Notes under the pieces: model-generated | What the model was told of the DNA's origin: nothing | Seen by the model: only the letters and a program-made list of their open reading frames with translations | The model's database searches: none | Source: Anaerolineae bacterium | Lineage (GTDB): Bacteria; Chloroflexota; Anaerolineae; S140-20 | DNA: 64,000 nucleotides | Assembly: GCA_027021705.1 (NCBI GenBank) | Contig: JALUTT010000181.1 | Span: 11,784 to 75,783, forward strand | Direction of reading: 5' to 3' | Translations under genes and position numbers: made by a program | Shown here: in pieces, positions 1 through 64,000 of the stretch | Numbering within the stretch: the first letter of the stretch is position 1 | Layout of the letters: each line of letters starts with the position of its first letter

Positions 1-210
1 GGCGTCCACGCCGACGATGGCCTTCCCCTGCCGGGCCGCCTCCAGGGCGATGCGGCCGTTGCCCACGCCCAGCTCGACCACGGGGTCGTCGCTGCTCAGG
101 TAGGCTTCCACGTAGAAGGGGAGGGCCCGATGGGCGGAGGGGGCCATCTCTACCCAGACATCGTAGATGTCGGCAAAGGTGTCGTACTCGGCGGTCCGGT
201 GCATCGTCAT
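1..210 (-). CDS. Class I SAM-dependent methyltransferase, 5' part (runs off the window start)
   Basis: Manual translation MTMHRTAEYDTFADIYDVW...DDPVVELGVGNGRIALEAARQGKAIVGVDA contains SAM motif I (ELGxGxG). AGGAGG at 211-216 on the minus strand. Not in the ORF track. Confidence 0.85.
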   Translation of the reverse strand, partial: MTMHRTAEYDTFADIYDVWVEMAPSAHRALPFYVEAYLSSDDPVVELGVGNGRIALEAARQGKAIVGVDA

Positions 211-242
211 CCTCCTGGTTCCAAAGGGGCTTCCCTTCTCGG

Positions 243-271
243 ATTGTACCCGAAGGCTCAGGGGCCGTCAA
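243..271 (-). promoter_or_regulatory. Sigma70-like promoter of the methyltransferase gene
   Basis: TTGACG-17 bp-TACAAT on the minus strand. Confidence 0.55.
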
Positions 272-274
272 GCC

Positions 275-429
275 CGGTGATTACCCATATCTTTGGAGAT
301 AGGGAGACGAGCCGTCCACGAAGGGGGCACGAATACACGAATGAAGGACCGCCTCATTCGTGCAGCGGTGAGAAATTCGTGGACGGTCTGCTACGGACCA
401 CTCTCTTGCTCCCTTGTGGGTAATCACCG
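275..429. mobile_element. 155-bp MITE-like element, copy 1
   Basis: 13-bp terminal inverted repeats CGGTGATTACCCA/TGGGTAATCACCG; near-identical copy at 19629-19783. Confidence 0.8.
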
Positions 430-441
430 CGAGATTCTCCC

Positions 442-494
442 TTGACAGCCCCCCCTGTTTTGCGGTAGAATAGTTGTGTAGTTGTCTAGACAAC
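442..494 (+). promoter_or_regulatory. Sigma70-like promoter and HutC-type GntR operator
   Basis: TTGACA(442)-18 bp-TAGAAT(466), then the perfect palindrome GTTGTCTAGACAAC (481-494), which fits the HutC-subfamily GTnTAnAC core. Confidence 0.7.
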
Positions 495-576
495 TTCTGT
501 TCGGCTGTGCTTCCTCGGCCGACACCCAAAGGAGTTCCTGGACCTGGTCTACGAGGTGTAGCGAGCGGACACGCCG

Positions 577-1338
577 ATGACCGAGACCTTCTCGCCTCCC
601 CGCTACCACCGCATCCGCGCTGTCCTGCGGGAGCGGATCGCCCGGGGGGAGTACCTGCCCCACCAGCGCATCCCCTCGGAGGCCCAGCTCTGCCGGGAGT
701 TCGGCGTCAGCCGGGGGACGGTGGAGCGGGCGATCCGGGGGCTGGTCGAGGAGGGGGTGCTCTACCGCGTCCAGGGCAAGGGGACCTTCGTCGCCTCCCC
801 CTCGCTGGACGAGGTCTCCTTCCGGCTGGGCTCCATCTGGGAGGAGGCCCGCAGGGCCGGTCGCCGCCTCACCAACCGGGTCATCCGTCAGGCCCGGGAG
901 GCGGCCACGCCCGAGGCGGCCCAGCGCCTGGGGATCCCTCCCGGCCACCCCGTCATCGAGATCGTCCGCCTGCGGCTGATTGACGACCTCCCCATCGCCC
1001 ACGAGAGCCGTACCCTGGCCCTGGAGCTCTGCCCCCAGCTCCTGGAGGAGGACGTGGAGACCCAGTCCATCCACGACCTGCTCCTGCACAAGTACCGGCT
1101 GCCCCTGCTCAAGGCCAGCTACACCATCGAGGTGGTCGTGCTGGAGGGGCCGGAGGCCGAACTGCTGGAGGCGGAGCCGGGCACGCCGGCCTTCCTGGTG
1201 GACCGGCTGACCTACACGACCGGGTTGCGGCCGGCCGTCTGGCTTCGCCAACTCTTCCGGGGGGACCGCTACCGCTTCGTGGCCGAGATCGCCCCCTTGG
1301 GGGATCGGGGATCAACCCCCGCGACAGGCAACGGGTAA
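577..1338 (+). CDS. GntR/HutC-family regulator (wHTH + UTRA), likely histidine/urocanate repressor
   Basis: PSEAQLCREFGVSRGTVERAI...QGKGTFV HTH and C-terminal UTRA (FRGDRYRF); lies upstream of hutU. Confidence 0.92.
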   Translation: MTETFSPPRYHRIRAVLRERIARGEYLPHQRIPSEAQLCREFGVSRGTVERAIRGLVEEGVLYRVQGKGTFVASPSLDEVSFRLGSIWEEARRAGRRLTNRVIRQAREAATPEAAQRLGIPPGHPVIEIVRLRLIDDLPIAHESRTLALELCPQLLEEDVETQSIHDLLLHKYRLPLLKASYTIEVVVLEGPEAELLEAEPGTPAFLVDRLTYTTGLRPAVWLRQLFRGDRYRFVAEIAPLGDRGSTPATGNG

Positions 1339-1373
1339 CCCGTGAACGCCATACACAGAAGGAGGAGTACACT

Positions 1374-2540
1374 ATGCGCCCCATCTCTCGTCTTTGGGTT
1401 CTCCTGATCGTGCTCTCGCTGGTCCTGGGTGGGCTGGCCGGTTGCGGCAAGAAGGAGCCCGCGACCATCAAGATCGGCATCTTCTCGCCGACGACCGGCT
1501 TTGCCGCTGCGGACGGCACGAGCGCCCTCCACGCCGCCGAGCTGGCGGTCAAGTTCATCAACGAGGCCGGCGGCATCAACGGCAAGAAGATCGAACTGAT
1601 CCACTACGACGATGCCGCCAAGCCCGACCAGGCGGTCAGCGTGGCCCACAAGCTGATCGAGCAGGACAAGGTGGTGGCGGCCATCAGCGGCTCCTACAGC
1701 GGGGCCACCCGGGCGGCCGCGGCCGTCTTCCAGGAGGCCGGCGTTCCGATGATCTCCGCCTACGCCGTCCACCCCGACATCACCAAGACGGGGGACATGA
1801 TCTTCCGCGTGGGCGCTCTGGCCGACGTGGAGGGGCGGGCCGGCGGTGCGCTGGTGGTGGACAAGCTGGGGGCCAAACGGGTCGCCATCCTGACCATTGA
1901 CAACGACTTCGGTCGCGCCCTCACCGAGGGCTTCAAGGCCTACGCCATTCCCAAGGGGGTCGAGATCGTCCTGGAGGAGAAGTACCCCCTGGGGGAGACC
2001 GACTTCCGCCCCCTGCTGGAGAAGATCAAGGAGGCCAACCCCGACGTCATCTGGGCTACCGCCTACTACGCCGAGGCGGCCAACCTGGTGCGGCAGGCCA
2101 AGGAGGCCGGCGTGACCGCCCAGATCGTCGGGCAGGAGGGGTACGACTCGCCCAAGTTCATCGAGCTGGCCGGTGATGCGGCCGAGGGCGTCATCATCGT
2201 CACCGACCTGAATCGGGACAGCGATCGGGAGATCGTCCAGAAGTTTCTCAGCGAGTATAAGAAGGCTTACAACCTCGACGCCGACATGGTGGGCGCGTCC
2301 GCCTTCGACGCCGTGCAGGTGCTGGCCTACGCCATCGAGAAGGGCGGGACCGATCCCCAGAAGATCGTCGAGGCCATCGCCGGCATCGAGAACTTCGATC
2401 AGGCGGTGACCGGCCCCATCCTGCGCTACACGCCGGGCCGGGAGGTGGTGCGCCCCATCGGCAGCCAGATCGTGCGCGACGGGGCCTTCCACTTCTTCGC
2501 CGAGTTCACCGACCCCGAGCTGATCACGCCGCCCTGGTAG
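1374..2540 (+). CDS. Liv-type (HAAT) ABC transporter substrate-binding lipoprotein
   Basis: LAGC lipobox; INEAGGINGKKIELIHYDD motif; GGAGG RBS. Confidence 0.92.
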   Translation: MRPISRLWVLLIVLSLVLGGLAGCGKKEPATIKIGIFSPTTGFAAADGTSALHAAELAVKFINEAGGINGKKIELIHYDDAAKPDQAVSVAHKLIEQDKVVAAISGSYSGATRAAAAVFQEAGVPMISAYAVHPDITKTGDMIFRVGALADVEGRAGGALVVDKLGAKRVAILTIDNDFGRALTEGFKAYAIPKGVEIVLEEKYPLGETDFRPLLEKIKEANPDVIWATAYYAEAANLVRQAKEAGVTAQIVGQEGYDSPKFIELAGDAAEGVIIVTDLNRDSDREIVQKFLSEYKKAYNLDADMVGASAFDAVQVLAYAIEKGGTDPQKIVEAIAGIENFDQAVTGPILRYTPGREVVRPIGSQIVRDGAFHFFAEFTDPELITPPW

Positions 2541-2564
2541 CCCGGTTCCCCATCCCCTGACCTG

Positions 2565-2593
2565 GTGGGGGCAGGTCTGGAGCCTGCCCCCAC
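2565..2593. repeat. REP-like hairpin after the SBP gene
   Basis: GTGGGGGCAGG-7 nt-CCTGCCCCCAC, an 11-bp perfect stem. Confidence 0.6.
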
Positions 2594-2633
2594 CTCGACC
2601 GGTCCGAGCCCCCAACAGCGAAGCCAAGCGCCT

Positions 2634-3497
2634 ATGATCACCCAAAACCTGGTCAACGCCCTCGTCCTGGGCAGCACCTACGCCCTCATCGCCACCGGCC
2701 TGACGATGGTCTACGGCATCCTCAAGATCCTGCACATTGCCCACGCCGCCGTCTACACCATCGGGGCTGCCGTGGGGCTGGGGGTCTTCAACGCCACGGG
2801 GAACTTCTGGCTCGCCCTGGTCGTGGCGATGGCGGTCAGCAGCGGGGTGGGCGTCCTCATCTACACGGGCGTCTACCGGCGGATGCTGGACGCCCCCCGC
2901 ATCGTTCCCCTGATCACCAGCATCGGCCTCTTCATTATGGCCCAGGACCTGTTGCAGAAGCCCTACCTGCTGGGGCCGTACATCCAGGATTTCCCGGCCC
3001 GGAGCGGGCTCCCCGGCTGGCGGACGCCCTGGTTCGACCTGCCGGCCACCGGCTTGCTCATCATCCTCCTGGCCGCCGCCTTCCTCGCCTTCGTCTACCT
3101 GGTGATGACCCGCACCCGGTTGGGGCTGGGCTGGCGGGCGGCCGCCCAGGACCGGGAGATGGCCGCCGCGCTGGGGGTCAACATCAACCGGGTCATCGCC
3201 CTCAACTTCCTGCTGGGGTCGGCGCTGGCGGGGGCGGCCGGCGTCCTCGTCGGCGTCTACTACAACCAGGTCTTCGCCACGATGGGCGACGTTCCCTCCT
3301 ACAAGGCCTTCGTCATCATCGTCCTGGGCGGGATGGGGAGCCTCCAGGGGACGGTGGTCGCCAGCCTGCTGCTGGCCCTGGCCGAGACCTTCCTCATCGC
3401 CACCGTCGGCTTCGTCCTGCCCCGGGATGCCATCGCCTTCCTGCTGCTCATCCTGGTGCTGATGTTCCGACCGGAGGGGCTCTTTGGCCGCCGATAG
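2634..3497 (+). CDS. Liv-type ABC permease (LivH-like)
   Basis: GSTYALIATGLTMVYG, DREMAAALGVN, RPEGLFG; start placed at ATG 2634. Confidence 0.92.
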   Translation: MITQNLVNALVLGSTYALIATGLTMVYGILKILHIAHAAVYTIGAAVGLGVFNATGNFWLALVVAMAVSSGVGVLIYTGVYRRMLDAPRIVPLITSIGLFIMAQDLLQKPYLLGPYIQDFPARSGLPGWRTPWFDLPATGLLIILLAAAFLAFVYLVMTRTRLGLGWRAAAQDREMAAALGVNINRVIALNFLLGSALAGAAGVLVGVYYNQVFATMGDVPSYKAFVIIVLGGMGSLQGTVVASLLLALAETFLIATVGFVLPRDAIAFLLLILVLMFRPEGLFGRR

Positions 3498-4365
3498 GGC
3501 ACGGTGGAAGGGGTATGGGCTGGCGCTGCTGGCAGCGACGCTGTGGGCCAGCCTTTCCATCCTGGGCAAGCTGGCCTACCGCTACCAGGCCCACCCGCTG
3601 ACGGTGGTCACGCTGCGGGCGGCCCTCGCCTTCTTCACGCTGGCCGGCCTGCTGGCGGTGGCCCGGCCCGACCGCCTGCGGATCACCCGCCGGGACCTGC
3701 CCTTCCTGGTCCTCTACGGCGGGCTGGGGGTCGGCCTGAACTACGGCAGCTACTTCTACGCCCTGAGCTACACGACGGTGGCGGTGGCCATCATCCTGCT
3801 CTACACCTACCCGGCCATCGTCGTCCTGCTGGCGGCCCTCCTGGGGGAGGAGCCGCTGAGCCGGGCCAAGGGGGTCGCTCTGGTCCTCACCTTCGGCGGC
3901 TGCTTCCTGGTGGCCCAGGGGTACGATCCGGCGGCCCTGCGCCTCAACCTGGCCGGCGTCGCCTGGGGGCTGCTGGGGGGCTTCGGCGCGGCGATGTACG
4001 GCCTGCTGGGGAAGCGGGCCCTGGCCCGCCACGCCACGGAGACGGCGCTGCTCTACGCGCTGGGCTTCGGCGGCCTCGCCCTGGCCCTGTGGCGGGGGCC
4101 GGCCCTCGTCGAGGCGGTCCACTACCCGCCGGGGCTCTGGGCCATCCTGCTGGCGATGGCCTGGCTGCCGACGCTGGTGGGGTACGGTAGCTTTCTGACG
4201 GCCCTCCACTATGTGGAGGCGGGCCGGGCCAGCATCACGGCGACCGTCGAACCGGTCCTCGCCACCGCCCTCAGCTACCTCTTCCTGGGGGAGACGCTGG
4301 AGCCCCTGCAGGGGGTGGGGGGGCTGCTGGTGCTGGCCGGCGTGGTGCTCATCCAACTCCGCTAG
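3484..4365 (+). CDS. EamA/DMT-family transporter
   Basis: Two EamA repeats (LLYTYPAIV...GE; TVEPVLA...LGE), about 10 TM segments. Confidence 0.9.
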   Translation: MAADRARWKGYGLALLAATLWASLSILGKLAYRYQAHPLTVVTLRAALAFFTLAGLLAVARPDRLRITRRDLPFLVLYGGLGVGLNYGSYFYALSYTTVAVAIILLYTYPAIVVLLAALLGEEPLSRAKGVALVLTFGGCFLVAQGYDPAALRLNLAGVAWGLLGGFGAAMYGLLGKRALARHATETALLYALGFGGLALALWRGPALVEAVHYPPGLWAILLAMAWLPTLVGYGSFLTALHYVEAGRASITATVEPVLATALSYLFLGETLEPLQGVGGLLVLAGVVLIQLR

Positions 4366-4394
4366 ACGGGAATCGGGGGCATCTATTCAGCCTA

Positions 4395-4489
4395 CCCTCC
4401 CGCAGGTCACCGGTCGAGGGCGCTTTTAGCGCCGATGGGCTATTTGAAGCACGGTTTCGCGTCGGGAACGCGCCTAACCTGCGGGAGGG
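4395..4489. repeat. 95-bp palindromic element (CCCTCCCGCAGGT...ACCTGCGGGAGGG), copy 1
   Basis: 13-bp inverted ends; other copies at 15556, 26036 (short), 32581 and 55778. Confidence 0.8.
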
Positions 4490-4519
4490 TGAACAGCGAC
4501 AATCGGGGAACGAGGGACG

Positions 4520-5410
4520 ATGCTAAGCGGGTACGTCATTAGCATCTTCATCTTCGCCGGCATCTGGACGGCGCTGACGCTGAGCTTGAACATCCTCACC
4601 GGCTACGCCGGGCAGGTCTCCCTGGGCCACGCCGCCTTCTTCGGCATCGGGGCCTACACCTCGGCGATGCTGGCCGTGCGCTATGGTTGGCCCTTCCTGC
4701 CGGCCCTGCTGGCGGCGATGGTGGTCACCGGCTTGGTCGGGGGCTTCCTGGGGCTGCCCAGCCTCCGGGTGCGCCACGACTTCTTGGTCCTGGCGACGAT
4801 GGGGATCAACTTCGTCGTCGTCGCCCTCTTCAAGTACGTGGACTTCTTCGGAGGCTCCCTGGGCATCATCGGCATCCAGAAGCCGGTCCTGCTGGGCCAC
4901 CGAATCCAGGGAGGCGGCTACCTGCTGCTGGTCTGGCTTTACGCCGGGCTGGCCATCGCCCTCAGCCTCTACGTGGCGCGGGCCTGGGTGGGGCTGGCCC
5001 TGCACACCGTGCGCGAGGATGAGGAGGCGGCCGAGGCGGTGGGGGTCAGCGTGCCCCGCTTCAAAATCTACGCCTTCATCCTGAGTGGGTTGCTGGCCGG
5101 CGGGGCGGGGAGCCTCTACGCCCACTTCCTGGGCAGCGTCTTCCCCGACCACTTCGCCTTTGCCGAGTCCATCGGCATCCTCTCGATGCTCGTGCTGGGG
5201 GGGATGGGGACGGTGCGGGGGGCGGTCTTCGGGGCCGTCCTGCTGCGGGCGCTGCCGGAGTTGCTGCGCACGGTAGGGGATTACCGCTACACCCTGTACG
5301 GGGGCACGCTGGTGCTGATGATGCTCTTCCAGCCGATGGGGTTGTTGGGGGAGGAAAGCTGGCTGTGGAAGCGGATCGCCGGTATCCGACGGATTCGGAG
5401 AGCGGATTGA
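4520..5410 (+). CDS. Liv-type ABC permease (LivM-like)
   Basis: GYAGQVSLGHAAFFGIGAY, REDEEAAEAVGV, LGGMGT. Confidence 0.92.
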   Translation: MLSGYVISIFIFAGIWTALTLSLNILTGYAGQVSLGHAAFFGIGAYTSAMLAVRYGWPFLPALLAAMVVTGLVGGFLGLPSLRVRHDFLVLATMGINFVVVALFKYVDFFGGSLGIIGIQKPVLLGHRIQGGGYLLLVWLYAGLAIALSLYVARAWVGLALHTVREDEEAAEAVGVSVPRFKIYAFILSGLLAGGAGSLYAHFLGSVFPDHFAFAESIGILSMLVLGGMGTVRGAVFGAVLLRALPELLRTVGDYRYTLYGGTLVLMMLFQPMGLLGEESWLWKRIAGIRRIRRAD

Positions 5411-5434
5411 ACGGACTGCTTACGGAGGGGGAGG

Positions 5435-5790
5435 CACCGAGGGCCGAGGCACTGGGGCAAGCGGCTTAGCGGTTGGCGGCCTAGCGGCTAGCGGCATAGC
5501 GGCTGGCGGCATAGCGGCTGGCGGCTAGCGGCATAGCGATGGCCTATGGACTGAGGACCGAGGACTGTGGACTGCGTCCGACCGCCGACGACCGACCGCG
5601 GACCGCCGATCGAGCGGCATAGCGACGGACCGAGGACCGAGGACCGAGGACTACTCGACCAAACGACCAAGCGACCAAGTGACCAAGTGACCAAAGGGTG
5701 GCGGATTGCTGTCAACGGATTTGGGGAGCGGATTGAACGGAGAGGGGTGCCCCAGGGGAGCTAGTCGGAATCATCCTGATGAAGTGCTAG
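5435..5790. repeat. Mosaic of short-period repeats (TAGCGGC, GAGGACT/GAGGACC, GACCAAGT) plus the TGTCAACGGATT element
   Basis: 7- and 8-bp periodicities visible directly; the same units recur at 24295-24660, 31251-31400 and 61960-62100. Confidence 0.75.
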
Positions 5791-5865
5791 ATCGGAGAGC
5801 TTTTCCTCAAAAGGGATGTACCGGGCCATCTCGGCGCGGATCGCTTCTGCCGAGGGCACTATAAA

Positions 5866-6636
5866 ATGACCGAGACGAACACACTTTTGCATACGGAAGG
5901 GCTGAGCAAACATTTCGGCGGCCTGCGGGCGGTGGACCGGGTGGACCTGGCGGTCCGCCCTGGCGAGATCCTGGGGCTGATCGGCCCCAACGGTGCTGGC
6001 AAGACCACCCTCTTCAACCTGATCTCCGGCATCCTCCGCCCCACGGCCGGCCGCATCTGGTTCCGAGGCCGGGAGATCCAGGGCCGGCGGCCCCACCAGA
6101 TCGCCGCCCTGGGCGTCGGGCGGACCTTCCAGATCGTCCGCCCCTTCCGCTCGCTGACGGCGCTGGAGAACGTGCTGGCGGCCGTGGGCCACCCCTACTA
6201 CCCCTCGCTGTGGGCCTTCGCCGCCTCCTTCCGGGCGCCGGCCTACCAGCGCCGGGCGTGGGCGCTGCTGGAACGGGTGGGGTTGCAGGAGTATGGGGCG
6301 GTCCGGGCCGGCACCCTGCCCATCGGCCTGCAGCGGCGGCTGGAGATCGCCCGCGCCCTGGCCCTCGACCCGGTGCTGCTCTTGCTGGACGAGTCGGCGG
6401 CGGGCCTGGTCCACGAGGAGGCGGCCGAGCTGGCCGACCTGATCCGCAGCCTGCGCGACGACGGCATCACCATCATCTTGGTGGAGCACAACATGCCCTT
6501 CGCGATGGGGCTATGCGACCGCATCGTCGTCCTGGCCCACGGGCAGGTGATCGCCGAGGGGCCGCCGGAGGAGGTGCAGAACGACCCGCTGGTCATTGAA
6601 GCCTATCTGGGACATCGGAAGGCTGGCAGTCCGTAG
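5866..6636 (+). CDS. ABC ATP-binding protein (LivG-like)
   Basis: GPNGAGKT, RTFQ, LLLDESAAGL, VEHNM, VIEAYLG. Confidence 0.93.
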   Translation: MTETNTLLHTEGLSKHFGGLRAVDRVDLAVRPGEILGLIGPNGAGKTTLFNLISGILRPTAGRIWFRGREIQGRRPHQIAALGVGRTFQIVRPFRSLTALENVLAAVGHPYYPSLWAFAASFRAPAYQRRAWALLERVGLQEYGAVRAGTLPIGLQRRLEIARALALDPVLLLLDESAAGLVHEEAAELADLIRSLRDDGITIILVEHNMPFAMGLCDRIVVLAHGQVIAEGPPEEVQNDPLVIEAYLGHRKAGSP

Positions 6637-6680
6637 TCCGTGGTCGGCAGACCCTCTTGACGTTGCCGGAAGGGGCTCAT

Positions 6681-6858
6681 TTAAAGCGATTTTTCAGGGA
6701 TGCTATGGTGCTCCAGCCAGCGGGCAATCTTGGCGAGGGGGGGCTTTGATTCTGCGACATAGAGGGTAAACGCTCGAAGTTCTTCTTCAGCTTCCCCCGG
6801 TCTCTTGGATCAGGCAGGCGTGCAGAAAGAGAACCTGCTCCGGCGTCAAGTGCTTCAT
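6681..6858 (-). pseudogene. Doc/Fic toxin remnant with an internal deletion
   Basis: ATGA-coupled to the antitoxin. MKHLTPEQVLFLHACLIQETGGS* (Doc-like N-terminus) is followed in another frame by EEELRAFTLYVAESKPPLAKIARWLEHHS (Doc-like C-terminus). The HPFxDGNKR motif is absent. Confidence 0.7.
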
Positions 6859-7097
6859 TGGTGGGCCAAAGCTTCGAGGGCCGAGCGGTATTGCTCGATG
6901 AACTCGGCGACTTGACGGGCGAACTCCTCGTCAACCCCGGCGGGACGTTCACCTATCGGCGCGATGATGATCTGACGCCGGTCTCGATCCAATTTGACCG
7001 ATACCTCAGCGCCCTCGGTCAGACCGAGGAAGTCCAGCGCGTCTTTGGGGAGCGAGACAGCGATGCTGTCCCCTGTTCTGAAGACCTTGTGGGGCAT
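6855..7097 (-). CDS. AbrB/MazE-type antitoxin (Doc partner)
   Basis: KVFRTGDSIAVSLPK...LGLTEGAEV swapped-hairpin motif; ends FIEQYRSALEALA; GGAGG RBS. Confidence 0.85.
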   Translation of the reverse strand: MPHKVFRTGDSIAVSLPKDALDFLGLTEGAEVSVKLDRDRRQIIIAPIGERPAGVDEEFARQVAEFIEQYRSALEALAHQ

Positions 7098-7165
7098 GCT
7101 GCACCCTCCTCTCCCGGATGTTCCTGGAGGTCAATTGACCTGTTGCCCTCCCTCCGAGCAGTAGT

Positions 7166-7194
7166 AGTATACCCTGCCGACACAGGCTGGTCAA
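7166..7194 (-). promoter_or_regulatory. Sigma70-like promoter of the AbrB-Doc module
   Basis: TTGACC-17 bp-TATACT on the minus strand. Confidence 0.6.
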
Positions 7195-7201
7195 ATGGAG
7201 G

Positions 7202-7927
7202 ATGAACCGGATGGTAGAGCCCCTGTTACGGGTTCAGGAGTTGAGCGTCGCCTATGGGCCGATCCGGGCGCTGCACGCCGTCTCGTTGACGGTGGCCCCG
7301 GGGGAGGCGGTCGCCATCTTGGGGGCCAACGGCGCCGGCAAGTCCACGCTGATGAAGGCGCTGATGGGCTGGCTCACGCCCCAGGCCGGCGCCCTCTACC
7401 TGGACGGCGAGGAGATCACCCGGCTGCCGGCCTGGGAACGGGCGGCGCGGGGCTTGGCCCTCGTGCCCGAGGGCGGGCGCGTCTTCCCTGACCTCACCGT
7501 CGAGGAGAACCTGCGGCTGGGGGCCTATCTGGAGCCGACGCCGGCCGCCCTCCGCCGGGGGCTGGAGCGGGTCTTCGCCCTTTTCCCCGTCCTGGCCGAG
7601 CGGCGACGGCAGCGGGCCGGCACCCTCAGCGGCGGGGAGCGCCAGATGCTGGCCATCGGGCGGGCCGTGATGCGCCTCCCCCGGCTGCTCCTGGTGGATG
7701 AGGTCTCGATGGGGCTGGCCCCGCTGCTGGTGGAGACGGTCTTCGACGCCCTGCGCGACCTGCGGGCCCAGGGCATCGCCCTCCTCCTGGTCGAGCAGAA
7801 CGCCCACGAGGCCCTGCGCGTCGTGGACCGGGGCTACGTGCTGGAGAACGGCCACCTGGTCCTGGAGGGGCCGGCCGACGCCCTGCGCCGCGACCCCCGC
7901 GTCCAAGCTGCTTATTTGGGGGGGTAG
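7202..7927 (+). CDS. ABC ATP-binding protein (LivF-like)
   Basis: GANGAGKS, VPEGGRVF, LSGGERQMLAIGRA, VEQN. Confidence 0.93.
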   Translation: MNRMVEPLLRVQELSVAYGPIRALHAVSLTVAPGEAVAILGANGAGKSTLMKALMGWLTPQAGALYLDGEEITRLPAWERAARGLALVPEGGRVFPDLTVEENLRLGAYLEPTPAALRRGLERVFALFPVLAERRRQRAGTLSGGERQMLAIGRAVMRLPRLLLVDEVSMGLAPLLVETVFDALRDLRAQGIALLLVEQNAHEALRVVDRGYVLENGHLVLEGPADALRRDPRVQAAYLGG

Positions 7928-7985
7928 ACGATTCCCCCGTTCTTGTGCCTACGTGGGAGCACAAGGATTCCCTCCGGCCTTGCCG

Positions 7986-8017
7986 TTGACACATCCGTGG
8001 TATCACGTATAATACCA
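7986..8017 (+). promoter_or_regulatory. Promoter with overlapping palindrome (candidate TA autoregulation site)
   Basis: TTGACA-16 bp-TATAAT; TGGTAT(7998)...ATACCA(8017) inverted repeat across the -10 box. Confidence 0.55.
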
Positions 8018-8091
8018 TAGCTGACAAGGCAACCAAGGTCACAAGCCGTTTCACAGCTATTACCTCATCAAACGGACTTTGCCAAACCGCT

Positions 8092-8311
8092 TGCGGAATC
8101 GTCGTCTCTCATCCGCTCAATCCGTTTTCCAATCTGTTGACAGTTATCCGCTCCAAGACGAACGGCTGTCAACGGATTCGGGGAGCGGATTGAACGGATT
8201 GCCTGCGGAGTCGTCGTCTCTCATCCGCTCAATCCGTTTTCCAATCCGTTGACAGTTATCCGCTCCAAGACGAACGGCTGTCAACGGATTCGGGGAGCGG
8301 ATTGAACGGAG
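8092..8311. repeat. Two tandem ~112-bp palindromic units (ATCCGCTCAATCCGTT...CTGTCAACGGATTCGGGGAGCGGATTGAACGG)
   Basis: Direct duplication visible; same family as the 224-bp array. Confidence 0.85.
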
Positions 8312-8367
8312 AAGGGTGCTCCCATAGGAGATGAACCAACGGGTCGGAATCACCTTGATGAGGTACT

Positions 8368-8802
8368 ATGAGGAAGCTCCAAATAGTCATAGATACCAGC
8401 GTGTTCATTGCTGCCCTCCGATCCCGCCGGGGCGCATCTCACAAGCTGCTCTTGCTTCTGGGAGACGAGCGATTTGAGATCAATGTCTCGGTGCCACTGG
8501 TGCTGGAGTATGAAGCTGCGGCACGAAGATTGGCTTCGGCCGGAGAGATTTCCCTGTCTCTGGATGACATCGAGGACATCTTGGATTACATCTGTGCGGT
8601 AGCCAATCGGCGGAAGGTGTATTACCTTTGGCGGCCTGTCTTAAAGGATCCAAGAGATGAGATGGTCCTTGAACTGGCTGTTACAGCAGGTTGCGAGTAC
8701 ATTGTAACCTTTAACAGGAAAGATTTTGGGGGAGCAGAGCAATTCGGCCTTCGAGTGGTGACACCTGCGGAGTTCCTACGGGAGATAGGAGAGCTGCTAT
8801 GA
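8368..8802 (+). CDS. PIN-domain toxin (VapC-like)
   Basis: IVIDTSV, LEYE, DPRDEMVLELAV, IVTFNRKDF. Confidence 0.9.
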   Translation: MRKLQIVIDTSVFIAALRSRRGASHKLLLLLGDERFEINVSVPLVLEYEAAARRLASAGEISLSLDDIEDILDYICAVANRRKVYYLWRPVLKDPRDEMVLELAVTAGCEYIVTFNRKDFGGAEQFGLRVVTPAEFLREIGELL

Positions 8803-9035
8803 GCGCAATCAGTGTCCGGTTACCGGAATCCCTCCATGAAGCGGTGCGGGAGTTGGCCAAGCGGGAGAAGGTCTCGATCAACCAGTTCATCACGCTGGCT
8901 CTGGCGGAGAAGGTGTCGGCCCTGATGACGGAGGAGTACCTGGAGGAGAGGGCCAGGCGGGGGGATCGGACCAAGTTTGAACGGGCGATGGCCAAGGTGG
9001 CCGACGTGCCCCCGCCCGAGGAGGACCGCCTGTAG
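8799..9035 (+). CDS. Ribbon-helix-helix antitoxin (HicB-like/CopG)
   Basis: ISVRLPESLHEAVRELAKREKVSINQFI; ATGA overlap with the toxin. Confidence 0.85.
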   Translation: MSAISVRLPESLHEAVRELAKREKVSINQFITLALAEKVSALMTEEYLEERARRGDRTKFERAMAKVADVPPPEEDRL

Positions 9036-9136
9036 CCGGCCGCCCTATCCCCGTCCCGGGAAGCCCGCTGCCCGCTGCACACCGCGCCGCGCATCGGTAC
9101 GTCGGTAGGTGGTGAGAGAAGAAAGGAGGTGGACCG

Positions 9137-10783
9137 ATGAGACGAGTGATCCGTGCGCCCCGAGGGACGCAACTGCACTGCAAGAACTGGCTCCTGGAGG
9201 CTCCCTACCGGATGCTCCAGAACAACCTGGACCCCGACGTGGCCGGCGACCCGGAGAACCTCATCGTCTACGGGGGGCGGGGGAAGGCCGCCCGCAACTG
9301 GGAGGCCTTCGAGGCGATCCTGCGCACCCTGGAGACGATGGAGGTGGACGAGACGCTGTTGGTCCAGAGCGGCAAGCCCGTCGCCGTCTTCCGCACCCAC
9401 GAGGATGCCCCCCGCGTCCTCCTGGCCAACTCCAACCTGGTTCCCAAGTGGGCCACCCAGGAGGTCTTCGACGAGCTGGAGCGCAAAGGGCTCATTATGT
9501 ACGGGCAGATGACGGCCGGCTCCTGGATCTACATCGGCACCCAGGGCATCCTGCAGGGGACCTACGAGACGCTGGGGGCCGCCGCCCGCAAGCACTTCGG
9601 CAGCAGCTTGAAGGGGAAGTGGGTGCTGACGGCCGGCCTGGGCGAGATGGGCGGGGCCCAGCCCCTGGCCATCACGATGAACGAGGGGGTGGGCCTCATC
9701 GTGGAGGTGGACCCCCGCCGGGCCGAGCGCCGGCTGCGAACCCACTACGTGGACGAGATCGTGGACGACCTGGATGAGGCGCTGCGCCGGGTGGAGCGCT
9801 ACCTGGCCCAGGGCGTGGCCCGCTCCATCGGCCTCATCGCCAACGCCGCCGACGTCTACCCGGAGCTGGTGCGGCGGGGCATCACCCCCGACGTGGTGAC
9901 CGACCAGACGCCGGCCCACGACCCGCTGATGTACGTGCCCCGGGGGCTCTCCGTTGAGGAGGCGGAGGCGCTGCGCCGGCGCGACCCCGACGACTACACC
10001 CGGCGGGCGATGGAGAGCATGGCCGTCCACTGCGCGGCGATGGTCGAGTTCCAGAAGCGGGGGGCCGTCGTCTTCGACTACGGCAACAACCTGCGCCAGC
10101 GGGCCTACGACGCCGGCGTCGAGGAAGCCTTCTCCTACCCCGGCTTCGTTCCCGCCTACATCCGCCCGCTCTTCTGCGAGGGCAAGGGGCCCTTCCGCTG
10201 GGTGGCCCTCTCCGGCGACCCCGAGGACATCTACGCCACCGACCAGGCCATCATCGAGATGTTCCCGGAGAACGAGCACCTGGTGCGCTGGATCAAGATG
10301 GCCCAGAAGCGGGTGGCCTGGCAGGGGCTGCCGGCCCGCATCTGCTGGCTGGGCTACGGGGAGCGGGCCGAGGCCGGCCTCCGCTTCAACGAGATGGTCG
10401 CCCGGGGCGACATCAGCGCCCCCATCGTCATCGGGCGCGACCACCTGGACGCCGGCTCCGTCGCCTCGCCCAACCGGGAGACGGAGGGGATGTTGGACGG
10501 CTCCGACGCCATCGCCGACTGGCCGCTGCTCAACGCCCTGCTCAACGCCGTCGGCGGGGCCACCTGGGTCAGCATCCACCACGGCGGCGGCGTCGGCATC
10601 GGCTACTCCATCCACGCCGGCCAGGTCATCGTCGCCGACGGGACGCCGGAGGCCGCCCCCCGGCTGGAGCGGGTGCTGACCACCGACCCCGGCCTGGGCG
10701 TCGTCCGCCACGCCGACGCCGGCTACCCCGAGGCCATCGCCTTCGCCAAGAAGCACGGCATCAAGATGCCGATGTTGGAGTGA
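9137..10783 (+). CDS. hutU: Urocanate hydratase
   Basis: [56 protein letters not shown]. Confidence 0.98.
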
Positions 10784-10785
10784 CT

Positions 10786-11786
10786 TAGTACAGCTTTGCG
10801 TAAATGTGTTCCTGGTTTTGACTAGCCGGCCAAATGGGGTATACTTGGGCCAGGAGGTGAACGATGCCAGGACCTCAGCCCAAGTACCCCATCCAATTGA
10901 CGCCGGAGGAGGAGAAGGAACTCCGCCAATTGGTCAACTCTCCCAAAGCGCCCCAGGGTCTGGTGATGAGAGCCCGCATCATCCTGGCGGCGCACGATCA
11001 TCCCGGCTGGAGCAACCGGCAGATTGCCCGAGAAGCGGGCTGTACCGACCGGACGGTCCGGAAGTGGCGGCGGCGATGGGTGGAACGGCGCAGCATCGAA
11101 GATCTGCCCAGGCCGGGGGCTCCCCGGCGTTTTCCCCCCTGAGGTGCGGGCCCAGGCCACGGCGCTGGCTTGTAGTATGCCCCAGGAGGAGGGGGTGCCC
11201 CTGGGGCGGTGGAGCTACGCCGAGATCGCCCGTCGGCTCGTTGCCTTGGGGTTGGTCGTTTCCATTGCCGTCAGCACCATCGCCCGCTGGCTGGCCGCCG
11301 AGAAGCTGAAGCCGTGGCGCTACCACACCTGGCAGCACATCTTGGACCCCCGGGCCTTCTTGGAGCGGGCTCGCCCCATCCTGAACCTCTACCGGAAGGC
11401 TCAGGCCCTGTGGGAAGAAGGCGTATGGGTGGTCTGTGTGGATGAGAAGACTTCCCTTCAAGCTCGCCAACGGAAGCCTCCTCCCGAGCCGGCCATTCCG
11501 GGGCAACCGGTGCATATCCCCTCCCGTTACCGGCGCCGTGGGGCCTGGCAACGGTTCGCCGGATTGAGCGTGGTGGATGGGATGGTCTTTGGGCAATGTT
11601 GGGAGCGAAAGCGCTTCGTGGACTTCCAAGCTTTCCTGCTGGAGACGCTCTTCCCGGAGGCCTTGAAGCGGGGGGGTCGCACCCTGGTGCTGATCTTGGA
11701 CAACAGCACCACCCACGCCCCCAAGCAGTGGGAAGGATGGCTGCAGGAACAACTCGATAGGAACGAACTTGTGCAAAGCTGTACTA
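10786..11786. mobile_element. IS630-family element, internally deleted
   Basis: Perfect 16-bp inverted ends CTTAGTACAGCTTTGC (10784-10799) / GCAAAGCTGTACTAAG (11773-11788), including the TA target dinucleotides; encodes HTH and DDE ORFs. Confidence 0.9.
10864..11142 (+). CDS. IS630 transposase OrfA (HTH)
   Basis: RARIILAA...[19 protein letters not shown]...[19 protein letters not shown]. Confidence 0.88.
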
Positions 11787-11794
11787 AGGACTGA
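11132..11794 (+). pseudogene. IS630 transposase OrfB (DDE domain, C-terminally truncated), +1 frame relative to OrfA
   Basis: VCVDEKT and LILDNSTTH are present; the WLNxIE third-residue motif is absent; the ORF reads through the right inverted repeat. Confidence 0.75.
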
Positions 11795-11814
11795 AAACCA
11801 CAGGAGCGTTTGCT

Positions 11815-13395
11815 ATGTCCACCAAGAATCCTTTCAAGCTGACCTACGCGACAATGTTCAGCCCGCCTGAGGAACTGCACACCCGCTACGAAGCCGCCCT
11901 GGCCGATGTCCGGGCCCGGCTGGGCCAGGAGCACGGCATGCTCATCGCCGGCCAGGACCGCTTCGCCGAGGAGAAGTTCGAGGACCGCTCCCCCATAGAC
12001 ACCAGCCTGGTGCTGGGCCTCTTCCAGAAGGGCACCCGCAAGGACGTGGAAGACGCCCTGGCCGCTGCCCGCCGGGCCTTCCCCCACTGGAGCCGGATGA
12101 AGTGGCAGGACCGCGTGGCCCTGATCCGCAAGGCGGCCGATCTCCTCGACGAGCGGATCTTTGAGATCGGGGCCGTCCTCTCGCTAGAGGTGGGCAAGAA
12201 CCGGATGGAAGCGCTGGCCGACATCGCCGAGGCCATCGAATTGATGCGCTACGCCTGCCACCAGATGGAGAAGAACCACGGCTTCATCGTGGAGATGGGC
12301 CGCGATCCGCTGGTAGGCTACCGGGCGACCAACGTCTCCGTGCTGCGCCCCTACGGTGTCTGGGTGGTGATCAGCCCCTTCAACTTCCCCGCCGCGCTGA
12401 CGGGAGGGCCGGTGGGGGCCGCGTTGGTGGCGGGCAACACGGTGGTGATGAAGCCGGCTACCGACACCCCTTGGACCGCGCGGCTGCTGGCCGAGGCCTT
12501 CCGAGACGCCGGCTTCCCCGACGGGGTCGTCAACTACGTCACCGGCCCCGGCAGCAGCGTGGGCCAGGCCCTGATCGAGAGCCCGGAGGTGGACGGCATC
12601 ACCTTCACCGGCTCCTACGACGTGGGGATGCAGATCTACCGCACCTTCGCCCAGGGGGTCTATCCCCGCCCTATCATCCTGGAGATGGGGGGCAAGAATC
12701 CGGCCATCGTCTCCCGCAACGCCGACCTGGAGCGGGCCGCCCTGGGCATCGTCCGCTCCGCCTTCGGCCTGCAGGGCCAGAAGTGCTCGGCCTGCTCGCG
12801 GGTCTACATCGAAGCGCCCGTCTACGACGCGCTGGTGGAGCGGATCGTCACGCTGACCAACAAGCTGACCATCGGCGATCCCACCCGGCGTGAGGTCTTT
12901 ATGGGGCCGGTGATCAACCGGCGGGCCTACCAGGACTTCCGGGCCTACACCGAGGAGCTTTCCCAGGCCGGCACCTTCCTCACCGGTGGCCGGGTGCTCA
13001 CCGAGGGCGAGTACGCCAAGGGCTACTTCTGCACGCCCACGGTGGTGGCCGACGTGCCTGTGGACCATCGGTTGTGGAAGCATGAGATGTTCCTCCCCAT
13101 CACGATGGTGCACAAGGTGAACGACCTGGAAGAGGCGATGACGCTGGCCAACGATGTGATCTATGGCCTGACGGCCGGCTTCTACGGCTCCAAGGAGGAA
13201 GCCGCCTGGTTCTTCGAGAGGATCGAGGCCGGCGTCACCTACGTCAACCGACCCCAGGGGGCGACAACGGGGGCCTGGCCGGGTTACCAGCCTTTCGGCG
13301 GCTGGAAGGCCTCGGGGGCCACCGGGAAGAACGCCGGCGGCCACTACTACCTGCCCCTCTACCTGCGGGAGCAGGTGCAGACGATCATCGAATAG
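11815..13395 (+). CDS. Aldehyde dehydrogenase, 1-pyrroline-5-carboxylate dehydrogenase (RocA)-like
   Basis: ISPFNFP, FTGS, EMGGKN, GQKCSACSR, QPFGGWKASG. Confidence 0.85.
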   Translation: MSTKNPFKLTYATMFSPPEELHTRYEAALADVRARLGQEHGMLIAGQDRFAEEKFEDRSPIDTSLVLGLFQKGTRKDVEDALAAARRAFPHWSRMKWQDRVALIRKAADLLDERIFEIGAVLSLEVGKNRMEALADIAEAIELMRYACHQMEKNHGFIVEMGRDPLVGYRATNVSVLRPYGVWVVISPFNFPAALTGGPVGAALVAGNTVVMKPATDTPWTARLLAEAFRDAGFPDGVVNYVTGPGSSVGQALIESPEVDGITFTGSYDVGMQIYRTFAQGVYPRPIILEMGGKNPAIVSRNADLERAALGIVRSAFGLQGQKCSACSRVYIEAPVYDALVERIVTLTNKLTIGDPTRREVFMGPVINRRAYQDFRAYTEELSQAGTFLTGGRVLTEGEYAKGYFCTPTVVADVPVDHRLWKHEMFLPITMVHKVNDLEEAMTLANDVIYGLTAGFYGSKEEAAWFFERIEAGVTYVNRPQGATTGAWPGYQPFGGWKASGATGKNAGGHYYLPLYLREQVQTIIE

Positions 13396-13482
13396 GGAGC
13401 GCCGGAGAAAAACGCGAACCGACTCCCCCCGTAGGTGGGGCGAGCGTTGGGCACCGGTGAGCGGATGGGGGATCCTCAGGGG

Positions 13483-14757
13483 ATGAACGAGGACCTACTA
13501 CGTCGGTTGCGCCAACTGGGCGTCGTCAAGGGGACGGGCCGGCTGAAGCCTCCGCCGCCACCATCCCGACCTGTCCCCCAAGCCGAACTGCCCGGGGAAA
13601 CGGTCGAGACCCCCTACGGCCCCTGCCACGTGGTCGAGACCCGCTATCCAGGGGATCACCGCCACGGCCCCACCCCTCTCCGGAGCCTGCTCGACTGCCC
13701 ATCGGCCACGCTGGCCCACCTGGCCGACTTGCCGGACCTGGCGGAGGTGGACCTGAGCCGGCTCCTCTTCCTGGACACGGAGACGACGGGGCTCGCCGGC
13801 GGAACGGGCACCATCCCCTTCCTCGTCGGCCTCGGGCGCTTCGAAGGCGGCCAGTTCGTCCTGCGCCAGTACTTCCTGCGCGACCCCGATCAGGAGCGGG
13901 CGATGCTCCACCTGCTGTCCCACCAGATGGAACAGGCCCAGGCTCTGGTCAGCTTCAACGGGCGGGGCTTTGACCTGCCGATCCTGGAGACCCGCTTCCT
14001 CCTGGCCCGCCGGCCCGCCCCCTTCCTCCAACGGCCTCACCTGGACCTCCTCCCCTTGGCCCGGCGGCTCTGGCGCATCCGGCTTCCCTCCCGCGCCCTC
14101 ACCGCCCTGGAGCAGGATGTGCTGGGGGTTCGCCGGGAGCAGGCGGACGTCCCCGGCTACCTCATCCCTTTCCTCTATCGGGATTACCTGCGCAGTGGCA
14201 ACGTCGCCCCCATCCGGCGCATCCTCTACCACAACGTTGTGGACATCCTCTCGATGGTCACGCTGACGGAGACGCTGAGCCGCTTCTGGGCCGATCCCGA
14301 GGCGGCGGGATTGGCCCCGACCGATCGGTACAGCTTGGGACGCTGGTACGAAGCCCGGGGGGAGGTGGAGGCCGCCGAGCGAGCCTACCGGGCCGCCCTG
14401 ACGAGGGAACTGCCCGCCCCGATCCGGCGGGCCGTCCTGCGCCACCTGAGCTTCCTGCTCAAGCGGCAGGATCGGCGCTCCGAGGCAGTTCCTCTCTGGA
14501 CCCAACTGGCGGAACTGGGCGAGGCCGAGGAAGAGGGGGAAGGGGATGCCGTCCTGGCCTGCGTTGAGCTGGCCAAGTACTACGAATGGCACGCCCACGA
14601 CATCGGGGCGGCCATCACCTGGTCCCGGCGAGCCCTAAGGGTGGTGACCGGCTGGCCGCCCGGTCCTCATCGTGAGCGGGTCGAAGGGGAACTGCGCCAC
14701 CGGCTGGGACGGCTGGAGAGGAAGGCGGGGGAAAGGCTAATGGTGCAGGATCTGTGA
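13483..14757 (+). CDS. RNase H-like (DEDD) exonuclease with TPR-like C-terminus, YprB/MrfB-like
   Basis: [46 protein letters not shown]. Confidence 0.85.
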
Positions 14758-15513
14758 CAGGAAGAGCTTGGTCCGATCGTGCTTGGGGTTCTCGAAGATC
14801 TCCTCCGGCGTCCCTTCCTCCACGATGGTCCCCTGATCGAAGAAGATCATCCGGTCGGCCACCTCACGGGCGAACCCCATCTCGTGGGTGACCACCAGCA
14901 TCGTCATCCCTGACTGGGCCAACTCCCGCATCACGTCCAGCACCTCCTTGATCATCTCCGGGTCCAGGGCGGAAGTAGGCTCGTCGAAGAGCATGATCTT
15001 CGGCTGCATCGCCAGGGCTCGGGCGATGGCCACCCGCTGCTGCTGGCCGCCGGAGAGCTGGGCCGGATACTTGTGGGCTTGATCCTCCAGCCCTACCCGC
15101 TCCAGCAGCTCCATTGCCACCTCCTCGGCCTTCGCCCGAGGCCACTTCCGCACCCAGATGGGAGCCAGCGTGATGTTCTGGAGCGCCGTCAGGTGGGGAA
15201 AGAGGTTGAAGGACTGGAAGACCATCCCCACCTCGCGCCGGATCGCCTCGATGTTGCGCAGGTCGTTGGTCAACTCGATGCCGTCCACGATGATCCGGCC
15301 CTTCTGGTGCTCCTCCAGCCGGTTGATGGTGCGGATGAAGGTGGACTTGCCCGATCCTGAGGGACCGAAGATGACCACCTTCTCCCCCCGCCGGACGGCG
15401 GTGGTGATGCCCCGCAGGACGTGGAAATCTCCAAACCACTTGTGCACGTCTTGGCAGATGATGATGTAGTCGTCCGCCATCTCCTGGGCGGACGTGACGG
15501 GCTCTTTGGCCAT
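14737..15513 (-). CDS. Polar amino acid ABC ATP-binding protein (AapP-like)
   Basis: [42 protein letters not shown] before ATG 15513. Confidence 0.95.
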
Positions 15514-15555
15514 CAATCCCTCCTCCTGCAAACCCCGATAGACGAATCCCAGAGG

Positions 15556-15651
15556 CCCTCCCGCAGGTTCCCCCTACGGCTGAAGCGTGTCATAGGCGGT
15601 CTCCGATATAAGCCATGGCTCCCGCCGGGCACTGCGTGACCTGCGGGAGGG
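15556..15651. repeat. 95-bp palindromic element, copy 2
   Basis: CCCTCCCGCAGGT...ACCTGCGGGAGGG. Confidence 0.8.
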
Positions 15652-15658
15652 TGGGTCC

Positions 15659-16828
15659 CTACCGCTCGCCGACGCCCAGGGCCACTTCCAGCCGTCGGCT
15701 GGCGTAGGACATCGCGTAGCTGAAGACGAAGTAGACGAGGGCGAGGAAGACGTAGACCTCCCGCTGGAGGCCCAGGAAGTCCGGGTTGGCCAGCACGCTC
15801 TTGCCGATCAAGACCAGATCCAGCAGGCCGATGATGGAGACCAGCGAGGTGTCCTTGAAGAGGCTGATGAACTGGCCGACGATGGCGGGGATGACGTTGC
15901 GCAAGGCCTGGGGGAGGACGATCAGCAGCAAGGTCTGGAAGCCGTTGAGCCCCAGCGCCTTGGCCGCCTCGATCTGCCCTTCGGGGATCGCCTGCAGGCC
16001 GCCCCGCACGTTCTCGGCCGTGTAGGCGGCGGAGAAGAGGGTGATGCTGACCATCGCCCGCACCACCTGGTCCACCCGCACATCCTCGGGCAAGAAGAGG
16101 GGAAGCATCAGGCTTCCCATGAAGAGCACCGTCACCAGCGGGACCCCTCGCACGACCTCGATGAAGGCGATGCTGAAGAGCCGGATGGCCGGCAGGGCAC
16201 TCCGCCGCCCCAAAGCCAGCAGGACGCCGACGGGGAAGGAAGCACCGATGCCCACAATGGTCAGGATGAAGGTCAGTAACAGCCCTCCCCAGCGCTGGGT
16301 GCTGATGGGGGGCAACACCCCTCCTATCCCGGCCACGATCAGGAGGATGAGGGGAAAGGAGGCGACCCAGCCGATTACGCCCCAGCGGGGGGAGACCCGC
16401 TGGCCGATTCCGTAGCCGGCGGCCAGGACAACCAGGTTGCCCAGCAGCCAGAGGCGCACCGGCAGGGGAAAGGGGAGCAAGGCCAGCACGGCGAAGGCAG
16501 CGGCCAGGGCGACGGCGAACTGGCGCATCGCGCCGCCCCACAGCCCCCAACTGAGGCCCATCAGCAGGGAGACAATCACCACGCACAACGCCGGCCGCCA
16601 GACCTGATCCGGTGGGTAGGGACCGACCATAAAGAGCCGCAAGTTGGCGGTGATCACCCGCCAGTCGGCCTCGGTCAGCGCCCAGCGCAACGTGCCGCCC
16701 AGGACCACGTAGAGAATCCACAAGCTCAAGAAGGTGAGCAGCGCGTTGTACCAGGTGCTGAAGAGATTCTTGCGCAACCAACCGATCGGCCCCAGCGAGA
16801 TACGAGGAGGACCCGCGTACTCAGCCAT
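15659..16828 (-). CDS. Amino acid ABC permease (AapM-like)
   Basis: WLRKNLFSTWYN, RGVPLVTVL, AENVRGGLQAIP, FKDTSL. Confidence 0.93.
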   Translation of the reverse strand: MAEYAGPPRISLGPIGWLRKNLFSTWYNALLTFLSLWILYVVLGGTLRWALTEADWRVITANLRLFMVGPYPPDQVWRPALCVVIVSLLMGLSWGLWGGAMRQFAVALAAAFAVLALLPFPLPVRLWLLGNLVVLAAGYGIGQRVSPRWGVIGWVASFPLILLIVAGIGGVLPPISTQRWGGLLLTFILTIVGIGASFPVGVLLALGRRSALPAIRLFSIAFIEVVRGVPLVTVLFMGSLMLPLFLPEDVRVDQVVRAMVSITLFSAAYTAENVRGGLQAIPEGQIEAAKALGLNGFQTLLLIVLPQALRNVIPAIVGQFISLFKDTSLVSIIGLLDLVLIGKSVLANPDFLGLQREVYVFLALVYFVFSYAMSYASRRLEVALGVGER

Positions 16829-18028
16829 CTATCGCTCCACAAAGGCAATGCGACGGTTGTAGAGGTTCATCAGAATCGCCGTGGTCAGGCTCATCGCCAG
16901 GTAAGTCCCCATGATCAGCACGATGATGGGGACCGGCCTTCCGGGCTGGTGGTTGTAGATCACCCCACCGATGAAGTAGAGATCCGGGTAGGCGACGGCC
17001 ACCGCCAGGCTGGAATTCTTGGCCAGGTTCAGGTATTGACTGGTGAGGGGCGGAATGATGACCCGCAGGGCCTGGGGGAAGATGATGAGGCGCAGGGCCT
17101 GCATGTTGGAGAAACCCAGGGCGCGGGCAGCTTCCACCTGCCCCTTGCGCACCGAGAGGATGCCGGCCCGTACCACCTCGGCGATGAAGGCCCCCGTGTA
17201 GACGACCAGTCCGATCAACAGAGCGCTGAACTCCGGCGAGAGGTTGGAGCCTCCCTTGAAGTTGAACCGTTGCAGCACCGGCGTCTCTACGGTGAAGGGC
17301 CGTCCCCCGGACAGGAGGACCCCCAACCCGAAGAGGACGACGAAGAGGCCGAAGCCCACCAGGCCGGGGTGGCGTTCTCGGCCCGTCTCTAACTGTTGGA
17401 CGAGCAGGATGCGGTAGACGACCAGCCCGATCACCAGGCCGGCGGCGAAACCGATGGCCCACAGACGAAAAGCGGGGGTGGGGTGCAGGGCAGGGATCGT
17501 GATGCCCCGCTGATGGAGGTAGATGGGGCCGGGCAACTGAATGCTCTCCCGGACCGGCGGGAACTTCTGGATGACGGCGAAGTACCAGAAGAAGAGCTGC
17601 ACCAGCAGCGGCGTGTTGCGGAAAATCTCGATATAGGCAGCGGCAATCTTGTTGACCAGCCAGTTGGTGGAGAGGCGGGCAACCCCAGCGATGATGCCCA
17701 GGAGCGTGGCGAGGATGACGCCCAGGAGGGAGACCCGTAGCGTGTTCAACACGCCCACCAGGAAGGCTTTGCCGTAGGACTCTGAGGGGTCATAGGGGAT
17801 GACGCTTTCCTTGATGGCAAAGCCGGCCTCCAGTTTCAGGAAATCGAAACTGGTGGACATCCCCCGACGGGCCATCGCCTGGGTCAGGTTGGCGTAGAGC
17901 AGGCCAACGATAATGACCACGGTCAGAACGAAGGCCACCTGGGCCAAGACCCGCAGCACCCGCACATCGCGCCAGAAGGGGATGCGTTGGGGCTGGGCGA
18001 TGGGGATGGTCCCAATGGATCGTTCCAT
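16829..18028 (-). CDS. Amino acid ABC permease (AapQ-like)
   Basis: FRNTPLLVQLFFWY, AFIAEVVRAGI, KNSSLAVAV. Confidence 0.93.
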   Translation of the reverse strand: MERSIGTIPIAQPQRIPFWRDVRVLRVLAQVAFVLTVVIIVGLLYANLTQAMARRGMSTSFDFLKLEAGFAIKESVIPYDPSESYGKAFLVGVLNTLRVSLLGVILATLLGIIAGVARLSTNWLVNKIAAAYIEIFRNTPLLVQLFFWYFAVIQKFPPVRESIQLPGPIYLHQRGITIPALHPTPAFRLWAIGFAAGLVIGLVVYRILLVQQLETGRERHPGLVGFGLFVVLFGLGVLLSGGRPFTVETPVLQRFNFKGGSNLSPEFSALLIGLVVYTGAFIAEVVRAGILSVRKGQVEAARALGFSNMQALRLIIFPQALRVIIPPLTSQYLNLAKNSSLAVAVAYPDLYFIGGVIYNHQPGRPVPIIVLIMGTYLAMSLTTAILMNLYNRRIAFVER

Positions 18029-18084
18029 AAAGCTCCCTCGCGTTGTCGTGGCGAATCGGAAGCTCCGACAGGGCATATGCCCGG

Positions 18085-18125
18085 TCTGGGGGGTGCCTTC
18101 CGGCAACCCGGAAGACACCCCCAGA
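18085..18125. other. Intercistronic stem-loop after the SBP gene (mRNA stabiliser or partial terminator)
   Basis: Long GC-rich inverted repeat closing on CTTCCGG-CAAC-CCGGAAG. Confidence 0.55.
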
Positions 18126-18155
18126 AGTTACGACCCTATAGCCCCCTCCAGGGCT

Positions 18156-19286
18156 TTACCGGAAGGGTGGCGAGTAGAGCAGGCCCCCTTCGGTCCAGAG
18201 GGTGTTGACCCCCCGGCCCAACCCCAGCGGGGTCAGGTTGCGATCGAAGATCTCCGCGTAGTTGCCGACGTGGCGGATGACGCGGACGGCGAAGTCGTTG
18301 CTCAGACCAAGCTGCTGGCCCAGATCGCCCTCCAGGCCCAGGAAGCGGCGGATCTCCGGCTTATCGCTGTCCATAAACTGGTCAATGTTCTGGGAGGTGA
18401 TGCCGAACTCCTCGGCCTGGATGGTGGCGAAGACGACCCACTTGACCACGTCGAACCACTGATCATCGCCGTGGGGAACCACGGGCCCCAGAGGCTCCTT
18501 GGACATCACCACATCGAGGATGACGTGGTCGTCGGGGTTCTTGAAGACGGTGCGGCGAGCAGCCAACTGGGAGCGGTCGCTGGTCACGGCGTCGCACCGG
18601 CCTTCCTCGTAGGCGGCATAAGTGGAGTCAATGTCCTCGAAGACCACCGGCGTGAAGTCCACCCCCAACTCGCGCATCTTGTCGGTCAGGTTGAGCTCGG
18701 TGGTGGTGCCGGTCTGAACGCAGATGGAAGCACCCTCCAGGTCCTCCAGCTTGGTCACCCCCAGGTCCTTGCGGACCATCATGCCCTGGCCATCGTAGAA
18801 GATGGTGGGGGCGAAGTTACCCCAACTGGCGTCACGGCTGCTGGTCCAAGTGGTGTTGCGGATGAGAACGTCAATCTCGCCGCTCTGCAGGGCGGTAGAG
18901 CGCTCCTTGGCGGAGAGGGGGCGGAACTCCACAGCGTTGGGGTCGTTGAAGAGGGCGGCAGCGACGGCGCGACAGTAGTCGGCGTCGAAGCCGGTAAACT
19001 GACCGGTCGCCTCATCAAGGAAGCTGAAGCCCGGCAGCCCGCCGTTGACGCCGCAGATGAGCTTACCCCGATCCAAGATCGTCTGCAGGCGCGTGCCGGT
19101 CGGCGCGGCAGCGGCCGGGACCTCCCGCGTCACCTCGACGACGACCGTCTCGACCACCTTCTCCCCCTCGGCGGGGACGAGACGGGTGACCTCGACGGTC
19201 TTCTCGATCGTCTTCGTGCCACAGGCGGACAGCAGAAGGGCAGCGACGATAAGAAAAGCGGTGAGCGTCCAGAGCTTGCGGTTCAC
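18156..19286 (-). CDS. Amino acid ABC substrate-binding lipoprotein (AapJ-like)
   Basis: LSAC lipobox; RNTTWTSSRD, FYDGQG, SKEPLGP, GNYAEIFDRN, YSPPFR; GTG start with GGAGGA RBS. Confidence 0.93.
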   Translation of the reverse strand: MNRKLWTLTAFLIVAALLLSACGTKTIEKTVEVTRLVPAEGEKVVETVVVEVTREVPAAAAPTGTRLQTILDRGKLICGVNGGLPGFSFLDEATGQFTGFDADYCRAVAAALFNDPNAVEFRPLSAKERSTALQSGEIDVLIRNTTWTSSRDASWGNFAPTIFYDGQGMMVRKDLGVTKLEDLEGASICVQTGTTTELNLTDKMRELGVDFTPVVFEDIDSTYAAYEEGRCDAVTSDRSQLAARRTVFKNPDDHVILDVVMSKEPLGPVVPHGDDQWFDVVKWVVFATIQAEEFGITSQNIDQFMDSDKPEIRRFLGLEGDLGQQLGLSNDFAVRVIRHVGNYAEIFDRNLTPLGLGRGVNTLWTEGGLLYSPPFR

Positions 19287-19587
19287 TTTTTCTCCTCCTT
19301 CGTGTTCAGATGGGGTAAAAACGACCGTTGCAATTTGCAATCCGCAATTCGCATTCGCAACTTGCAGTTTGTAGGGCCTCACCTCCTTCCACAGTAAAGT
19401 AAAAAACGTTTCTCCCGTAGAGGGTACAACGGGCTGGGAACGAAACGACCATGAGGAAACCCCCAACCTGGCGTGGCCTGGAGGGGATAGAAACACCGGG
19501 CGGGGGCAGACCGGCAGGATAGCTTGTCGGTTGACCGTCGTATGAGCACAACGTAAACTGGAATTGGGCTGCGTAGAGGTCTACATC

Positions 19588-19616
19588 ATTATACACGATT
19601 GGGACGAAACACGCAA
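19588..19616 (-). promoter_or_regulatory. Sigma70-like promoter of the aap operon
   Basis: TTGCGT-17 bp-TATAAT on the minus strand. Confidence 0.55.
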
Positions 19617-19628
19617 CATCTATTTTTG

Positions 19629-19783
19629 CGGTGATTACCCATATCTTTGGAGATAGGGAGACGAGCCGTCCACGAATGGGGCACGAATACACGAATTAAG
19701 GGCCGCCTCATTCGTGCATTGGTGAGAAATTCGTGGACGGCCTGCTACGGACCACTCTCTCGCTCCCTTGTGGGTAATCACCG
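19629..19783. mobile_element. 155-bp MITE-like element, copy 2
   Basis: Same TIRs and length as copy 1; flanked by CTATTTTTGC at 19620-19629 and 19785-19794. Confidence 0.8.
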
Positions 19784-19891
19784 GCTATTTTTGCATCAAC
19801 CCGCCTCTTTGGTCTTTCGCGTCCCGTGTGTTATCATCCCTGCAAGGCGGAAGGGCGAAGCAAAGGCGAGCGGAGGCAGGAGGAAGCTCTT

Positions 19892-20851
19892 ATGGCCGAA
19901 GGGGTCGCCGTCGTCATCGTCAACTGGAACGGTCTGCAGCACCTGCGTATCTGCATCCCGGCGGTGCTGGCCCAGGATTACCCCGACTTCCAGGTGGTCG
20001 TGGTGGACAACGGCTCGACCGATGGCTCCGGGGAGTGGCTGCGGGCGGAGTTCCCAGGGGTGCGTCTGATCGCCAACGACGCCAACCACGGCTTCGCCAA
20101 AGCAACCAATCAGGGGATCCGCGCCACCAAAAGCGCTTACGTGGCCACCCTGAACAACGACGCCCGGCCAGAGCCCTACTGGCTGAGCGCGATGGTGGAA
20201 GCGATGGAGCGTGAGGACCGGGTCGGGATGGTGGCCGCCCAGATCCGACTCGCCCACCATCCCGACCGGCTGGACTCGGCAGGGATCGAGGTGGATCGGC
20301 TGGGGATCGCCTGGAACCGCCGCTTCGGACAACCCGTCGAGGAGGAACCCCCGGGGGTTCAGGAGGTCTTCGGTCCCTGCGGGGCCGCTGCCCTCTACCG
20401 GCGGGCGATGCTGGACGAGGTCGGCCTCTTCGACGAGCGCTTCTTCGCCTACTACGAAGACGTCGAACTGGCCTGGCGGGCCCGGCGGGCCGGATGGCGC
20501 TGCCTCTACACCCCCCAGGGGCGGGTCTACCACGTCCACTCGGCCACCGGCGGGCGGATGCCGGCCTTCAAAGCCTACCACCTGGGTCGGAACAAGTGGT
20601 GGACCCTCTTCAAGCACTATCCCTTTCGTGCGTTGTGGCGGTGGGTCCCCCTGATGGTCATCGGCGACACCATCGCCTGGCTGTGGCCGCTGCTCCGGCG
20701 GGGGGAGACCGCCGGACTCCGGGGGCGGTGGGCGGCCTTCCGGCAGCGAAAACCCTTCCTGGCCGAGCGGGAAGCCCCCTTCTACCGGGTCTCCCCCACC
20801 CTCCAGCCCCCTCGGTTCCGGCGGTTCCTCCTCGCCCTCTTCAGGGGATAG
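19892..20851 (+). CDS. Glycosyltransferase family 2 (rhamnosyltransferase-like)
   Basis: VIVNWNG, VDNGSTDGS, LNNDA, GLFDERFFAYYEDVE. Confidence 0.9.
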   Translation: MAEGVAVVIVNWNGLQHLRICIPAVLAQDYPDFQVVVVDNGSTDGSGEWLRAEFPGVRLIANDANHGFAKATNQGIRATKSAYVATLNNDARPEPYWLSAMVEAMEREDRVGMVAAQIRLAHHPDRLDSAGIEVDRLGIAWNRRFGQPVEEEPPGVQEVFGPCGAAALYRRAMLDEVGLFDERFFAYYEDVELAWRARRAGWRCLYTPQGRVYHVHSATGGRMPAFKAYHLGRNKWWTLFKHYPFRALWRWVPLMVIGDTIAWLWPLLRRGETAGLRGRWAAFRQRKPFLAEREAPFYRVSPTLQPPRFRRFLLALFRG

Positions 20852-20863
20852 CCCGATAGCCCG

Positions 20864-23800
20864 CTACTTGCGCCGCCGAGGGAAGCGGGAGAGGATGGTT
20901 GCCGGGCCGGGCAGCACGATCCGGTCCCCCCACTCCAGCGCCTCCAGCGGCTTCTCCTTGGGCTTGCGGCGCGGCATCGTCAGAATCCCCACCGGCGTCC
21001 CCTCCTCGGCGTACTTCAGGTCCACGTAAGCCTGCCCCAACAGGTAGCCCTCGCTGTCAATGGCGCAGCTGGTCACGCGCCCCACCACCTTCCCCTTGCG
21101 GTCCACCACGGCGGTCATCGGATGGGGCATCGGCACCCCCTTGTCGTTCATGCGGAAGCGGGTGACCACCGCCTTGCGCTCTCGCTCGTGGGCGAGGAAG
21201 GCATCGCGGCCCACGAAGAAGGGCTTGTAGACCTTGACGTAGCTGGCGAACCCGGCATCGCCCGGCCCCAGGTCTAGCGGACCGGCCAGTTCGTGGCCGT
21301 AGAGGGGCAGCCCCGCCTCCGTCCGCAGGCTGTCCCGCGCCCCCAGCCCGATGGGCTTCAGTCCGAAGGGCTCCCCCACCTCCAGGAGCAGCCTCCAGAA
21401 GTCGGGCGTCCGGTCGGGGTCCAGGAAGAGCTCGAAGGCGACCCGCTCGCCGGTGTAGCCGGTCCGGGTGACGATGACGTCGAAGCCGCTCAGCGTCACC
21501 TGGGTCACGCCGGCCCAGGGCAGCGCGGCGATCTTGGCCCGGTCCTCCTCGCTCGCCTCCAAGGCCAGGAGGATTTCCCGGGAGCGCGGCCCCTGCAGGG
21601 CCAGGTCCACCCGCCGGGCAGCGCCCAGAGCCGGGTCCCGCAGGTCGCGCAGCGTCACCTCGCCTTGGAAGCGGGCCCAGGGCCGCTCCCGGCTGATGCG
21701 GTAGGCCCCCCGTAGCACACCGTTGAGCCAGGCCCAGTCCTTGTCGTTGTTGGCCGCATTGACCACGAGCATGAAGCGGTCTCCGGCCAGCCGGTAGACG
21801 AAGATGTCGTCCAGGACGTGGCCGGTGGGGTCCAGCAGGTAGCTGTAGTGGGCCTGGCCCACGGGCAGGGCGGCCACGTCGTTGGCCGTCACCAGGTCCA
21901 GGAAGGACTCGGCGTCGGGGCCGGCGACCTCGAAGACGCCCATGTGGGAGACGTCGAAGAGGCCGGCTGCTTGGCGCACCGCCCGGTGCTCCTCCAGGAC
22001 ACCGCTGTACCAGACCGGCATCTCCCATCCGGCGAAGGGGACCATCTTCGCCTTCATCGCCCGGTGGGTCTCGAAGAGGGCCGTCCGCTGCATCTCCCCC
22101 TCCTCCGTCTCCTCCCAGGTGAAGGCGGGGAGGGCCGGCCAACGGCCGGCCGAGGGGATCCCTTTCATAGCGCCGGCGTAGCCGATGAAGGTGGGCTTGG
22201 TGAAGTCGGCACCGGCGACGGCGGCCTCCGGCGGGGCGTCGTCCTCACCCGAGGGAAGGACCTCGGCCCCCACGAGGGGTCGGGGGAGTTGGGCCTGTAG
22301 GCGGTCCACCACCTCCTGGGGCAGTTCCTCGATGACGACAGGACCGGGGGCCTTGGCCGGCAGGTCCTCGGCGTCCACTTCGACGTAGCCGTCGGAGAGG
22401 GCCCGCAGCCAGGTGGCGACCCGCCCGAAGGCCTCCCGGGGCAGGAGCAGGTGGTAGCGATCCCGCTCCGGGCCGGGCCGGACGAGGAAGGCCGGGGCCA
22501 TCACCTGCCCCGTCTTCTCCAGCAGCCAGGTGACCCGGCCCTGTCCCGGCTCCAGCCGCCCCACCCGACCGGTCGTCGCCAGGTCCAGCAGGGCGGTGGC
22601 CCGCCCGCCGATGACCGCCAGGCCGGCGTAGTCTCCCCCCGTCGCCGGGGCATCCTGGAGGCTGTAGAAGTGGGGGTAGCCTCGAGGCGGCCCGGAAGGC
22701 TCTTGACAGGCCCAGGGGAGCAGGGCGGCCACCCGGGCCTTGGCCGCCTCCAGAGCGTCGAAATCCACTTTGGCCCGGAGGAGGAAGCCCTTGCGCCCGG
22801 CGTAGCGGTAGGGCGTCGTCGCGCGGAGCACCTGGGCGATGATGGCGGCCAACTCCCGCATCTCCGGCTCCTTCATCCCCCGCTGGGTGACCCAAGGGGT
22901 GCCCAGCCGGATGCCGCTGGCCTTCAAGGCCGAGGCGTCGCCGGGGATGGTGTTCCGGTTGCAGACGAGGCCGGCCAGGTCCAGGATGCGGGCCGCCAGG
23001 TCGCCGCTGAGGGGCGTGCCATCGGGCCCCCGCACGCTCTTGCAGTCCACCAGGAGCATGTGGGACTCGGTGCCCCCGTAGGGGATGCGCAGCCCCTCCT
23101 CGGCCAGGCCGGCGGCCAGCGCCTTGGCGTTGGCGACGATCTGGTGCTGGAGGGTCCGAAACTCCGGGCTCTGGGCGATCTTAAAGGCGACGGCCATCGC
23201 GGCGAACTTGTTGACGTGGGGACCACCCTGGAGGCCGGGGAAGACGGCCCGGTCCAGCTTGCGGGCCAAGCGGCGGTCGGTCGTCAGGATGACGGCGGCG
23301 CGGGGACCGCACAACGTCTTGTGGGTCGTGAAGGTGATGACGTGGGCGTGGCCCAGAGGGGTGGGGAAGGCCCCGGCGACGACGAGGCCGGCGACGTGGG
23401 CGATGTCGGCCAGCAGGTAGGCGCCGACCGCATCGGCGATCTGGCGGAAGCGGGCCCAGTCGGGCGGGTAAGGATAGGAGGTGTAGCCGGCGATGATCAT
23501 CTTGGGCCGGTGCTCTCGGGCCAGGGCCTCGATGACCTCGTAGTCCAACCGCTCCGTCTTCGGGTCCACGCCGTAGTGGACGATGTGAAAGTGGCGTCCT
23601 GTGGCGCTGACGGGCGCTCCGTGGCTCAGGTGGCCGCCGTGGATGAGGGACATGCTCAGCACCGTATCCCCCGGCTCCAGCAGCGCCTCGTAGACGGCCA
23701 GGTTGGCCGGTGCGCCGGAGAGGGGCTGGACGTTCACGTAGAGGTCCTCGGGAGCGAAGCCGGGGGCGGTGGCGGCGAAGAGCTCAGCCGCCCGGCGGCG

Positions 23801-24130
23801 GGCCAGCGCCTCCACCAGGTCGGCGTACTCCACCCCCTTGTAGTAGCGGGGGTCGGAGTAGCGGCGGTACTCGGCCAGCCGCCAGCGGTAATCCAGGATT
23901 TCGGCCTCGCTCATCCAGCGGGTCTCCTCAGGAGGGTATCCTTCGGCGTAGATGTTCTCGAAGACCGAGCCTAGGGCCTGTTGAACGGCCAAAGGGGCAC
24001 ACGATTCCGAGGGAATGAGGATCAACTTGCGAGTCTGGCGCTCCGTCTCCAGGTCCAGCAGCTCTGCCACTGCCGGGTCCACCTCGGCCAGGCTCTGTCG
24101 GGAGAAAGACTGGACATTCGGCGTAGCCAT
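20864..24130 (-). CDS. Fused serine hydroxymethyltransferase (GlyA) / glycine-cleavage T protein (GcvT)
   Basis: SHMT motifs YAEGYP, NVQPLSG, GGHLSHG, TTHKTLCGPR; GcvT motifs PFAGWEMPV, FDVSHMG, RTGYTGE, GLGARDSLRTEAG. Start placed at ATG 24130 (AAGGAG RBS). Confidence 0.93.
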   Translation of the reverse strand: MATPNVQSFSRQSLAEVDPAVAELLDLETERQTRKLILIPSESCAPLAVQQALGSVFENIYAEGYPPEETRWMSEAEILDYRWRLAEYRRYSDPRYYKGVEYADLVEALARRRAAELFAATAPGFAPEDLYVNVQPLSGAPANLAVYEALLEPGDTVLSMSLIHGGHLSHGAPVSATGRHFHIVHYGVDPKTERLDYEVIEALAREHRPKMIIAGYTSYPYPPDWARFRQIADAVGAYLLADIAHVAGLVVAGAFPTPLGHAHVITFTTHKTLCGPRAAVILTTDRRLARKLDRAVFPGLQGGPHVNKFAAMAVAFKIAQSPEFRTLQHQIVANAKALAAGLAEEGLRIPYGGTESHMLLVDCKSVRGPDGTPLSGDLAARILDLAGLVCNRNTIPGDASALKASGIRLGTPWVTQRGMKEPEMRELAAIIAQVLRATTPYRYAGRKGFLLRAKVDFDALEAAKARVAALLPWACQEPSGPPRGYPHFYSLQDAPATGGDYAGLAVIGGRATALLDLATTGRVGRLEPGQGRVTWLLEKTGQVMAPAFLVRPGPERDRYHLLLPREAFGRVATWLRALSDGYVEVDAEDLPAKAPGPVVIEELPQEVVDRLQAQLPRPLVGAEVLPSGEDDAPPEAAVAGADFTKPTFIGYAGAMKGIPSAGRWPALPAFTWEETEEGEMQRTALFETHRAMKAKMVPFAGWEMPVWYSGVLEEHRAVRQAAGLFDVSHMGVFEVAGPDAESFLDLVTANDVAALPVGQAHYSYLLDPTGHVLDDIFVYRLAGDRFMLVVNAANNDKDWAWLNGVLRGAYRISRERPWARFQGEVTLRDLRDPALGAARRVDLALQGPRSREILLALEASEEDRAKIAALPWAGVTQVTLSGFDVIVTRTGYTGERVAFELFLDPDRTPDFWRLLLEVGEPFGLKPIGLGARDSLRTEAGLPLYGHELAGPLDLGPGDAGFASYVKVYKPFFVGRDAFLAHERERKAVVTRFRMNDKGVPMPHPMTAVVDRKGKVVGRVTSCAIDSEGYLLGQAYVDLKYAEEGTPVGILTMPRRKPKEKPLEALEWGDRIVLPGPATILSRFPRRRK

Positions 24131-24224
24131 CGGTTCAACTCCTTGTGACCTATGGTCTTGTGACCCGTGGTGTAGGAGGAGATCGTCAACAACGCTGTTG
24201 ACCGCGTTCACTGACGTGAGGCAC

Positions 24225-24278
24225 TTGTCAGACAACTAGGGCTACGCCATTGTAGCACGGTTGGTGGGGGCCTGTCAA
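24225..24278 (-). promoter_or_regulatory. Promoter and GntR-type palindrome upstream of glyA-gcvT
   Basis: TTGACA-18 bp-TACAAT with TG extension on the minus strand; TTGTCAGACAA palindrome at 24225-24235. Confidence 0.55.
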
Positions 24279-24294
24279 GGAGGAACGTCCAGCC

Positions 24295-24660
24295 GACATA
24301 GCGGCAGCGGCAGAGGAGGCACCGAGGGCCGAGGCACTGAGGATCGAGGGGCAAGGGGCAGGGGGCAGGGAGCAAGGACCAAGTGACCACGTGGCCGACC
24401 GCCGACGGCCGACCGCCGACCGCCGATCAAGCGGCAAGCGGCAAGCAGCAAGGGGCAGGGGGCAAGGGGCAGGGGGCAAGGGGCAAGGACCAAGTGACCA
24501 AGCGACCACTCGACCACTCGACCAAGCGACCTAGCGGCGGACCGAGGACTGAGGACTGCGGACTGAGGACTGCGGACCATCCGACCACTCGACCAAGCGG
24601 CCTAGCGGCGGACCGAGGACTGAGGACTGCGGACTGCGGACTGAGGACTGCGGACCACTC
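24295..24660. repeat. Mosaic of short-period repeats (CAAGGGG, GACCAAGT, GAGGACT/GCGGACT)
   Basis: Direct inspection. Confidence 0.8.
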
Positions 24661-24666
24661 GCCCCC

Positions 24667-26001
24667 TCACGAGACCTCGACCCGCCGGTAGTCAATCTGC
24701 GTGTAGCCGCTCCCCCAGGGGTCGCCCCGTTCGTAGGTGCCCAACCCCGCCTGAGCCGCCAGCTTGAGATAGTCATCCCGGTGGCCCGCTTGAGGATGGT
24801 AGACCGGCTCCGCATCCAGGATGTCCAGCATCACGCAATCCACCGCCACCTGGTCGGAGGAGAGGAAGAGACTGTTGGGGGCCTGGTCGCCGAAGGTGCT
24901 CCAGCGGCGAGGCTCGGTGTTGGTGTTGCCCAGAGCCCCAAAGAGCCCATCCCCCAAGACCAGCACCGTCTTGTCCCGGATGTGGGGATTCAGGCAGATG
25001 TCCACCAGGGGGCTGTAGCTGGTGCTGTAGAGGGAGTTGGTGGGGTTGATGTAGTAGTGCAGGTTGTCGTTCCCCGCCCCCTGGACATACTCGATGGTGC
25101 CAAAATGGTTCTTCAGCCCCAACGTCACGCCGCTGATGCCGTGGTCCTTCATAATGGGCACGTTGATCAGGTAGTCGGCGTTGATCACCACGTCCGTCAA
25201 CCGCCGGTTCTTAAGGTCGGAGGCCTGGAAGGTGACTTCGGCATTGGGGTCGTTGCTGGTGAAGGTGGCATCCTCCCGGCATCCCTTGCTGATGTCGTCG
25301 AAGAAGCGCACGCCGCTGTAGAGGCAGCCGTTCACGAAGCGGTTGGGGAGCGCCCGGGAGGCGTCGAAGATCCAGATGTCGCTCTCGGCCACGCCGAAGC
25401 TCTTGAGCGTGGCGATCAGGGCGTTGACCGGCTCGATCAGCCCATCTATCACGTTATCGCTGTCCGTGCAGGTCGAGTTGTTGAAGTTGACCTTGATGGC
25501 GATGACCTGCCCTGACCGGTAGTTGGGGAGCAGTTGTTGCCAAGCGGCCTGCACCGAGTTGGTCCCCGTCAGCGCCTTCAGCCCCTCCTCGACCATCGTG
25601 TTGACCACCGATTGGTTGACATAATCACCGTACCAGCCCGTGCTGAAGTCCCACGAGGTGGCGTTGGCGGCGTGGACGTGGACGACGCGAGAGGAGCCGG
25701 GTTGAGGCGTGCTTCCGGGCGTCGGTGTGGCCGTGGCGGTGGGCGTTGCCGTAGGCGTTGAGGTCGGTGTAGCCGTAGCGGTGGGCGTTGCCGTAGGCGT
25801 CGGAGGCACAGACCTACTCACGTAGGGGAGGTAGGACCGAGGCGTCAGGTCGAGGGTCTGCGCCCGGGGGGCCTCACCGGCCAGCCAGGAGAGCAACGCT
25901 CGGCCCGTCAGCAGCCCTCCTCCCAGGGTAACCAGTCCCTTCAACAGGTCTCTACGGCTGATCCGTCGCACATTCCCAGAGTCCTTCCCGTCTGCAGCCA
26001 T
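24667..26001 (-). CDS. Tat-exported DUF362-domain protein with Pro/Thr linker
   Basis: SRRDLLK signal; YLPYV motif; TPTA linker; IAIKVNFN, INVPIMKDH, TLGLKNHFG, DQVAVD. Confidence 0.8.
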   Translation of the reverse strand: MAADGKDSGNVRRISRRDLLKGLVTLGGGLLTGRALLSWLAGEAPRAQTLDLTPRSYLPYVSRSVPPTPTATPTATATPTSTPTATPTATATPTPGSTPQPGSSRVVHVHAANATSWDFSTGWYGDYVNQSVVNTMVEEGLKALTGTNSVQAAWQQLLPNYRSGQVIAIKVNFNNSTCTDSDNVIDGLIEPVNALIATLKSFGVAESDIWIFDASRALPNRFVNGCLYSGVRFFDDISKGCREDATFTSNDPNAEVTFQASDLKNRRLTDVVINADYLINVPIMKDHGISGVTLGLKNHFGTIEYVQGAGNDNLHYYINPTNSLYSTSYSPLVDICLNPHIRDKTVLVLGDGLFGALGNTNTEPRRWSTFGDQAPNSLFLSSDQVAVDCVMLDILDAEPVYHPQAGHRDDYLKLAAQAGLGTYERGDPWGSGYTQIDYRRVEVS

Positions 26002-26035
26002 TGTACTCTCCCTCCCACTAGGTCCTCTCTCAGGC

Positions 26036-26074
26036 TCCCCCCGCAGGTTCCTCCTAGCGTGACCTGCGGGAGGG
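26036..26074. repeat. Internally deleted copy of the 95-bp palindromic element
   Basis: CCCGCAGGTTCCTCCTAGCGTGACCTGCGGGAGGG. Confidence 0.7.
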
Positions 26075-26284
26075 TGACATTAGCTTAGCACAAAATCCGC
26101 AAGCTGCCCATAGTTCTGCGGTCCTCCGGCTCATTTCTTACAAACTTTTAACGCCTTTGCTACTCCCCTTTAACCTTTCGTCCCTATACTGGGGCCAGGC
26201 GCGGGAACAATAAAGGCGACTTGTGGGTCGCCCTATGGTTAGGTCCGGGTAGGGTGCGACGTCAGAACAGGTGAGGGAAGCGCG

Positions 26285-27235
26285 GTGATCTCCTGCACAG
26301 TGGCCATCATGGCTTACAACGAAGAGGCGAATATCGGTCGGCTGCTGGAGGCCCTTCTCCAGCAGCGGCTGAAGCGCGTCCAGATCGTCGAGATCGTGGT
26401 GGTGACCAGCGGCTGCACCGATGGGACCGATCAGATCGTGGCTTCGTACGCCCGCCGCTACCCCCAGGTCCGCCACCTGCGCCAGCCCCGGCGCGAGGGC
26501 AAAGCCTCCGCCATCAACCTGGCGCTGCGCACCATCCGTCAGGAGGTCATCGTCCTGCACAGCGCGGACACCATCCCGGCTCCTGATGCCATCGAGCACC
26601 TGGTCCGCCCCTTCGAGGACCCCGAGGTGGGGATGACGGGCAGCCGTCCGGTGCCCACCAACGACCCCCGCCGCTTTATGGGCTACGCGGCCCACCTGGA
26701 GTGGCAGCTCCACCATCAGATTTCGTTGCACCGCCCTAAGATGGGCGAGGTGATCGCCTTCCGCAACATCTTCCGCCAGATCCCCTACGATTCGGCGGTG
26801 GACGAGGCGAGCATTGAACCCCTCATCCGGGGGCAGGGGCTGCGACTGGTCTACGTGCCCGAGGCGATCATCTACAACCGGGGGCCGGAGACGTTGTCCG
26901 ACTTCCTCAAACAGCGACGGCGCATCTACGCCGGCCACCTCTACGTCCGGGATATGCTGGGTTACCGGGTTTCGACGATGAGCGGCCGGCGCATCCTCCC
27001 CCTCTTCCTGAAGGAAATCCTCTTCCCCTCTCCAACGCCGCCAGTGCCGGGCCAACCGGCTCGTCGGGTGGGTCGGCTGCGCCACCTGGTGTGGGGGCCG
27101 CTGGTGGCGGCCCTGGAGCTCTACGGTCGCCTGCTGGGACGTTGGGACTACACCATCTGGCGGCGCAAGCCTTTCGTCTGGCCGGTCGCCGAGACGACCA
27201 AAGAGGTGGTCGAGGTCGGGCAGGTCGGCCTGTAG
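26285..27235 (+). CDS. Glycosyltransferase family 2
   Basis: MAYNEEANI, GCTDGT, GKASAIN, KQRRRI (QxxRW-like). Confidence 0.88.
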   Translation: MISCTVAIMAYNEEANIGRLLEALLQQRLKRVQIVEIVVVTSGCTDGTDQIVASYARRYPQVRHLRQPRREGKASAINLALRTIRQEVIVLHSADTIPAPDAIEHLVRPFEDPEVGMTGSRPVPTNDPRRFMGYAAHLEWQLHHQISLHRPKMGEVIAFRNIFRQIPYDSAVDEASIEPLIRGQGLRLVYVPEAIIYNRGPETLSDFLKQRRRIYAGHLYVRDMLGYRVSTMSGRRILPLFLKEILFPSPTPPVPGQPARRVGRLRHLVWGPLVAALELYGRLLGRWDYTIWRRKPFVWPVAETTKEVVEVGQVGL

Positions 27236-27260
27236 GAGCCTCTCCCCTCCCGAGGCGACG

Positions 27261-28337
27261 ATGTTCCACGTATTATGGCGCATCCCCCTCTACCGGCTCA
27301 GCCGGCGGCTGGGCTGGCCGAGGATGCTCCCCATCAACCTCACCCTCTCCCCCTCCCCCCGCTGCAACTCCCGCTGCTTGACCTGCAACATCTGGATGAA
27401 GCGGGAAGAGGAACTGACGATGGAGGAGTGGGAGAAGGTGCTGCAGAGCCTGGGTCGGGCTCCCTACTGGGTGACTATCAGCGGTGGAGAGCCCTTTCTC
27501 TTCCCCAACCTGGTGCCCCTGGCTCAGGCCGTCTGCCACTACTGCCGACCGGCCATCCTCAACATCCCCACCAACAGCTTGCTCTACCAGCGCATCCCCC
27601 CAATGGTCCAGGCCATCGCCGAGAGCTGCCCCGACGTCCAACTCATCATCAACCTCTCCCTGGACGGGGTGGGGGTGGCCCACGACCGCATCCGGGGTGT
27701 GCCGGGCAACTTCGAGAAGTTCGAGCGCAACTACGCCGCCCTGCGCGAGCTCTCCCAGAGCCTTCCCAACCTGACCCTCGGCATTCACTCGGTCATCTCC
27801 ACGTTCAATGTGGACCGGGTGTCCGTCCTCTACGATTACGCCTTCGGCCTGGCCCCCGACTCCTACATCACCGAGATCGCCGAGGAGCGGGTGGAGCTGG
27901 ACACGGTGGGCAGCGGCATCACCCCTTCCCTAGAGGCCTACAGCCGGGCCATTGACGAGCTGGTGCAGCGACTGGAGCGGCAGTCCTTCCGGGGGATCGC
28001 CCGCATCACCCAGGCGTTCCGGCTGGAGTACTACCGGCTGGTGAAGCGGTTCCTGGCCGAGGAGACCCAGGTGATCCCCTGCTACGCCGGCTGGGCCTCG
28101 GCCCAGATCTACGCCGACGGCACCGTCTGGCCCTGCTGCGTGCGGGCCGACGGGATGGGGAACCTGCGCGAGGTGGGCTACGACTTCAAGAAGGTCTGGT
28201 TCTCCCCCCAGGCCGACCGCATCCGGCGCAGCATCCGCAACAAAGAATGCGCCTGCCCCCTGGCCAACGCCGCCTACACCAACATGCTGATGCACCCGCC
28301 GACGGTGGCCCGGGTCCTCCGGCGCATCGTGGGGTGA
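27261..28337 (+). CDS. Radical SAM protein with SPASM/twitch domain
   Basis: CNSRCLTC (CxxxCxxC), SGGEP, SLDG; CYAG...GTVWPCC...C-terminal cysteines. Confidence 0.9.
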   Translation: MFHVLWRIPLYRLSRRLGWPRMLPINLTLSPSPRCNSRCLTCNIWMKREEELTMEEWEKVLQSLGRAPYWVTISGGEPFLFPNLVPLAQAVCHYCRPAILNIPTNSLLYQRIPPMVQAIAESCPDVQLIINLSLDGVGVAHDRIRGVPGNFEKFERNYAALRELSQSLPNLTLGIHSVISTFNVDRVSVLYDYAFGLAPDSYITEIAEERVELDTVGSGITPSLEAYSRAIDELVQRLERQSFRGIARITQAFRLEYYRLVKRFLAEETQVIPCYAGWASAQIYADGTVWPCCVRADGMGNLREVGYDFKKVWFSPQADRIRRSIRNKECACPLANAAYTNMLMHPPTVARVLRRIVG

Positions 28338-28432
28338 GGGGCAAGGGGCAAGGGGCAGGGGGCAAGGGGCAAGGGGCAAGGGGCAGGGGGCAAGGGGCAA
28401 GAGGCAAGGGGCAGGGGGCAAGGGGCAAGGAC
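28338..28432. repeat. 7-bp tandem repeat (GGGGCAA/GGGGCAG) between convergent genes
   Basis: About 13 units visible. Confidence 0.85.
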
Positions 28433-28438
28433 TGAGGG

Positions 28439-29746
28439 CTAAGGACCGAGGACTTCCAGCACGGCGTCAACGGCGATCTGGGCACTCTCCCGGGCCAGCC
28501 GGGCCGGGAAGCGGTAGAAGAAGGGAACCGTATCCACCTCGTAGCCCCCCTCGTCGTGGGCCTCGGCCGTGGGCAGGTAGCCGATGCAGCCGTCACTGAC
28601 GCTGGCGAAGAGGGTGACGGGGGCCGGCGAGCGGGCCTTGATCGCCATCCCGATCTCGGTGAAGACCTCCGCGCCAAAGGTGACCAGGGCCAGGTCGCCC
28701 GCCCGGGCAACGTTGACCCGCATCGGCACCTGCCAGACCCCCTCCCGCGCCTCGACCCGCGACCGCCAGGGGTAGCGCTGGTTCAGCAGGAAGTCCACCG
28801 CCGGGCGCAGGAAGAAGGGCAGGCCGGCCACCTTCGCCAGGGCCTTGCGGTAGGTGCGGGGCGGTCGGGGCGTCGTCGCCGGCGCCTCCAGCGGCAGCCA
28901 GACCTCCCCCTGGTGCAGCCGGAGGGGCACCCCCGTCAGCGGCGTGAGCCCCCGGTGGACGGTCTCCAGTACCCCCTGGGCCACCCGCTCCCCCAGCGCC
29001 CGGACCGCCTCCCAAGGGTCGCCCTGGCCCCACTGGTGGTCCGGGTTGAGGTTCGCCGTCGCCCCTTGGAGGAAGAGCACCCGTCCTCCCAGCGCCTCCT
29101 CGACCCGCGCCCGCATCGCTCCGATCCAGTCGGCGGAGACGAGGCGGTTGTCCGGCCCCAGGACGGTGCCGTGGCAGGCGAAGTTGACCAAGGTGGCGAG
29201 GGGGGCGCCGTCGGCTCGGCGCACCTGGACCACCCCTACCGACCGGTCCACAGGGCCGTCGGGGTTGACGCCGATGACGACGCTCCCGTCGGGCCGGCGC
29301 TCGCGGCGGTTGACGGCGATGTCGGCCTCGCCCTGGCCCCAGGCCAGCGTCACCGGCGTCAGGGCGGCCTCGGCCCGGCGCACCGCCCGGACGATCCGCT
29401 CGACCAGCGTCTCGATGTAGGCCCGGCGGGCGGGGCGGGAACGGCGGTCGGCGTAGGCAATGGGGCCGGCGTGGGTATGGGAGCAGGCGACGATCGCCGG
29501 CGTCCCCTCCCCCAGCCGCCGCCGCACCCGGTCCACGACGAACTCGTTGAGGCAGAGGAGGTCGCAGGCGACCAGGGCCAGCCGGCTCTGACCGTCGTCC
29601 AGCACCAGCGCCGTGGCCGTCAGGTCGTCGTGGACGCCCTGGTTGCCCTTGGTCCGGTCGCCGTAGCCGATGAGGTAGAGGCCCCGGGGGGGCGAGATCA
29701 CCTCCCGGGCCACGCCGGCCCGCAGTTGCCGCTCCGTCTGTGCCAT
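28439..29746 (-). CDS. Neutral/alkaline ceramidase-like amidohydrolase
   Basis: GVHDDLTATAL, SHTHAGP, NFACHGT, VSADW, GYLPT...GGYE. Confidence 0.8.
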   Translation of the reverse strand: MAQTERQLRAGVAREVISPPRGLYLIGYGDRTKGNQGVHDDLTATALVLDDGQSRLALVACDLLCLNEFVVDRVRRRLGEGTPAIVACSHTHAGPIAYADRRSRPARRAYIETLVERIVRAVRRAEAALTPVTLAWGQGEADIAVNRRERRPDGSVVIGVNPDGPVDRSVGVVQVRRADGAPLATLVNFACHGTVLGPDNRLVSADWIGAMRARVEEALGGRVLFLQGATANLNPDHQWGQGDPWEAVRALGERVAQGVLETVHRGLTPLTGVPLRLHQGEVWLPLEAPATTPRPPRTYRKALAKVAGLPFFLRPAVDFLLNQRYPWRSRVEAREGVWQVPMRVNVARAGDLALVTFGAEVFTEIGMAIKARSPAPVTLFASVSDGCIGYLPTAEAHDEGGYEVDTVPFFYRFPARLARESAQIAVDAVLEVLGP

Positions 29747-29758
29747 ACCCCGCTCCTC

Positions 29759-31093
29759 TCACGCTTCCGTCAGGCCCAGGTTGCGGCGGGTCTCGGCGGG
29801 CGTGTCCCCCAGCCGGTACGCCTGGAAGATCCAAGCTCCGATGAGGGTGGCCCCGGCGATGGCCAGGAAGGCGGCCCGCACGCCCAGGGGGTTCTCGCTG
29901 GTGTAGCCCAGCCCCTTGAGCAGGAGGGGCAGGATCAGCGTCCCCACGGAGATGCCCAGACCGTTGGCGAAGCTGAAGGTGCCGTAGTAGATGGCCTCGC
30001 GTCGCCGGCCCGTGAGCATCTCGTCGTAGTCCACCACGTTGCCCATCATCGCGTAGATGACGATGAAGTAGCCGCCCAGCATCGCCGCGACGGGGACGAG
30101 GGCGATCAGCCCCTGGGCCATCAGAGAGAGGCCGGGGATCGTCCCCACGCCGAAGGTGAGGGCCGAGGTCACCGCCAGCCCGACCATCGCAATGGTCAGC
30201 AGCCGGCGCTGGGAGACGTAGCGGTCCGCCAAGGCCCACAGCGGCCCCGTCACCGCCATCATCAGGATCAGCACGCCCTGGAAGATGCCCACGTCGGCCT
30301 CGCTGCGGCCCAGCACCAGGGTGACGAAGTAGGGCAGGTTCGCCAGGAGCATCTGGTAGGCCAGGTGGACGAAGAGGGTGGAGAGGAAGACGATGAGGAA
30401 CTGCCGGTTGCCGAGGGTGATCCGCAGCCCTTCCACCGCGCCGATGGGCCGGCCCAGGGGGCGCTCCACGTCCCGCAGCCCCAGCAGCGCCATCCAGATG
30501 GTGAGCATCCCGACCAGGCCGACGACCAGCCCCATCGCCACCGGCCCGATGCTGTCGAAGAGGGGGGCGGCGACCAGAGAGCCGATGAGCACGCCCAGGA
30601 TGCCGAAGAGGTTCTTCCAATAGCTCAGGACCACGCGGTCGTGGGAGTCGGGGGCCATCTCCGGCAGCGTGCCGTCGTAGGGGATGCCGACCAAGCTGAA
30701 GGCGGTGAAGTAGCCCAAGGTGATGAGGGTGAAGTAGAGGGCGTTGAGAGGGCTGGTGCCCTGCACCGGCGGGGTCCAGATGAGGACCAGGAGCAGGGCG
30801 GCGGCCGGAGCGCCAAACAGCAGGAAGGGCCGACGGCGGCCCCAGCGCGATTGCAACGTATCGCTCCAGTGGCCGATGAAGGGGTCAATGAAAGCGTCCC
30901 AGAAGCGCCCGACGGTGAGCAGGACGCCCACCAGGGCGACGGGGAGGTAGGCCACGCGGCCCGAATCGGGTGGGGGGGCGTAGAAGTAGAGGATCCAGGT
31001 GCTGACGGTGATGCTCATGATGTTGAGGCCGATGGAGGCCATGCTGTAGAGCAGAACGCGACCCAGGGTGAGCTTGGGGGGTGTAGGGGACAT
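29759..31093 (-). CDS. MFS transporter, GPH/MelB family
   Basis: DAFIDPFIGHWSD...RWGRRRPF; VVDYDE...GRRREAIYYG. Confidence 0.9.
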   Translation of the reverse strand: MSPTPPKLTLGRVLLYSMASIGLNIMSITVSTWILYFYAPPPDSGRVAYLPVALVGVLLTVGRFWDAFIDPFIGHWSDTLQSRWGRRRPFLLFGAPAAALLLVLIWTPPVQGTSPLNALYFTLITLGYFTAFSLVGIPYDGTLPEMAPDSHDRVVLSYWKNLFGILGVLIGSLVAAPLFDSIGPVAMGLVVGLVGMLTIWMALLGLRDVERPLGRPIGAVEGLRITLGNRQFLIVFLSTLFVHLAYQMLLANLPYFVTLVLGRSEADVGIFQGVLILMMAVTGPLWALADRYVSQRRLLTIAMVGLAVTSALTFGVGTIPGLSLMAQGLIALVPVAAMLGGYFIVIYAMMGNVVDYDEMLTGRRREAIYYGTFSFANGLGISVGTLILPLLLKGLGYTSENPLGVRAAFLAIAGATLIGAWIFQAYRLGDTPAETRRNLGLTEA

Positions 31094-31250
31094 CTTCCTC
31101 CTCCCGCTGCGCTAGGGGATGCGGTTGGTCAGGGGAACTCCTCGGCGTCCGGGCCGGACCGGGGGTATCCCCTCCGCCCAAAGGGGGATTCCAGCCGACT
31201 CCGCGTCATCACTGCCTTCAACCCCCTTGAGTATACCTCTGACCTGCCGA

Positions 31251-31400
31251 AGGGGCAAGGGGCAAGGGGCAGGGGGCAGGGGGCAAGCGGCGTAGCGGCG
31301 GGCCGAGGGCTGAGGGCTGAGGCACTGAGGGCCGAGCGGCGTAGCGGCTGGCGGCGTAGCGGCGTAGCGATTGGCGGCTTAGCGGCCGGCGGTCAGCACC
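31251..31400. repeat. Short-period repeat mosaic (GGGGCAA, TAGCGGC, GAGGGCT)
   Basis: Direct inspection. Confidence 0.7.
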
Positions 31401-31413
31401 TCAGCGGACTGCC

Positions 31414-32315
31414 GTCAACGGATTCGGAGAGCGGATTGAACGGAGCTGCCGCCCCCCCATCCGTTCAATCCGCTCAATCCGTTCCCCAATCCGTTGACAG
31501 CCTGTCCGCTCCGGCCACGGCGAGAGACACGAAGAGCACCAAGGGCGCAAAGAGCACAAAGCGGTACGAAAGGCTGGACAAGCTCCCTTGGGAGCACCAG
31601 CCCCACACCCGTTCAATCCGTTCCAAAGCGGATTGCTGTCAACGGATTCGGAGAGCGGATTGAACGGAGCTGCCGCCCCCCCATCCGTTCAATCCGCTCA
31701 ATCCGTTCCCCAATCCGTTGACAGCCTGTCCGCTCCGGCCACGGCGAGAGACACGAAGAGCACCAAGGGCGCAAAGAGCACAAAGCGGTACGAAAGGCTG
31801 GACAAGCTCCCTTGGGAGCACCAGCCCCACACCCGTTCAATCCGTTCCAAAGCGGATTGCTGTCAACGGATTCGGAGAGCGGATTGAACGGAGCTGCCGC
31901 CCCCCCATCCGTTCAATCCGCTCAATCCGTTCCCCAATCCGTTGACAGCTTGTCCGCTCCGGCCACGGCGAGAGACACGAAGAGCACCAAGGGCGCAAAG
32001 AGCACAAAGCGGTACGAAAGGCTGGACAAGCTCCCTTGGGAGCACCAGCCCCACACCCGTTCAATCCGTTCCAAAGCGGATTGCTGTCAACGGATTCGGA
32101 GAGCGGATTGAACGGAGCTGCCGCCCCCCCATCCGTTCAATCCGCTCAATCCGTTCCCCAATCCGTTGACAGCTTGTCCGCTCCGGCCACGGCGAGAGAC
32201 ACGAAGAGCACCAAGGGCGCAAAGAGCACAAAGCGGTACGAAGCTCTCTTGGGAGCACCGCCCCCCCATCCGCTCAATCCGTTCAATCCGTTCCCTAATC
32301 CGTTGACAGCCTGTC
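31414..32315. repeat. Tandem array of 224-bp units (about 3.7 near-identical copies plus a variant tail)
   Basis: GTCAACGGATTCGGAGAG starts at 31414, 31638, 31862 and 32086. Confidence 0.95.
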
Positions 32316-32580
32316 CGTCCGCCAACAAAGCCCCCAGAATTACTGAACCACTGAAGGGGGTGAAGACACTGAGCCTCGTGCAGCGCGGCCCAGGTCCTCG
32401 GCCAGGCCGTGACCCGACGGAGAAGCGGGGGCGCACAATTCCTCAGTGAGCTCATTTCTCTCAGCGCTTCAGTGATTCAAAACGCTCCCCCAATCCATTC
32501 ATTATACATCACCCCGTTCGGCCGTCAACGTGCCCGCAAAGCGAACCAGAGCTTTTCAGCGCTCTAACCCTTGGGGGGAA

Positions 32581-32675
32581 CCCTCCCGCAGGTCCTTCCC
32601 ACGGCCTGAAGCGCGTCGTAGGCGGCCTTCAATATGCTATGGCAGTTGCCGGGCGCCGCAAGACCTGCGGGAGGG
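32581..32675. repeat. 95-bp palindromic element, left flank of the defence island
   Basis: CCCTCCCGCAGGT...ACCTGCGGGAGGG. Confidence 0.8.
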
Positions 32676-32805
32676 CGACAACACCGGTAGCTGCTCCCAC
32701 CACCCTACCTCCCGCGCATCACCAGGGGCAGGTAGATGGGAAACACCCTCTCGTCGGCCCCCAGGTCGTAGCCGCCCCCACCGGGCCCTCCTTATAGACA
32801 GAAAG

Positions 32806-34365
32806 TCAACAGGAGGCGGAGCCGGGGGGGTGGTGGACCGGGGGCGGAGTGGACCTGATCATCGTCTCCAGCCGCTTGCGGGGGAACTCCACCGTCCGGC
32901 CGCCTTGGACCAACTCCATAAAGTGCTGCTGCTCGACAATGCGCGTGCGCAGCTCGCAGGCCAGGGCGCCCAGCTCTTGCAACTCTTCGTCGGTGACCCG
33001 GCCGTCGGGGTAGAGGAGCTTGACGTAGCCGTTCAGCAGGCGCACCAAGGCTTCCTCGTCGCGGGTGGTGAGCGGCCCGCCTTCGGCCGAGAAGCGCAGC
33101 CGGGCGCGGATCTCCGCCGTGTGATCGTCCCGGCGCAGGCGGTGCAGGATCTCGGAGAAGTAGTCGGAGATGAAGCCCAGGCCGTCGGAGAAGGAGCGCA
33201 TCTCCAGCTTAGGCACCCGCCAGCCAGGGATGAAGCCGTGGAGCCGGTCGAAGAGGGCCGTGTCGTGCAGGGCCACGGGCAGCGACTGGAAGAGGTAACG
33301 CTCGCCAACGGTCCCTTGTTCCTCGTCCACCGACGGCGTGTCCACCCCCGGCACGGCATCGTCCGCCAGCAGTTCCTCGATCTCCTCTCCCTCTTCTGCC
33401 TCTTTCGTACCATGGTCGGTGTTTCCCACCATCAAGATGCTGCACTCGCTGGGCATCTCGATCCCGCCACGGCTGAAGAGCCCCGAGGCCATGTAGTCCT
33501 TGAGGATGCCCAGCACGTCGTCGCGGGTGGCGTCGAACTTGGCGTAGGCGATCTCGTCGAAGACCACCACATCCTTGCGGGCGATCACCCCTACGCTGCG
33601 GGTGCGCAGGTCCAGGAAGAGTTGCGCGGCGGTGGCCTTGCCGCCCGAGATGACAAAGCTGTAGGGCGAGATGTTGCGGATGCCGTAGGTCTTGCCCGTG
33701 CCCCGGGGGCCGAGCTCCAGCAGGTTGAGGTTGGGCTCCACCAGGGGCAGAAAGCGGGTGAGCACGTAGAGGCTCTCCCGGCGGCTGTAGGCGGCCGGAT
33801 TGAGGCCGATGGTGCTCATCAACACGGCGATCCACTCGTCGGAGGTGAACAGGCTGCGGGCCTCCTTGTAGTCTTCCACATCAATGCGGGCCACCTGAAA
33901 GGGGGCGAAGTTGGCGATGAAGAAGGGGAGCTTGCGCCCATCCACCTCGGCGTTGGGCTCGTAGTGGATCTCGGCGATGCCCCAGGCGCCTCCTTCCAGC
34001 AGGATGGGGTACTCCTTGGGCAGCCGGGTGCTGATGCGCATTTCCCGCCGGCCCAGAAGCGGCGTGCGGATCAGCGGGGCGTGGATTTTGTCGTCGAAGT
34101 GACCGTAGAAGAAGCCCAGCAAGCGCAGGCTGCCCTGTTGAGCCAGCTCGAAGACCACTCGCTCGGCGTGGCGCGGCTCGGGGAAGTGTTTCTGGACGAT
34201 GTCGTTGACCACGCGCAGCGCCTCCGTCTCCCCACGGTCGGCGTAGCGAGCGAGCAGGTACTCGGTGACGAAGCGGGGGAGCTGGCGCCGGATGATCTTG
34301 CGGGTCAGCGCCTTGTTCACGATCTTGTCCGGGAACCGCTGGCGTAGCTTCTCTTGCCAATTCAT
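32806..34365 (-). CDS. brxL: BREX BrxL-like MCM-type ATPase lacking the C-terminal Lon domain
   Basis: LPRFVTEYLL, LLELGPRGTGKT, VVFDEIA, LKDYMASGLFSRG, ALFDRLHGFIPGW; 519 aa from ATG 34365. Confidence 0.85.
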   Translation of the reverse strand: MNWQEKLRQRFPDKIVNKALTRKIIRRQLPRFVTEYLLARYADRGETEALRVVNDIVQKHFPEPRHAERVVFELAQQGSLRLLGFFYGHFDDKIHAPLIRTPLLGRREMRISTRLPKEYPILLEGGAWGIAEIHYEPNAEVDGRKLPFFIANFAPFQVARIDVEDYKEARSLFTSDEWIAVLMSTIGLNPAAYSRRESLYVLTRFLPLVEPNLNLLELGPRGTGKTYGIRNISPYSFVISGGKATAAQLFLDLRTRSVGVIARKDVVVFDEIAYAKFDATRDDVLGILKDYMASGLFSRGGIEMPSECSILMVGNTDHGTKEAEEGEEIEELLADDAVPGVDTPSVDEEQGTVGERYLFQSLPVALHDTALFDRLHGFIPGWRVPKLEMRSFSDGLGFISDYFSEILHRLRRDDHTAEIRARLRFSAEGGPLTTRDEEALVRLLNGYVKLLYPDGRVTDEELQELGALACELRTRIVEQQHFMELVQGGRTVEFPRKRLETMIRSTPPPVHHPPGSASC

Positions 34366-34393
34366 AACCCTTGTCTCCCAAAAGGCCTCTCGT

Positions 34394-36859
34394 CTACTCC
34401 GGCAGCAGCGCGGCGGCGGCGCTCTCGTACTTGCCCCGTCGCGGCTGAACGGTGACCTCGGCTTCGGCGTGGGCGACCTCTCGATCATCGTGGTAGCCCA
34501 CAGCACGCAGGTAGACGGTCTCCGGCTCCACCGGCTCACGAGGTGGCAGGGTGGGCCGCCACGTAACCTGCCACTGCTGGAAGGGCAGCCCCGGTTGGGG
34601 CTGAGCGGCAAAGCTTAGCGGCGGGCGGCCGGGGAGCCACACTTCCACATGCACCTCCCCGGCGATCCCCGCCGGCGTCCGCAACTCCAGCGTGACCATC
34701 ACCGCTTCGTCCTCGGTGACCACCGCCGGCACGCCCACGAAGCGCAGGCCGAATCGGGGCCTCGCCGGGCCGACGCGCAGCCAGGCCGCCGGCACCACCA
34801 CCTCCTCCAGACCGATGCCGCTGTGATAGCCCACTTTCGGCTGATGCTTGAACCGGCCGCCGAAGTCGTACAGGGCCAGGAAGGGACCGCCCAAGTCGTA
34901 GACCAGATCGCGGCACCACACGGCCGGCAGCTCCGCCGTGCCCCCCGTGTCCGAGGTCGCCCTCAGCAGGCGGGTCTCCGCCACGTTGGTCCCCGGCGGC
35001 ACCGGCCATTTCCGGTCCCCATCCGGGGTGAACCCGTGGTCGGCCACCAGGAGCGCGGCCCGCGGCGAGGCGCGGGCCGCATCCAGCACGGCGGTCAGGA
35101 AGGCGTAGCCCTTCAGCTCCAGGGGGAAGGGGGCGTGGGCGGGGGATTGCACTGCCTCGTCCACCTCGTTGACCACCACCACGACCAGGTCGTGCTGCAT
35201 ACCGCGGATGGCAGTCATCACCTTCTCCGGTGCTGTTTTCAGGTCCCGCTTCTTGAACACCGCCACGGCGCGGCCCGGCAGGGCTGCCTGGAGCGCCTTG
35301 AGCTCGTCCTCACCGGGAGCCTCATCGTCCGGCTCGGCCAGGTCGGGGTAGACGTGGGAGGCGACCGGGCCGGAGAAGAGGGCGTAGCGGCTCACGGCGG
35401 TGACCGTGGGCAGCAGGGCCAGGGCGTAGCCGTCCTCGATCCCCCATCCACCGGCCATCAGGTCGGCGCGGAAGCGCTGCCAGAGGGGATAGCTCAGGCC
35501 GTCCACGATGATCACCAGCACCCGCTCGCCGGCGTCAAGGCGCGGCTTGATCGCTTTGGGCAGCAGGTGCACCACCAACGGGAGCACGCCACCGCCGAAA
35601 AGGTGGGGGTACTCCCGGGCGTAGCGCTCCGCGAAGGCGCGGTTGAGGGCAGTGCGGGTTTCCCGGTACGCCTTGCGCAGTTGCTGGATCTCGCCGTGCA
35701 GCGGGATGGCCTGCTTGGCCAGTGCCCCCAGTTCCATCCAGGCCAGGTCGCCGGCCGAGATGCGTTCCACGTAGGCCTCGATCAGCCGGGGGAGGTCGGC
35801 ATCCTCGGCCAGCAGGTCTTCGATCTCCGGGCGCAGTTGGGCGAGCAGAGCCAGCCGGCCGATGGCATCCACCCAGGGTTGGTATTCATCGTAGAAAAGG
35901 TGCCCGCGCCACAGCCGGTCGTCCAGCGCCGTGCGCCTTCCTTGGACCAGCTCATCCAATTGACGGCGCAGGTCGGCTTTCAGGGCGGCAGGCAAGATGC
36001 GGGAGGGGTGGGTGACCGCGTGGACGGGCAGCCGACGCACGAAGTCGCGCCCCCACTCCGGCTCGGCCAGGAGCGCCTCTTCCAGGCGGGCGGCGAAGGC
36101 CTCCAGCAGGGCAACGTCGTTAACGGCGGCGTGTTCCAGGAATCGGCTCGCCAGGGGATCAGAGGGCACTTTGCCCTCCCGGCGGCTGATCTCGGCCTGG
36201 AGCAGGGCCCGGGCCACGGCCGCGCGGCTGTGTTCAAAGGTCAGCAGGCCGGCGACCAACGGCTGGTACGGCGGGCTGAGGGTGGCGGCGTACTCCCGGC
36301 ACAGCACGTGGGCTTCTCCGGGTACCGAAGCATCGCTGCGCAGGATGCGGGCCAGGGCCGCGGCGTCGGAGGGCAGGTCCAGGAGGTCCTCGCCCAGCAA
36401 GGCAGAGAGCACCGCCCGAGGCAAGTTGGCGCGGGAGATCGGCCGACCCTGGAAGGGCTTCAGGCGCTCCGGGTGCTCCAACAGGGTGGCGGTCAGCGGG
36501 TCGAGGCGCGTGTCATCGGGCAGACGCACGTCGGTCAGCACCCGCAACAGGTGGGCGCCCCCGGCCGGCACATGAGGGGCAGCGGCAGTGAGGTCGCGCA
36601 GCCCGGACAACGGCGCATCTCGCGGTGCGATCAGGGCCACGCGCTGAGGCTGCCTCTCCCACAACCGGCGGCGCACTCCCAGGAGCGGGCCCGCGGCGAT
36701 GGCGAACCACGTCTGCCCGGCCACGCGCACCTCCACCCCGTCCCCCATCGCCGGTCTCAGCAACCCGGTGCGGTCCTCGACGACCAGGGTTTTGGCTCCG
36801 ACGGCGTGGGGCGCGATAAGCTCCCGCAGCACCCGCTCCGCCTCTTCACGCCTCAGCAT
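34394..36859 (-). CDS. pglZ: PglZ-domain (alkaline-phosphatase-fold) protein
   Basis: IIVDGLSY, LPTVTAVSRYALFSG, VADHGF, YHSGIGLEEVVVP. Confidence 0.88.
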   Translation of the reverse strand: MLRREEAERVLRELIAPHAVGAKTLVVEDRTGLLRPAMGDGVEVRVAGQTWFAIAAGPLLGVRRRLWERQPQRVALIAPRDAPLSGLRDLTAAAPHVPAGGAHLLRVLTDVRLPDDTRLDPLTATLLEHPERLKPFQGRPISRANLPRAVLSALLGEDLLDLPSDAAALARILRSDASVPGEAHVLCREYAATLSPPYQPLVAGLLTFEHSRAAVARALLQAEISRREGKVPSDPLASRFLEHAAVNDVALLEAFAARLEEALLAEPEWGRDFVRRLPVHAVTHPSRILPAALKADLRRQLDELVQGRRTALDDRLWRGHLFYDEYQPWVDAIGRLALLAQLRPEIEDLLAEDADLPRLIEAYVERISAGDLAWMELGALAKQAIPLHGEIQQLRKAYRETRTALNRAFAERYAREYPHLFGGGVLPLVVHLLPKAIKPRLDAGERVLVIIVDGLSYPLWQRFRADLMAGGWGIEDGYALALLPTVTAVSRYALFSGPVASHVYPDLAEPDDEAPGEDELKALQAALPGRAVAVFKKRDLKTAPEKVMTAIRGMQHDLVVVVVNEVDEAVQSPAHAPFPLELKGYAFLTAVLDAARASPRAALLVADHGFTPDGDRKWPVPPGTNVAETRLLRATSDTGGTAELPAVWCRDLVYDLGGPFLALYDFGGRFKHQPKVGYHSGIGLEEVVVPAAWLRVGPARPRFGLRFVGVPAVVTEDEAVMVTLELRTPAGIAGEVHVEVWLPGRPPLSFAAQPQPGLPFQQWQVTWRPTLPPREPVEPETVYLRAVGYHDDREVAHAEAEVTVQPRRGKYESAAAALLPE

Positions 36860-39800
36860 CGTGGCGCACCTCTACGGTCACTTCCGCGTCGTCGGATAAT
36901 TCGCTCAAGGCTCCCCAACCTGTTGCGGGTTGGAGATTGACGGCTTCCAGCGCCTTTCGTAGAGCGCCAAAGCGGGCCTTGAATCTCAGCGGCTCGAAGG
37001 CCGGTGGAACAGGCGGCTTCTCCTCCTCCTGGTGCAACGTCTGGAGCTGCGTCAGTAGTTGGCTCCGCGGCATCTGCCCGGTGATGTACCGGGCGATGGC
37101 CTCCCGGGCTATTGCTTGCGACTCGGACTTCCGCAGCCCCTGGTACAGGTCCCGCATCTCCACGTCCTGCAGCCGGCCGACCATCTCGCGTGCCGCTTGG
37201 AGCATCTCCGGCAGGCTCTGGGGCGGAGCCGAGACCTTGGTCAGCCGGCGGATGCCGGCTTCCGAGGTAGGCTCTGCCAGCGCCCGGTCAATTGTTTCCA
37301 GGATGGCCGCGACCTGCTGCAGAGCCTGCTCCAGCTCTCGCGGGGCGCCCCCCAGCGGCTTGGCCGCTTCCGTCACCGCCTTGCGCAGTTGTCGGTATCC
37401 CTGCTCCTGTTGGGTGAAGAACTGCTGGAGGGAGGCCCAGGCCGCGTCCTGACGACGCACGCCGGGCTGGTCGGGGAGGGAGCCGGCGCCGATGGCCGCG
37501 TAGAAGGCGCTGAAGGCGGCCCACTCCCCGTGGCCCACCCGTTGGCCGGGGGTGAGCAGGTCGTTGCTGTGCAGGCTCAGTTGAGCCGGGTCCTCCACGG
37601 CCAGCGGCCCCCGCCCGCGCACAACCCGCAGGTCGCGAAAGATCACCGTCAGCCGGATCAGGAAATCGGCCAGGAAGGGTTGCAGGCCAAACTCTCTTCC
37701 CAGCCGGTTCTGCAGCTCCTTGACCCGCACGCCCTCCCCGCCTTTCAGGGCCTCCTCGATGGTCTGCACGTAGGGGGAGTTGCCCAGGTCCAGGGCATAG
37801 GCGGTGCCGGCGGGCTTGACGATGCGCAGGGGCATCCCGTAATGGGCAGCGTAATCGTGCGGCGGCCCCACCTCCGGCCCCACCCGGCCCTCTCCCTTGA
37901 CCAGCGCCCGGTAGAGGCTCTCCAACGCCTGGGAGGTGACGTCGGCAGTGAACTCGGGATGTTGACGGAAGCGGGCGTCCAGCAGCCGCGCCCCCAGGTC
38001 CTTGAGAGCCTCCTGCAGCGTGGCCCCGGCCGAAGGGTTCTCGCCGATGCTCACCGAGGCGCTGAGCCGGCCCTGGCTGTAAAGGGAGGCTAGGCCGGCC
38101 AGCAGGCTCTCCCGCAACTGAAAAGCCGCGGCCGTCCAGCTCTCCGTCAGCCGGCGTCCCTCCTCGCCGCTGTACTTCTCGGCGATGTAGGCCGTGCCCG
38201 CCGGGCTCTCGGTGAGGAAGAGGATGCGGGCCAGGTTGTCCAGCTGTTGACGCAGTTGATCGTCGGCCTCCTTGGGGATCCACACCGCGCCCGGCACACC
38301 GTTCTTGGGCGGCTTTGACGGCACAGGGTCGCCGGGGAAGCGGGGGAAGGCGATCCAGACGGTGAACTCCGCCTTGGGGTCGGGCGGGGGAAGGTGGCCG
38401 GCGCCCGTCTCCACGGCTTGGACTGTCCCCGAGCGGTTGGTGCCGCGCCACTTGATGTTCAGCTTGCGCCGGCCCTGCAGCTTGTCGGTGCCGAAGAGGT
38501 TGTTCAGAAGCCCCAACACGGCCTGGCGGCGTTGCTCGGTCACGTCCTGGCTCACCTTGCGCAGCTCCGCCATAGGGTCGAGCCCCAGGCTCAGCTCCAC
38601 CACCACCGCCTCGCCCTCGCGCTTGAAGGTGCCCAGCAGCCGGTCGCAGAGGAGGTCCACGACCTCCTCCAGTTGCTTGCGGGCCAGGATGACCACCTGG
38701 GCGTTGAGCACGGCGGCGTTGAGGGCCGCGATGACGGCGGGGGTCATGCGCCCGCGCAGGGGCGTCCCCTTGTCCGTCAGTTGGCCCAGGATGATGCTTT
38801 CCGCCACGGCCCGCCCTCGGGCGATGCGCTTGGCGTGGCCCAGGAAGTGTTCCTCCAGAAGAGGAACGACTTTGTCACGCATGATCACTTTGGCTGCCTG
38901 CAGCGCGGGCCGGTCTTTGAGCTCTCCCTCGGAGGCTTGCTCGATGAGGTAGTGGAAGGCGCGGTGGTAGGGAATGAGGGTGCCCAACGGCTCATCGGCC
39001 AGGTCGAAGAGCATATCGTACATGACGCTGATGGCGGTGCGTTCGCGGCTCAGCATGTGGGTCACCGAGACCAGGGTGTCCACGATGGCCGGATGGAAGG
39101 GGTAGAGGGCGCGGACGGCTTCCTCAAAGCGCTTGTGGCCGTAGAGTTGATGGAGCACCTCCAGTTGTTCGCCGGGGATCTGGGCCAGACTGGCTTTGAC
39201 CGCTTCGTCCAGGGCTTTCTTGCGCCCCTTTACCGGCTTGAGGACGCGCTTGCCCAGCACCTCGTACAGGTCCACGTCTTGGATGTCTACGTCCCGTCCC
39301 GCGAAGCGCCCCTTGACATTGTCTAGGATGTCCCGGCCCACGTCGCGCACCACGTCCTCCAGGGGGGCGTGGCGCACCACCAGGGCCCAGACGGGGAGGG
39401 CGGCGCCCTCGGCCTCCAGAAGGGCCTTGAGTTCGACCATGGGCCGCGTGCGGTCTTTGGCGTTGATGAGGAAGAGGGTGAGTTCGTCAATGAGGAACGT
39501 GACGGCGGTGAAGCCGTGGTGCTTCAGGTGGGCGGTGATGCGCTTCATGCCCTCGGCCATCTCCACGGCGAAGGCGCCACCGCCCACCTCAGAAGGTAAG
39601 GCGATGTGCGAGGCGATCTCGCGGGCCAGGAGTTCGCGGCCCTGGGGCGTGGCCTTCTGGGCCTCGTACTCCTGGCGGGAGGTCACCACCAGGCTGCGGT
39701 TGAAGAGGGTGTCCCAGAGGGCGGGGGTGTCGGCGGCCAGGTCCTCGAACCATCCGATGACGCGCTGGAAGTAGGTGAGTTCCACGGGGGGCAGGCCCTG

Positions 39801-40232
39801 GCGTTCCAGTTCGCGGGCGACGGCCTCGTAGAGGCCCAGGCGGAAGTCGTCGGGGCGGTCCAGGCTGTTGAAGGGCACCACGAAGACGGGGCGTTTCTCC
39901 AGGATGGCGCGCACGTCATCCGAAAGGCCGGGGATCTCCCGCGCCCAGGCGGCGGACTCCCCGCGCAGGAGCATGCCGGCGAAGGAGAGGAAGTGGGACT
40001 TGCCGGTACCGAAGGAGCCACTGACCCAGACCCCCTGGCCGGGGAAGCCCTTGTCGGCGGACTCGGCCACGCTGCTCACCACGCGCCGCAGCCCCTCGGC
40101 CACGGTGTCGGTGATGACGTACTCCCGGGCGTGGAAGACCTTGCGCTCCTCGTCGTTGATCTCGCCCACCTTGACCACCAGGGGTGGTTTGGTGGGTGGG
40201 ATAGCGATGACGTCACGGATGTGGAGGGTCAT
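36846..40232 (-). CDS. PglY/BrxC-family large ATPase
   Basis: MTLHIRDVIAIP, YVITD, SGSFGTGKSHF, FLIDEL, YPFHP, ERTA; overlaps pglZ by 14 bp. Confidence 0.85.
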   Translation of the reverse strand: MTLHIRDVIAIPPTKPPLVVKVGEINDEERKVFHAREYVITDTVAEGLRRVVSSVAESADKGFPGQGVWVSGSFGTGKSHFLSFAGMLLRGESAAWAREIPGLSDDVRAILEKRPVFVVPFNSLDRPDDFRLGLYEAVARELERQGLPPVELTYFQRVIGWFEDLAADTPALWDTLFNRSLVVTSRQEYEAQKATPQGRELLAREIASHIALPSEVGGGAFAVEMAEGMKRITAHLKHHGFTAVTFLIDELTLFLINAKDRTRPMVELKALLEAEGAALPVWALVVRHAPLEDVVRDVGRDILDNVKGRFAGRDVDIQDVDLYEVLGKRVLKPVKGRKKALDEAVKASLAQIPGEQLEVLHQLYGHKRFEEAVRALYPFHPAIVDTLVSVTHMLSRERTAISVMYDMLFDLADEPLGTLIPYHRAFHYLIEQASEGELKDRPALQAAKVIMRDKVVPLLEEHFLGHAKRIARGRAVAESIILGQLTDKGTPLRGRMTPAVIAALNAAVLNAQVVILARKQLEEVVDLLCDRLLGTFKREGEAVVVELSLGLDPMAELRKVSQDVTEQRRQAVLGLLNNLFGTDKLQGRRKLNIKWRGTNRSGTVQAVETGAGHLPPPDPKAEFTVWIAFPRFPGDPVPSKPPKNGVPGAVWIPKEADDQLRQQLDNLARILFLTESPAGTAYIAEKYSGEEGRRLTESWTAAAFQLRESLLAGLASLYSQGRLSASVSIGENPSAGATLQEALKDLGARLLDARFRQHPEFTADVTSQALESLYRALVKGEGRVGPEVGPPHDYAAHYGMPLRIVKPAGTAYALDLGNSPYVQTIEEALKGGEGVRVKELQNRLGREFGLQPFLADFLIRLTVIFRDLRVVRGRGPLAVEDPAQLSLHSNDLLTPGQRVGHGEWAAFSAFYAAIGAGSLPDQPGVRRQDAAWASLQQFFTQQEQGYRQLRKAVTEAAKPLGGAPRELEQALQQVAAILETIDRALAEPTSEAGIRRLTKVSAPPQSLPEMLQAAREMVGRLQDVEMRDLYQGLRKSESQAIAREAIARYITGQMPRSQLLTQLQTLHQEEEKPPVPPAFEPLRFKARFGALRKALEAVNLQPATGWGALSELSDDAEVTVEVRHDAEA

Positions 40233-40256
40233 GATTGTCACCTCACAACTCACAGA

Positions 40257-43200
40257 TCATAGCCAACTGCGTCTCTCCCATTCCTCTTCCGCCTGTTCGC
40301 GTTCGATCATTGACTGGAGCAAGTCAACCATGCGGCGTGCGAAGAGACGGACACGGAGATACTCATCCTCGAGCCACGGAGATATCGCTTCCAGGCGTTT
40401 TTGATAGAACGATACGAATCCCGAAATAACGCCGGGGGTGCTACTGATCGCTCCTTCAACTTCACCGAGTACCTTCCGATCATCAGTGCGTCGGATGATC
40501 TCACGGCTCAGCTTGTAAAAGGCATCCCCTTCGTTGAATTCCCGTAAGATAGTGGCTGTAGCCCGGAGCTTTTCGACCTCATCGGACTCAACCCACTCCG
40601 TGAGCACCGCGTAGAGAGTCTTATCAAGGCCGCCGGCGATGGCCTTCAGTACATAGGGGGCTTCCCAGCGGAACCAGAAGTTTTCGCGCAGCATCCAATT
40701 GCGAACACGCCGTAGAACGTCAGGGTACTCTTCGCTCTCGCGAATGCTTTCCATAGCTCGTGCAAACTGGAAGGGTACGGGTTCGTATCGTCTCTCTTGG
40801 GCCTCACGTTCATAAGCTATAGTGATGCGCTGCTCGATGAAGTCTATCACCTGCATCGGAGCAATTTGGCCCAATCTGTCCAGGCATCTTTCCACATGAA
40901 AGTCAAGCTGCGGTAATCGTCCAAAGTGCTGAATGATCTCGAGAAAGTCTTGTGGGTCCTCGAACTCCACAGCCCAACCCTCCCCTGTGCTATCCGACCA
41001 TGATAGTACCTCAGCAATGTGCCGCAAGACAGCTTCGTCGCCACGAGCCGCAATAGTTTTGAGAACCTCAACCGCGAGAGCAGGGTTATGTGGTGCGTAT
41101 TGCCGTGTCAGCCACACCATCTCATGATCCAGGGCCGCTGTATTACAAGCCACGAGTTGGCGTAGCATCTCCCAGTCTTCATCCTCCATTTGACGCCAGT
41201 CCACAAACCGGAAGCTATGCGCAGCAGCCAGCCAGAGGATCGCATCGCCGCTGGTGGTCCAATGTTTGAGGTATCTTTGCGCTATCTCGGGGACGCTTTT
41301 CCGCAATCCGGCAATCACGAGCCCAAGGTGATGTTTAAGGGTCAACTCTTCAACTACGGCGCGGTCTATGAGCTGCTGGGCCAGATCAGGATGCTGTTCA
41401 CCCAGACGCTGCAATAGCCGATTGAGCCAAGTAGTACCTGTTTCGCCAACAGTACGCGCTTGATGAGCAATTGTCTCCAAGTCGCGCAAAGCTCGATCAA
41501 AAGTGTCTGGCTTAAGCTGACCGAGGTAACGCTCGACAGCCTCCTGGCGCCGCCGCTCGGCTTCCCGCCAATCCAATTCCTTGTCCGGTTCCTCCGCGTC
41601 CCGGCGATGCCATCCAACCAGCACTCGGTAAAGTTGATAGAGTTGATGGCTGTTAAGCCGCTCACTAAGGCGGTCCAACGCCTCATCTTCATAAGCAGCC
41701 CACCGTCTGGCATGCCAGAGCCATTCCGAGATTGCGTCCAGAACGGGAAGGTCCGCTGTCTCAACCACGTCAGAGAAGAAACGGGCAGTATTCACACAGT
41801 CAGGTCGAAGCCATTCACGGATTTCATCTGGCACGCGAACTATTGAGGGGAAATGTGGGATCGCTCCATCCAGAGCCTGAACAATACGGAGTCGCTCAGC
41901 GGGAGAAGTTGCTTGACGATATGCGTTATAGAGGATGTCTAGCGCCTGCTGTCGGATGTGTCTCAAGGGCTCGGCAGGAGTGAGCAGGCCCCGATGGAGG
42001 ATCACTTTGAAAGGTTCCGTTGGATCGGCCTCAGCGCTATGTAACTCCATCGACAACATTGCTTCTACCAGTTTCAAGGCCAGGTCGAGGTTCTCCGTGA
42101 AATCCTCAGCCAGCCACCGGGGAATGGCTTCCAGAAGCGTCAGTTGCACAGCATAGGGCTTGCGCGGCTTAAATTCGGCAATTTCAGTCAACACTTTGCG
42201 CGCTTCTTCTCTCACATAGGCATAACTCGAATCGTGAGGGCAATATCTGGCAAGTTTATGCAAATAGGTGATAGTATCTCGCAAGGCGCTATACTGGGTG
42301 CGCTTCAGTATTTCGACAGCCTGACCCAACACCATCTCGTGGCTAATCTCATAAGCACCACCCCAAGGGGCACGATAGGTCTCGGGAGGCTGTTCTCTGC
42401 CATCCACGATGCGGGCGACGATCGCCAACGTATCGTCGGCTCTCAGATAAGCCACGTTCTGCAACCAATCGAGAATGGCATAGCGGGCTATGTTGCCTTG
42501 GGTATCGATAGCCCGAGACAGTTCATCGAGTCTGCGACCCAAGAGCACACCTGCTTCACGGGATTCTCCCTTGACCTCTGCCTTGGCCAAGTTAGTCAGG
42601 ATTTCTTTGGCTTTCAGATCGAAGAATGGTTCGATGACTTGTTTTTGGTAGTCGGCGCGTCGAGTTGTGGGGTCAAAGTAGTGGCTCACCAGGATGTGGT
42701 CGGCCAAGACCTCAGAGGCGATCCGAATGGTCTGCCAGTAGCGATCTATTAGGCCTGACGCTTCCAGTCGTGTAACAATGCGTTCTTCTTCAGATGGTGA
42801 GATACCGACGACCTCTTGCACACGTTGGCGGAGAGTGTCGTTGGTCAGCTCAATTGTGCCCAGAGCAGCAAGGATTTCGAGATAGTGCACATATCGATCA
42901 TCGTAGCCAGCCTCGGCCAAGTCACGGATGAGTTCATGAAAGTAGCGGGAAAGCACTTCATCTCTGGTAAGTCTGGTTACATCTTCGCCACGCTGAACCA
43001 GGCGTGCGCCCAATTGGGCGAGCAGCGGGTTACCTTCGGCCACAGCAATCAGTGCCCGACGCGCGTGCTGATCCTCGATATGGTAAGGTTCGCTTTGAAG
43101 CAGACGATCGATGTCAGCATTTGTCAGTGGACCAAGTTCCAAGTAAGCGATTTCATCCCCTGAGATTTGAGGGAAGCGAGCTGCTATATACTCAACGAAT

Positions 43201-43850
43201 ACGCTGCGTGTGCTGAGAATGAGTTTCACCTTACCGGCGTAGTCTGGATTAACCAGTACCTCGCGAAGGTGAGAAAGCGGCGTAAAACGATGGGCGTCAT
43301 CCACGACGATTACGTGCTGTTGGTCCCGATCGAGAGTAGCCAAGTCGTATTCGATGCTTTCAGCTTCAGTGCGGGCGTACCACAGTTTGACATCTTCGGG
43401 AACGATCTCTGACAAGGCGAGTAGCAATCGAGTCTTACCGATACCCCCAGGACCATGAAGAACAATGATACGTTTTTGTTCTTGGAGCCATGCCGCCACT
43501 TGCTGAAGAGTCTGCTCCCGTCCCACCATTTCTCCCCTGTAGCATCCAAGCGCAGTTTGCTCAATCCGCACTGCAAAATCCTGAACTGTGAGTAAGGATC
43601 GAAATCCAGTATGAACGGCCTGCCATATAGCGACTGCATCTGGGCCTTTGATAATACAGACTATGTTGTTATCACCAGTTATAACGACAAGGTCGTGCGC
43701 GTCTCCTCCTAATGCCACAGCCCGATCACCAGTGGCAAGGGTAATCCGTCCTGTTTGAAGGGCTTGGCGCAAGGTGGCGATGTCGGCATCAGTGTAGGTG
43801 CCGGCTGCAATGCGGTCGAGAACACGCTTCAATTCGTTAAACTCCGTCAT
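40257..43850 (-). CDS. Large STAND-type ATPase: short helical (EAD-like) N-terminus, amyloid-like motif, long helical C-terminal sensor
   Basis: HGPGGIGKT, VIVVDDAH, LILSTR, EGNPL; N-terminal LATGDRAVALGGDAHDLVVITGDNNIV. Confidence 0.8.
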   Translation of the reverse strand: MTEFNELKRVLDRIAAGTYTDADIATLRQALQTGRITLATGDRAVALGGDAHDLVVITGDNNIVCIIKGPDAVAIWQAVHTGFRSLLTVQDFAVRIEQTALGCYRGEMVGREQTLQQVAAWLQEQKRIIVLHGPGGIGKTRLLLALSEIVPEDVKLWYARTEAESIEYDLATLDRDQQHVIVVDDAHRFTPLSHLREVLVNPDYAGKVKLILSTRSVFVEYIAARFPQISGDEIAYLELGPLTNADIDRLLQSEPYHIEDQHARRALIAVAEGNPLLAQLGARLVQRGEDVTRLTRDEVLSRYFHELIRDLAEAGYDDRYVHYLEILAALGTIELTNDTLRQRVQEVVGISPSEEERIVTRLEASGLIDRYWQTIRIASEVLADHILVSHYFDPTTRRADYQKQVIEPFFDLKAKEILTNLAKAEVKGESREAGVLLGRRLDELSRAIDTQGNIARYAILDWLQNVAYLRADDTLAIVARIVDGREQPPETYRAPWGGAYEISHEMVLGQAVEILKRTQYSALRDTITYLHKLARYCPHDSSYAYVREEARKVLTEIAEFKPRKPYAVQLTLLEAIPRWLAEDFTENLDLALKLVEAMLSMELHSAEADPTEPFKVILHRGLLTPAEPLRHIRQQALDILYNAYRQATSPAERLRIVQALDGAIPHFPSIVRVPDEIREWLRPDCVNTARFFSDVVETADLPVLDAISEWLWHARRWAAYEDEALDRLSERLNSHQLYQLYRVLVGWHRRDAEEPDKELDWREAERRRQEAVERYLGQLKPDTFDRALRDLETIAHQARTVGETGTTWLNRLLQRLGEQHPDLAQQLIDRAVVEELTLKHHLGLVIAGLRKSVPEIAQRYLKHWTTSGDAILWLAAAHSFRFVDWRQMEDEDWEMLRQLVACNTAALDHEMVWLTRQYAPHNPALAVEVLKTIAARGDEAVLRHIAEVLSWSDSTGEGWAVEFEDPQDFLEIIQHFGRLPQLDFHVERCLDRLGQIAPMQVIDFIEQRITIAYEREAQERRYEPVPFQFARAMESIRESEEYPDVLRRVRNWMLRENFWFRWEAPYVLKAIAGGLDKTLYAVLTEWVESDEVEKLRATATILREFNEGDAFYKLSREIIRRTDDRKVLGEVEGAISSTPGVISGFVSFYQKRLEAISPWLEDEYLRVRLFARRMVDLLQSMIEREQAEEEWERRSWL

Positions 43851-45289
43851 CAGTGGTCCCTCTCTTCACCTGTTTCTCTGGCCAAACGTGCTAGGTTATG
43901 AGACACGGTGTTTGCCAGTTCCTGATCGCCGGCCTGGATAGCTAGCCGTAAAGCCTCAGCGTAGAGAACTCGGGATCGAACGATGTCACCTTCAAATTGA
44001 CAGGCCAAAGCCAAGTTGTTGAGTGCAATGGCTTCACCTTTCCGATTCGCGAGGCTCTGAAAAAGCTGGCGCGCTTGTTCAAGGTTTTCACGGGCCAGAT
44101 GAAACTCTCGTTGGTGCAAATGGATTTCACCGATTGCTGCCAACGTATGAGCCTCGGCGTTCTTGTTGTTCAGCATACGCCATAGACTCAGTGCCTTCTT
44201 CCGATACGTGAGCGCCTCATCGAAGGCGTAGCGGGTCTGATGGATCGCAGCGATATTATCCAGCAGCGTAGCCTGTTCAACTTTGGACCCTAGCCCTTCA
44301 AAGAGTGTTAACGCTCGCTCGTTGTAGTCCAAAGCACGTTCAAAATCACCAATTGCACTGTAGAGGCTGCCCAGATTGGCTAGAGATATTGCTTCCTGCA
44401 AAGGAGCTCCGATCTCACGGAAGATCTCCAGGGCCTGTTCGCTATAAAGCCGGGCCTTATCAAGTTGTCCTAGACACTGCGCCAGTTCACCCAGGTTTCC
44501 CAGAGCAACCGCTTCATGGAAGCGATGACCCGTCTGGACAAAGAGTTCCAGTGCCCTGGAACCATAGGTTAACGCTTTGGAATACCACGCATCTCGTTCA
44601 GCTGATGAAACAACGTCTGCTTTGTTTCGACACGTAATTGCCAGATTGTTTAGTGTCGAGGCTATGGCGACCTGATCATCTTGAGTACGGTATAAAGCCA
44701 GTGCTTGTTCATAGAACGAGATGGCATCGTCCCATTGCTCTAAATCGGCATAAGCCCGGCCCATGTTCTGCAAAACGGTTGCTTCGCCTGAAGAGTCACC
44801 TTCGACACGGAAGAGTTGCAATGCTTGTTCGTAATAGTGCAAGGCTCCAGTTATTTTACCCTCAGCCTGGGATACTAATCCCAGCCCGTTAAGAGCCCTG
44901 GCCTGGCAAGGACGGTCATCCAATTGACGAAAGATGGTCAGCGCCTGCTCATAACATTCACGGGCTCGAGACCACTCGCTCAGTGTATACCACGCAGCAC
45001 CCAGGTTATTCCAGAGAGCACCCACGTCGTGGGTTTGACCCTGGTTTTGCGCGGCAGCGAGCCCGCGTTGATACCATGCAATGGCTTCCCGCCACAAAGC
45101 GCGTTGCTCAAGAAAGGGGCGCACTGCCCATACGTAGGCTAATATTAGCCCTGCATCACCGTTGATGTCGTTCACCCAGGTCCAAGCACGGCGAATTTGC
45201 TCCAATTCACCTTCAAGCCGCTGCCAGTCACCAGGGTTAGATTGGATCAGGGAAAGATAATAGTACGCGTACCGTTCCCAGGCACTCAC
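43850..45289 (-). CDS. TPR protein 3 with N-terminal NLR arm segment
   Basis: ~40-aa repeats (NNLG..Y...A...YEQAL..FR); N-terminus shared with the two upstream TPR genes. Confidence 0.9.
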   Translation of the reverse strand: MSAWERYAYYYLSLIQSNPGDWQRLEGELEQIRRAWTWVNDINGDAGLILAYVWAVRPFLEQRALWREAIAWYQRGLAAAQNQGQTHDVGALWNNLGAAWYTLSEWSRARECYEQALTIFRQLDDRPCQARALNGLGLVSQAEGKITGALHYYEQALQLFRVEGDSSGEATVLQNMGRAYADLEQWDDAISFYEQALALYRTQDDQVAIASTLNNLAITCRNKADVVSSAERDAWYSKALTYGSRALELFVQTGHRFHEAVALGNLGELAQCLGQLDKARLYSEQALEIFREIGAPLQEAISLANLGSLYSAIGDFERALDYNERALTLFEGLGSKVEQATLLDNIAAIHQTRYAFDEALTYRKKALSLWRMLNNKNAEAHTLAAIGEIHLHQREFHLARENLEQARQLFQSLANRKGEAIALNNLALACQFEGDIVRSRVLYAEALRLAIQAGDQELANTVSHNLARLARETGEERDH

Positions 45290-45291
45290 GT

Positions 45292-46815
45292 TTAACCGGT
45301 CGTTGATATCTGCTCCAAACGTTCTCGAAGTTTGGTCAGGTGAAAAGCATGTTGCTCTACCTCAGGATCACCGACTGATCGTTCGTAATCCACAACAATT
45401 TGGAGAAGTTCCACTGCACGCGGTAAATCGCCTGCGCGTTCGTATAACCGGCTTAGGTCCCAGGTGTAGATCGCTTCCCCTCCCTTATCTCCGATCTCGC
45501 GAGCGATATGTCGTGCCTGTTCATAGTACTCTAATGCCTTCTGGATATCTCCCAACTGCCAGTAGACCAATCCCAGCCGGCTCAACCGGATGCTTTCTCC
45601 CCATCTATCGCCTATGTCACGAGCAATCTTCAAGGCTCGTTGGTAATATTCGATAGCCTTGGACGTGTCGCCCAAATCCTGCAGAATGCGGCCCAGATTG
45701 CTGAGCCACGCCCCCTCGTTTTGCCGGTCACCCACACGGTGAGCAATTTCCAGGGCTTGTTCGTAACAGTGTGTAGCTTCTTGCCACTCGCCCAGGTCAG
45801 CGTACGCCATTCCCAGGATACCCAAGCGAGCCCCTTCTGCTTGTAAATCTCCAATCTCCCTGGCAATCTCCACAGCACGTTTAACGTACTCAATCGCCCT
45901 GTCCGGATCGCCCAGAACAAGATACGTTCGGCCCAGGTTACTCAGCCACGTCCCCTCACTCAGCCGGTCACCAATGTCACGGGCTATCTGCAACGCCTGC
46001 TTGAAACATTCAATAGCCTTTTGCCAGTCTCCCAGGTCAAGCCAGCCACGCCCCAGATTGCCCAACCAGACCCCCTCATTTCGACGGTCACCCGTGTCAC
46101 GGGCAAACCGAAGAGCCCGCTCATAGTACGAGATAGCCGTTCGCACTTCTCCCAGGTCAGCATAGGCGAGACCCAGATTCCCCAGATCAGCTCCTTCGCT
46201 GCGCCGATCCCCTATCTCTCGATCAATCGCCAATGCTTGTTCGAAGCAGGAGATGGCTCGTTGGGTCTCTCCCAAGCTCAGGAGGGCCAACCCAAGATTA
46301 CCTAGCCAGATAGATTCCTGTTTGCGGTTCTGTAACTCGTGGTGAATCGTCAGGGCCGCCTCAAAGTGCCGGATAGCTTTGTCAATCTCCCCAATGTCTA
46401 AGTAAACCAGCCCCAAGTTGCCCAGACGGCTACCTTCTGCGCCCCGATCACCAACATCCTGTGCAATTCGCAGAGCCTGTTCATAACACTCGATGGCCTT
46501 GCGTGCTTCGCCAAGGCGGTAATACGCTAATCCCAGGTTCGCCAACATTACACCCGCTACCTGATTACCGTTCGGAAGTGTTCTTGCCACCACCAAGCCT
46601 CGCTCATTCCAAGCGATGGCCTCCAGCCACAGTCCGCGCATCTCCTGAAAGGGGAAGAAAGCTTGAACGTAAGCCAGGACCAAATCCTTGTTCTCCTCTT
46701 TGCTCACCCAGGCCCAGGCACGACGAATCTGGTCGAGCTCACGTTCGACCGCTTGCCAATCGCCGTTTTGAGTCACTGCCAGATAGTAGCGCGCGTGCCG
46801 CTCACGGGGGCTCAT
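45292..46815 (-). CDS. TPR protein 2 with N-terminal NLR arm segment
   Basis: Regular GDRxxEGxxLGNLG repeats; start ATG 46815 overlaps the upstream stop (ATGA). Confidence 0.92.
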   Translation of the reverse strand: MSPRERHARYYLAVTQNGDWQAVERELDQIRRAWAWVSKEENKDLVLAYVQAFFPFQEMRGLWLEAIAWNERGLVVARTLPNGNQVAGVMLANLGLAYYRLGEARKAIECYEQALRIAQDVGDRGAEGSRLGNLGLVYLDIGEIDKAIRHFEAALTIHHELQNRKQESIWLGNLGLALLSLGETQRAISCFEQALAIDREIGDRRSEGADLGNLGLAYADLGEVRTAISYYERALRFARDTGDRRNEGVWLGNLGRGWLDLGDWQKAIECFKQALQIARDIGDRLSEGTWLSNLGRTYLVLGDPDRAIEYVKRAVEIAREIGDLQAEGARLGILGMAYADLGEWQEATHCYEQALEIAHRVGDRQNEGAWLSNLGRILQDLGDTSKAIEYYQRALKIARDIGDRWGESIRLSRLGLVYWQLGDIQKALEYYEQARHIAREIGDKGGEAIYTWDLSRLYERAGDLPRAVELLQIVVDYERSVGDPEVEQHAFHLTKLRERLEQISTTG

Positions 46816-48236
46816 CTCGTCCTTCCCCTGCGCATGAAACGCCGTGCTATTTGTGCAAGACGAGCAAGAGGTTTCTGGATGTTTCGCTTCGCTGCCGGCC
46901 CCGTTTGTTCCTGAGCTGGCCACTCAGGCGATTCATTGACCTGTATCAAGGTGCTCTCTCGTTCCAGAACGAGACTGCGATTCCGGCGAATAACCGCGCT
47001 AAGGTGTTCATCTCCGATTTCTTGAGCAAGGCTCAAAGCCTGTTCATAATACATTACCGCCCGATGTTCCTTGCCTAGACCTTCGGCAAGATTGCCCATT
47101 GCCGCCAGCAAGCGCGCTTCCATCTGCTTCTGTCCTATTTCCCGGCTTATGCGCAACGCTTGCTCGTAGTATCGAGCTGCCCTTTCGAGTTTGCCCAGAC
47201 GATGATAAGCCTGTCCAAGGCTCGCAAGCCGACCACCTTCGACAACCCTGTTGCCTATGTGGCGTGCAGCAACCAGGTTCTGCTCAAAACACTGAATAGC
47301 ACGCTCAATCTCACCTGTTTCCAGGTAAATATCACCAAGACCGCCTAATAGATCGCTCTCTTGAATCCTGTCACCCATTAAACGCGCCAAATTCAATGCA
47401 TCCTCAATAAGTTCTACCGCCTTTGAAAGGTTACCTTCTATCCGAGCAATACTTGCCAGGCTATACAAAAACCCTATCTCCAGGTCCTGATCTCCTGCCA
47501 AGAGAGCGTGCTTCAATCCTTTTCGGTATGTTTGGCGTGCTTTGCGCCAATTGCCAACATCGAGGAGTGCATTCCCTCTCATCTGGAGTGCAAGCGCGAT
47601 AGATCTATGATCACGCTGCTTAGAAGCAAGAACATACATCTGTCTTTGCAGTCTTTCCGCCTGACGTAGATTACCCAGGCGACGGAAGGCGCTTTCCATG
47701 CTCATCAAGGCAACAAACTCTGTCTGCCAGTCTTTGGCGTTCTGCGCCAGAATCTGTGCACGTTTGTAGCATTCAAACGCTTTTGTTGTATCCCCCATCG
47801 CCAAATAGGCACTACCAAGCCGCAAAAGTATCAGGGATACAATACGGTTCCCGTGTTGCTCTAGAGACACGGATGAGAGGAGCGAATAGGCTCGCTCACA
47901 GCAATCGGCAACCTGCTTTGAATCGCCCAGGTTGTCGTGGACTTCACTGAGTCGCAAAAGAGAGAAAAGTTCGGCGATTTTGTCCTGTTTGCTCCGCGTT
48001 ACCTCTAGCTCGCGCTGTGTCCATTCAAGCGCCTCTTTCCACAGACCGCGCAGTTGTAAGTGCGGATAGAACGTTTCTACGTAATCCGATAGCAGTTGCG
48101 GATCCCCTTGAGCAGCAACCCAATTCCACGCATGCCTTATTTGCGGCCATTCGGCGTCGAACCATTGCCAATCCTTAAGATGGGCTTTGGCATATTCCAG
48201 GTAAAATCGAGCGTGTCGTTCCAGCACCTTGCTCAT
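46812..48236 (-). CDS. TPR protein 1 with N-terminal NLR arm segment
   Basis: TPR repeats; ATGA-coupled to the NB-ARC gene. Confidence 0.9.
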   Translation of the reverse strand: MSKVLERHARFYLEYAKAHLKDWQWFDAEWPQIRHAWNWVAAQGDPQLLSDYVETFYPHLQLRGLWKEALEWTQRELEVTRSKQDKIAELFSLLRLSEVHDNLGDSKQVADCCERAYSLLSSVSLEQHGNRIVSLILLRLGSAYLAMGDTTKAFECYKRAQILAQNAKDWQTEFVALMSMESAFRRLGNLRQAERLQRQMYVLASKQRDHRSIALALQMRGNALLDVGNWRKARQTYRKGLKHALLAGDQDLEIGFLYSLASIARIEGNLSKAVELIEDALNLARLMGDRIQESDLLGGLGDIYLETGEIERAIQCFEQNLVAARHIGNRVVEGGRLASLGQAYHRLGKLERAARYYEQALRISREIGQKQMEARLLAAMGNLAEGLGKEHRAVMYYEQALSLAQEIGDEHLSAVIRRNRSLVLERESTLIQVNESPEWPAQEQTGPAAKRNIQKPLARLAQIARRFMRRGRTR

Positions 48237-49381
48237 AGTCCCATCTTTTCCATCATTTCCGCCGCATAGTCGGCCAGCAGCGCATGCATCCAGTAGCGCT
48301 CGCCCCGACGCTCCACCAGACCGCGTTGGATAAAGCGCGAGATGGTCGCTTCAGCTTCTTCCACCGAACATTCCCACACATGAGCAGCAGCCTTGATCTC
48401 CCACGTAAGTGGCTCGCCGCCGAAGACGGCCAGCATGGCAAAGCGTTCTTGGTCGGTCTTGCTCAGCCGCTCCACGCTCATCCCCAGAATCGCCTGAAGG
48501 GAGACGGGTTGGTCTTCGGCCAGACCTAGGCGTCCTTCCGCCTGGAGCAGCTGCAAACGGGCTTCCCGGTGCTCCATGAGCTCATCCAGCAGCCGTTGCA
48601 TCCGCGTTGGCACGTCAGCCTCGCTGGCTAGCAACCGCCCTGCCAAGGTCAGAGCCAAAGGCAGGAACTCTAGCCGTTCACAGAGACGCATTGCGTTTTG
48701 CTCATCAGCGGCAACAGCTTCGGGTGCCAAGCGGCGTAATAGTGCCAGAGCAGCCTCCGGTTTCAGCACATCTACCCGCAGTGTCCGTCCGCGTGTGGCC
48801 AATGTATAAGCAATGGGTGCCTCACGGGTGGTAAGGACCGTACGACAACGAGGACCGGCGACCATGAAGTACTGACCGTGGGTTACCTCCCAAACATCAT
48901 CCACAATCAGCAGCACGCGTCGGTGATAAAGAACGGCCCGGAGACGATCACGACAGGCATTCTCATCGCGCTCTGGTAGCAAATCTACCCCAAGGGCCCG
49001 ACCCCACCCATCGAGGAGGATGCGAATGGTTGGGTTAGGCCCCAAGGCTACCCAAAGCACACCATCGGGGAAGAGCTTGGGAATGATCTCTAACCGTCCT
49101 AAGGCGATGGCTAGGGTTGTCTTGCCGATGCCGCCCATCCCACGCAGAGCTACTGGGGGGATATCAGTCGCCTGCTCATCATCAAGAGCCAGCAGGTCGA
49201 ACAAGCGAGTCAGGTCCTCGTCACGGCCGAGAACACCCTGGGGTGGGAGCGGCGGCGTCATAAACGGTGGCGGCGTTCGCGTTGCTGGCATACCGACGGT
49301 AGCAGCCGCTTGGTCACCGATAGCTAGGCCGTAGACGGTGCCATGAATCGTCACCTTGTGCCGATCGAGTTCGTTGCTCAT
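48233..49381 (-). CDS. Stand-alone NB-ARC protein with N-terminal amyloid-like motif and no sensor domain
   Basis: GMGGIGKT, LLIVDDVW, LTTR, FLPLAL (GLPL), YWMHALL (MHD); stops about 15 aa after MHD; GAGGAG RBS. Confidence 0.9.
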   Translation of the reverse strand: MSNELDRHKVTIHGTVYGLAIGDQAAATVGMPATRTPPPFMTPPLPPQGVLGRDEDLTRLFDLLALDDEQATDIPPVALRGMGGIGKTTLAIALGRLEIIPKLFPDGVLWVALGPNPTIRILLDGWGRALGVDLLPERDENACRDRLRAVLYHRRVLLIVDDVWEVTHGQYFMVAGPRCRTVLTTREAPIAYTLATRGRTLRVDVLKPEAALALLRRLAPEAVAADEQNAMRLCERLEFLPLALTLAGRLLASEADVPTRMQRLLDELMEHREARLQLLQAEGRLGLAEDQPVSLQAILGMSVERLSKTDQERFAMLAVFGGEPLTWEIKAAAHVWECSVEEAEATISRFIQRGLVERRGERYWMHALLADYAAEMMEKMGL

Positions 49382-49437
49382 AGACTTCTCCTCATGGCCG
49401 TTCCACTAGCCGCCCAGCGGTTTTGCCTATGGAACGC

Positions 49438-49980
49438 TCAGGATTCGCTTGCTTCTCCAGATGCTGGTGGTTCAGCTCCTTCTACGTTCACATTAACCAG
49501 TGCCTGGTTGCCAAGAGCCATCCCCCTGGCTTCGCCGACATTCACGCTGTATTTCCCCTGTTGCACCACGTTCTGGTCACCGGTCACGATGATGCTGCCT
49601 TCAATCTTTCTAGCTGCCACGCTGTGTTCACCGCTAGCAATTACGGTTACGCCCATAGCCTTTGCCTTTTCCCACAATTGGGCCACTTCAGCAGCCAGTT
49701 CTTCGTCCTCGGACAGGATTTTCCTGAGTTGCAGGCGCAGGGCGGCTTGGGCGTCCCCATCTTTCGGCGCTGCGGCCACATCCTGCACTGCTTCCCGTGC
49801 CGCTGGCTTGGCCTCCACCTTGGAGCGCAGTTTGCCCCACAGCGCCTTGGCTTTCTCCCAGGCGTCGCCACCCAGTTTCTTGCCTGCTTCCTCAGTCGCT
49901 CTTTCACCTGCCTTGAGCAGGTAAGGCAAGAAAGGGGTAAGAAAAGCGGCTACGTCCTTCGCCAGCATTGCTATGTCCAT
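49438..49980 (-). CDS. Small helical (Bell/HeLo-like) protein with two C-terminal amyloid-like motifs
   Basis: Hydrophobic N-terminal helix (AAFLTPFLPYLL), ~105-aa helical domain, then a G/V/I/N/Q-rich tail; AAGGAG RBS. Confidence 0.7.
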   Translation of the reverse strand: MDIAMLAKDVAAFLTPFLPYLLKAGERATEEAGKKLGGDAWEKAKALWGKLRSKVEAKPAAREAVQDVAAAPKDGDAQAALRLQLRKILSEDEELAAEVAQLWEKAKAMGVTVIASGEHSVAARKIEGSIIVTGDQNVVQQGKYSVNVGEARGMALGNQALVNVNVEGAEPPASGEASES

Positions 49981-49995
49981 CGTAAGCTCCTTCTG

Positions 49996-52900
49996 TTATC
50001 CCATCACCACATACGGATACGGCTCCACGTCCCCGATGATGCTCCGCAGCCCCTCCCGTACCTCCGGATCCTCGATGTCCGGCGCCTCTTCCGGCAAAGT
50101 GATGAGCCGGGCCACCCAGCGGTAGAAGGGCGTTTTGTCCTGGGCCTCTTCCGCCAGGGTGAGGAAGATGTTGGCCTGGGCCTCCGGGCTCCACCCCGTC
50201 CAGCCGTACAAATCCCGATTGACGCCGTCGAAGCGGAAGAAGCGCTCGTGGAGGACGTCTACCTTCTTGGGCTTGCGGCCCACCAGCACTTTCTCCTCGT
50301 CGAAAGGGATGGGCCGGCAGTCCCAGTCCATGCACTCGCGCACGAACTGCTCCGCCGAAATGGGCCGGCCGCCGTAGTAGACCGCCCGCAGGGGCTCGAA
50401 CTTGGGGTTTCGCGCCAGAATACCGGCGACCTCTGCCGGGGTGAGCGGCCGCTCCCGCAACGGCGGCTGGGCGGCGAAGATGTCTTCGATGAGGTCGCAG
50501 ATGTAGTCGCGGATTTCGAACTGCATCTCTTTATGCCAATCGAAATCGTGAAGGAGATCCGAGGATTCCCAATCTGCTAATGCCGAGACGACCTCCTCTT
50601 CAAGTTGATAAATGTCTCGCACGCAGCCATCGACTTCTCTTTGTAGTTCCACCCACCTTTGAGCAAGTTGCTCAAGATTGCCGCGATATGCTTGCTGGCG
50701 AGTTTGTAAGTCGGCTAGTGACTCGAAATGCACGTCTCGTATCAGGTGATACGGATGTAACGCGTTGATCTGCTCCACGAGGCTTGTCATTTCTTGTGAA
50801 AGTGCTATCAGTGTCTCGGCTGCAGTTCCATCTGGCACTGGGATCGGGAACCCTTTGATGTGATGGCCATAGATGTCGAAATACTGCTGGCGCACCCGGC
50901 TTGCCGTTCTCGCCACGTAGAAAGCAAACAAAGACGAATTCATCAACGCTGCCAAATGGAAAGTAAGTTCCCCTTCATCCAATTTCGGGTACGCAACCTG
51001 GGCTGGATGATCCACCAAGAATCGGCCTATACTGTCACCGAAGGCATGTGGGCGCAACACCACGCTGGGCCAGGCAATCTTCGGCACGCCCAGGCGGGCG
51101 TTGGTCTGATGGAGCCGGAAAAAGGGGATGCCAGCGTCCTTGTAAGTCATCCGTTCCCAGGTGGCTCGCGCCCAAAGATATTCCTTGTACCTCAGTAGGT
51201 AACGGTAAGCGTTGGGATACCGTTCGGCGAAATCGGCGATAAGTTCGCCTGTCTCCTTATCATGGGTGTAAAGCACATACGTCTGCTCCTTCTTCCGGTT
51301 CCCGTGCCAAGTGACGGTCCAGTTGCGGATGTTCTTCCCCCGCAGGCAGGGGATGCAGATTTCCCGCTCCAGCTTGTTCCGGCGGATGAAGCTCTCCGTG
51401 ATGTAGTCGCAGAAGACCGGGTCGGCGTTGGTCATGAAGTCCACACCGATGCGCGCGTAGTCGGCCAGGGTCTTGTCGGAGGCGGCCCGGATTTTGCCCA
51501 GCAGGTCGCGGGCGCTGCGGCGCAGGGTCCAGGGATGAGAGCGGAAGTGCTCCTGCCGCTCCCAATAGTGACCGGCATAGTCCTTGAAGACGGCACCCCC
51601 TCCCCGGCCCTCCCACCCCCCTCCGGCTCCCCCCTGAGAGGGGGGAGTGAGCAGGCAGTGCAGGGCGGCCCATGTCTCCTCTCGCGTCCGGCCCGCCGGC
51701 TGGTAGGTGGCCAGCACCTCCACCGGCGCATCGGCGGGCACGGGGGCATCGTCCTCCGGCCGCTGCACCACGATGAGGGCGGGGTAGGCGCCGGCCTCGA
51801 AGACCTGGGCGTCGGTCAGGTCGGCGAAGAAGAGCAGGCGGTAACGCTCGCCCGCCAGCAGCGCGGCCAGCTTCTTGCCATAGGCCTGCTTGGCGAACTT
51901 GCCGCTGGTGATGTAGCCCAGGTAGCCACCGGGCACCAGCAGTTCCAGCCCCCGTTCGACAAAGGGTACCGAGAGGTCAAAGTTGCCACTGGCTGTCTTG
52001 TAGTTTGTGCGCAGGTACTGGACGAAGTCCACCCGCTCCCAACTGCCGTTCACCGGTGCGACCACCTCGGCCCCCTGACGGTGGATGCGCACGTAGGGCG
52101 GGTTGGCGTTGACCACGTGGAAGCCCTTGGCCAGGGCGTCCCGCAGGTCCACCCGCAGGTGGGTTAGCTCCCGGCCGTACCAGCGGGCCACAGGGTCCGT
52201 CTCCCGGCGGGGCGGCCGGCCCCACTCGAAGGTGGGCAGCGTTTCCTGCTGCGGCGGCTTGATCAGGCTGTTGGCCGTGTAGACGTTGAAGGTGATGTCC
52301 TCGCCCCACTTTGAGACCCCCCTCCGGCTCCCCCCTACAAGGGGGGAGGGAGAGGCCAGGCGAACGCCTTCCAGGAAGAGGCGGAAGAGGGTGATGCGGG
52401 TGGCGAACTCGGAGATGTCCACGCCGAAGAGGTTGTTCTCCACGATGCGCTCGAAGCGCTCCAGGGGCGTCAGGTCCGGGTCCTCGCGGGCCAGGTGCGC
52501 GTCCAGGCGGCGGTAGGCACGCACCAGGAAGTGGCCGGTGCCGCAGGCGGGGTCCAGGTAGCGCAGCTCGTACACGCCGAACTCCCACACCGCCGGCTCC
52601 AGGGTGCGCTCCAGCAGGAAGTCAATGATGAAGTCAGGGGTCGTGTAGTAGCCCAGCCGCTTGCGCTCCTCGGCGTCCATCAGGTGCTCGTAGAGGTCGC
52701 CCAGGGCGCGGGTATCCATCTCCCGCAGGGCGGGCAGATGGCCCACGGTGTCCAGCAGGTCGCGGGCCACCTCGTCGGAGGGCGGGATGAGCTCGTAGCC
52801 GGTCTCCTTGAAGAGGTCGTAGGCCACGGGCAGGTAGGCCAGGTCGCGCACCGCGTACTCCAGGTAGTCGGCCCAGGTGAGGCGGGGCGCCAGGTCGCGC

Positions 52901-53316
52901 AGGGTGCGGAAGATGTCCCCGCGCAGGGCCACTTTGCGGGCCGGGGGCGGGAAGAGGCCGTAGTCCTCGGCCACCTTCAGGAAGAGGGCCTTGAGGACGT
53001 AGACGGTGGCCGCGGTGTGGACATACTGCGGCTCGTTGACGGCCACACCCTGTTGGCGGGAGAGTTCCTCGCACCGCGCGGCGACCTCCCGTTGCAGCGT
53101 CGCGTCCCCGCGGAGGGTGCGGGCCAGGTCGGCCTCCAGCCGGCGGTGCAGCGGCTTCAGGCGGGTCACCAGGTCGTTTAAGGCGGGGGATGGCAGAGTG
53201 AGTTCCGGTTGCCGTGCCCGGCGCCCACCCCGGGCTCCCTGCCCCTTGCGGCCGCGGGAACGGCGCTGTCGGCCCTTCTTCTCGGGAACAGGGTTGCCGA
53301 AAAGGTCCCGGTCCAT
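49996..53316 (-). CDS. pglX: PglX-like adenine DNA methyltransferase (Eco57I/type IIG-like architecture)
   Basis: LGDLYE, YYTTPDFI, YLDPACGTGHF, FGVDI, VNANPPY, then a TRD region. Start placed at ATG 53316 (53385 also possible). Confidence 0.85.
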   Translation of the reverse strand: MDRDLFGNPVPEKKGRQRRSRGRKGQGARGGRRARQPELTLPSPALNDLVTRLKPLHRRLEADLARTLRGDATLQREVAARCEELSRQQGVAVNEPQYVHTAATVYVLKALFLKVAEDYGLFPPPARKVALRGDIFRTLRDLAPRLTWADYLEYAVRDLAYLPVAYDLFKETGYELIPPSDEVARDLLDTVGHLPALREMDTRALGDLYEHLMDAEERKRLGYYTTPDFIIDFLLERTLEPAVWEFGVYELRYLDPACGTGHFLVRAYRRLDAHLAREDPDLTPLERFERIVENNLFGVDISEFATRITLFRLFLEGVRLASPSPLVGGSRRGVSKWGEDITFNVYTANSLIKPPQQETLPTFEWGRPPRRETDPVARWYGRELTHLRVDLRDALAKGFHVVNANPPYVRIHRQGAEVVAPVNGSWERVDFVQYLRTNYKTASGNFDLSVPFVERGLELLVPGGYLGYITSGKFAKQAYGKKLAALLAGERYRLLFFADLTDAQVFEAGAYPALIVVQRPEDDAPVPADAPVEVLATYQPAGRTREETWAALHCLLTPPSQGGAGGGWEGRGGGAVFKDYAGHYWERQEHFRSHPWTLRRSARDLLGKIRAASDKTLADYARIGVDFMTNADPVFCDYITESFIRRNKLEREICIPCLRGKNIRNWTVTWHGNRKKEQTYVLYTHDKETGELIADFAERYPNAYRYLLRYKEYLWARATWERMTYKDAGIPFFRLHQTNARLGVPKIAWPSVVLRPHAFGDSIGRFLVDHPAQVAYPKLDEGELTFHLAALMNSSLFAFYVARTASRVRQQYFDIYGHHIKGFPIPVPDGTAAETLIALSQEMTSLVEQINALHPYHLIRDVHFESLADLQTRQQAYRGNLEQLAQRWVELQREVDGCVRDIYQLEEEVVSALADWESSDLLHDFDWHKEMQFEIRDYICDLIEDIFAAQPPLRERPLTPAEVAGILARNPKFEPLRAVYYGGRPISAEQFVRECMDWDCRPIPFDEEKVLVGRKPKKVDVLHERFFRFDGVNRDLYGWTGWSPEAQANIFLTLAEEAQDKTPFYRWVARLITLPEEAPDIEDPEVREGLRSIIGDVEPYPYVVMG

Positions 53317-53403
53317 GGTCACACCGCCCCCTTCAAGCGCTTGATTTCCGGCTTGAGCGCCTTCGCCAGGGAGACCATTAGACATAACCGCTCTTCCCCT
53401 ACA

Positions 53404-53616
53404 CTACCGTTCATGCAGGTCCTCTCGGCACCAGGTGCGTCTGCCAAGCACAGGACCTAGCTCGAGCCAATGCTCGATGAACGCCCGTTCCTCTTCCCAG
53501 ACCCGCAACTTAGACCCGAGGGAGCGTAAGGCATGGGGATGTTGCTCAATAGCATAACGAATGCTCTCGGCTTCTTTCTCGTGATTGCCGGGCGTTGTCC
53601 TTGCATCGTTGGTCAT
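53404..53616 (-). CDS. Small hypothetical protein, possibly an orphan antitoxin remnant
   Basis: 70 aa ending RTWCREDLHER; starts 5 nt after the upstream stop. Confidence 0.4.
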   Translation of the reverse strand: MTNDARTTPGNHEKEAESIRYAIEQHPHALRSLGSKLRVWEEERAFIEHWLELGPVLGRRTWCREDLHER

Positions 53617-53620
53617 TGCT

Positions 53621-54106
53621 TCATCGCTCCCAATCGAGTTCCAACACCGTGCAGTTGTCCGTCGGATAGACCGGCCCATCTTCCAGCAGGCGCAGGCCGC
53701 CGGCCACCCGGGCCGCTTTCACCGAAACGACGATTACCCCCTCGCCACTGAGGGGATACAGCAGCGCAGAGGGGTTGAGGTCGGGGAAGGCGTACAGTAC
53801 CTCTGTGTCGCACACCACCGCGGGGGAGGTCTCCTGGGCACGCTTCACCAGGACGCCGGCCAGAGCCTTGCCCACCGCCCCCAGCCGGCCCTCCCGCTCG
53901 GCCTGGACCAGCCGCTCCCAGCGGTCGCCGAAGCGCTCCACCAGCAGCCCCATCACCGAGATGGGGTCCGCGTCCAAGGCGTGGGCTATCCGGCGCGCCG
54001 GGTCAACGGGAGTGTAGCTCACCGGCAAATGTAGGTAGATCAGGTTCGTGACTCGCGGATGCTCCACCCGCCGGCGGATTTCGGCGATGGCTTGATCGAG
54101 TTGCAT
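53621..54106 (-). CDS. BrxF/BrxB-like degenerate P-loop accessory protein
   Basis: 161 aa; VVCDTEVLY...LNPSALLYPLS...IVVSV resembles the BrxF pattern as I recall it; no Walker A; lies next to the brxA-like gene. Confidence 0.55.
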   Translation of the reverse strand: MQLDQAIAEIRRRVEHPRVTNLIYLHLPVSYTPVDPARRIAHALDADPISVMGLLVERFGDRWERLVQAEREGRLGAVGKALAGVLVKRAQETSPAVVCDTEVLYAFPDLNPSALLYPLSGEGVIVVSVKAARVAGGLRLLEDGPVYPTDNCTVLELDWER

Positions 54107-54122
54107 GGCGCTCTACGACTCC

Positions 54123-54920
54123 TTACCTCCTCAACGCGCGAATCAAGCTCCCTGTGTCCCCGTACACCAGGCGCACGTACTGTTCCCCGGCGAAGCTTTC
54201 GAACTCTAGCGCACCGCGACGAGCACCTTCACTCAGCAGCGCCGGCACATCGTCCGGCCGCAGCAAGAGTCGCCGGGTGAGACGGGCCTCGTGGATGACA
54301 TAGGACTCGGACCGTTTGCGGTGGCCGTTGTCTTCCAGCTCCCGGTACAGGCCGTACAGCCAGGCCTGCCAGGTGGGCCGATGGTAGGTGTAACGCCAGG
54401 TGCCCTGAAAGTCGCTGCCCCTACGGTGAACCAGACCAGCTTGGACGAGCAAGTAGCGGAGCTTATCGCGGGTTACGCGACGGGTGCGCTCCGAGAGCTC
54501 CGGCAGGCGCTCGGCCACGAAGGCGTCTATCTCCGCCGAGGTCAACTCGTGTAGCTCATCACCGAAAAGAGATATCTGCTCTCGTCCCAGTCGAGGGTAC
54601 ATTACCGTGCAGACGAACTCATCCAGCAGGGCCAGATGGCGGCAGCGCTCCAGATGCAGGATCTCCCGCCGCACCTGGGGGTCGGGGAAGGCGTGCCAGG
54701 CCAGGACGACCGGCTCCTCCTGCGGCCGGCCCCTGTCCAGGTACCAGCGCCGGAATGCCTTGAGCGCATTGCGCCGGCTGACCACGGAGGGTGCCGACAG
54801 TCGGTCCCGCGCCATGTCCCACAGTTGCTGCGGATCGGCCGCCTGGCGGGCAGCCTCCATCAGGGTGCTCAGGTCGGCCTCGGAGATCAGGTGGGTGATG
54901 CTCTGGTAGCGCGTCGTCAC
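54123..54920 (-). CDS. BrxA-like (DUF1819) protein
   Basis: LLDEFVCTVMYPR, EIDAFV...LSERTRRVTRDKLRYLLVQAGLV pattern; GTGA-coupled to the upstream gene. Confidence 0.65.
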   Translation of the reverse strand: MTTRYQSITHLISEADLSTLMEAARQAADPQQLWDMARDRLSAPSVVSRRNALKAFRRWYLDRGRPQEEPVVLAWHAFPDPQVRREILHLERCRHLALLDEFVCTVMYPRLGREQISLFGDELHELTSAEIDAFVAERLPELSERTRRVTRDKLRYLLVQAGLVHRRGSDFQGTWRYTYHRPTWQAWLYGLYRELEDNGHRKRSESYVIHEARLTRRLLLRPDDVPALLSEGARRGALEFESFAGEQYVRLVYGDTGSLIRALRR

Positions 54921-55645
54921 AGGTGGATGACCTCCCTGGCGTTGATCACCTGGCTGAGATCGGACGGCAGCCACTCCACCGGCCGGTAGACCAACGCGGC
55001 ATCGAAGGTCTCACGGCTCAGGGCCTCATAGTCCGTGGCCGAGATAGGAACGATCCGGCCTGCCGGCAGGGTGAGTTGCCGGGTCAGCAGAACCAAGGCC
55101 CAGGCGGCCAGCATCTCGGCTTCCGTGCCGTCCACAAAGAGGCGCAGATTATGGGCCGGGTCCAGGAAACCGTATGTCCCGCAGAGCAGCAGGCTGGGGT
55201 ATCCGCAGCCGTTGGGCAGCTCGGCGATGAGGGATGAGCGGTCGAAAGCGTCCCCCTGCAGGGCGGCTTCGTTCAGCGGCGTAAGCTGGATGCCCAGGGT
55301 CGCGGCGCCCCGGCGATAGAGCTCGCGGGGCGACAACCCGGTCAGGTCCAGGGATTGGAGCCGCTGCAACTCTTGTTCCCAGGCGCGTTCATCCAGCGCC
55401 CGCAGCTCGTTGTGCGCCGTAAGGTCCCGAAAGGCGGCAAAGAGATGTGGGTTGGCCCGCGCACCGTCTCGGACCGCCAGCTCGAAGAGGTCCAAGTCAC
55501 GCAGGTAAGGCATCACGCCGTGCCAGGCAGAAAAACCCGCTTGCACGAAGCGTTGTGGTACGAGCTCTATCTGCTCCAGGTAGCGCAAGGCCAACAGTGT
55601 AAACGAAACAACGTGTCCTGCCGCCGGGCTCTCAAGGGGCCGCAC
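54917..55645 (-). CDS. Hypothetical protein, first gene of the BREX-like operon
   Basis: Long ORF coupled to the brxA-like gene; GTG 55645 has a GAGGG RBS (ORF open from 55687). Confidence 0.7.
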   Translation of the reverse strand: MRPLESPAAGHVVSFTLLALRYLEQIELVPQRFVQAGFSAWHGVMPYLRDLDLFELAVRDGARANPHLFAAFRDLTAHNELRALDERAWEQELQRLQSLDLTGLSPRELYRRGAATLGIQLTPLNEAALQGDAFDRSSLIAELPNGCGYPSLLLCGTYGFLDPAHNLRLFVDGTEAEMLAAWALVLLTRQLTLPAGRIVPISATDYEALSRETFDAALVYRPVEWLPSDLSQVINAREVIHL

Positions 55646-55698
55646 GATACCCTCACCCAATATGATGGTTGCGGAAGCTAGATGCACCTGTTAGGCAA

Positions 55699-55727
55699 AG
55701 TATAACGCATTCGCCGGATACTCTCAA
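55699..55727 (-). promoter_or_regulatory. Sigma70-like promoter of the defence operon
   Basis: TTGAGA-17 bp-TATACT on the minus strand. Confidence 0.6.
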
Positions 55728-55777
55728 GGACGAACGGTGGAAACCAGGGCTTTTCGGTGCCCTAACCCTTGCGGGGG

Positions 55778-55872
55778 CCCTCCCGCCGGTTCCCCTCACG
55801 ACCCGAAGCACGCCACAGGCAGCCTCCAATGAGCCATTGCCGTCGCCGGGCATCGCAGGACCTGCGGGAGAG
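55778..55872. repeat. 95-bp palindromic element, right flank of the defence island
   Basis: CCCTCCCGCCGGT...ACCTGCGGGAGAG. Confidence 0.75.
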
Positions 55873-56128
55873 TAACAATCCCATTATAATACGCCACACC
55901 CGGGAAGACAATAGCCAACTGGACTTCTCGCTACCAGTCCGGTCATCGTCGTGGGGGGTGAACTGCGCCGGGCACTCAAAAACGTCCCGGAGGCCGGTGC
56001 GTAAGGCCTCCGGGAAGGGCACTTCGAGGATGCACAAGCCGCAGTCGAGCGCGGAGAGGAGATCACCGCCTCAATTCGATCCGGCGGGCCTCGACCCCCG
56101 CGGCAAGGTCAGGAGGATGGGCACTCGC

Positions 56129-57937
56129 CTACCGCAGGACCAGGGGCAGGTAGACGGTGTGAGGGAGATCGTTGTAGAGGGCGATGACGGCCTCGTAGTC
56201 GGCGATGGTGGCGTAGCCGTTGGGGTTGGGGTTGGCATAGAGCTCCGACTCGAAGGCCCACATCAGCCCCAGGAAGCCGTTGGCCTGCATCCGTTGGGCT
56301 GACAGGCGCAGCTTCGTCGCGTCGTCCTGGCCGCTGTTCTCCCCCCAGACGGCCATCCCCCGGCTCTGGGCCAGGTAGGCGATCCAGCGGGCAGCGCTCC
56401 AGCCACTGGGATAGGGCGACGTATCGTCCACCAGGTGGGCCGCCGGCTCGTCTATCCCCGTCAGGTAGAGGGCAATCTTCTGCGTCGTGGTCAGCCCGGC
56501 GACGTGCCGATCGTAGACGGCAGCAGCGTAGAGCGCACTCGTCTCCTCGCTCCAACCATCCCCCCGCAGGTCGTTGGTCAAGGCGTCGGTCACCTGGTTG
56601 GGCAGCAGCCCCTTGCCCGCGTAGAGCACGTCCAGTTGACCGCCGTAGTACTTGCGGATCTCGGCGATCTGCCAGTTCTGGTAGTCGGTGAGCTTCTGGA
56701 CGTACCAGTCGTAGAAAGCCAGGGGCACGGCGATCTCCCGGTCCTGGTGGTTCGTCTCCCCCTCCCGCTCCAGCCAGAGGTCGTCAAAGAAGTAGGTGCC
56801 GGGCTGGTGACCGTCCATCTCCACCTTGAGGTACTGGGTGGTGGCGGAGAGGGCCAGCGTGCCGGTGAGGTAGGTCCAGGCGGTAGCGTTGGTCTCCAGG
56901 ACACCGAAGGGGGCCCCGGCCACCGGCTGGAAGCCGGCGTCGTACTGGTTGAAGAAGACCCGCGCCCGCCCCACCCCGTCGGCCGACCGGAGCCAGCCGC
57001 CGAGGCGGTAGGTCGTGCCGGGCGAGACGCGCACGAACTGGTGGATCCGATGGGGCGTGCTGATGGTGAGCTGAAGGGCCCGGCTCCCCCCGTGAGGGTT
57101 GGTCGTCGTCAGCGTTGCCGTGATCTCGTCGTCGGGCGACCAGCCGGGGATGGCGAAGTAGCCGTGGGTCTGCTCGAAGCCGGGGTTGACCAGGAGCTGG
57201 CCCCGCCCCACCGAGCCGGGGTTGGGGTCAATGCCGGGCCGCCAGCCGACGACCTGGGCCGGGATGCCCGACTCCGCCGGGTTCTGGGCGTGGCTATCGA
57301 AGGCCCAGTAGGCGTTGGTGTGGCCGTTCCAGTCGGGCGGCGGGTAGCGGAGCTCCCCCTGGATCCCCCCGCCCACCCGCACCGAGTCGAAGCTGGAGGG
57401 GTCGAAGTCCTGGAAGATGCGGGCGATGTAACCGGCGATGAGGGCCCGGGCCTGGGGGTTGAAGGGGGCATTGATGACCCGGTGGCTGCCCAGCGTCGCC
57501 GGGTCGGGGTCATACCGCTCGCCATACTGGTTGACGTAGTAGACGTCGGGATACTTGGTGAAGACCCAGTCGGGCACGTAGTGGTAGCCAGGCACCAACT
57601 GCACGTACCAGCCCTGGGCCTTGAGCCGGGCCAGGGACTGCTTCATAAAGTTGATGTAGGCGGTGTCGTAGACGCCCTCCTGGGGCTCGTAGAGCCGCCA
57701 CTGCAACTCGAAGGTGGTCGCCCGCACGCCCCGCGCCCACTCGTCGTCGTAGTGGAGCCCGTCGTCGTTGATGACGCCGAAGAGGTAGCGGCCCTGAGCC
57801 CCCAACGGGCCGATACCCCCTATTTCCCTAGGTTCAGGCCCCTGAGGAGCCTGCGAATTCCCTATCGCCACCGCAGATCCAACCATTCCCACCAATGCCA
57901 ACACCAGAACAACCGGTAGCAACCACCATCGGCTCAT
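56129..57937 (-). CDS. Secreted glycoside hydrolase (GH42/GH-A-like) with an inserted CBM4/9-like domain and C-terminal YLPLV motif
   Basis: Signal peptide MSRWWLLPVVLV; WRLYEPQEGVYD, VPDWV, GELRYP, WGEN; LVNPGFE...FFDD carbohydrate-binding module; ATGA-coupled start at 57937. Confidence 0.75.
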   Translation of the reverse strand: MSRWWLLPVVLVLALVGMVGSAVAIGNSQAPQGPEPREIGGIGPLGAQGRYLFGVINDDGLHYDDEWARGVRATTFELQWRLYEPQEGVYDTAYINFMKQSLARLKAQGWYVQLVPGYHYVPDWVFTKYPDVYYVNQYGERYDPDPATLGSHRVINAPFNPQARALIAGYIARIFQDFDPSSFDSVRVGGGIQGELRYPPPDWNGHTNAYWAFDSHAQNPAESGIPAQVVGWRPGIDPNPGSVGRGQLLVNPGFEQTHGYFAIPGWSPDDEITATLTTTNPHGGSRALQLTISTPHRIHQFVRVSPGTTYRLGGWLRSADGVGRARVFFNQYDAGFQPVAGAPFGVLETNATAWTYLTGTLALSATTQYLKVEMDGHQPGTYFFDDLWLEREGETNHQDREIAVPLAFYDWYVQKLTDYQNWQIAEIRKYYGGQLDVLYAGKGLLPNQVTDALTNDLRGDGWSEETSALYAAAVYDRHVAGLTTTQKIALYLTGIDEPAAHLVDDTSPYPSGWSAARWIAYLAQSRGMAVWGENSGQDDATKLRLSAQRMQANGFLGLMWAFESELYANPNPNGYATIADYEAVIALYNDLPHTVYLPLVLR

Positions 57938-59067
57938 TGTACCATCTCCGTGTAGAGGGTTTCGTACTGTCGGGCAACTTGACGGATGTCGAAGCGCTCC
58001 CAGGCCAGCTTCGTCCCGCGCTCTCCCATCCGCCTGCGCAGCGCCGCGTCGGTCAGCAGCGCGATGACGGCCTGGGCCAGGGCGTCGGCATCGCCGGGGG
58101 GAACGACCAGCCCGATCTCGTCGTCGCACCCCCGCACCAACTCGCTCATCGGCGGCAGGTCGCTGATGACGATGGGCTTGCCCGCCGCCAGGGCCTCCAG
58201 CAGCGTGATGGGGATGTCCACCTTGTCCCGCATCGTCTCCAGGGGGAGCAGGACCAGGTCGCTGGCCCCGATGAGGAGGCGCATGTCGGGCACGACGTTG
58301 TAGAAGCGGACCGCCTCCGCCAGCCCCATCTGGGCGACGGCCTGGCGGGCAGCCGCCTCCCGCGCCTCGTCGTCCGGGGAGCGAGGGCGGCAGGCGAGGA
58401 GGACCCGCAGGTCGGGCACCTGGGCGGCGATGGCCGGCAGCGCCCGCAGCAGGAGATCGGCCCCGTAGCCGGGGCTGTAGTGGCCGGGGTAGAGGAGGAC
58501 GGGGTGGCCGGCGACGCCCAACTGCGCCTTCAGGCGGTCGGTCTGATCGCGGAGAGCGGCCCAGTGGGCGACGGGGATGGCCGGCGGAATCTGCACCGTG
58601 TTGGTCAGGCCCAGCCGGGCCAGCACCTGCCGCCCGTGCTCCGAGAGGACGACCAGCCGGTCGGCGAAGAAGAGGTGGCGGCCCAGAGAACGACCGTCGG
58701 CGGTGGCCGGCACGGTGTGGAGGGTCGGGCGGCGGCGGAACTCCGGCATCAGCCGGCAGAGCCAGGAGGAAAGGGCGTAGGGGCGGTAGATGAAGTGGTA
58801 GAGGTCCGGCTCGGCCCATCCGTTGACCGCCAACGGACGGCCCAGCAACCGCCAGTAGACCCGCGCCTTCTGCCAGAAGGAGGGCTGCCGGCTCCGGTAG
58901 AGGGGTTCCCTCTCCAGGTTGTCCCCCTCGGGGACCGGTCCCCCGCGATAGGTGAGGACGCGGAAGCGATGGGCGGGCAGCGCCGTCGCCAGCGCGTAGG
59001 CCAGGTTCTTATCCCCTTGATCCCAGGGCGGGGCGATGGGCACCGAGGTGATGAGAAAGATGTTCAT
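57934..59067 (-). CDS. Glycosyltransferase family 4
   Basis: PITLLEALAAGKPIVIS, GLVVPPGDADALAQA. Confidence 0.9.
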   Translation of the reverse strand: MNIFLITSVPIAPPWDQGDKNLAYALATALPAHRFRVLTYRGGPVPEGDNLEREPLYRSRQPSFWQKARVYWRLLGRPLAVNGWAEPDLYHFIYRPYALSSWLCRLMPEFRRRPTLHTVPATADGRSLGRHLFFADRLVVLSEHGRQVLARLGLTNTVQIPPAIPVAHWAALRDQTDRLKAQLGVAGHPVLLYPGHYSPGYGADLLLRALPAIAAQVPDLRVLLACRPRSPDDEAREAAARQAVAQMGLAEAVRFYNVVPDMRLLIGASDLVLLPLETMRDKVDIPITLLEALAAGKPIVISDLPPMSELVRGCDDEIGLVVPPGDADALAQAVIALLTDAALRRRMGERGTKLAWERFDIRQVARQYETLYTEMVQ

Positions 59068-60251
59068 CGTGATCCCTCTGTCTGACGCAACGGCTCAGGG
59101 GCACCGAAGGCGTCGGCGGCGCTCGCCTCTTCGTAGACCTCCAGCGTGCGTTGGGCGGTGGCCGCCCAGGTGAAGGTGGCAGCCCGCTGACGTCCCATCT
59201 CGCTCAGACGGCGGCGCAGGGCCTCGTCGTGGAGCAGACCCCGCAGGGCTCCCGCCATCGCGCTCATGTCGTGGGGGTCCACCAGCACCCCTGCCTCGCC
59301 GACCACTTCGGGCAGCGAGGAGGTGGCGGCGGCCAGCACCGGCGTACCGCAGGCCATCGCCTCCAGGGCCGGCAGCCCGAACCCCTCCACCAGCGAGGGG
59401 AGGACGACCAGGTCGGCCAGGCTGTAGAGGCCGGGCAGGTCGGCCTCGGCCACCCAGCCCAGGAAGCGGACGCGGTGGCCGATCCCTTCCTCGATGACGG
59501 CCTGACGGGCCTCGTCGGGGAAGCGGGGGTCGGCCTCACCGACGAAGACCAGGTCGTGGGGGACCTCGACGGCGACACGGCTGAAGGCCCGCACCAGCCG
59601 GCCCAGGTTCTTGTGAGGCCGCCGAGCCCCCACGGTCAGGACGAAGGGCCGGAGCAGCCCGTAGCGCCAGCGCAGCGCCCGCCGCCGGTCCGGGTCGGAC
59701 GGCGGGGCGAAGCCGGGGTCCACCCCCTCGGGCACGACGGCGATCCGCTCCGGTGGGGTCCCGTAGAAGTGGGTCAGGTCGGCCGCCGTGGCCTGGGAGA
59801 CGGCGATGACCCGCTTGGCCCGGCGCGTCCCCCAGGCCATCAGCAGCCGGTAGTAGGGGCGGGCCCAGCCCCACGGCATGTAGGCCGGATAGCGGTCGAA
59901 GATGAGGTCGTGGACGGTGACGACGACGGGGCAGGGGGCCAGGAGCGGCGCGGCGAAGTAGGGCGTGTGGAAGAGGTCGGCCCGGCTGCGGCGCAGGAGG
60001 AGCGGCCACAAGAGTTGCTCGTGGGGCCAGTAGAGGGGCCAAGGTCCTTCGCACAACTCGACGTTGGGCCGTGCGGCCAGCCCGCTCCAGTCGAAACGGC
60101 TATCCTGCCCCCGCCCGCAAAAGACGATGAAAGTCCGTTCGGGGGCGGCGGCGACCATCGCCTCCAGCAGGCGGAAGGCGTAGCGACCGATGCCGTGATA
60201 GCGGTCGTTGATGTAGCGGGCGTCGAAGGCGATGCGCTCAGGCGGGGTCAT
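59064..60251 (-). CDS. Glycosyltransferase family 4 (MtfB-like)
   Basis: GIGRY, TVHDL, PHKN, PSLVEGFGLPALEAMACG. Confidence 0.92.
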   Translation of the reverse strand: MTPPERIAFDARYINDRYHGIGRYAFRLLEAMVAAAPERTFIVFCGRGQDSRFDWSGLAARPNVELCEGPWPLYWPHEQLLWPLLLRRSRADLFHTPYFAAPLLAPCPVVVTVHDLIFDRYPAYMPWGWARPYYRLLMAWGTRRAKRVIAVSQATAADLTHFYGTPPERIAVVPEGVDPGFAPPSDPDRRRALRWRYGLLRPFVLTVGARRPHKNLGRLVRAFSRVAVEVPHDLVFVGEADPRFPDEARQAVIEEGIGHRVRFLGWVAEADLPGLYSLADLVVLPSLVEGFGLPALEAMACGTPVLAAATSSLPEVVGEAGVLVDPHDMSAMAGALRGLLHDEALRRRLSEMGRQRAATFTWAATAQRTLEVYEEASAADAFGAPEPLRQTEGSR

Positions 60252-61938
60252 AGCTTGCCTCCAGACCGGGGGAGGGCAGCAGGCTCAGCCCGATGGTGAT
60301 GGCCCACCACACCCCCAGGGCAACCAACAGCGTGTCCACGAAGCCGGCCTGGGCGGGCTGGAAGCGCTGGAAGCGGGGCAGGCTCACCGAGGGGGGCTCC
60401 GGCCCATCCTCCCCGGGGTAGTCCACCCGGTAGAGGGTGATGAGGCCGTAGCTGTCCCCCTCCACGGCGAAGAGCCGCGTACCCTGGGCTTGGATCCAGG
60501 CGGCCAGGGCCGGCGTCATACGGCCATACCGCCCCTGCACATCCTTGGGGGCCAGGGCGAAGTAGTGCAGCCCCAGGGCCTGGGCCTCTTCGGGGGTGGC
60601 GGCGTCGGCGATGGGCCGGTCGGGGAAGAAGTACCAGTACTTGATGGCGTCGCCGCTGGCGTTGAGGGGCGCATCGGCCGGCAGGTGCTCCGCCACGTAG
60701 GCGGCCAGTTGGCGATAGCCGTTGTCCAGGCCGAAGCCGTAGGTCGTCACCCAGCGGACGGCGTTGTAGGGCAGGATGAAGAGCAGGAGGATGCCCAGGG
60801 CCAGCCGGTGCCAGCGGTTCACCAGGCGCGGGAGGAAGGCGGCCGACGGGGTGGGGAGGGTGGCCGTGTAGCCCACCAGGAGGATGGCCGGCACCAGCAG
60901 GAAGTAGAAGAACTGGTCGTTGCCGCTGCCCACCAGGGTGACGAAGGCGTAGAAGGGGTAGAGGACCAGGCCCCACAGCCCCAGCAGCCGGCCGGCCCGC
61001 TCGCGGCGATGGAAGAGGAGGAGCCAGAGGGTGGCGGCCCCGCCCAGGGCCAGGAGCAGGTAGCTGCTGCCGTAGTCGGTCAGCCGGCGCAGCAGGAAGT
61101 TCCACAGGGAGACCTCGGGCCGGTTCCAGCCGGAGAGGTGGATCAGGCCGATCAGCCGCTGCAGGGAGAGGCTCTTGACGTGGACGAAGCGGTCCCAGCG
61201 GCCCGTGGTCAGGGCCCAGAGCGGGAAGATCAGGTAGCTGAGCCCGGCGACGAGGACGGTCAGGAAGGGCATCCAACGGGCCGCGCGGGTCAGGGGGCGG
61301 CGTCGGCCCTCCAGCAGCCCGAAGAGGAGGACGGCGAGGGGTGTGGTGAAGGTCAACTCCTTGGTCAGCAGGGCCGCGCCCAGCAGCAATCCGGCGACGA
61401 TGGCCCGTCCCGGCCGGACCGGTTCCCGGGCGGTGAGGAGCAGCGCCATCCCGGCCAGGCCGAGGAAGGCCGCCATGGTCTCCAGCATCGCCCGGCGGTT
61501 GATGCGCACGCCGAAGGGGTCCAGGACGAAGAGGGCGACCAGGAGCCACCCCAGCCAGGGACCCCGCAGCCGCCGGCCCAGGAGGTAGAGCAGGAGGGCG
61601 GTCAGGCCGGCGATGAGGGCGTTGAGGTAGCGGGCGTGGTAGACCCAGGCGAAGATGTCCCCAGGGGCGTAGACGGCCCCCATCGGATCGCGGGTCAGGG
61701 CCAGATAAGCCCCCTCAACCAGGAAGTAGAGGGGCGGGTGGACGAAGAGAGGCTCACCGTTGTCCCAGACCAACGCCCCCTCGGCCGCGACGCGAATCCC
61801 CGCCCGCGTGTAGAGGATCTCGTCGGTGAAGATGTCCGGTGCTCGGTCCAGTCGCCAGGCGATGGCGGCGAAGCCGAGCAGCAACGCCAGGAAGCCGATG
61901 AGTGCCCGTTGCCGAGTTCGCGTTTCGTGGTTCATCAT
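60238..61938 (-). CDS. GT-C superfamily membrane glycosyltransferase (ArnT/PMT-like)
   Basis: DE motif (FTDEILY), HPPLYF, multiple TM segments, ALLTKE. Confidence 0.85.
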   Translation of the reverse strand: MMNHETRTRQRALIGFLALLLGFAAIAWRLDRAPDIFTDEILYTRAGIRVAAEGALVWDNGEPLFVHPPLYFLVEGAYLALTRDPMGAVYAPGDIFAWVYHARYLNALIAGLTALLLYLLGRRLRGPWLGWLLVALFVLDPFGVRINRRAMLETMAAFLGLAGMALLLTAREPVRPGRAIVAGLLLGAALLTKELTFTTPLAVLLFGLLEGRRRPLTRAARWMPFLTVLVAGLSYLIFPLWALTTGRWDRFVHVKSLSLQRLIGLIHLSGWNRPEVSLWNFLLRRLTDYGSSYLLLALGGAATLWLLLFHRRERAGRLLGLWGLVLYPFYAFVTLVGSGNDQFFYFLLVPAILLVGYTATLPTPSAAFLPRLVNRWHRLALGILLLFILPYNAVRWVTTYGFGLDNGYRQLAAYVAEHLPADAPLNASGDAIKYWYFFPDRPIADAATPEEAQALGLHYFALAPKDVQGRYGRMTPALAAWIQAQGTRLFAVEGDSYGLITLYRVDYPGEDGPEPPSVSLPRFQRFQPAQAGFVDTLLVALGVWWAITIGLSLLPSPGLEASYDPA

Positions 61939-61959
61939 TTCCCCCCCCATCCGTGTTGT

Positions 61960-62105
61960 GGTCGGGTGGTCACTTGGTCAAGTGGTCGGGTGGTCACTTG
62001 GTCGCTAGGCCGCTAGGCCGCTAAGTCCTTGTCCCTTGCCCCTTGCCCCTTGTCCCTTGCTCCTTGCCCCTTGCCCCTTGCCCCTTGCCCCCTGCCCCCT
62101 TCCCC
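61960..62105. repeat. 8-bp (TGGTCACT/TGGTCGGG) and 7-bp (CCCCTTG) repeats; the 7-bp tract lies inside the 3' end of the GT2 ORF
   Basis: Direct inspection. Confidence 0.8.
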
Positions 62106-62950
62106 CTCCCGCCCTGCACGTACCCCCAGGCGACGGCGTAGGTGCTGATGGCCTTGAGGGGGCGGAAGCCCAGCCGCCAGTGGGGGTAGCCGTAGGAGTA
62201 GAGGATGAAGACGTTGGGCAAGACCCACAAGGTGGTGGCGAACAGGAAGGCCAGACGGTGCAGCGGCGTGGGCAGCCGGGGGCCGATCCTCTGCTCCGGG
62301 CGCCGGCGGGCCTCCTGGCCGTAGCCCACCCCGTAGCCGTAGAACTTGCGCAGAAGCGCCGGCAGGTTGTCCGGTGCCGGGTGCTCCACCCAGACGCCGG
62401 GCATCAGCAGGAAGCGGTAGCCCCTCCGGCGGATCCGGTAGAAGAGGTCGGTGTCCTCGCCGGTGACCAGCGTTTCGCAGAACCCGCCTGCTTCTTCGTA
62501 CACATCCCGTCGCATCGCGCAGCAGGTGGTGGTGACGAGGGAGTGGCCGTACCCGTTCAGGGGCGGGTTGGTCTCCAAGGGCTGCGAGGGCACAGGGTTG
62601 ACGGTGCGCGGGATCTCGGCAGCCACCCGCCGTTGGAACCAGGAGGCGTTGGGGGGCAGTACCCGGGCCGCCCCCGTCACGCCGACGGTCGGGTCCTCCA
62701 GAAGCGGACGGACCAACCGCTCGATGAGGTCGGGCTGGGCAGGCAGCGCATCGTCGTCAATGAAGAAGAGGACCTCGCTCCGGGTGGCCTCCACGCCCTG
62801 CCGCCGGGCGCGGCCGGCCGGTCGCACGCCCCGGACGACCCGGATTTCGGTCGGCGGCCAGGTCTGGGCGGCCAGGGCCGCCTCCAGGGCTGCGGTGTTG
62901 CCGTTCAGGCTGGGGACGATGGCTGCGATGGAAGGTGGGTTGCCGGTCAT
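62021..62950 (-). CDS. Glycosyltransferase family 2
   Basis: ARRQGV, FFIDDD, AGGF...GEDTDL. Confidence 0.88.
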   Translation of the reverse strand: MTGNPPSIAAIVPSLNGNTAALEAALAAQTWPPTEIRVVRGVRPAGRARRQGVEATRSEVLFFIDDDALPAQPDLIERLVRPLLEDPTVGVTGAARVLPPNASWFQRRVAAEIPRTVNPVPSQPLETNPPLNGYGHSLVTTTCCAMRRDVYEEAGGFCETLVTGEDTDLFYRIRRRGYRFLLMPGVWVEHPAPDNLPALLRKFYGYGVGYGQEARRRPEQRIGPRLPTPLHRLAFLFATTLWVLPNVFILYSYGYPHWRLGFRPLKAISTYAVAWGYVQGGRGKGAGGKGQGARGKEQGTRGKGQGTRT

Positions 62951-62983
62951 TGCTCGTCGGACCTCCCAGGAACCTATCGGGGC

Positions 62984-63817
62984 CTACGGAGACTCGTAGG
63001 CGGGCAGCGGGCTCTGCCCCCGGACCGGGATGGGCCGCAGGTGGCGGTAGCGCCAGCGAAGCTCCCAGGTGCGCCACATCGCCTCCAGCTTCACACTCAG
63101 GGACATCTTGGAGCGGCCCTCCCGCCGGTCCTCGAAGTAGATGGGCACCTCCAGCACGCGGAAGCCCAGCCTCTCCGTCAGGTAGGCCATCTCGACCTGG
63201 AAGATGTAGCCGTTGCTGCGGATGGGGTGGGCCAGGACGGCCTGGAGCGTCCGCCGGCTCCAGAGCTTGAAGCCGGCCGTCGCGTCCCGGACGCGCAGGC
63301 CCAGGATCAGCCGGACGTAGACGCTGTTGGCCCACCAACTGAGTCCGTAGCGCCACCAGCTCCAGTCCGGGTCCAGCCGCCCCCCTTTCACGTAGCGGGA
63401 GCCGACGACGACGTCGTAGCGGTCGGCGTGGCGCAGGAAGCGGAGGATGTCGGCTGGCGCGTGGGAGAAGTCGGCGTCCATCTGGACAATGAGGCCGGCC
63501 CCCTGCTCCAGCGCGTAACGGAAGCCCTCCCGGTAGGCGGACCCCAGCCCCCGCTTGCCCGGACGGTGGACCACGTGCAGGCGCCGGGGGTGGCGGGACC
63601 GCCAGATCTCGGCGATGGCCCCGGTGCCGTCGGGCGAATTATCGTCCACAACGACGACGTGGAGGTTGGGCACGGGCAGGGCGAGGAGATCGGCCAGCAG
63701 GGCCGGCAGATTCTTCGCCTCGTTGTAGGTGGGGACGACCACGAAGAGCGGTGGTTGCCCCTCCCATCCTTCCTTCCCGGAACTCTGGTGCAGATCATCT
63801 ATCCTCGTCATCTTCAT
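62984..63817 (-). CDS. Polyprenol-monophosphomannose synthase (DPM1/Ppm1-like)
   Basis: VPTYNEAKN, VDDNSPDGTG, GLGSAY, QMDADFSH, GSRYVKGG, DATAGF, SNGYIFQVEM. Confidence 0.92.
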   Translation of the reverse strand: MKMTRIDDLHQSSGKEGWEGQPPLFVVVPTYNEAKNLPALLADLLALPVPNLHVVVVDDNSPDGTGAIAEIWRSRHPRRLHVVHRPGKRGLGSAYREGFRYALEQGAGLIVQMDADFSHAPADILRFLRHADRYDVVVGSRYVKGGRLDPDWSWWRYGLSWWANSVYVRLILGLRVRDATAGFKLWSRRTLQAVLAHPIRSNGYIFQVEMAYLTERLGFRVLEVPIYFEDRREGRSKMSLSVKLEAMWRTWELRWRYRHLRPIPVRGQSPLPAYESP

Positions 63818-63827
63818 CCTCCTCCCA

Positions 63828-64000
63828 TTTCCCTCGGTGCCTCATTCCCTCGTTCCCTCGATGCCCCATTGCCTCGTTCCCCCGTTGCCCCATTCCCTCG
63901 TCCCCTCGTTGCCTCATCACCTCGCCCCCCCGTTGTCCCATTCCCTCATCCCCTCGTTGCCTCATCACCTCGCCCCCCCGTTGTCCCATTCCCTCATCCC
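63828..64000. repeat. 9-bp-unit repeat with 45-bp higher-order period, continuing past the window end
   Basis: CCCATTCCCTC.TCCCCTCGTTGCCTCATCACCTCGCCCCCCCGTTG recurs. Confidence 0.8.

Follow-up and report, generated by a model that had tools for sequence, protein, structure and literature searches.

A probable NLR-type defence cassette nested between pglX and brxC in the BREX operon of an Anaerolineae bacterium

Introduction

Layered immunity by nesting a further defence inside a BREX operon is already known, with nucleases as the cargo. BREX operons of type 1 contain BrxA and BrxB and have the gene order brxA-brxB-brxC-pglX-pglZ-brxL, and those of type 2 (Pgl) contain the PglW kinase, PglX-PglY-PglZ, BrxD and BrxHI. 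Among the NLR-like systems, Avs and bNACHT are single-chain STAND NTPases with repeat sensors, which abort infection. EAD-coupled STAND/NTPase conflict systems were reportedly described in eLife in 2020.

BrxU/GmrSD lies within the BREX operon on plasmid pEFER (PMC8565348), and "auxiliary and backup nuclease effectors" of BREX have been catalogued (PMC12839542). A sequence-only reading of the present locus had stated that BREX loci take up inserted backup defences, and this is in print (PMC12839542; PMC8565348). Bell-domain/NLR gene pairs share amyloid signalling motifs (BASS; 10.1101/2020.01.06.895854), and an adaptor function in recruiting effectors has been ascribed to EAD10 (PMC8195603). 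Insertion of restriction-modification genes with long target duplication has also been described (PMC2853133). Here, we examined a 64,000-nt stretch of DNA from an Anaerolineae bacterium (the window), in which six genes with NLR-type domains are placed inside a BREX operon.

Results

Position, composition and transcription signals of the cassette

All genes of the BREX operon and of the cassette are on the minus strand (Table 1), in the order pglX, cassette, brxC/pglY, pglZ and brxL. The nesting between pglX and pglY and the common orientation, claimed earlier, were borne out by reading both junctions. At the left junction, the pglX stop codon (TAA, 49998-49996) is followed by 15 nt including GGAG, after which the first cassette gene starts with an ATG at 49980. 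At the right junction, the last cassette stop codon (40259-40257) is followed by 24 nt including GAGGTGA, and then by the brxC ATG at 40232. These values agree with the sequence-only reading, which had given a 15-nt gap with a ribosome-binding site at the start and a gap of about 25 nt at the end; its bounds, 40232-49996, differ by no more than 2 nt from those of the exact block, 40234-49997.

The claimed AT-richness relative to the BREX flanks is seen in both the GC windows and the GC3 profile. The GC content in 1-kb windows is 0.50-0.59 in the cassette versus 0.64-0.71 in brxC/pglZ, and GC3 is 0.50-0.62 in the six cassette genes versus 0.82 in pglX, 0.87 in brxC and 0.87 in pglZ. The whole block has a GC content of 54.2%, as against a genome mean of 66.1% (sd 2.45; 9,764-nt windows), and a value as low or lower was found in 6 of the 3,957 genome windows, all in one other region. 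The cassette is single-copy in the genome (blastn gave itself and internal TPR repeat matches only), and it lacks terminal repeats of at least 10 nt. It is compositionally foreign and, most likely, a horizontally acquired and self-contained module of the STAND/NLR type, set precisely at the pglX-brxC junction.

The region 39000-56500 was scanned with crude consensus patterns of sigma-70 promoters and intrinsic terminators, in a Chloroflexota-like genome. No promoter-like or terminator-like site was found on the coding (minus) strand within the cassette, and the only minus-strand promoter-like sites, at 55911-55883 and 55727-55699, lie ahead of the gene that opens the operon. The earlier claim that no internal promoter or terminator is evident thus agrees with the scan, which lends it weak support, the pattern being that of sigma-70 only and the scan overall not exceeding the shuffled expectation. 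Because the spacers are short and neither signal was detected on the cassette strand, the cassette is probably transcribed from the BREX promoter, together with the BREX genes.

Table 1. Features of the BREX operon and its cassette (positions in the window)
Feature	Position	Strand	Description	Evidence
cassette	40234..49997	minus	9,764 nt, six genes	junctions, composition, contig omitting block
up1, up2, up3	53621..55687 (up1 54917-55687, up2 54123-54974, up3 53621-54106)	minus	three operon genes before pglX	ORFs
pglX	49996..53385	minus	BREX adenine methyltransferase, 1129 aa	PADLOC PglX 7.7e-83; Pfam Eco57I 1.4e-22, TaqI_C 1.6e-4
pglX mosaic patch	50536..51285	minus	aa 701-950, TaqI_C-like specificity region, distinct from cassette	low GC3, hypervariable
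small effector-type protein	49438..49980	minus	180 aa; N-terminal six-helix bundle, motif A aa ~109-139 (EAD10-type), motif B aa ~141-172	Pfam EAD10 4.2e-4; AF2 model
NB-ARC protein	48233..49381	minus	STAND NTPase without repeats, 382 aa; ~25-aa N-terminal motif, Pro-rich linker	Pfam NB-ARC 1.6e-24
TPR protein 1	46812..48236	minus	474 aa; start overlaps NB-ARC stop (ATGA)	Pfam TPR_12 3e-32, TPR_MalT 1.1e-21
TPR protein 2	45292..46815	minus	507 aa from ATG at 46815; start overlaps TPR1 stop (ATGA)	Pfam TPR_12 9.1e-78
TPR protein 3	43850..45289	minus	479 aa; GTG start 2 nt past TPR2 stop	Pfam TPR_12 1.9e-54
EAD10-STAND NTPase	40257..43850	minus	1197 aa, long helical C-terminal region; start overlaps TPR3 stop by 1 nt	Pfam EAD10 2.6e-9 (aa 1-54), nSTAND_NTPase5 3.4e-6
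brxC/pglY	36846..40232	minus	BREX P-loop ATPase, 1128 aa from ATG at 40232	PADLOC BrxC 6.9e-62
pglZ	34394..36859	minus	821 aa; start overlaps brxC end	PADLOC PglZ 1.7e-36; Pfam PglZ 1e-8
brxL	32806..34365	minus	Lon-like BREX protein, 519 aa from ATG at 34365	Pfam BrxL_ATPase 4e-103; PADLOC BrxL 2e-111; NCBIfam TIGR02688 1.3e-128, over cut-off

The host BREX operon

The BREX core set is complete, with a PglX-type adenine methyltransferase, a BrxC/PglY P-loop ATPase and PglZ (PADLOC, Pfam). In NCBIfam, the highest scores of PglX, PglY and PglZ were with BREX-2 models, all under the curated cut-offs: pglX gave BREX-2 PglX at 1.2e-67, and brxC/pglY gave BREX-2 PglY at 3.9e-30 and BrxC at 6.7e-26, the latter under its cut-off as well. 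PglW, BrxD and BrxHI were not found among the operon ORFs scanned (Pfam, PADLOC). Type 1 was also considered and rejected: BrxL is present, but the order here is pglX-brxC-pglZ-brxL, and up1-up3 have no BrxA or BrxB match at the sequence level. These three genes matched nothing in Pfam, PADLOC or NCBIfam and are left without a family by these; they are kept ahead of pglX in related loci, as tblastn found them in the same order in L013 (55-59% identity) and found up2 likewise before pglX in L020 (36%). Judged from these matches, the atypical host operon (up1-up2-up3-pglX-brxC-pglZ-brxL) combines BrxL with a PglX/PglY/PglZ set that resembles type 2.

A mosaic patch lies within pglX itself. Its GC3 is 0.46-0.67 versus 0.84-0.96 in the rest of the gene, and its identity to the PglX of L013 is 20-46% per 50 aa, most of the remaining blocks having 60-88%. 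Contig breaks and joints of the minor strain are located in this patch.

The genes of the cassette

The first cassette gene encodes the small protein, which is separated from the NB-ARC gene by 56 nt. AF2 models aa 3-108 as helices, for the most part with pLDDT above 90, followed by a disordered tail (aa 112-180, pLDDT 47-70 in the monomer, without secondary structure). The Pfam EAD10 match of this protein covers aa 132-162 and is under the cut-off (20.7 bits against 24.1), while that of the 1197-aa STAND protein is over the gathering score; with this limit on the former match, EAD10 occurs on both the NTPase and its separately encoded partner, as in EAD10-coupled STAND systems. Within the small-protein family (1,757 representatives at E ≤ 1e-3), 5 of 45 members carry EAD10 at E ≤ 0.01. 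An HMM of motif A, built from the relatives of the small protein, was searched against the 67,536 ORFs of the genome and gave the small protein at 1.5e-14 and the STAND N-terminus at 2e-8. The HMM of the NB-ARC N-terminal motif hit motif B of the small protein (aa 141-172) weakly (E = 0.04, rank 3 of 67,536 ORFs). The arrangement of Bell/BASS pairs, in which a small helical protein and an NLR in the same orientation share a short motif, C-terminal in the former and N-terminal in the latter, is thus found here.

The N-domain of the small protein has no Pfam family: it gave no Pfam match in any of the 45 family members examined, and none of these members matched a death-effector family. It also had no significant match among solved structures (best Z 5.4); the ZAR1 coiled-coil domain gave a Z of 4.4, which is within the noise for helical bundles. 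Elsewhere, this domain is fused to NB-ARC-TPR, NACHT, HEAT or CHAT proteins, at the N-terminus in the cases of NB-ARC-TPR and NACHT. We call it "Bell-like" by architecture only. As a lead only, 26% of the members of its Atlas neighbour cluster are HetE-N (score 0.93).

The NB-ARC protein has 513 relatives at E ≤ 1e-15, many of which are 381-384 aa long and 65-90% identical, and its N-terminal motif is kept across about 50 relatives listed. The class of NLR-like STAND proteins having NB-ARC and C-terminal TPRs in one chain does not fit, as the 382-aa protein is without TPRs and the TPR proteins are encoded by three translationally coupled genes. This split layout is conserved among its relatives: in genome G271, the NB-ARC is 75% identical and has the N-domain of the small protein fused to it, and three coupled TPR genes come next, the second of which is 55% identical to TPR protein 2; in G388, a 66%-identical NB-ARC is followed by three TPR genes. 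No match to pglX, brxC, pglZ or brxL was found within the 15-20 kb examined around these two modules. A C5-methyltransferase-like ORF, recognized by sequence pattern alone, lies near the G271 module. The STAND protein has at least 116 homologues or clusters at E ≤ 1e-10, in Chloroflexi and filamentous cyanobacteria, and the N-terminal domains of its family are exchangeable (EAD10, DUF4062, trypsin, Mrr). Among the 401 phylum genomes sampled, this genome counted, 5 carry the STAND protein and 3 the NB-ARC protein. There is no recognisable nuclease among the six genes.

The pglX-brxC junction in related loci

DNA upstream of brxC was readable in six related loci (BrxC 33-91% identical). Cargo other than the NLR cassette is found directly upstream of brxC in five of them: AbiEi with AbiEii in L011, L013 and L017, AbiEi alone in L012, and HicA with a small partner in L015. 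The remaining locus, L020, is empty, pglX abutting brxC at a distance of 2 nt. The pglX gene is seen on the contig only in L013, L015 and L020, so that a position between pglX and brxC applies to these three; the contigs of L011, L012 and L017 end before any pglX. Recurrence of cargo at this position, which the sequence-only reading had proposed as a check, was thus observed, and these comparisons support the view that this BREX clade has a recurrent cargo slot at the junction. The features of defence cargo nested in BREX are all present: a non-BREX module between core genes, co-oriented with them and variable among related loci.

L011 and L017 also carry NB-ARC/TPR/HEAT genes just upstream, only about 30% identical to those of the window. 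In L011, the BrxC is 91% identical and the NLR genes only about 30%, and this difference therefore points to turnover of the cargo, not co-evolution; on such identities, the slot is one that turns over quickly. In L011, L012, L013 and L017, 110-165 nt of the brxC 5′ end are duplicated ahead of the AbiE insert, with three such stubs in L013. No duplicated brxC 5′ stub was found at the cassette of the window, where a clean insertion or replacement at the boundary of stop and start codons seems to have taken place.

Presence and absence of the block in sequencing runs

A public run, X1, which is probably from the source sample, was independently assembled. One contig of 9,979 nt covers 40204-50182 with 0 differences and spans both junctions, and its depth is 60.8 versus 62-69 in the flanks. 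A minor contig (depth 8.79) joins 40233 to 49998, omitting exactly 9,764 nt, and the end of pglX next to it differs by SNPs in a contig of similar depth (8.36). It appears that one sample contains both strains with the block and strains that lack it. With a direct join, the stop codon of pglX would be a TGA that overlaps the brxC ATG, a coupled junction resembling that of the empty locus L020. The joint has 28 letters on its shorter side, and letters between the two sides are possible; therefore, the minor variant may carry other cargo rather than be empty. Runs of other studies (X2-X4) hold 40225/40146-49279 at about 90-95% identity.

Discussion

We consider it fairly probable that the cassette is a horizontally acquired, NLR-type abortive module in a recurrent cargo slot of BREX, which is co-transcribed with BREX and acts as an independent second layer, not as a BREX sensor. 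In the mechanism that we propose, one sensor would consist of the NB-ARC protein and the three separately encoded TPR proteins, and the other would be the 1197-aa EAD10-STAND protein. Each would detect a phage cue and then oligomerise, and the N-terminal motifs of the sensors would bind the matching C-terminal motifs of the 180-aa protein, motif A pairing with STAND and motif B, weakly, with NB-ARC. The N-terminal bundle of the 180-aa protein would then cause cell death or growth arrest, as in the Bell/NLR amyloid-signalling pairs and the EAD-coupled conflict systems. The cassette would thereby serve as a second, abortive layer rather than as a sensor of BREX itself. The earlier proposal of a second-line abortive layer co-expressed with BREX is the most likely reading of the sequence, although no report of anti-phage activity of this NB-ARC/TPR or STAND family was found in the literature read.

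The other proposal made from the sequence, that the NLRs guard BREX, is not supported. In a fuller form of it, the sensors watch BREX proteins or anti-BREX inhibitors (Ocr-like) and kill the cell when BREX is disabled, and the nesting reflects a functional coupling. The tight co-operonic placement, with spacers of 15 nt and 24 nt, would suit such a guard, as would the STAND/repeat-type genes upstream of the brxC stub in L011 and L017, the two closest readable relatives, and there is a published precedent, as a role in countering Ocr has been proposed for PARIS-like modules found at BREX loci (PMC12839542, available part). However, the same slot holds unrelated AbiE or HicA modules, or nothing, in related loci; the NLR genes of L011 have diverged far more than its BrxC; the NB-ARC/three-TPR homologues of G271 and G388 stand apart from any BREX gene in the DNA examined; and the STAND family, seen in 5 of the 401 sampled phylum genomes (the NB-ARC protein in 3), spreads across cyanobacteria and Chloroflexi with exchangeable N-domains. 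We regard a guard function as quite unlikely; most likely, on these sequence comparisons, the cassette is swappable defence cargo and not a dedicated BREX guard. An elaboration of the guard idea is likewise a long shot: the junction would be a plug-in site, with the conserved brxC 5′ end as a recombination arm for exchanging abortive-infection modules, and the cassette a combinatorial NLR hub, in which an NB-ARC core with three interchangeable TPR subunits as sensors and a second STAND sensor are connected by two different tandem motifs to one executioner; the hub would be translated from the BREX message and would read out BREX failure or inhibition.

The cassette might instead have a role other than phage defence and serve programmed cell death or kin recognition in a multicellular, filamentous bacterium, roles once suggested for Bell/NLR pairs; it would then lie in the BREX junction only because insertions are tolerated there. 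Multicellular bacteria are enriched in Bell/NLR pairs and EAD systems, the function of which is left open in the available part of the 2020 preprint (10.1101/2020.01.06.895854), and all three protein families have most of their relatives in Chloroflexi and filamentous cyanobacteria. Against this role, the other cargo at the slot is of the defence or toxin-antitoxin type, the G271 module has the C5-methyltransferase-like ORF nearby, and the Bell-type amyloid pair Bab/Agp is reported, in the accessible text, to give phage resistance by abortive infection (10.1101/2024.11.07.622273); we judge this alternative unlikely. A chimeric join made by a metagenome assembler or binner, with the low-GC block inside the BREX operon in no cell, is very improbable. 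The genome is a bin of 183 contigs with an estimated contamination of 4.5%, and the jump in composition is abrupt; nevertheless, both junctions fall at gene boundaries, where pglX keeps its stop codon and brxC its ribosome-binding site and start, the second assembly spans them at a depth like that of the flanks (its reads being probably from the same sample), and relatives have other inserts at the same point.

If the preferred reading of an acquired abortive module is right, an NLR-type, multi-gene module that is probably abortive can fill a BREX slot. The comparison also points to a conserved NLR layout in Chloroflexota, in which an NB-ARC core is accompanied by three separate TPR proteins and the executioner domain is fused or motif-linked. 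This layout would be a tractable model for bacterial NLRs coupling several sensors to one effector.

Comparison with known systems

In Avs and bNACHT, the effector, the NTPase and the sensor are in one chain, whereas separate genes encode them here. As in the EAD-coupled systems, the locus has Pfam EAD10 both at the STAND N-terminus and on a separate small protein, and the N-terminal domains of the STAND family are exchangeable. In the available part of PMC8195603, EAD10 occurs mainly with TPR-GreA/B-C-PIN proteins, unlike here, and nesting in BREX is unmentioned.

The likeness to the Bell/BASS pairs (10.1101/2020.01.06.895854, available part) and to Bab/Agp is one of architecture, homology to Bell and an amyloid fold being putative. 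It includes the small helical protein, of which the N-terminal helix is hydrophobic and residue 2 acidic, the fusion of its N-domain directly to NLRs elsewhere, the occurrence in Chloroflexi and cyanobacteria, and a disordered C-terminal motif of about 25-30 aa that recurs at the N-terminus of a co-oriented NB-ARC or STAND protein. Unlike in those pairs, one effector here appears to bear two different motifs, one for each of two sensors, the TPR part of the NB-ARC sensor is encoded apart from it by three genes, and the partner of motif A is five genes away and not adjacent.

The brxC 5′ duplicates ahead of AbiE in the four related loci resemble the long target duplication of restriction-modification genes in the text available from PMC2853133, from which the cassette of the window differs in having neither a stub nor a terminal repeat. 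NLR or Bell-type multi-gene cargo in BREX was not found in the literature searched, and the main text of PMC12839542 contains 0 occurrences of "NLR" or "AbiE". With the nested BREX cargo described in the available parts of PMC8565348 and PMC12839542, the cassette shares the form of a co-oriented module between core genes, recurring at defined positions and read as an extra or backup layer; the cargo published there consists of nucleases (REase, HNH/GmrSD, OLD-ABC/TOPRIM of the PARIS-like kind, HEPN, PIN and Schlafen), whereas that of the present locus is a six-gene, 9.8-kb module of the NLR type.

Boundaries of the cassette and nature of the host operon

All genes of the operon lie on the minus strand and run, from upstream to downstream, as up1-up2-up3 (three ORFs), pglX, six cassette genes, brxC/pglY, pglZ and brxL. 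The cassette is real and precisely bounded, the exact block being 40234–49997 (9,764 nt). At the left junction, the pglX stop codon TAA (49998–49996) is followed by 15 nt with GGAG and then by the ATG at 49980; at the right junction, the last cassette stop codon (40259–40257) is followed by 24 nt with GAGGTGA and then by the brxC ATG at 40232. The sequence-only reading, which had placed a co-oriented cassette here with spacers of 15 and about 25 nt and had called it more AT-rich than its flanks, was borne out: the GC3 values of the six cassette genes are 0.59, 0.62, 0.50, 0.58, 0.51 and 0.55, against 0.82 for pglX, 0.87 for brxC and 0.87 for pglZ. The GC content of the 9,764-nt block is 54.2% in a 5.19-Mb genome of 66% GC, and only 6 of the 3,957 genome segments of cassette size have a GC content no higher than this, all of them in one other region. 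The only other regions of about 10 kb with cassette-like GC (0.51–0.55) are C132:~74000–90000 and C108:~47000–61000 (contigs of the genome). No direct or inverted repeats of at least 10 nt were found at the cassette ends. In a consensus scan, which is weak evidence, the coding strand of the cassette showed neither promoter-like nor terminator-like sites, and two promoter-like sites lay upstream of up1.

The nearest NCBIfam models for PglX, PglY and PglZ are those of BREX-2, with all scores under the curated cut-offs, while BrxL scores above its own. The BrxA and BrxB models (Pfam, PADLOC and NCBIfam) gave zero matches to up1-up3, and the PglW model matched none of the operon ORFs scanned. On these model scores, the host is therefore classed as an atypical BREX, with a predicted type-2-like PglX/PglY/PglZ set plus BrxL. 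The identical seven-gene order, without an insert, is found in the related locus L020. The three upstream genes of no known family are conserved with this unusual BREX subtype (window 32806–55687; L013; L020).

A second, separate mosaic patch is seen in the TaqI_C-like specificity region of PglX (aa 701–950; 50536–51285). Its GC3 is 0.46–0.67, against 0.84–0.96 elsewhere in pglX, and it is 20–46% identical to the PglX of L013, against 60–88% for most other 50-aa blocks. In the public sequencing run X1, probably the source sample, joints and contig breaks of a minor strain also fall within this patch. This suggests that the target-recognition domain of PglX is exchanged between strains.

Features of the operon, its cassette and the related loci (window positions unless a locus is named; BrxC values are identities to the window protein)
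Feature	Position	Strand	Description
up1	54917–55687	minus	ORF, no family match
up2	54123–54974	minus	ORF, no family match
up3	53621–54106	minus	ORF, no family match
pglX	49996–53385	minus	PADLOC PglX 7.7e-83
Small protein	49438–49980	minus	180 aa, first cassette gene
NB-ARC protein	48233–49381	minus	382 aa, no repeats
Three TPR proteins		minus	474, 507 and 479 aa; cassette genes iii–v
STAND NTPase		minus	1197 aa; Pfam EAD10 at aa 1–54 (2.6e-9); nSTAND5-type P-loop
brxC/pglY	36846–40232	minus	PADLOC BrxC 6.9e-62
pglZ	34394–36859	minus	PADLOC PglZ 1.7e-36
brxL	32806–34365	minus	PADLOC BrxL 2e-111; Pfam BrxL_ATPase 4e-103
Locus L013	L013:5586–6067 (stubs)		BrxC 59%; upstream: up1-up2-up3-pglX, three brxC 5′ stubs, AbiEi, AbiEii
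Locus L011	L011:4031–4243 (stub)		BrxC 91%; upstream: NB-ARC (30% identical to the window's), TPR, HEAT protein, brxC stub, AbiEi, AbiEii
Locus L017	L017:1047–1178 (stub)		BrxC 85%; upstream: TPR protein, stub, AbiEi, AbiEii
Locus L012	L012:3457–3591 (stub)		BrxC 78%; upstream: DEAD/HIRAN helicase, stub, AbiEi
Locus L015			BrxC 41%; upstream: pglX end, small ORF, HicA; then fragmented brxC
Locus L020			BrxC 33%; pglX and brxC 2 nt apart

The pglX–brxC junction in related loci

Because 40 near-relative genomes gave no close BrxC (best 28% identity, on a short contig), the comparison of related loci for alternative cargo or empty sites, which the sequence-only reading had proposed, was made through collection scans with a BrxC alignment. 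These yielded 20 loci, L016 being the window's own contig. BrxC was at least 33% identical in 11 loci, six of which have readable DNA upstream of brxC. Other cargo was found there in five of the six, and the remaining one (L020) is empty; the upstream pglX is visible in L013, L015 and L020, the contigs of L011, L012 and L017 ending before it. We left out L014, L018 and L019 (less than 300 nt upstream of brxC, or internal fragments) as well as L022 and L023 (pglX C-terminus, then brxC pieces without the 5′ part). The loci L021 and L024–L030, whose BrxC is 22–28% identical (type-2-like), were looked at only in part: between pglX and pglY, L026 has a DUF5615 ORF, and L028 and L029 have weak DUF433 ORFs. 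In L027, 4.3 kb of ORFs fall into no clear family.

The stubs upstream of the AbiE inserts are duplicates of the brxC 5′ end, which start at the brxC ATG and run for 110–165 nt. They resemble a pattern known from restriction-modification genes, 'insertion with long target duplication' (PMC2853133). The window has neither a stub nor a terminal repeat at this junction, and the brxC 5′ stub is absent from the whole genome. In L013, the three stubs are parted by an element of about 100 nt holding three GATGAGATT repeats. In L012, a 975-aa DEAD/DEAH helicase with a C-terminal HIRAN domain (L012:438–3365; Caldilineae relative) lies directly upstream of the stub.

Polymorphism in public sequencing runs

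The contigs of four public runs (X1–X4) were compared with 36500–53500, X1 not being independent of the assembly; runs X5–X8, which contain small shares of the stretch, were left aside. In X1, the cassette is present as a single 9,979-nt contig (40204–50182; depth 60.8; 0 differences). Another X1 contig, at depth 8.79, joins 40233 to 49998 and skips exactly 9,764 nt, although its shorter side has 28 letters and other letters between the two sides are possible. Were the two sides joined directly, the pglX frame would run on for two codons to a TGA overlapping the brxC ATG, giving an intact coupled junction. A contig whose depth (8.36) is close to that of the joining contig carries SNPs at 50059–50107, in the pglX end. 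Two further X1 joints (39126>52689 and 39916>52990) were taken as cross-matches from other organisms, since they have short sides or do not fit gene boundaries.

Runs X2 and X3, from other studies, hold 40225–49279, and X4 holds 40146–49279, at roughly 90–95% identity; over one 5,683-nt contig of X2, for example, there are 326 differences. In each of these runs the match breaks off at 49279, around codon 34 of the gene for NB-ARC and just past the motif at its N-terminus. The effector gene is thus exchanged there together with the NB-ARC N-motif, while the NB-ARC core, TPR1–3 and STAND genes travel together. An abundant relative in the X4 sample shares just the junction pieces: short contigs at depth 68–96 match 40026–40204 (brxC 5′ end) and 49713–50107 (pglX 3′ end and start of the small-protein gene) at about 85–95% identity, and the depth over the rest of the stretch, about 0–15, is far under this.

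The cassette proteins and their relatives

The NB-ARC protein has a conserved N-terminal motif followed by a proline-rich linker. Its relatives number 513 at E ≤ 1e-15, many of them 381–384 aa long and 65–90% identical, and are mostly labelled Anaerolineae, Caldilineaceae or Chloroflexi. All three TPR proteins open with a common head of about 35 aa; each of their genes begins within or right next to the stop codon of the gene before it (ATGA, ATGA, +2 nt), and the stop of TPR3 is overlapped by the start of the STAND gene. Two other genomes of Chloroflexota, G271 (L040, G271:C75:158500–178400, at 10970–16558) and G388 (L041, G388:C51:17000–36900, at 11298–17483), also have an NB-ARC gene with exactly three TPR genes behind it that are translationally coupled and share the N-terminal head of about 35 aa. 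These gene orders point to a conserved system of one NTPase core and three putative sensor subunits. The STAND family comprises 116 proteins at E ≤ 1e-10 (best 90% identity) in Chloroflexi and filamentous cyanobacteria, and its N-terminus varies by member: EAD10, DUF4062, trypsin or Mrr.

The small protein belongs to a family of 1,757 representatives at E ≤ 1e-3, mostly of 135–160 aa. An AF2 model from a 45-sequence alignment has six helices over aa 3–108, mostly with pLDDT above 90, followed by a tail without structure. Motif A, which is of the EAD10 type (family consensus A.G.RSVA.GG...GS.I.TGD.N.), lies in this tail; the window protein shares with some of its relatives an additional motif B, which weakly resembles the NB-ARC N-motif. 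A Foldseek search with the protein against PDB returned nothing at E ≤ 0.001, a wide VIA-align search gave nothing above the helical-bundle background (best Z 5.4), and Pfam left the N-domain unmatched in 45 of 45 family members; 26% of its Atlas neighbours are HetE-N, which is a lead only. Elsewhere, the N-domain is fused to NB-ARC-TPR proteins (P0188, P0211, P0260), to NACHT or NACHT-FGE-sulfatase (P0186, P0268, P0284), to a HEAT-repeat protein (P0279) and to a CHAT protein (P0296). In the 56-nt spacer between the small-protein and NB-ARC genes (49382–49437), a 7-bp inverted repeat (CGTTCCA ... TGGAACG, loop about 24 nt) was seen by eye, with no T-run behind it; it possibly sets the effector:sensor ratio.

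Shared motifs and a proposed signalling scheme

Two HMMs, built from relatives only, were used to search the full set of 67,536 stop-to-stop ORFs in the genome. The motif-A HMM found the small protein (1.5e-14) and the STAND N-terminus (2e-8), together with about eight other large proteins encoded elsewhere. The HMM of the NB-ARC N-motif found the NB-ARC protein itself (6.2e-16) and, at rank 3 of the 67,536 ORFs, aa 141–172 of the small protein, that is, motif B (E=0.04). In G271, an N-domain (50% identical) is fused through an NB-ARC-type motif copy to a 75%-identical NB-ARC, with three coupled TPR genes next to it, which gives independent 'Rosetta stone' support for the connection of small protein and NB-ARC.

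EAD10 is described as an adaptor recruiting effectors to NTPase cores (PMC8195603). The small protein, with the NB-ARC and STAND proteins, has the layout described for pairs of Bell-domain and NLR proteins that share amyloid signalling motifs (10.1101/2020.01.06.895854), which is also that of the phage-resistance pair Bab/Agp (10.1101/2024.11.07.622273). From the HMM matches, the fusions in G271 and elsewhere, and these published layouts, we infer a model of two sensors and one executioner. Sensor 1 would be the NB-ARC protein with its three TPR proteins, and sensor 2 the 1197-aa STAND protein; both would activate the small protein, the single executioner, through motif pairing. The likely outcome of this predicted signalling would be abortive infection.

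About ten further proteins with motif A are encoded at C120:92074–92556 and on C77, C144, C162, C36, C175, C178, C73, C117 and C88. Most are 890–2,136 aa long with the motif close to the N-terminus, and one is a helical protein of 161 aa. They may form a network of motif-A sensors and effectors in this genome.

To our knowledge, no earlier work has characterised this conserved type of split NLR, in which the executioner is either fused or linked by motifs.

Relation to BREX and comparison with known systems

The sequence-only reading had also supposed that the NLR genes may guard BREX. Only two points speak for a functional link: the tight placement of the cassette in the operon and, as a precedent, the PARIS-like modules found at BREX loci (PMC12839542, section 35). 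Against a specific guard, the same slot holds unrelated cargo in relatives, and in L011 the NLR genes are only about 30% identical while BrxC is 91% identical. Moreover, the homologous NB-ARC/three-TPR modules of G271 and G388 have no pglX, brxC, pglZ or brxL match within 15–20 kb, and the STAND family is widely spread. We therefore regard a specific guarding of BREX as improbable. Statistics on linkage to BREX were not feasible, because only 5 of the 401 sampled phylum genomes have the STAND protein and 3 of the 401 the NB-ARC, both counts including this genome.

In the literature searched, no paper places NB-ARC, bNACHT or Avs genes within BREX operons, and 'NLR' and 'AbiE' have 0 occurrences in the main text of PMC12839542. 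Since embedded BREX cargo is in print and NLR-type cargo was not found, the arrangement is known and the cargo type is not. The cassette is of interest mainly as an instance from nature of a BREX junction whose cargo turns over fast, and as a starting point for work on an uncharacterised NLR system of several components and predicted function. Its nested position is a documented arrangement, as in BrxU on pEFER, a defence gene embedded in BREX (PMC8565348), and in the broad catalogue of nuclease cargo in BREX (PMC12839542, section 35); to this, the cassette adds a type of cargo, the NLR, not found in the literature searched.

Follow-up and report, generated by a model that had tools for sequence, protein, structure and literature searches.

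A candidate Bell-like effector with two tandem tail motifs, each matching a different ATPase of a cassette inserted in a BREX operon

Organization of the cassette

In the window, meaning the whole 64,000-nucleotide stretch of DNA that was analysed, a 9.7 kb cassette lies on the minus strand at 40257-49980, placed between pglX and brxC. The flanking BREX genes lie on the same strand. The PglX methyltransferase is on one side (49996..53385; PADLOC PglX, 7.7e-83; GC3 0.82), and the block on the other side (32806..40253; GC3 0.87-0.88) holds BrxC/PglY (36846-40253; PADLOC BrxC, 6.9e-62), PglZ (34394-36859; PADLOC PglZ, 1.7e-36) and BrxL (32806-34611; BrxL, 2e-111). GC3 is 0.50-0.62 in all seven cassette genes versus 0.82-0.88 in the BREX genes; the cassette is foreign, low-GC DNA inserted into the BREX operon. 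Its stops and starts overlap or almost touch. The genes and coordinates given by an earlier, sequence-only reading of this DNA are correct, with the effector, the NB-ARC protein and the STAND ATPase all on the minus strand. The cassette may act as an NLR-type cell-death or abortive-infection unit with an anti-phage role.

The effector and its composite tail

The effector (49438..49980, minus strand) is a 180-aa protein in which a Bell-like helical head precedes a composite β tail; it has 718 homologues at E<=0.01. A GGAG ribosome-binding site stands 7 nt before its ATG. In the AF2 model, based on a 79-sequence alignment, helices span residues 3-108 with a pLDDT of about 85-90, and the tail (residues 112-180) falls below 50 and is predicted to be disordered in the monomer. 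The head (aa 1-108; 49657..49980, minus strand) has a hydrophobic first helix and Asp2; D2, L6, F13, P16, P19 and Y20, among other residues, are kept in at least 90% of 79 members. It superposes on Atlas models of ~140-aa hypothetical proteins from Actinomycetota and Cyanobacteriota with TM scores of 0.95, 0.89 and 0.88. A Pfam search of the head gives no family match, and comparison with solved pore-forming or HeLo/MLKL-type structures gives no significant one. The head is presumably a Bell-like executioner; the effector may target the membrane, and it may be toxic.

The tail is Gly/Asn/Val-rich; G, N, Q, V and I are over-represented in it, and K, P and L under-represented. Motif 1 (GVTVIASGEHSVAARKIEGSIIVTGDQNVV; aa 109-140; 49561..49656, minus strand) follows the pattern ASGERSVA..GS.I.TGD.N and is of the BASS cluster C09 type; a motif-1 HMM derived from 120 members of the family gives this segment 60 bits, and near-identical tails of the family are the published Bell-side entries C09_s010 and C09_s051. 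Motif 2 (QGKYSVNVGEARGMALGNQALVNV; aa 141-166; 49483..49560, minus strand) has the pattern GKY.V.h....G.A.G[DN] and, judged from its profile alignment, is the β core of Pfam EAD10, whose profile positions 33-63 align with effector residues 132-162 and score 20.7 bits, under the 24.1 cutoff. In sequence it also resembles the RHIM-like cluster C03 and is BASS3-like. The HMMs keep the two motifs apart, with no cross-match at E<10 save one negative-scoring overlap. The earlier description of two distinct motifs is confirmed, and the two are separable. The motifs themselves are not new, both being catalogued, motif 1 in the published BASS set and motif 2 as the EAD10 β core.

The NB-ARC/TPR sensor

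The NB-ARC NTPase (48233..49381, minus strand; 382 aa; Pfam NB-ARC, 1.6e-24) shows Walker A (GMGGIGKT) and Walker B (LLIVDDVW) in its sequence and stops just past the winged helix, itself lacking repeats; the C-terminus ...MGL is found in 6/6 orthologues. Three TPR proteins follow on the minus strand. The start of TPR ORF 1 (46812..48236; 474 aa; Pfam TPR_12, 3e-32) overlaps the NB-ARC stop (ATGA), and the true start of TPR ORF 2 (45292..46815; TPR_12, 9e-78) is likely the ATG at 46815, overlapping the TPR1 stop in the same way (ATGA). TPR ORF 3 (43850..45289; 479 aa; TPR_12, 1.9e-54) shares with the other two, by alignment, the conserved head ERHARYYL..DW..E..QIRRAW.WV. The NB-ARC protein and its three translationally coupled TPR sensor subunits read as a split NLR.

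The N-terminal motif of the NB-ARC protein (RHKVTIHGTVYGLAIGDQAAATV; aa 7-29; 49295..49363, minus strand) consists of the β segment only, without the EAD10 helices. When each effector motif was compared by Smith-Waterman alignment with the first 80 aa of 6754 genome ORFs (>=200 aa), the NB-ARC N-terminus ranked 3 of 6754 against motif 2. The pairwise match of motif 2 to aa 3-31 has 9/30 identities (E 0.064), and the motif-2 HMM is weak here, at 10.5 bits (i-Evalue 0.27 in the 80 surveyed loci plus the window and 1.8 genome-wide). The core residues H13, G14, V16, Y17, L19, A20, G22, D23 and A25 are invariant in 6/6 orthologues, and the linker (aa 27-38) is variable. The rank and the invariant core together uphold the likeness, noticed earlier, between motif 2 and the extreme N-terminus of the NB-ARC protein.

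The STAND ATPase

The STAND NTPase (40257..43850, minus strand; 1197 aa) combines an EAD10 N-terminus with a P-loop NTPase, and its C-terminal region is long and helical. Its start overlaps the TPR3 stop, and its GC3 is foreign like that of the rest of the cassette. Residues 1-54 match Pfam EAD10 at 37.4 bits, over the 24.1 cutoff, and the matches of the body to nSTAND_NTPase5 and AAA_16 are weak. The motif-1-type segment (LATGDRAVALGGDAHDLVVITGDNNIV; aa 38-64; 43659..43739, minus strand) is recovered by the motif-1 HMM at 26.1 bits, with an i-Evalue of 2.4e-6 in the six-frame ORFs of the 80 loci plus the window and of 1.6e-5 in all 67,536 six-frame ORFs of the genome. BLASTP of motif 1 against aa 33-64 gives 14/44 identities (E 0.021 as a single comparison), and the Smith-Waterman rank is 4 of 6754, ranks 1-3 being other large STAND-like proteins. 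The proposed match of motif 1 to the N-terminal region of this ATPase holds on all three counts, as does the statement that neither ATPase has an enzymatic effector domain, none being found in the Pfam search of either protein.

Homologues of the STAND body occur in 4/400 other genomes of the phylum, and one carries an Mrr_cat nuclease N-terminus where the cassette protein has EAD10, so that EAD10 fits the role of an output adaptor. The first 150 aa share 33-39% identity with ATPase N-termini beside short-form effectors at 10 loci; at the closest, L026, the effector has the same 'SVAAQ/R..GS' subtype of motif 1.

Modular tails and partner genes in homologous loci

The effector tail is modular, short forms having motif 1 only and long forms adding motif 2. 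In the list of 120 homologues, 54 have 140-149 aa and end directly past motif 1 (the ~141-aa homologues are without the motif-2 segment), and 55 carry motif 2. The neighbour survey covered 80 genome loci plus the window and counted a long-form locus when it had 450 bp or more of downstream sequence and a short-form locus when it had 1 kb or more. A motif-2-type neighbour is present at 7/7 long-form versus 0/33 short-form loci (Fisher p 5e-8; 1.4e-4 if the seven long-form loci are collapsed to three partner types). The short-form loci have a motif-1-type neighbour in 22/33 cases, and a regular expression detects a Walker A in 16 of these 22. Across these 22 loci, cognate motif-1 pairs are more alike than non-cognate pairs (mean Smith-Waterman score 69.0 vs 64.0, permutation p 0.0013), a covariation signal; the cassette's own pair ranks 13/22 and is not specially matched. 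Because short forms are common, lie beside motif-1 ATPases in 22/33 cases and show this covariation, motif 1 appears to be a working address alone. A motif-1 ATPase is nearby at 0/6 of the other long-form loci, the window standing alone among the seven, and a motif-1-type EAD10 (STAND N-terminus as query) occurs elsewhere in the genome in 2/5 other long-form genomes. The effector-side motif-2 HMM has no match at all on the NB-ARC N-termini of L002 and L005.

Several loci carry fusions. In L111 one ORF joins the head to the NB-ARC orthologue (75% identity), and only one motif lies between the two. The L118 protein unites the head, both motifs in the order 1 and 2, and a CHAT protease, and an NB-ARC orthologue (87%) is encoded immediately downstream of it. 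In caspase and CHAT effectors motifs 1 and 2 recur together as a single tail unit, and in L111, L055, L062, L069 and L032 the head occupies the effector position at the N-terminus of all-in-one NLR-like proteins. In related cassettes the TPR ORFs are followed by another ATPase that bears an EAD10-type motif, namely an EAD10-NACHT protein in L114 (1.2e-20) and, in L005, L002 and L116, an AAA_16 protein with a motif-2-like segment at its C-terminus. Canonical EAD10 on receptors spans about 77 residues in an α+β fold, its β segment preceded by two helices (L005:1980-2573, 84.5 bits); this β segment is of the motif-1 type in the cassette STAND protein and of the motif-2 type in L005, L016 and L114.

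Pairing within the genome

The crossed comparisons come out poorly: motif 1 against the NB-ARC protein ranks 2422, and motif 2 against the STAND protein scores 32 and ranks 22 of 6754. Because of the latter rank the two motif classes are not clearly orthogonal, and their orthogonality is at most presumptive. The same genome encodes at least nine other motif-1 receptors and two other motif-1 effectors, and one receptor (C77) has both motif types in its own N-terminal region. The STAND N-terminus scores 80 against a small helical protein (C120), 67 against a trypsin-like protease (C175) and 47 against its own effector; conversely, motif 1 of the effector scores 61 on C144, 59 on C77, 55 on C133, 52 on C88 and 47 on the cassette STAND protein. 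The source genome is assembled in 183 contigs and its contamination is estimated at 4.5%, so some of these partners in trans could belong to another organism. With so many other receptors, and a STAND N-terminus that fits the two other effectors better, the two-input wiring first suggested is not borne out as a private one. Further motif-1 and motif-2 receptors are encoded at other sites of the genome, and 'dual-address hub' therefore describes the effector better than 'private two-input gate'.

Proposed mechanism and alternatives

The explanation we favour, with a confidence only a little above even, is a two-address Bell-like effector reached by the split NLR through motif 2 and by the EAD10-STAND protein through motif 1. 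The helical executioner head would be kept inactive by a disordered tail made of two short β address motifs in tandem, and neither sensor carries its own effector domain. When a ligand drives one or the other ATPase to oligomerise, its N-terminal motifs would cluster, and the cluster would form a cross-β nucleus that templates the matching part of the tail, freeing the head to damage the membrane. Binding, amyloid formation and templating, and the either/or (OR-gate) logic are presumed steps of this scheme.

Clearly less probable is a single extended adaptor in which motif 1 and motif 2 serve one sensor, like the two HET-s pseudorepeats. The dedicated partner would be the NB-ARC/TPR system, with the STAND protein only co-travelling in the island and serving other motif-1 effectors or none. 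The other long-form loci with motif-2-type partners only nearby (6/6) agree with this, as do the caspase and CHAT effectors that bear the whole tail as a unit, the better fit of C120 and C175 to the STAND N-terminus, the two motif types in C77, and the Bell-side motif repeats described for BASS1, 4 and 6 in the accessible text of Dyrka 2020 (10.1101/2020.01.06.895854). The common motif-1-only forms beside motif-1 ATPases, with their covariation signal, argue the other way, and so do the foreign GC3 of the STAND gene and its overlap with the TPR3 stop, and the pairing at L026 of the same motif-1 subtype with the nearest relative of the STAND N-terminus.

An unlikely variant keeps the wiring of the two-address effector and replaces amyloid by discrete homotypic complexes of a small EAD10 adaptor, for example by β-strand augmentation on the oligomerised ATPase, death-fold-like and with no self-propagating cross-β polymer. 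It draws on the α+β fold of canonical receptor EAD10, on the helical part retained in the cassette STAND protein, and on the homotypic adaptor coupling, in analogy with Death domains, that Kaur et al. propose in the accessible parts of PMC7159879 and PMC8195603. The helix-free β segments of the effector tails and the NB-ARC N-terminus fit it poorly, as does a tail that the AF2 model predicts to be disordered as a monomer. The tail also shares the composition bias of BASS motifs (G, N, Q, V and I up; K, P and L down) given in the accessible text of Dyrka 2020, and motif 1 belongs to a motif set with some fibril formers (BASS1 and BASS3 in that text, BASS11 in that of 10.1101/2024.11.07.622273; C09 is not named among them there).

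It is highly improbable that the protein is a scaffold or regulator whose two tags bridge the NB-ARC and STAND proteins into one complex (AND logic) or keep them inactive: the head matches no solved pore-forming structure and in L118 is fused to a CHAT protease that would then be the real effector, but it holds the N-terminal effector position in L111, L055, L062, L069 and L032, its size, Asp2, hydrophobic first helix and taxonomic spread are as the accessible literature describes for Bell domains, and short forms have a single tag only.

Comparison with known systems

The two-address effector shares much with Bell/BASS-NLR pairs as the accessible literature describes them. In both, the effector-side protein is small and helical, its second residue acidic and its first helix hydrophobic; the NB-ARC/TPR partner is collinear and closely spaced; a G/N/Q/V-rich motif of about 25 aa recurs at the effector C-terminus and the NLR N-terminus; and the phyla are the same (Chloroflexota, Cyanobacteria, Actinomycetota, Methanotrichaceae). 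The effector-family tails fall inside Bell-side cluster C09 of the Dyrka 2021 supplement (PMC8086366), which holds about 111 sequences and, to judge by that number, probably corresponds to the published BASS6 family. The part of that motif file available to us, whose sole long-form entry ends at 38 residues, gives 0 matches to motif 2 ('..G[LM]A[IL]G[DN]..') when searched for LAIGD and GVAIGD. The present cassette differs in that two motif classes stand in tandem rather than pseudorepeats of one, the cassette supplies a separate ATPase for each class, and an NB-ARC protein together with three TPR proteins makes up a split NLR.

The cassette is also related to EAD10 (PF19954) and the 'EAD principle' of NTP-dependent conflict systems. 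In the accessible parts of Kaur 2020 (PMC7159879) and 2021 (PMC8195603), several sensors feed one effector through a shared adaptor, copies of which are found, as here, on core NTPases and effectors within a neighbourhood and elsewhere in the genome. Here the STAND N-terminus passes the Pfam cutoff, motif 2 falls on the EAD10 β core, and STAND relatives likewise carry a nuclease instead of the adaptor. The NLR/Bell amyloid-signalling layout read from the sequence is upheld; shared-adaptor wiring of several sensors was already published. In the cassette the effector tails and the NB-ARC protein have the β segment only, without EAD10 helices, and these helices can be followed by either of two β segments, of the motif-1 or the motif-2 type. 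The parts of the two papers cited above describe several EADs on one core protein (VMAP), and do not describe two variant segments on one effector, as found here.

Bab/Agp, a Bell-related/BASS11 pair of E. coli, mediates abortive infection by amyloid templating, as shown experimentally in the accessible text of Ibarlosa 2024 (10.1101/2024.11.07.622273), where a TPR-GreA/B-C-PIN sensor is also said, citing Kaur et al., to be often tied to EAD10 and other defence-related domains. It shares with the cassette a small Bell-related executioner and a sensor with a common terminal amyloid motif in a defence context; it differs in having, on that account, one sensor and one motif, the sensor not being a STAND ATPase. 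HET-S/NWD2 of Podospora, as summarized in the accessible text of Dyrka 2020, likewise has two β units in the effector tail and one NLR N-terminal unit that templates it, but r1 and r2 are pseudorepeats for one NLR, whereas the units here are distinct and matched by different ATPases. At the sequence level, what is new is one effector tail with two motif classes, each matched by a different sensor of the cassette. In conclusion, the dual-tag effector is a new twist on the known suicide-switch wiring of Bell/BASS-EAD10 NLR systems.

Organization of the cassette inside the BREX operon

The cassette (40257-49980) lies between two BREX genes, and every gene in the row is on the minus strand. Downstream of pglX (49996-53385 (-), PADLOC PglX 7.7e-83) come the genes of the 180-aa effector (49438-49980 (-)), the 382-aa NB-ARC protein (48233-49381 (-), Pfam NB-ARC), three TPR proteins (46812-48236, 45292-46815 and 43850-45289, all (-)) and the 1197-aa STAND ATPase (40257-43850 (-)), followed by brxC (36846-40253 (-), BrxC 6.9e-62), pglZ (34394-36859 (-), PglZ 1.7e-36) and brxL (32806-34611 (-), BrxL 2e-111). 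The BREX genes were named by PADLOC and Pfam, and the components matched in the window are PglX, BrxC, PglZ and BrxL; further upstream, before pglX, four ORFs (53404-55687) match nothing in PADLOC or Pfam, BrxA and BrxB included. In BREX operons brxC usually precedes pglX, so the order here, pglX-[cassette]-brxC-pglZ-brxL, is unusual.

The genes between pglX and brxC have a GC3 of 0.50-0.62 versus 0.82-0.88 in the BREX genes, and a GC dip is also visible. They are packed end to end: 56 nt separate the effector and NB-ARC genes on the same strand, the NB-ARC/TPR1 and TPR1/TPR2 junctions are ATGA overlaps, TPR2 and TPR3 are 2 nt apart, and TPR3 overlaps the STAND gene by 1 nt. Because of this low GC3 and close packing, the 9.7-kb cassette is read as one foreign insertion into the BREX operon. 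With edges only 15 nt from pglX and 3 nt from brxC, it is probably co-transcribed with BREX. A comparison with 40 relatives, meant to reveal an empty site (a BREX operon free of the cassette), yielded no PglX at E<=1e-50. The arrangement offers an example of an NLR cassette nested inside a BREX operon. Elsewhere in the window, a 1123-aa ORF (20864-24235 (-)) matches Pfam SHMT (1.9e-125, aa 126-466) and GCV_T (6e-83, aa 721-984); if the ORF call is right, serine hydroxymethyltransferase and glycine-cleavage T-protein are joined there in an unusual fusion.

The NB-ARC protein (Pfam NB-ARC 86.9 bits; Walker A GMGGIGKT, Walker B LLIVDDVW) ends directly after the winged helix (...MEKMGL) in 6/6 orthologues. 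Three or four separate TPR ORFs then follow (43850-49381 (-) with the NB-ARC gene in the window; likewise at the related loci L114, L116, L005 and L119), each opening with the same ~75-aa head (ERHARYYL..DW..E..QIRRAW.WV) and continuing into repeat arrays that are merely 25-33% identical. The repeat-free NB-ARC protein, the common TPR heads, the divergent arrays and the two ATGA junctions suggest one nucleotide-binding module that may dock alternative sensor subunits.

The effector combines a Bell-like head with a modular tail

Homologues of the effector number 718 at E<=0.01 and span Chloroflexota, Cyanobacteria, Acidobacteriota, Methanotrichaceae and others. Single-sequence AF2 of the effector was poor (pLDDT 54) and an alignment-based model was used instead: AlphaFold with a 79-sequence alignment places head helices over residues 3-108 at pLDDT about 85-90 and leaves the tail (aa 112-180) below 50. 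At least 90% of the 79 family members retain Asp2 and the hydrophobic character of the first helix. An acidic start of the Asp2 type, a hydrophobic first helix and a helical head are among the Bell-domain features given in Dyrka 2020, and the effector head displays all three. No model in Pfam, NCBIfam or PADLOC covers the head; Pfam and NCBIfam hold no Bell model at all, and PADLOC has no model for the effector or the NB-ARC protein. Structure searches for a Bell, HeLo or MLKL fold gave no clear match: Foldseek against the PDB returned nothing at E<=0.001, the best hit of VIA-align wide (Z 5.4) was to unrelated helical proteins, and the lowest E reached by sequence-profile search of the PDB was 0.25. 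The head is thus called Bell-like only, since the Bell features are present, yet no family model or convincing solved structure accompanies them. Judged by eye, tails of this effector family are present in the published Bell-side set, an indirect sign of kinship with Bell domains.

Two further candidates for the head were set aside. The Rx coiled-coil domain, at rank 50 with E 5.8, was taken as chance. The ESM Atlas holds head-like hypothetical proteins of ~140 aa from Actinomycetota and Cyanobacteriota (TM 0.88-0.95), and 26% of the members of one Atlas cluster carry Pfam HetE-N, but 0/79 family members match HetE-N at E<=0.1.

The family is modular. Short forms of 140-149 aa, which stop directly after motif 1 (aa 109-140 of the effector), make up 54 of the 120 listed homologues, and motif 2 (aa 141-166) is present in 55, the long forms. 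In some members of ~220-245 aa (P0020, P0041, P0042, P0046, P0078, P0097, P0109), a KTSC domain (Pfam PF13619) follows the tail.

Each tail motif matches the N-terminus of one ATPase

In BLASTP, effector residues 97-139 align with STAND residues 22-64 (14/44 identical, E 0.021) and residues 137-166 with NB-ARC residues 3-31 (9/30 identical, E 0.064). The 120 listed homologues also served to build one HMM each for the head and the two motifs. The motif-1 HMM scores 26.1 bits on STAND aa 38-64, with an i-Evalue of 2.4e-6 in the locus set and 1.6e-5 among 67,536 six-frame ORFs of the genome, and the motif-2 HMM is weak on the NB-ARC N-terminus, at 10.5 bits with i-Evalues of 0.27 and 1.8, respectively. 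A null independent of the HMMs was judged clearer, in which each motif was compared by Smith-Waterman (SW) with the N-terminal 80 residues of every genome ORF of at least 200 aa (n=6754). Motif 2 places NB-ARC at rank 3/6754, and motif 1 places STAND at rank 4/6754, behind three other large STAND-like proteins. For the crossed pairs, the ranks are 2422 (motif 1 and NB-ARC) and 22 (motif 2 and STAND).

Within the NB-ARC N-terminus, residues H13, G14, V16, Y17, L19, A20, G22, D23 and A25 are invariant in six orthologues (74-87% identity), and the linker that comes next is variable. A complex prediction that paired the effector tail (aa 105-172, 79 rows) with NB-ARC aa 1-40 (6 rows) scored 0.02 against a mark of 0.32 and is silent either way. 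The two tail motifs and their matching ATPase N-termini, as described in the sequence-only reading, are borne out, and Pfam likewise finds no enzymatic domain in either ATPase.

Motif 1 belongs to BASS cluster C09 and motif 2 to the EAD10 beta segment

The N-terminus of STAND (aa 1-54) matches EAD10 (Pfam PF19954) at 37.4 bits, above the 24.1-bit gathering cutoff. The effector reaches 20.7 bits, under that cutoff, and 38/79 family members match at E<=0.1 (best 1e-7). L005:1980-2573 (aa 3-75, 84.5 bits) and L114 (73.7 bits) carry the canonical EAD10, in which two helices (LLDRLAAGT.TEAD.A.LR.AL) precede a beta segment (VVQIGKYNVQIGAGQRIHIGD). Because Pfam places effector aa 132-162 on exactly that segment (profile positions 33-63), motif 2 is taken to be the EAD10 beta core. 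In the window's STAND, the EAD10 helices are followed by a motif-1-type segment; two alternative beta segments therefore occur after the same helices.

Motif 1 is catalogued already. Among the Bell-side motif sets in supplement file 1 of Dyrka et al. 2021 (PMC8086366), the examined entries of cluster C09 include tails of this effector family, C09_s010 being short-form and C09_s051 long-form, the latter truncated a few residues into motif 2. Judging from cluster size, C09 is probably BASS6. Cluster C03 of the same file is the RHIM-like BASS3, with a core of G-[VI]-Q-[VI]-G-D/N followed by N.Q.N.F. Compared by eye, motif 2 has the head GKY.V.h....G.x.G[DN] in common with C03_s134, C03_s051 and other C03 entries; it differs in having A[LI]G, not Q[VI]G, and no N.Q.N.F tail, and the C03/BASS3 core is absent from it in this comparison. 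The strings LAIGD and GVAIGD have 0 occurrences in the examined part of the motif file. Motif 2 is thus catalogued as part of EAD10, with no BASS family for it found in the published material examined. The cassette also links two naming schemes that cover the same segments: EAD10, used by the Aravind group, and BASS, used by the Saupe/Dyrka group.

Receptor neighbours follow the tail form across loci

A six-frame scan covered 80 genome loci and the window. The long-form set with at least 450 bp downstream comprises the window, L001-L005 and L016 (n=7); L007 and L077, long-form with less than 450 bp, and L008, L009, L011, L014 and L042, short-form with less than 1 kb, were left out. L025, a long form by HMM call, was dropped from the counts, its 'motif 2' being unrelated sequence. 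A motif-2-type neighbour is found at 7/7 long-form loci and at 0/33 short-form loci that have 1 kb or more of downstream sequence. These neighbours are NB-ARC orthologues (window, L002, L005), NACHT proteins (L001, L003, L004) and canonical EAD10 proteins (L005, L016). The Fisher p for long versus short forms is 5e-8, or 1.4e-4 with the seven loci collapsed to three partner types, values that are generous because related loci are not independent.

Domain fusions tie the head to NB-ARC, and effectors are shuffled among related cassettes. A single ORF of L111 (11568-13175(-)) joins the head, through one intervening motif, to an NB-ARC orthologue of 75% identity, and L118 has the head, both motifs and a CHAT protease in a single polypeptide (1379-3478) directly upstream of an 87% NB-ARC orthologue. 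Caspases (Peptidase_C14) whose tail has the same two motifs lie in the clusters of L002 (6591-7613) and L005 (819-1925). L002 also holds a long-form effector and an NB-ARC orthologue in one 566-aa frame (9983-11683) of a chromosome assembly; the stretch contains 4 ambiguous residues (X), so the single frame may be an assembly error and not a genuine fusion. The ~475-aa AAA_16 ATPases of L005 (12710-14140), L002 and L116 carry a motif-2-like segment at the C-terminus, not the N-terminus.

For motif 1, a matching neighbour is present at 22/33 short-form loci, and an effector resembles its cognate ATPase more than a shuffled partner (n=22, mean 69.0 vs 64.0, permutation p 0.0013). Motif-1 pairs as a group show a co-variation signal, and the window's own pair ranks 13/22. 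Over its first 150 residues, STAND shares 33-39% identity with the N-terminal regions of ATPases adjoining short-form effectors at ten loci; L026 is the best of them, and its effector shares the window's motif-1 subtype. The STAND body is rare in the phylum (4/400 other genomes), and one homologue has an Mrr_cat nuclease in place of EAD10, the pattern expected of an output adaptor. Apart from the window, none of the long-form loci counted lies near a motif-1 ATPase, and a search with the STAND N-terminus located a motif-1-type protein elsewhere in 2/5 of the other long-form genomes. It is common for one effector to be accompanied by several ATPases (L018, L030, L073, L079, L005, L114).

The motifs recur throughout the genome

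On other contigs of the same genome, at least nine further large proteins carry a motif-1-type segment (C144, C77, C88, C162, C36, C178, C73, C117, C133). A second small helical protein of 161 aa (C120:92074-92556(-)) and a trypsin-like protease with a zinc ribbon (C175:2287-3105(-)) have motif-1 tails, and motif-2-like segments are found on C40, C51, C52 and C77. STAND matches the C120 (SW 80) and C175 (SW 67) proteins better than its own effector (SW 47), and four other receptors match the effector's motif 1 better than the cassette STAND does. A private two-input gate is argued against by these additional receptors and effectors, by the better matches of STAND and by the want of a second long-form locus with a motif-1 ATPase.

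Several single proteins in this set have layouts of their own. C36:3-2672(-) unites a Bell-like head, motif 1 and a NACHT-like ATPase in one polypeptide; the receptor C77:110237-115627(+) bears both motif types in its N-terminal region; the NB-ARC protein C144:47675-52105(+) has an EAD10 N-terminus closely resembling that of the window's STAND; and C88:7911-11069(+) is a further member of the motif network.

Proposed mechanism and relation to known systems

On balance, the reading we prefer, with moderate confidence, is that either ATPase can set off the effector by templating the tail unit that corresponds to it, which frees the head to attack the membrane. A ligand would oligomerise either ATPase and cluster its N-terminal beta segment, the clustered segment would template the matching tail unit, and the templated tail would release the helical head for membrane attack. 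Binding, amyloid formation, toxicity and the either/or logic of the cassette are what we infer; the amyloid-related features seen for the motifs are tail composition and predicted disorder only. One extended tail that serves NB-ARC alone is less likely, a discrete, non-amyloid EAD10 adaptor complex is unlikely, and a role of the small protein as scaffold or regulator appears highly improbable.

Templating by either ATPase can be extended, quite tentatively, to a view of Bell-type tails as a modular 'address bus', whose beta units would be separate, largely orthogonal templating codes gained and lost as cassettes. One killer would here read a C09/BASS6-type and an EAD10/BASS3-like code, integrating the split NB-ARC (docking any of three TPR subunits), the STAND ATPase as second sensor and a dozen others not linked to the cassette; amyloid specificity would yield a many-to-one OR network, a second-line suicide response inside the BREX operon. 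If the tail units are separate codes, the cassette and its short- and long-form relatives form a natural test bed for the specificity of amyloid-type signalling and could show how bacterial immune networks connect several sensors to one executioner. If the motifs cross-seed freely, the finding amounts to no more than one further entry in the catalogue of Bell/BASS pairs.

The sequence-only reading knew of no described example. In the literature searched, so far as its accessible text goes, no description was found of a two-class tail whose second unit is gained or lost alongside matching receptors, or of both receptor classes in one cassette; text searches of Dyrka 2020 gave no hit for a composite tail or multi-NLR Bell locus, and nothing relevant was found in PMC12261475 or PMC9815663. 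Also unusual are the division of the NLR into an NB-ARC protein and three TPR subunits and the position of the cassette within BREX. Systems of this general kind are already known from Bell/BASS-NLR pairs and EAD coupling. According to the Ibarlosa 2024 preprint, in Bab/Agp of E. coli a Bell-related protein and a sensor share BASS11, and amyloid templating leads to abortive infection, which is the precedent for the templating proposed here. As in EAD10 systems, copies of the segment sit on the core NTPase and the effector of one neighbourhood or genome (window, L005, L114, L016 and genome-wide), and, as in Bell/BASS-NLR pairs, a motif is common to the effector C-terminus and the N-terminus of the collinear, adjacent NB-ARC protein.

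Follow-up and report, generated by a model that had tools for sequence, protein, structure and literature searches.

A sensor-less NB-ARC switch with three separately encoded arm-TPR sensors, a putative split STAND module in a BREX-like cluster of an Anaerolineae bacterium

In the NAIP-NLRC4 inflammasome and in plant sensor/helper NLR networks, several sensors of different specificity feed one oligomerising switch or executor, and each of the partners is a full NLR that has an NTPase of its own. AfsR (PDB 8k60/8jke), PH0952 of Pyrococcus horikoshii and MalT are single-chain NOD-arm-TPR STAND proteins, and the available text on MalT and PH0952 describes their arm and sensor contacts as autoinhibitory (PMC4381067, PMC6468293). 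The bacterial antiviral STANDs of the Avs families and bNACHT have a STAND switch, a repeat sensor and a variable N-terminal effector in common with the module reported here, and resemble it in their location in defence islands and their patchy, horizontally moving distribution; where their descriptions were available, the characterised members are single proteins, whereas the present module comprises four genes. In the accessible part of a 2026 survey, sensors of at least 400 aa are clustered within the same protein, and "split proteins" appear in a methods line on Avs7/Dsr1. The accessible sections on EAD-coupled conflict systems in multicellular bacteria (Kaur, Burroughs, Iyer, Aravind 2020/2021) and Bell/BASS pairs (Dyrka et al. 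2020) describe a split between effector and NTPase, with NLRs drawn as NB-ARC plus TPR in a single chain, unlike the module here; one case in Kaur 2020 has TPRs on a vWA protein and a TIR-AP-ATPase as a separate gene. In the literature as far as its text was available, no paper was found that describes the combination of one sensor-less NB-ARC with several arm-TPR genes.

Here we describe, in a stretch of 64,000 nucleotides (the window) from an uncultured filamentous-type bacterium (Anaerolineae), a module in which an NB-ARC switch and three sensor arms are four separate, coupled genes on the minus strand (Table 1). The module has the same NB-ARC/NOD core as AfsR, PH0952 and MalT, but its switch chain stops behind the winged helix, arm and TPRs are encoded separately in three versions, and a DNA-binding output domain is absent. 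In contrast to the partners of NAIP-NLRC4 and of the plant networks, its sensors have no NTPase and are proposed, by analogy, to complete a single NB-ARC non-covalently. Gene structure and conservation of the split indicate four separate, tightly coupled proteins in place of one chain. The genes run NB-ARC, TPR1, TPR2, TPR3, with an ATGA overlap, a second ATGA overlap and a 2-nt gap at their junctions, exactly as a preliminary description of this DNA had read them; that description also had the NB-ARC protein end right after its MHD-equivalent, and the stop is found 9 residues past this motif (...YWMHALLADYAAEMMEKMGL*). The longest TPR2 open reading frame begins at GTG 46923, the arm alignment favouring ATG 46815 instead, and the TGA of TPR3 has 1 nt in common (TGATG) with the start codon ATG of the gene for a 1197-aa protein. 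The four split genes and all the other features given in that description are in the sequence, but it missed the small effector/adaptor gene, the NB-ARC N-terminal motif, the second STAND gene coupled to TPR3 and the BREX surroundings.

Table 1. Features of the module and its flanks (window positions)
Feature	Position	Strand	Remarks
PglX-like methyltransferase, upstream BREX flank	49996..53385	-	PADLOC PglX 7.7e-83; Pfam Eco57I 1.4e-22
Small protein, 180 aa	49438..49980	-	conserved helical N-domain residues ~3-108 + G/N/Q/V-rich tail 113-180
Sensor-less NB-ARC switch, 382 aa	49381..48233	-	N-terminal adaptor motif, NBD, HD1, winged helix
NB-ARC N-terminal motif (HKVTIHGTVYGLAIGDQAAATVGMP), residues 8-32	49286..49360	-	resembles small-protein tail
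Walker A / P-loop GMGGIGKTT, residues 81-89	49115..49141	-	read from sequence
MHD-like motif YWMHALLADYA, residues 363-373, end of winged helix	48263..48295	-	aligned to AfsR YRFHDLVRLYA
TPR sensor 1, 474 aa	48236..46812	-	arm 47991-48236; ATG shares ATGA with NB-ARC stop
TPR sensor 2, 507 aa	46815..45292	-	arm 46576-46815; ATG shares ATGA with TPR1 stop
TPR sensor 3, 479 aa, GTG start	45289..43850	-	arm 45047-45289; 2 nt past TPR2 TAA
EAD10-STAND NTPase-HEAT-like repeat protein, 1197 aa	40257..43850	-	coupled to TPR3 by TGATG
BrxC/PglY, downstream BREX flank	40253..36846	-	PADLOC BrxC 6.9e-62
PglZ, downstream BREX flank	36859..34394	-	PADLOC PglZ 1.7e-36
BrxL, downstream BREX flank	34611..32806	-	PADLOC BrxL 2e-111

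The switch protein matches Pfam NB-ARC at 86.9 bits (cut-off 23.5, E 1.6e-24), and the Pfam scan of this protein found NB-ARC alone and no sensor domain. The NB-ARC profile covers residues 277-615 of AfsR (8k60, 1.5e-21), its best PDB match, and residues 149-447 of Apaf-1, which corresponds to the region from NBD to WHD. Walker A, Walker B, TTR and the MHD His are all invariant in 26 homologues, as are G81, G83, G84, G86, K87, T88 and T89 within Walker A and Y363, H366 and A367-Y372 within the MHD-like motif. Judged by these matches, the switch is complete from NBD to WHD, with its ATPase motifs intact, yet without a sensor. The NB-ARC gave no match to the PADLOC models, so that its place in a validated defence family is at most putative, and it is patchily distributed, occurring in 7 out of 400 further genomes in this class.

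All three TPR proteins open with a homologous helical segment of ~80 aa, the arm. Counted over this segment (the first ~80 residues), identity to TPR1 is 46% for TPR2 and 43% for TPR3, and 30 columns are invariant, whereas over the whole proteins identity is 33% and 24%; arm and TPR body identities for the three pairs are 43/30, 41/24 and 58/32%. This likeness, as aligned, is far beyond chance and agrees with the common N-terminal segment first reported. Searching 1.84 billion representatives with a three-arm profile returned 398 proteins at E<=0.001, of which 115 reach E<=1e-10. The arm profile was matched again by 149 of the 150 matches listed, and among these the arm starts at residue 10 or before in 63, at residues 11-60 in 23 and, in 56 fused proteins, at most about 10 residues behind an NB-ARC module, its position being ambiguous in 7; NB-ARC is absent from all 86 listed matches with the arm at residue 60 or before. 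The 56 fused proteins bear out the earlier statement that this segment directly follows the winged helix in fused NB-ARC-TPR proteins, to whose post-WHD segment the arm is by alignment homologous, and fused relatives of this layout are at most 46% identical. Across 37 arm-TPR proteins, R7, L13, Q32 and W72 of the arm are at least 90% conserved, and mean pairwise identity is only slightly higher for arms (34%) than for TPR bodies (29.5%). No sequence relative of the arm was detectable among PDB sequences. The AF2 model of TPR1 is an all-helical superhelix (pLDDT 91.7) whose best structural matches are LGN-type TPRs.

The split recurs throughout the relatives of the window's NB-ARC. In a tree of 224 NB-ARC modules, the window's clade (SH-like support 100) has 130 members, 129 of which end after the winged helix while one is fused. 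The arm was sought in the 120 best near-length NB-ARC homologues (62-100% identical, 332-628 aa) and found in none, the opposite of close homologues always being fused. Twelve long relatives (at least 670 aa and at least 56% identical) include 11 that are long through N-terminal effector domains, without TPRs, and a single fused protein, P0271, which looks like a secondary fusion because its junction retains the Met and first residues of a TPR gene. A neighbourhood survey covered 22 distinct loci, window included, in all of which the NB-ARC stop lies 0-4 residues from the end of the query. The next gene downstream bears the arm in 20 of the 20 other loci with downstream DNA, so that stand-alone NB-ARC genes accompanied by arm-TPR genes, for which the preliminary description had proposed a search, are indeed found. 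Of the NB-ARC/arm junctions (n=21, window included), 11 overlap by 4 nt and 2 by 1 nt, while 7 have gaps that range from 4 to about 50 nt. In six loci (L018, L019, L020, L024, L031 and L034) arm-TPR genes are additionally found upstream of the NB-ARC, and in L023, a complete genome, the arm ORFs are short or have no start codon. In addition, contigs of two other sequencing runs (X2, X3; 90-97% identical) bridge the junctions that they cover with zero indels. By these comparisons the split is ancestral and stable, and is the rule in the whole clade of relatives; as the earlier description had argued, it is not a simple frameshift artefact.

The three TPR genes had been regarded as three diverged copies; diverged they are, but they are not local duplicates, since orthologues of each exist in other loci. 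TPR1 has orthologues in L024, L026 and L032 (52-56% identity), the nearest relative of TPR2 is L024:13026-14555 (74% identity) followed by L001:12657-14198, and the TPR3 orthologue is L032:4804-6243 (61% identity). On this evidence they are three old sensor lineages, and such lineages reappear across loci in varying combinations and orders. In L002 the NB-ARC is 90% identical, yet the first TPR is only about 34% identical to any TPR of the window. As the split is the rule throughout the clade, a set of exchangeable detectors may work with a single switch, and the three sensors of the window could be used interchangeably.

A model of the NB-ARC in complex with TPR1 from one structure-prediction job, a calculation that the preliminary description had suggested, predicts an interaction with the arm on the winged helix at an ipSAE of 0.74 (runs 0.63, 0.74 and 0.75), compared to a best value of 0.00 in three controls. 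The halves of a split gene can score well through their resemblance to single-chain STANDs, although for the arm the PDB offers no relative in sequence. Contact agreement reaches 96% or more and the pLDDT of the partners 86 or more, and the pass mark of the tool is reached by 116 of 157 solved complexes and by 2 of 215 mismatched pairs. On the winged helix, M316, F320, G321, P324, T326 and W327 are invariant in 26 NB-ARCs, and the predicted contact residues of the arm show a modest excess in top-residue frequency (0.59 versus 0.47 in the rest of the arm). As only TPR1 was modelled, we infer the docking of TPR2 and TPR3 from homology.

On the output side, the small protein has 718 homologues, the best 120 at 54-100% identity and some with Pfam EAD10, its own EAD10 score (20.7 bits) lying under the cut-off of 24.1. 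Its AF2 model has helices at residues 3-108 (pLDDT about 68-93) and a tail below 50, and comparison of the fold with structures gave no clear match (best Z 5.5). Local alignment of the tail scored 42 against the NB-ARC N-terminus and 44 against the EAD10 of the 1197-aa STAND, each matched by 0 of 2000 shuffles and each exceeding 40, the score that Dyrka et al. apply in the accessible part of their paper; the NB-ARC motif against the EAD10 of the 1197-aa STAND was not significant (score reached by 101 of 2000 shuffles). Within the NB-ARC motif, I12, G14, L19, G22 and D23 are at least 90% conserved (alignment A3). The EAD and Bell/BASS systems, in the sections available, likewise place an effector or adaptor gene beside the STAND gene, with a short homotypic motif common to the effector or adaptor and the STAND N-terminus; here the EAD10 lies on the 1197-aa STAND, and the small protein has the ~100-aa helical domain and the G/N/Q/V-rich tail. 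Homologues of the small protein are fused ahead of the NB-ARC in L001 and L023 and are separate upstream genes in L019 and L020; caspase, CHAT and Macro proteins in other loci bear a segment matching its tail region, and further clade members have fused TIR, caspase, kinase, DUF4062, PNP, trypsin or HTH N-domains instead. Because its tail matches the N-termini of both the NB-ARC and the EAD10-STAND-HEAT protein, the small protein is the probable effector or adaptor of the module. The 1197-aa protein, with Pfam EAD10 at residues 1-54 (2.6e-9, 37.4 bits versus a cut-off of 24.1) and weaker nSTAND5/6, AAA_16 and HEAT_2 matches, is a second, single-chain switch that has the EAD10 motif in common with the small protein; in L034 a homologue of its C-terminus adjoins an arm-TPR gene and the NB-ARC. 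The module is flanked by pglX and brxC within a BREX-like cluster (downstream flank as a whole 32806..40253, minus strand), where GC falls from 0.65-0.69 to 0.50-0.59, and in a relative with a 78% identical BrxC a HamB-like helicase and AbiEi fill the slot upstream of brxC.

We consider it probable that the locus holds a naturally split STAND/NLR-type conflict module with several sensors, which most likely acts against phages and is cargo of the BREX-like cluster; its ligand sensing, activation logic, effector action and defence are proposed here. Each TPR would plug its five-helix N-terminal arm into one conserved NB-ARC socket, made up of residues 316-337 of the winged helix and 116-135 of the NBD together with the C-terminal tail. 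The NOD-arm-sensor arrangement that relatives have in a single chain would thereby be restored in trans. If MalT, PH0952 and Apaf-1 are a guide, arm and sensor, once docked, would hold the NB-ARC closed and ADP-bound, and a ligand on one TPR would lift this restraint, leading to ATP exchange and oligomerisation. The three sensors would compete for the one socket, and as they come from three old lineages, one switch would be divided into three receptor species of different specificity. Oligomerisation would cluster the ~30-residue N-terminal motif, which could then recruit or template the matching tail of the small helical protein in the style of EAD10 or amyloid signalling, and the EAD10-STAND-HEAT protein may feed the small protein too, via a second tail segment.

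The most trivial alternative is a single-chain NB-ARC-TPR gene cut by a frameshift or sequencing error, with the extra TPRs as decaying duplicates. Fused proteins with the arm right behind the NB-ARC do exist (56 matches, and the close relative P0271), and decay does happen, as in the arm ORFs of L023. This reading is nevertheless scarcely credible and already contradicted by the end boundary common to 129 of 130 clade members, the arm gene next in 20 of 20 loci, mostly with start/stop overlaps, the three intact TPR ORFs with orthologues of each elsewhere, the confident model of TPR1 (the only TPR folded), the indel-free junctions in independent contigs and the apparently secondary origin of P0271. 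It is also very improbable that the ATGA sites are programmed frameshift or read-through sites, so that fused chains are made and the split exists at the DNA level only. The 4-nt overlaps at 11 of 21 junctions would suit such recoding, and P0271 indicates that a fused chain is tolerated, but the junction geometry varies to 1-nt overlaps and gaps, in the window itself TPR3 starts with GTG after a 2-nt gap behind TPR2, and the arm-TPR genes upstream of the NB-ARC in six loci make fusion by frameshift impossible there. Overlapping start and stop codons are an ordinary signature of translational coupling.

Two further alternatives accept the split and differ on function. The docked TPRs could be inhibitors or guards, a phage factor removing or degrading a TPR and so freeing the NB-ARC to oligomerise, or the module could be a transcriptional or developmental regulator instead of an immune system. 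The autoinhibitory contacts of MalT and PH0952 fit this, a separate polypeptide could dissociate completely, the regulator AfsR is the best PDB match, and some clade members bear HTH or BTAD N-domains, so that some of the family may serve in transcriptional control instead of defence. We hold it to be unlikely for the window copy, which has no DNA-binding domain and whose NB-ARC carries an adaptor motif matching a small non-enzymatic protein; moreover, the BREX slot is filled by other defence genes in a relative, and several old, divergent TPR lineages per locus fit diversified recognition better than simple inhibition. More doubtful still is that the TPR genes are functionally independent neighbours, such as scaffolds or chaperones, descended from NLR sensors and no longer touching the NB-ARC. 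In favour of this, TPR arrays are generic protein binders, TPR1 resembles LGN-type TPRs best and the arm is conserved only modestly above the TPR body. Against it stand the NB-ARC and arm genes being strictly adjacent and coupled in 20 of 20 loci, the arm kept at the very N-terminus (residue 10 or before in 63 of 149 listed matches), the invariant WHD surface and a predicted docking that passes the mark of the modelling tool.

The preliminary description had an NB-ARC protein ending right after its MHD-equivalent, followed by three coupled TPR genes with a common N-terminal segment (the arm), and all of this was present as written in the open reading frames and their alignment. All genes of the split module lie on the minus strand. 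The NB-ARC protein ends in ...YWMHALLADYAAEMMEKMGL, with the stop codon nine residues past the MHD-like motif. Past its last repeat, TPR1 carries a low-confidence linker and then a strongly basic amphipathic helix (…KPLARLAQIARRFMRRGRTR) at residues ~436-474, of which TPR2 and TPR3 have no equivalent.

Coordinates of the split NB-ARC module and its neighbours in the window
Feature	Coordinates	Strand	Product and junction
PglX	53385..49996		
Small protein	49980..49438	-	180 aa; upstream of NB-ARC
NB-ARC switch	49381..48233	-	382 aa; Pfam NB-ARC
TPR1	48236..46812	-	474 aa; ATG within NB-ARC stop (ATGA)
Linker and basic helix of TPR1	46812-46930	-	
TPR2	46815..45292	-	507 aa; ATG overlaps TPR1 stop, likewise ATGA
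TPR3	45289..43850	-	479 aa; GTG start, 2 nt past TPR2 stop
EAD10 - STAND NTPase - HEAT-like protein	43850..40257	-	1197 aa; start overlaps TPR3 stop by one base (TGATG)
BrxC	40253..36846		

The Pfam NB-ARC family (PF00931) matches residues 71-274 of the first protein with 86.9 bits against a cut-off of 23.5. Its Walker A (GMGGIGKTT, 81-89), Walker B (LLIVDDVW, 157-164) and sensor-1 (TTR, 184-186) motifs are intact and, like the MHD histidine H366, invariant in 26 homologues. The profile of these 26 homologues matches residues 277-615 of AfsR (8k60; E 1.5e-21) and residues 149-447 of Apaf-1, a span that comprises the nucleotide-binding part, HD1 and the winged helix and nothing beyond. YWMHALLADYA, the MHD-type end of the winged helix, aligns with YRFHDLVRLYA of AfsR and, in Apaf-1, with the stretch where the match ends (residue 447). 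As the motifs are invariant and the three domains complete, the NB-ARC protein looks, from its sequence, like a working nucleotide switch. The repeat sensor, which a canonical NLR holds in the same chain as its NOD, is here encoded by the next genes, and each TPR protein starts with the arm or HD2-like segment expected between winged helix and sensor. Among the models of known systems in PADLOC-DB 2.0.0, no family matched either the NB-ARC protein or the small protein, and the TPR proteins matched generic 'TPR' models only.

The arm is helical and spans some 80 residues; over it, TPR1 shares 46% identity with TPR2 and 43% with TPR3, and 30 columns are invariant in all three; over the whole proteins, identity to TPR1 is 33% and 24%, respectively. 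Searching a profile of the three arms against 1.84 billion representatives yielded 398 proteins at E<=0.001, of which 150 were listed and 149 of these re-matched. Among these 149 listed matches, the arm sits at or before residue 10 in 63 and at residues 11-60 in 23, both groups lacking an NB-ARC module, and about 10 residues behind an NB-ARC match in 56 fused proteins; its position is ambiguous in 7. The claim that the arm directly follows the winged helix in fused proteins is borne out by these 56, which places the split boundary exactly at the linker between winged helix and arm. By homology, the arm is thus the post-winged-helix segment of fused relatives. A search of the arm profile against PDB sequences returned no relative among solved structures (best E 0.4).

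A single complex prediction was conducted with the NB-ARC alignment (26 rows) and residues 1-200 of TPR1 (alignment of 37 arm-TPR proteins). An interaction between the two was predicted, with ipSAE values of 0.63, 0.74 and 0.75 (median 0.74) versus 0.00 for the best of three controls, contact agreement between runs of at least 96% and partner pLDDT of at least 86. Of 157 solved complexes, 116 attained the mark of the tool, as did 2 of 215 mismatched pairs; these rates hold here only roughly because our own alignments were used, and the halves of a split gene may pass such a test through likeness to single-chain STANDs. Predicted contacts link NB-ARC residues 316-337 (winged helix), 116-135 and 377-382 with arm residues 2-15, 27-39 and 63-68. 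Winged-helix residues M316, F320, G321, P324, T326 and W327 are invariant in the 26 NB-ARCs, and R7, L13, Q32 and W72 of the arm are at least 90% conserved in the 37 sensors. As enrichment of conservation at the predicted interface is only small (arm 0.59 vs 0.47, NB-ARC 0.83 vs 0.78), it is not counted as independent support for the model, in which the arm is predicted to dock on the winged helix and the nucleotide-binding part.

The best 120 near-length homologues of the NB-ARC protein are 332-628 aa long and 62-100% identical, and none has a TPR family among its precomputed Pfam domains or a match to the arm profile. Their domains are NB-ARC, AAA-type and various N-terminal ones, with HTH, BTAD, hydrolase or EAD added in the longer proteins. 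Twelve proteins of at least 670 aa are at least 56% identical; arm and TPRs occur in the same chain only in P0271, a fused metagenome homologue (1121 aa, 70% identical), and the length of the other 11 is due to N-terminal TIR, caspase, kinase, DUF4062, PF13749, metallophosphatase or PNP domains. Fused NB-ARC-arm-TPR proteins apart from P0271 are at most 46% identical. In a FastTree phylogeny of 224 NB-ARC modules, from which 16 of 240 proteins were left out for not matching across residues 60-360, the window's clade has 130 members and an SH-like support of 100. The preliminary description had asked whether close homologues are always fused, and the opposite was found: 129 of the 130 members end after the winged helix, the lone exception being P0271. 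The P0271 junction (...DYAAEMDVGAGIMSSSWERYAQYYL...) retains the start of a TPR gene (Met and the residues after it), which in the sequence is as expected for a natural, secondary re-fusion or an indel, and the protein shows the fused order expected from the docking model.

Gene neighbourhoods were compared across 22 distinct loci from the window, same-class genomes and metagenome contigs, each with an NB-ARC match above 350 bits and 57-100% identical to the query (duplicates were left out: L025 = L017, L033 = L032, L036 = L035). In every locus the NB-ARC reading frame ends 0-4 residues from the end of the query, and the next same-strand reading frame bears an arm in 20 of the 20 other loci with downstream DNA, L034 being cut by the contig end. 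This next frame is truncated (153-157 aa) in L018 and L024 and short, without a start codon, in L023. Counting the window, the NB-ARC and arm genes overlap by 4 nt in 11 loci; 2 have a 1-nt overlap, and gaps of 4 to ~50 nt separate the genes in the remainder. The proposed search for stand-alone NB-ARC loci with varying numbers of arm genes gave one to four downstream arm genes with the strict three-sequence profile; one or two also lie upstream in six loci (L018, L019, L020, L024, L031, L034). These counts are lower bounds because further TPR-only genes, recognized by Pfam, adjoin in L003, L017, L018, L019, L020, L024 and L031. The window's own genome contains a second, more distant split locus (L022:4691-8429, contig C144), in which two arm-TPR genes (405 and 443 aa) come after an NB-ARC of 426 aa. 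L023 (3460-7150; complete genome record CP059258, the same as L004) has the small protein fused to NB-ARC in a 582-aa open frame; since its arm-bearing frames are short, at 107-189 aa, or begin without a start codon, this locus has the look of a decaying copy. The window's genome also encodes several single-chain NB-ARC-repeat proteins, about 1050-1480 aa in length.

Independent DNA was available from two other public sequencing runs of different studies (X2 and X3), whose contigs carry a related strain that is 90-97% identical. Together these contigs bridge the three intra-module junctions and that between TPR3 and the next gene, each crossing the ones covered. A check of the junctions had been called for, and no inserted or deleted letters were found in these assembled contigs, which are not reads, so that rare variants would escape. 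A frameshift artefact, by which the split would be an error of the DNA record, was rejected on this evidence and on the common boundary at which all clade members except P0271 end; programmed recoding at the junctions was also considered and rejected. The match to the related strain stops exactly between 49279 and 49828, a stretch that takes in the first ~34 codons of NB-ARC, most of the small protein and the spacer between them. From this loss of match, the adaptor region may be swapped or hypervariable between strains.

The TPR1 model is a confident all-helical superhelix (pLDDT 91.7), for which Foldseek returned generic TPR matches only (the protein-binding LGN and others), none informative on the arm. 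In a tree of the 37 arm-TPR proteins, the three sensors of the window fall into separate, well-supported lineages: TPR1 is nearest to proteins of L032 (56%), L024, L026 and L018, TPR2 to those of L024 (74%) and L001, and TPR3 to one of L032 (61%). These and other lineages are combined in differing sets and orders among loci, with a recent tandem duplicate only in L035. The NB-ARC of L002 is 90% identical to that of the window, yet its first sensor reaches only ~34% identity with any window sensor. As read from these comparisons, a switch that stays conserved while its sensors reassort fits the idea of interchangeable sensors, though such reassortment is no proof that one NB-ARC uses all three.

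On the output side, the small protein belongs to a family with 718 matches, several of which carry Pfam EAD10 (PF19954) in the database; EAD10 scores 37.4 bits on the 1197-aa STAND and 20.7 bits on the small protein, with a cut-off of 24.1. Its AF2 model shows helices in a conserved domain at residues 3-108 (pLDDT about 68-93), then a G/N/Q/V-rich tail of low confidence, an outline compatible with but not diagnostic of Bell/BASS proteins. Motif pairs were scored with matcher-like settings following Dyrka et al. (2020), whose accessible text gives a threshold of 40. One tail segment matches NB-ARC residues 1-45 with a score of 42 over 24 residues and another matches the EAD10 of the 1197-aa STAND with a score of 44, neither score being reached in 2000 shuffles (0/2000 each). 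As in the amyloid-signalling Bell/BASS pairs, the C-terminal tail of the candidate effector and the start of the NLR next to it have a short motif in common, and this NB-ARC N-motif is conserved among homologues. Neither the N-motif against the EAD10 of the 1197-aa STAND (101/2000 shuffles reach the score) nor an internal repeat within the tail (172/2000) was significant. In the alignments, the tail seems to hold two docking segments, ~109-139 resembling the EAD10 and ~148-172 the NB-ARC N-terminus; family members are either about 142 aa long, and then lack the second segment, or about 170 aa.

In L001 and L023 the small protein is fused before NB-ARC, and L019 and L020 encode it separately, upstream; elsewhere, segments like its tail sit on caspase, CHAT and Macro proteins. 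A fold search against 48,161 chains gave no clear match (best Z 5.5), and a likeness to the ZAR1 coiled coil (Z 4.5) was rejected as within the noise for helical bundles. The pairing of small protein and NB-ARC follows the same effector/adaptor logic as the systems of Kaur et al. and the Bell/BASS pairs of Dyrka et al., whereas in the accessible text of both the NLR is a single NB-ARC + TPR chain. The 1197-aa STAND has weak nSTAND5/6 matches. A homologue of its C-terminus adjoins arm-TPR and NB-ARC genes in the metagenome locus L034, and in L019 the split module is followed by an analogous EAD7-DUF4062 gene and an EAD7-NACHT-HEAT gene.

The split NB-ARC and arm-TPR module is well supported as an architecture, and its mechanism is a proposal. 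By analogy with MalT and PH0952, as described in their abstracts (PMC4381067, PMC6468293), the docked arm and sensor would keep NB-ARC closed, and a ligand binding to one of the TPRs would free it. ATP exchange and oligomerisation would then cluster the NB-ARC N-motifs, which could recruit the tail of the small protein. In a 'release' variant it is the loss of a TPR that activates the switch, and the present evidence fits this and the ligand model alike. The parts can be read jointly as a 'socket-and-plug' receptor, in which a winged-helix socket, invariant across the clade, on a minimal NB-ARC would take any cassette of a horizontally exchanged arm-TPR library, specificity evolving by gene shuffling and not by receptor mutation, and in which the two STANDs of the locus, split NB-ARC and EAD10-STAND-HEAT protein, would both act through a single small effector via two tail motifs. 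This joint reading is possible, and we would sooner expect it to fail than to hold; if true, the converging STANDs would make the locus a small prokaryotic sensor/helper network.

Studies of NLR and STAND receptors usually deal with single chains, whose sensor, arm and switch only engineering can separate. A naturally detachable sensor and arm would permit direct tests of sensor control over the nucleotide switch, including binding, competition, cassette swaps and stoichiometry in the oligomer, and one switch for several specificities would be a prokaryotic counterpart of the sensor/helper arrangements of animals and plants. Literature searches turned up no account of sensor-less NB-ARC switches forming a clade and served by several arm-TPR genes, although supplements, notably the Kaur 2020/2021 source data, could hold such neighbourhoods. 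STAND domain fission has been touched on in passing: in their accessible text, a 2026 survey of Avs proteins mentions 'split proteins' in one methods line, and Kaur 2020 describes one case, a vWA-TPR gene with a TIR-AP-ATPase gene. Surveys that demand a repeat sensor within the protein, or that cluster in-cis sensors of at least 400 aa, as in the accessible text of the 2026 survey, will miss split systems, here a large clade whose members have many types of effector.

The module lies between PglX and BrxC, with PglZ and BrxL next, and the BREX genes form one cluster with PADLOC E-values of 7.7e-83 (PglX), 6.9e-62 (BrxC/PglY), 1.7e-36 (PglZ) and 2e-111 (BrxL). BrxA and BrxB were not found; three upstream reading frames have no Pfam or PADLOC match. 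From ~40 to 51 kb of the window, GC falls from 0.65-0.69 to 0.50-0.59. The relative G208 has similar BREX genes (BrxC 78%, PglZ 72% and BrxL 92% identical), and upstream of its brxC (L107:438-4282) a Hachiman-type HamB-like helicase and AbiEi take the place of the NLR module, which makes this slot a variable site for cargo. Of 400 other genomes of the class, only 7 encode a close homologue of the NB-ARC protein. The BREX flanks, the GC drop, the exchanged slot and this distribution mark the module as mobile defence-island cargo. The low GC also reaches the 3' part of pglX (0.54-0.58 at 50000-51500, vs 0.64-0.69 in the rest of the gene), which suggests that the C-terminal part of this methyltransferase was exchanged along with the cargo.
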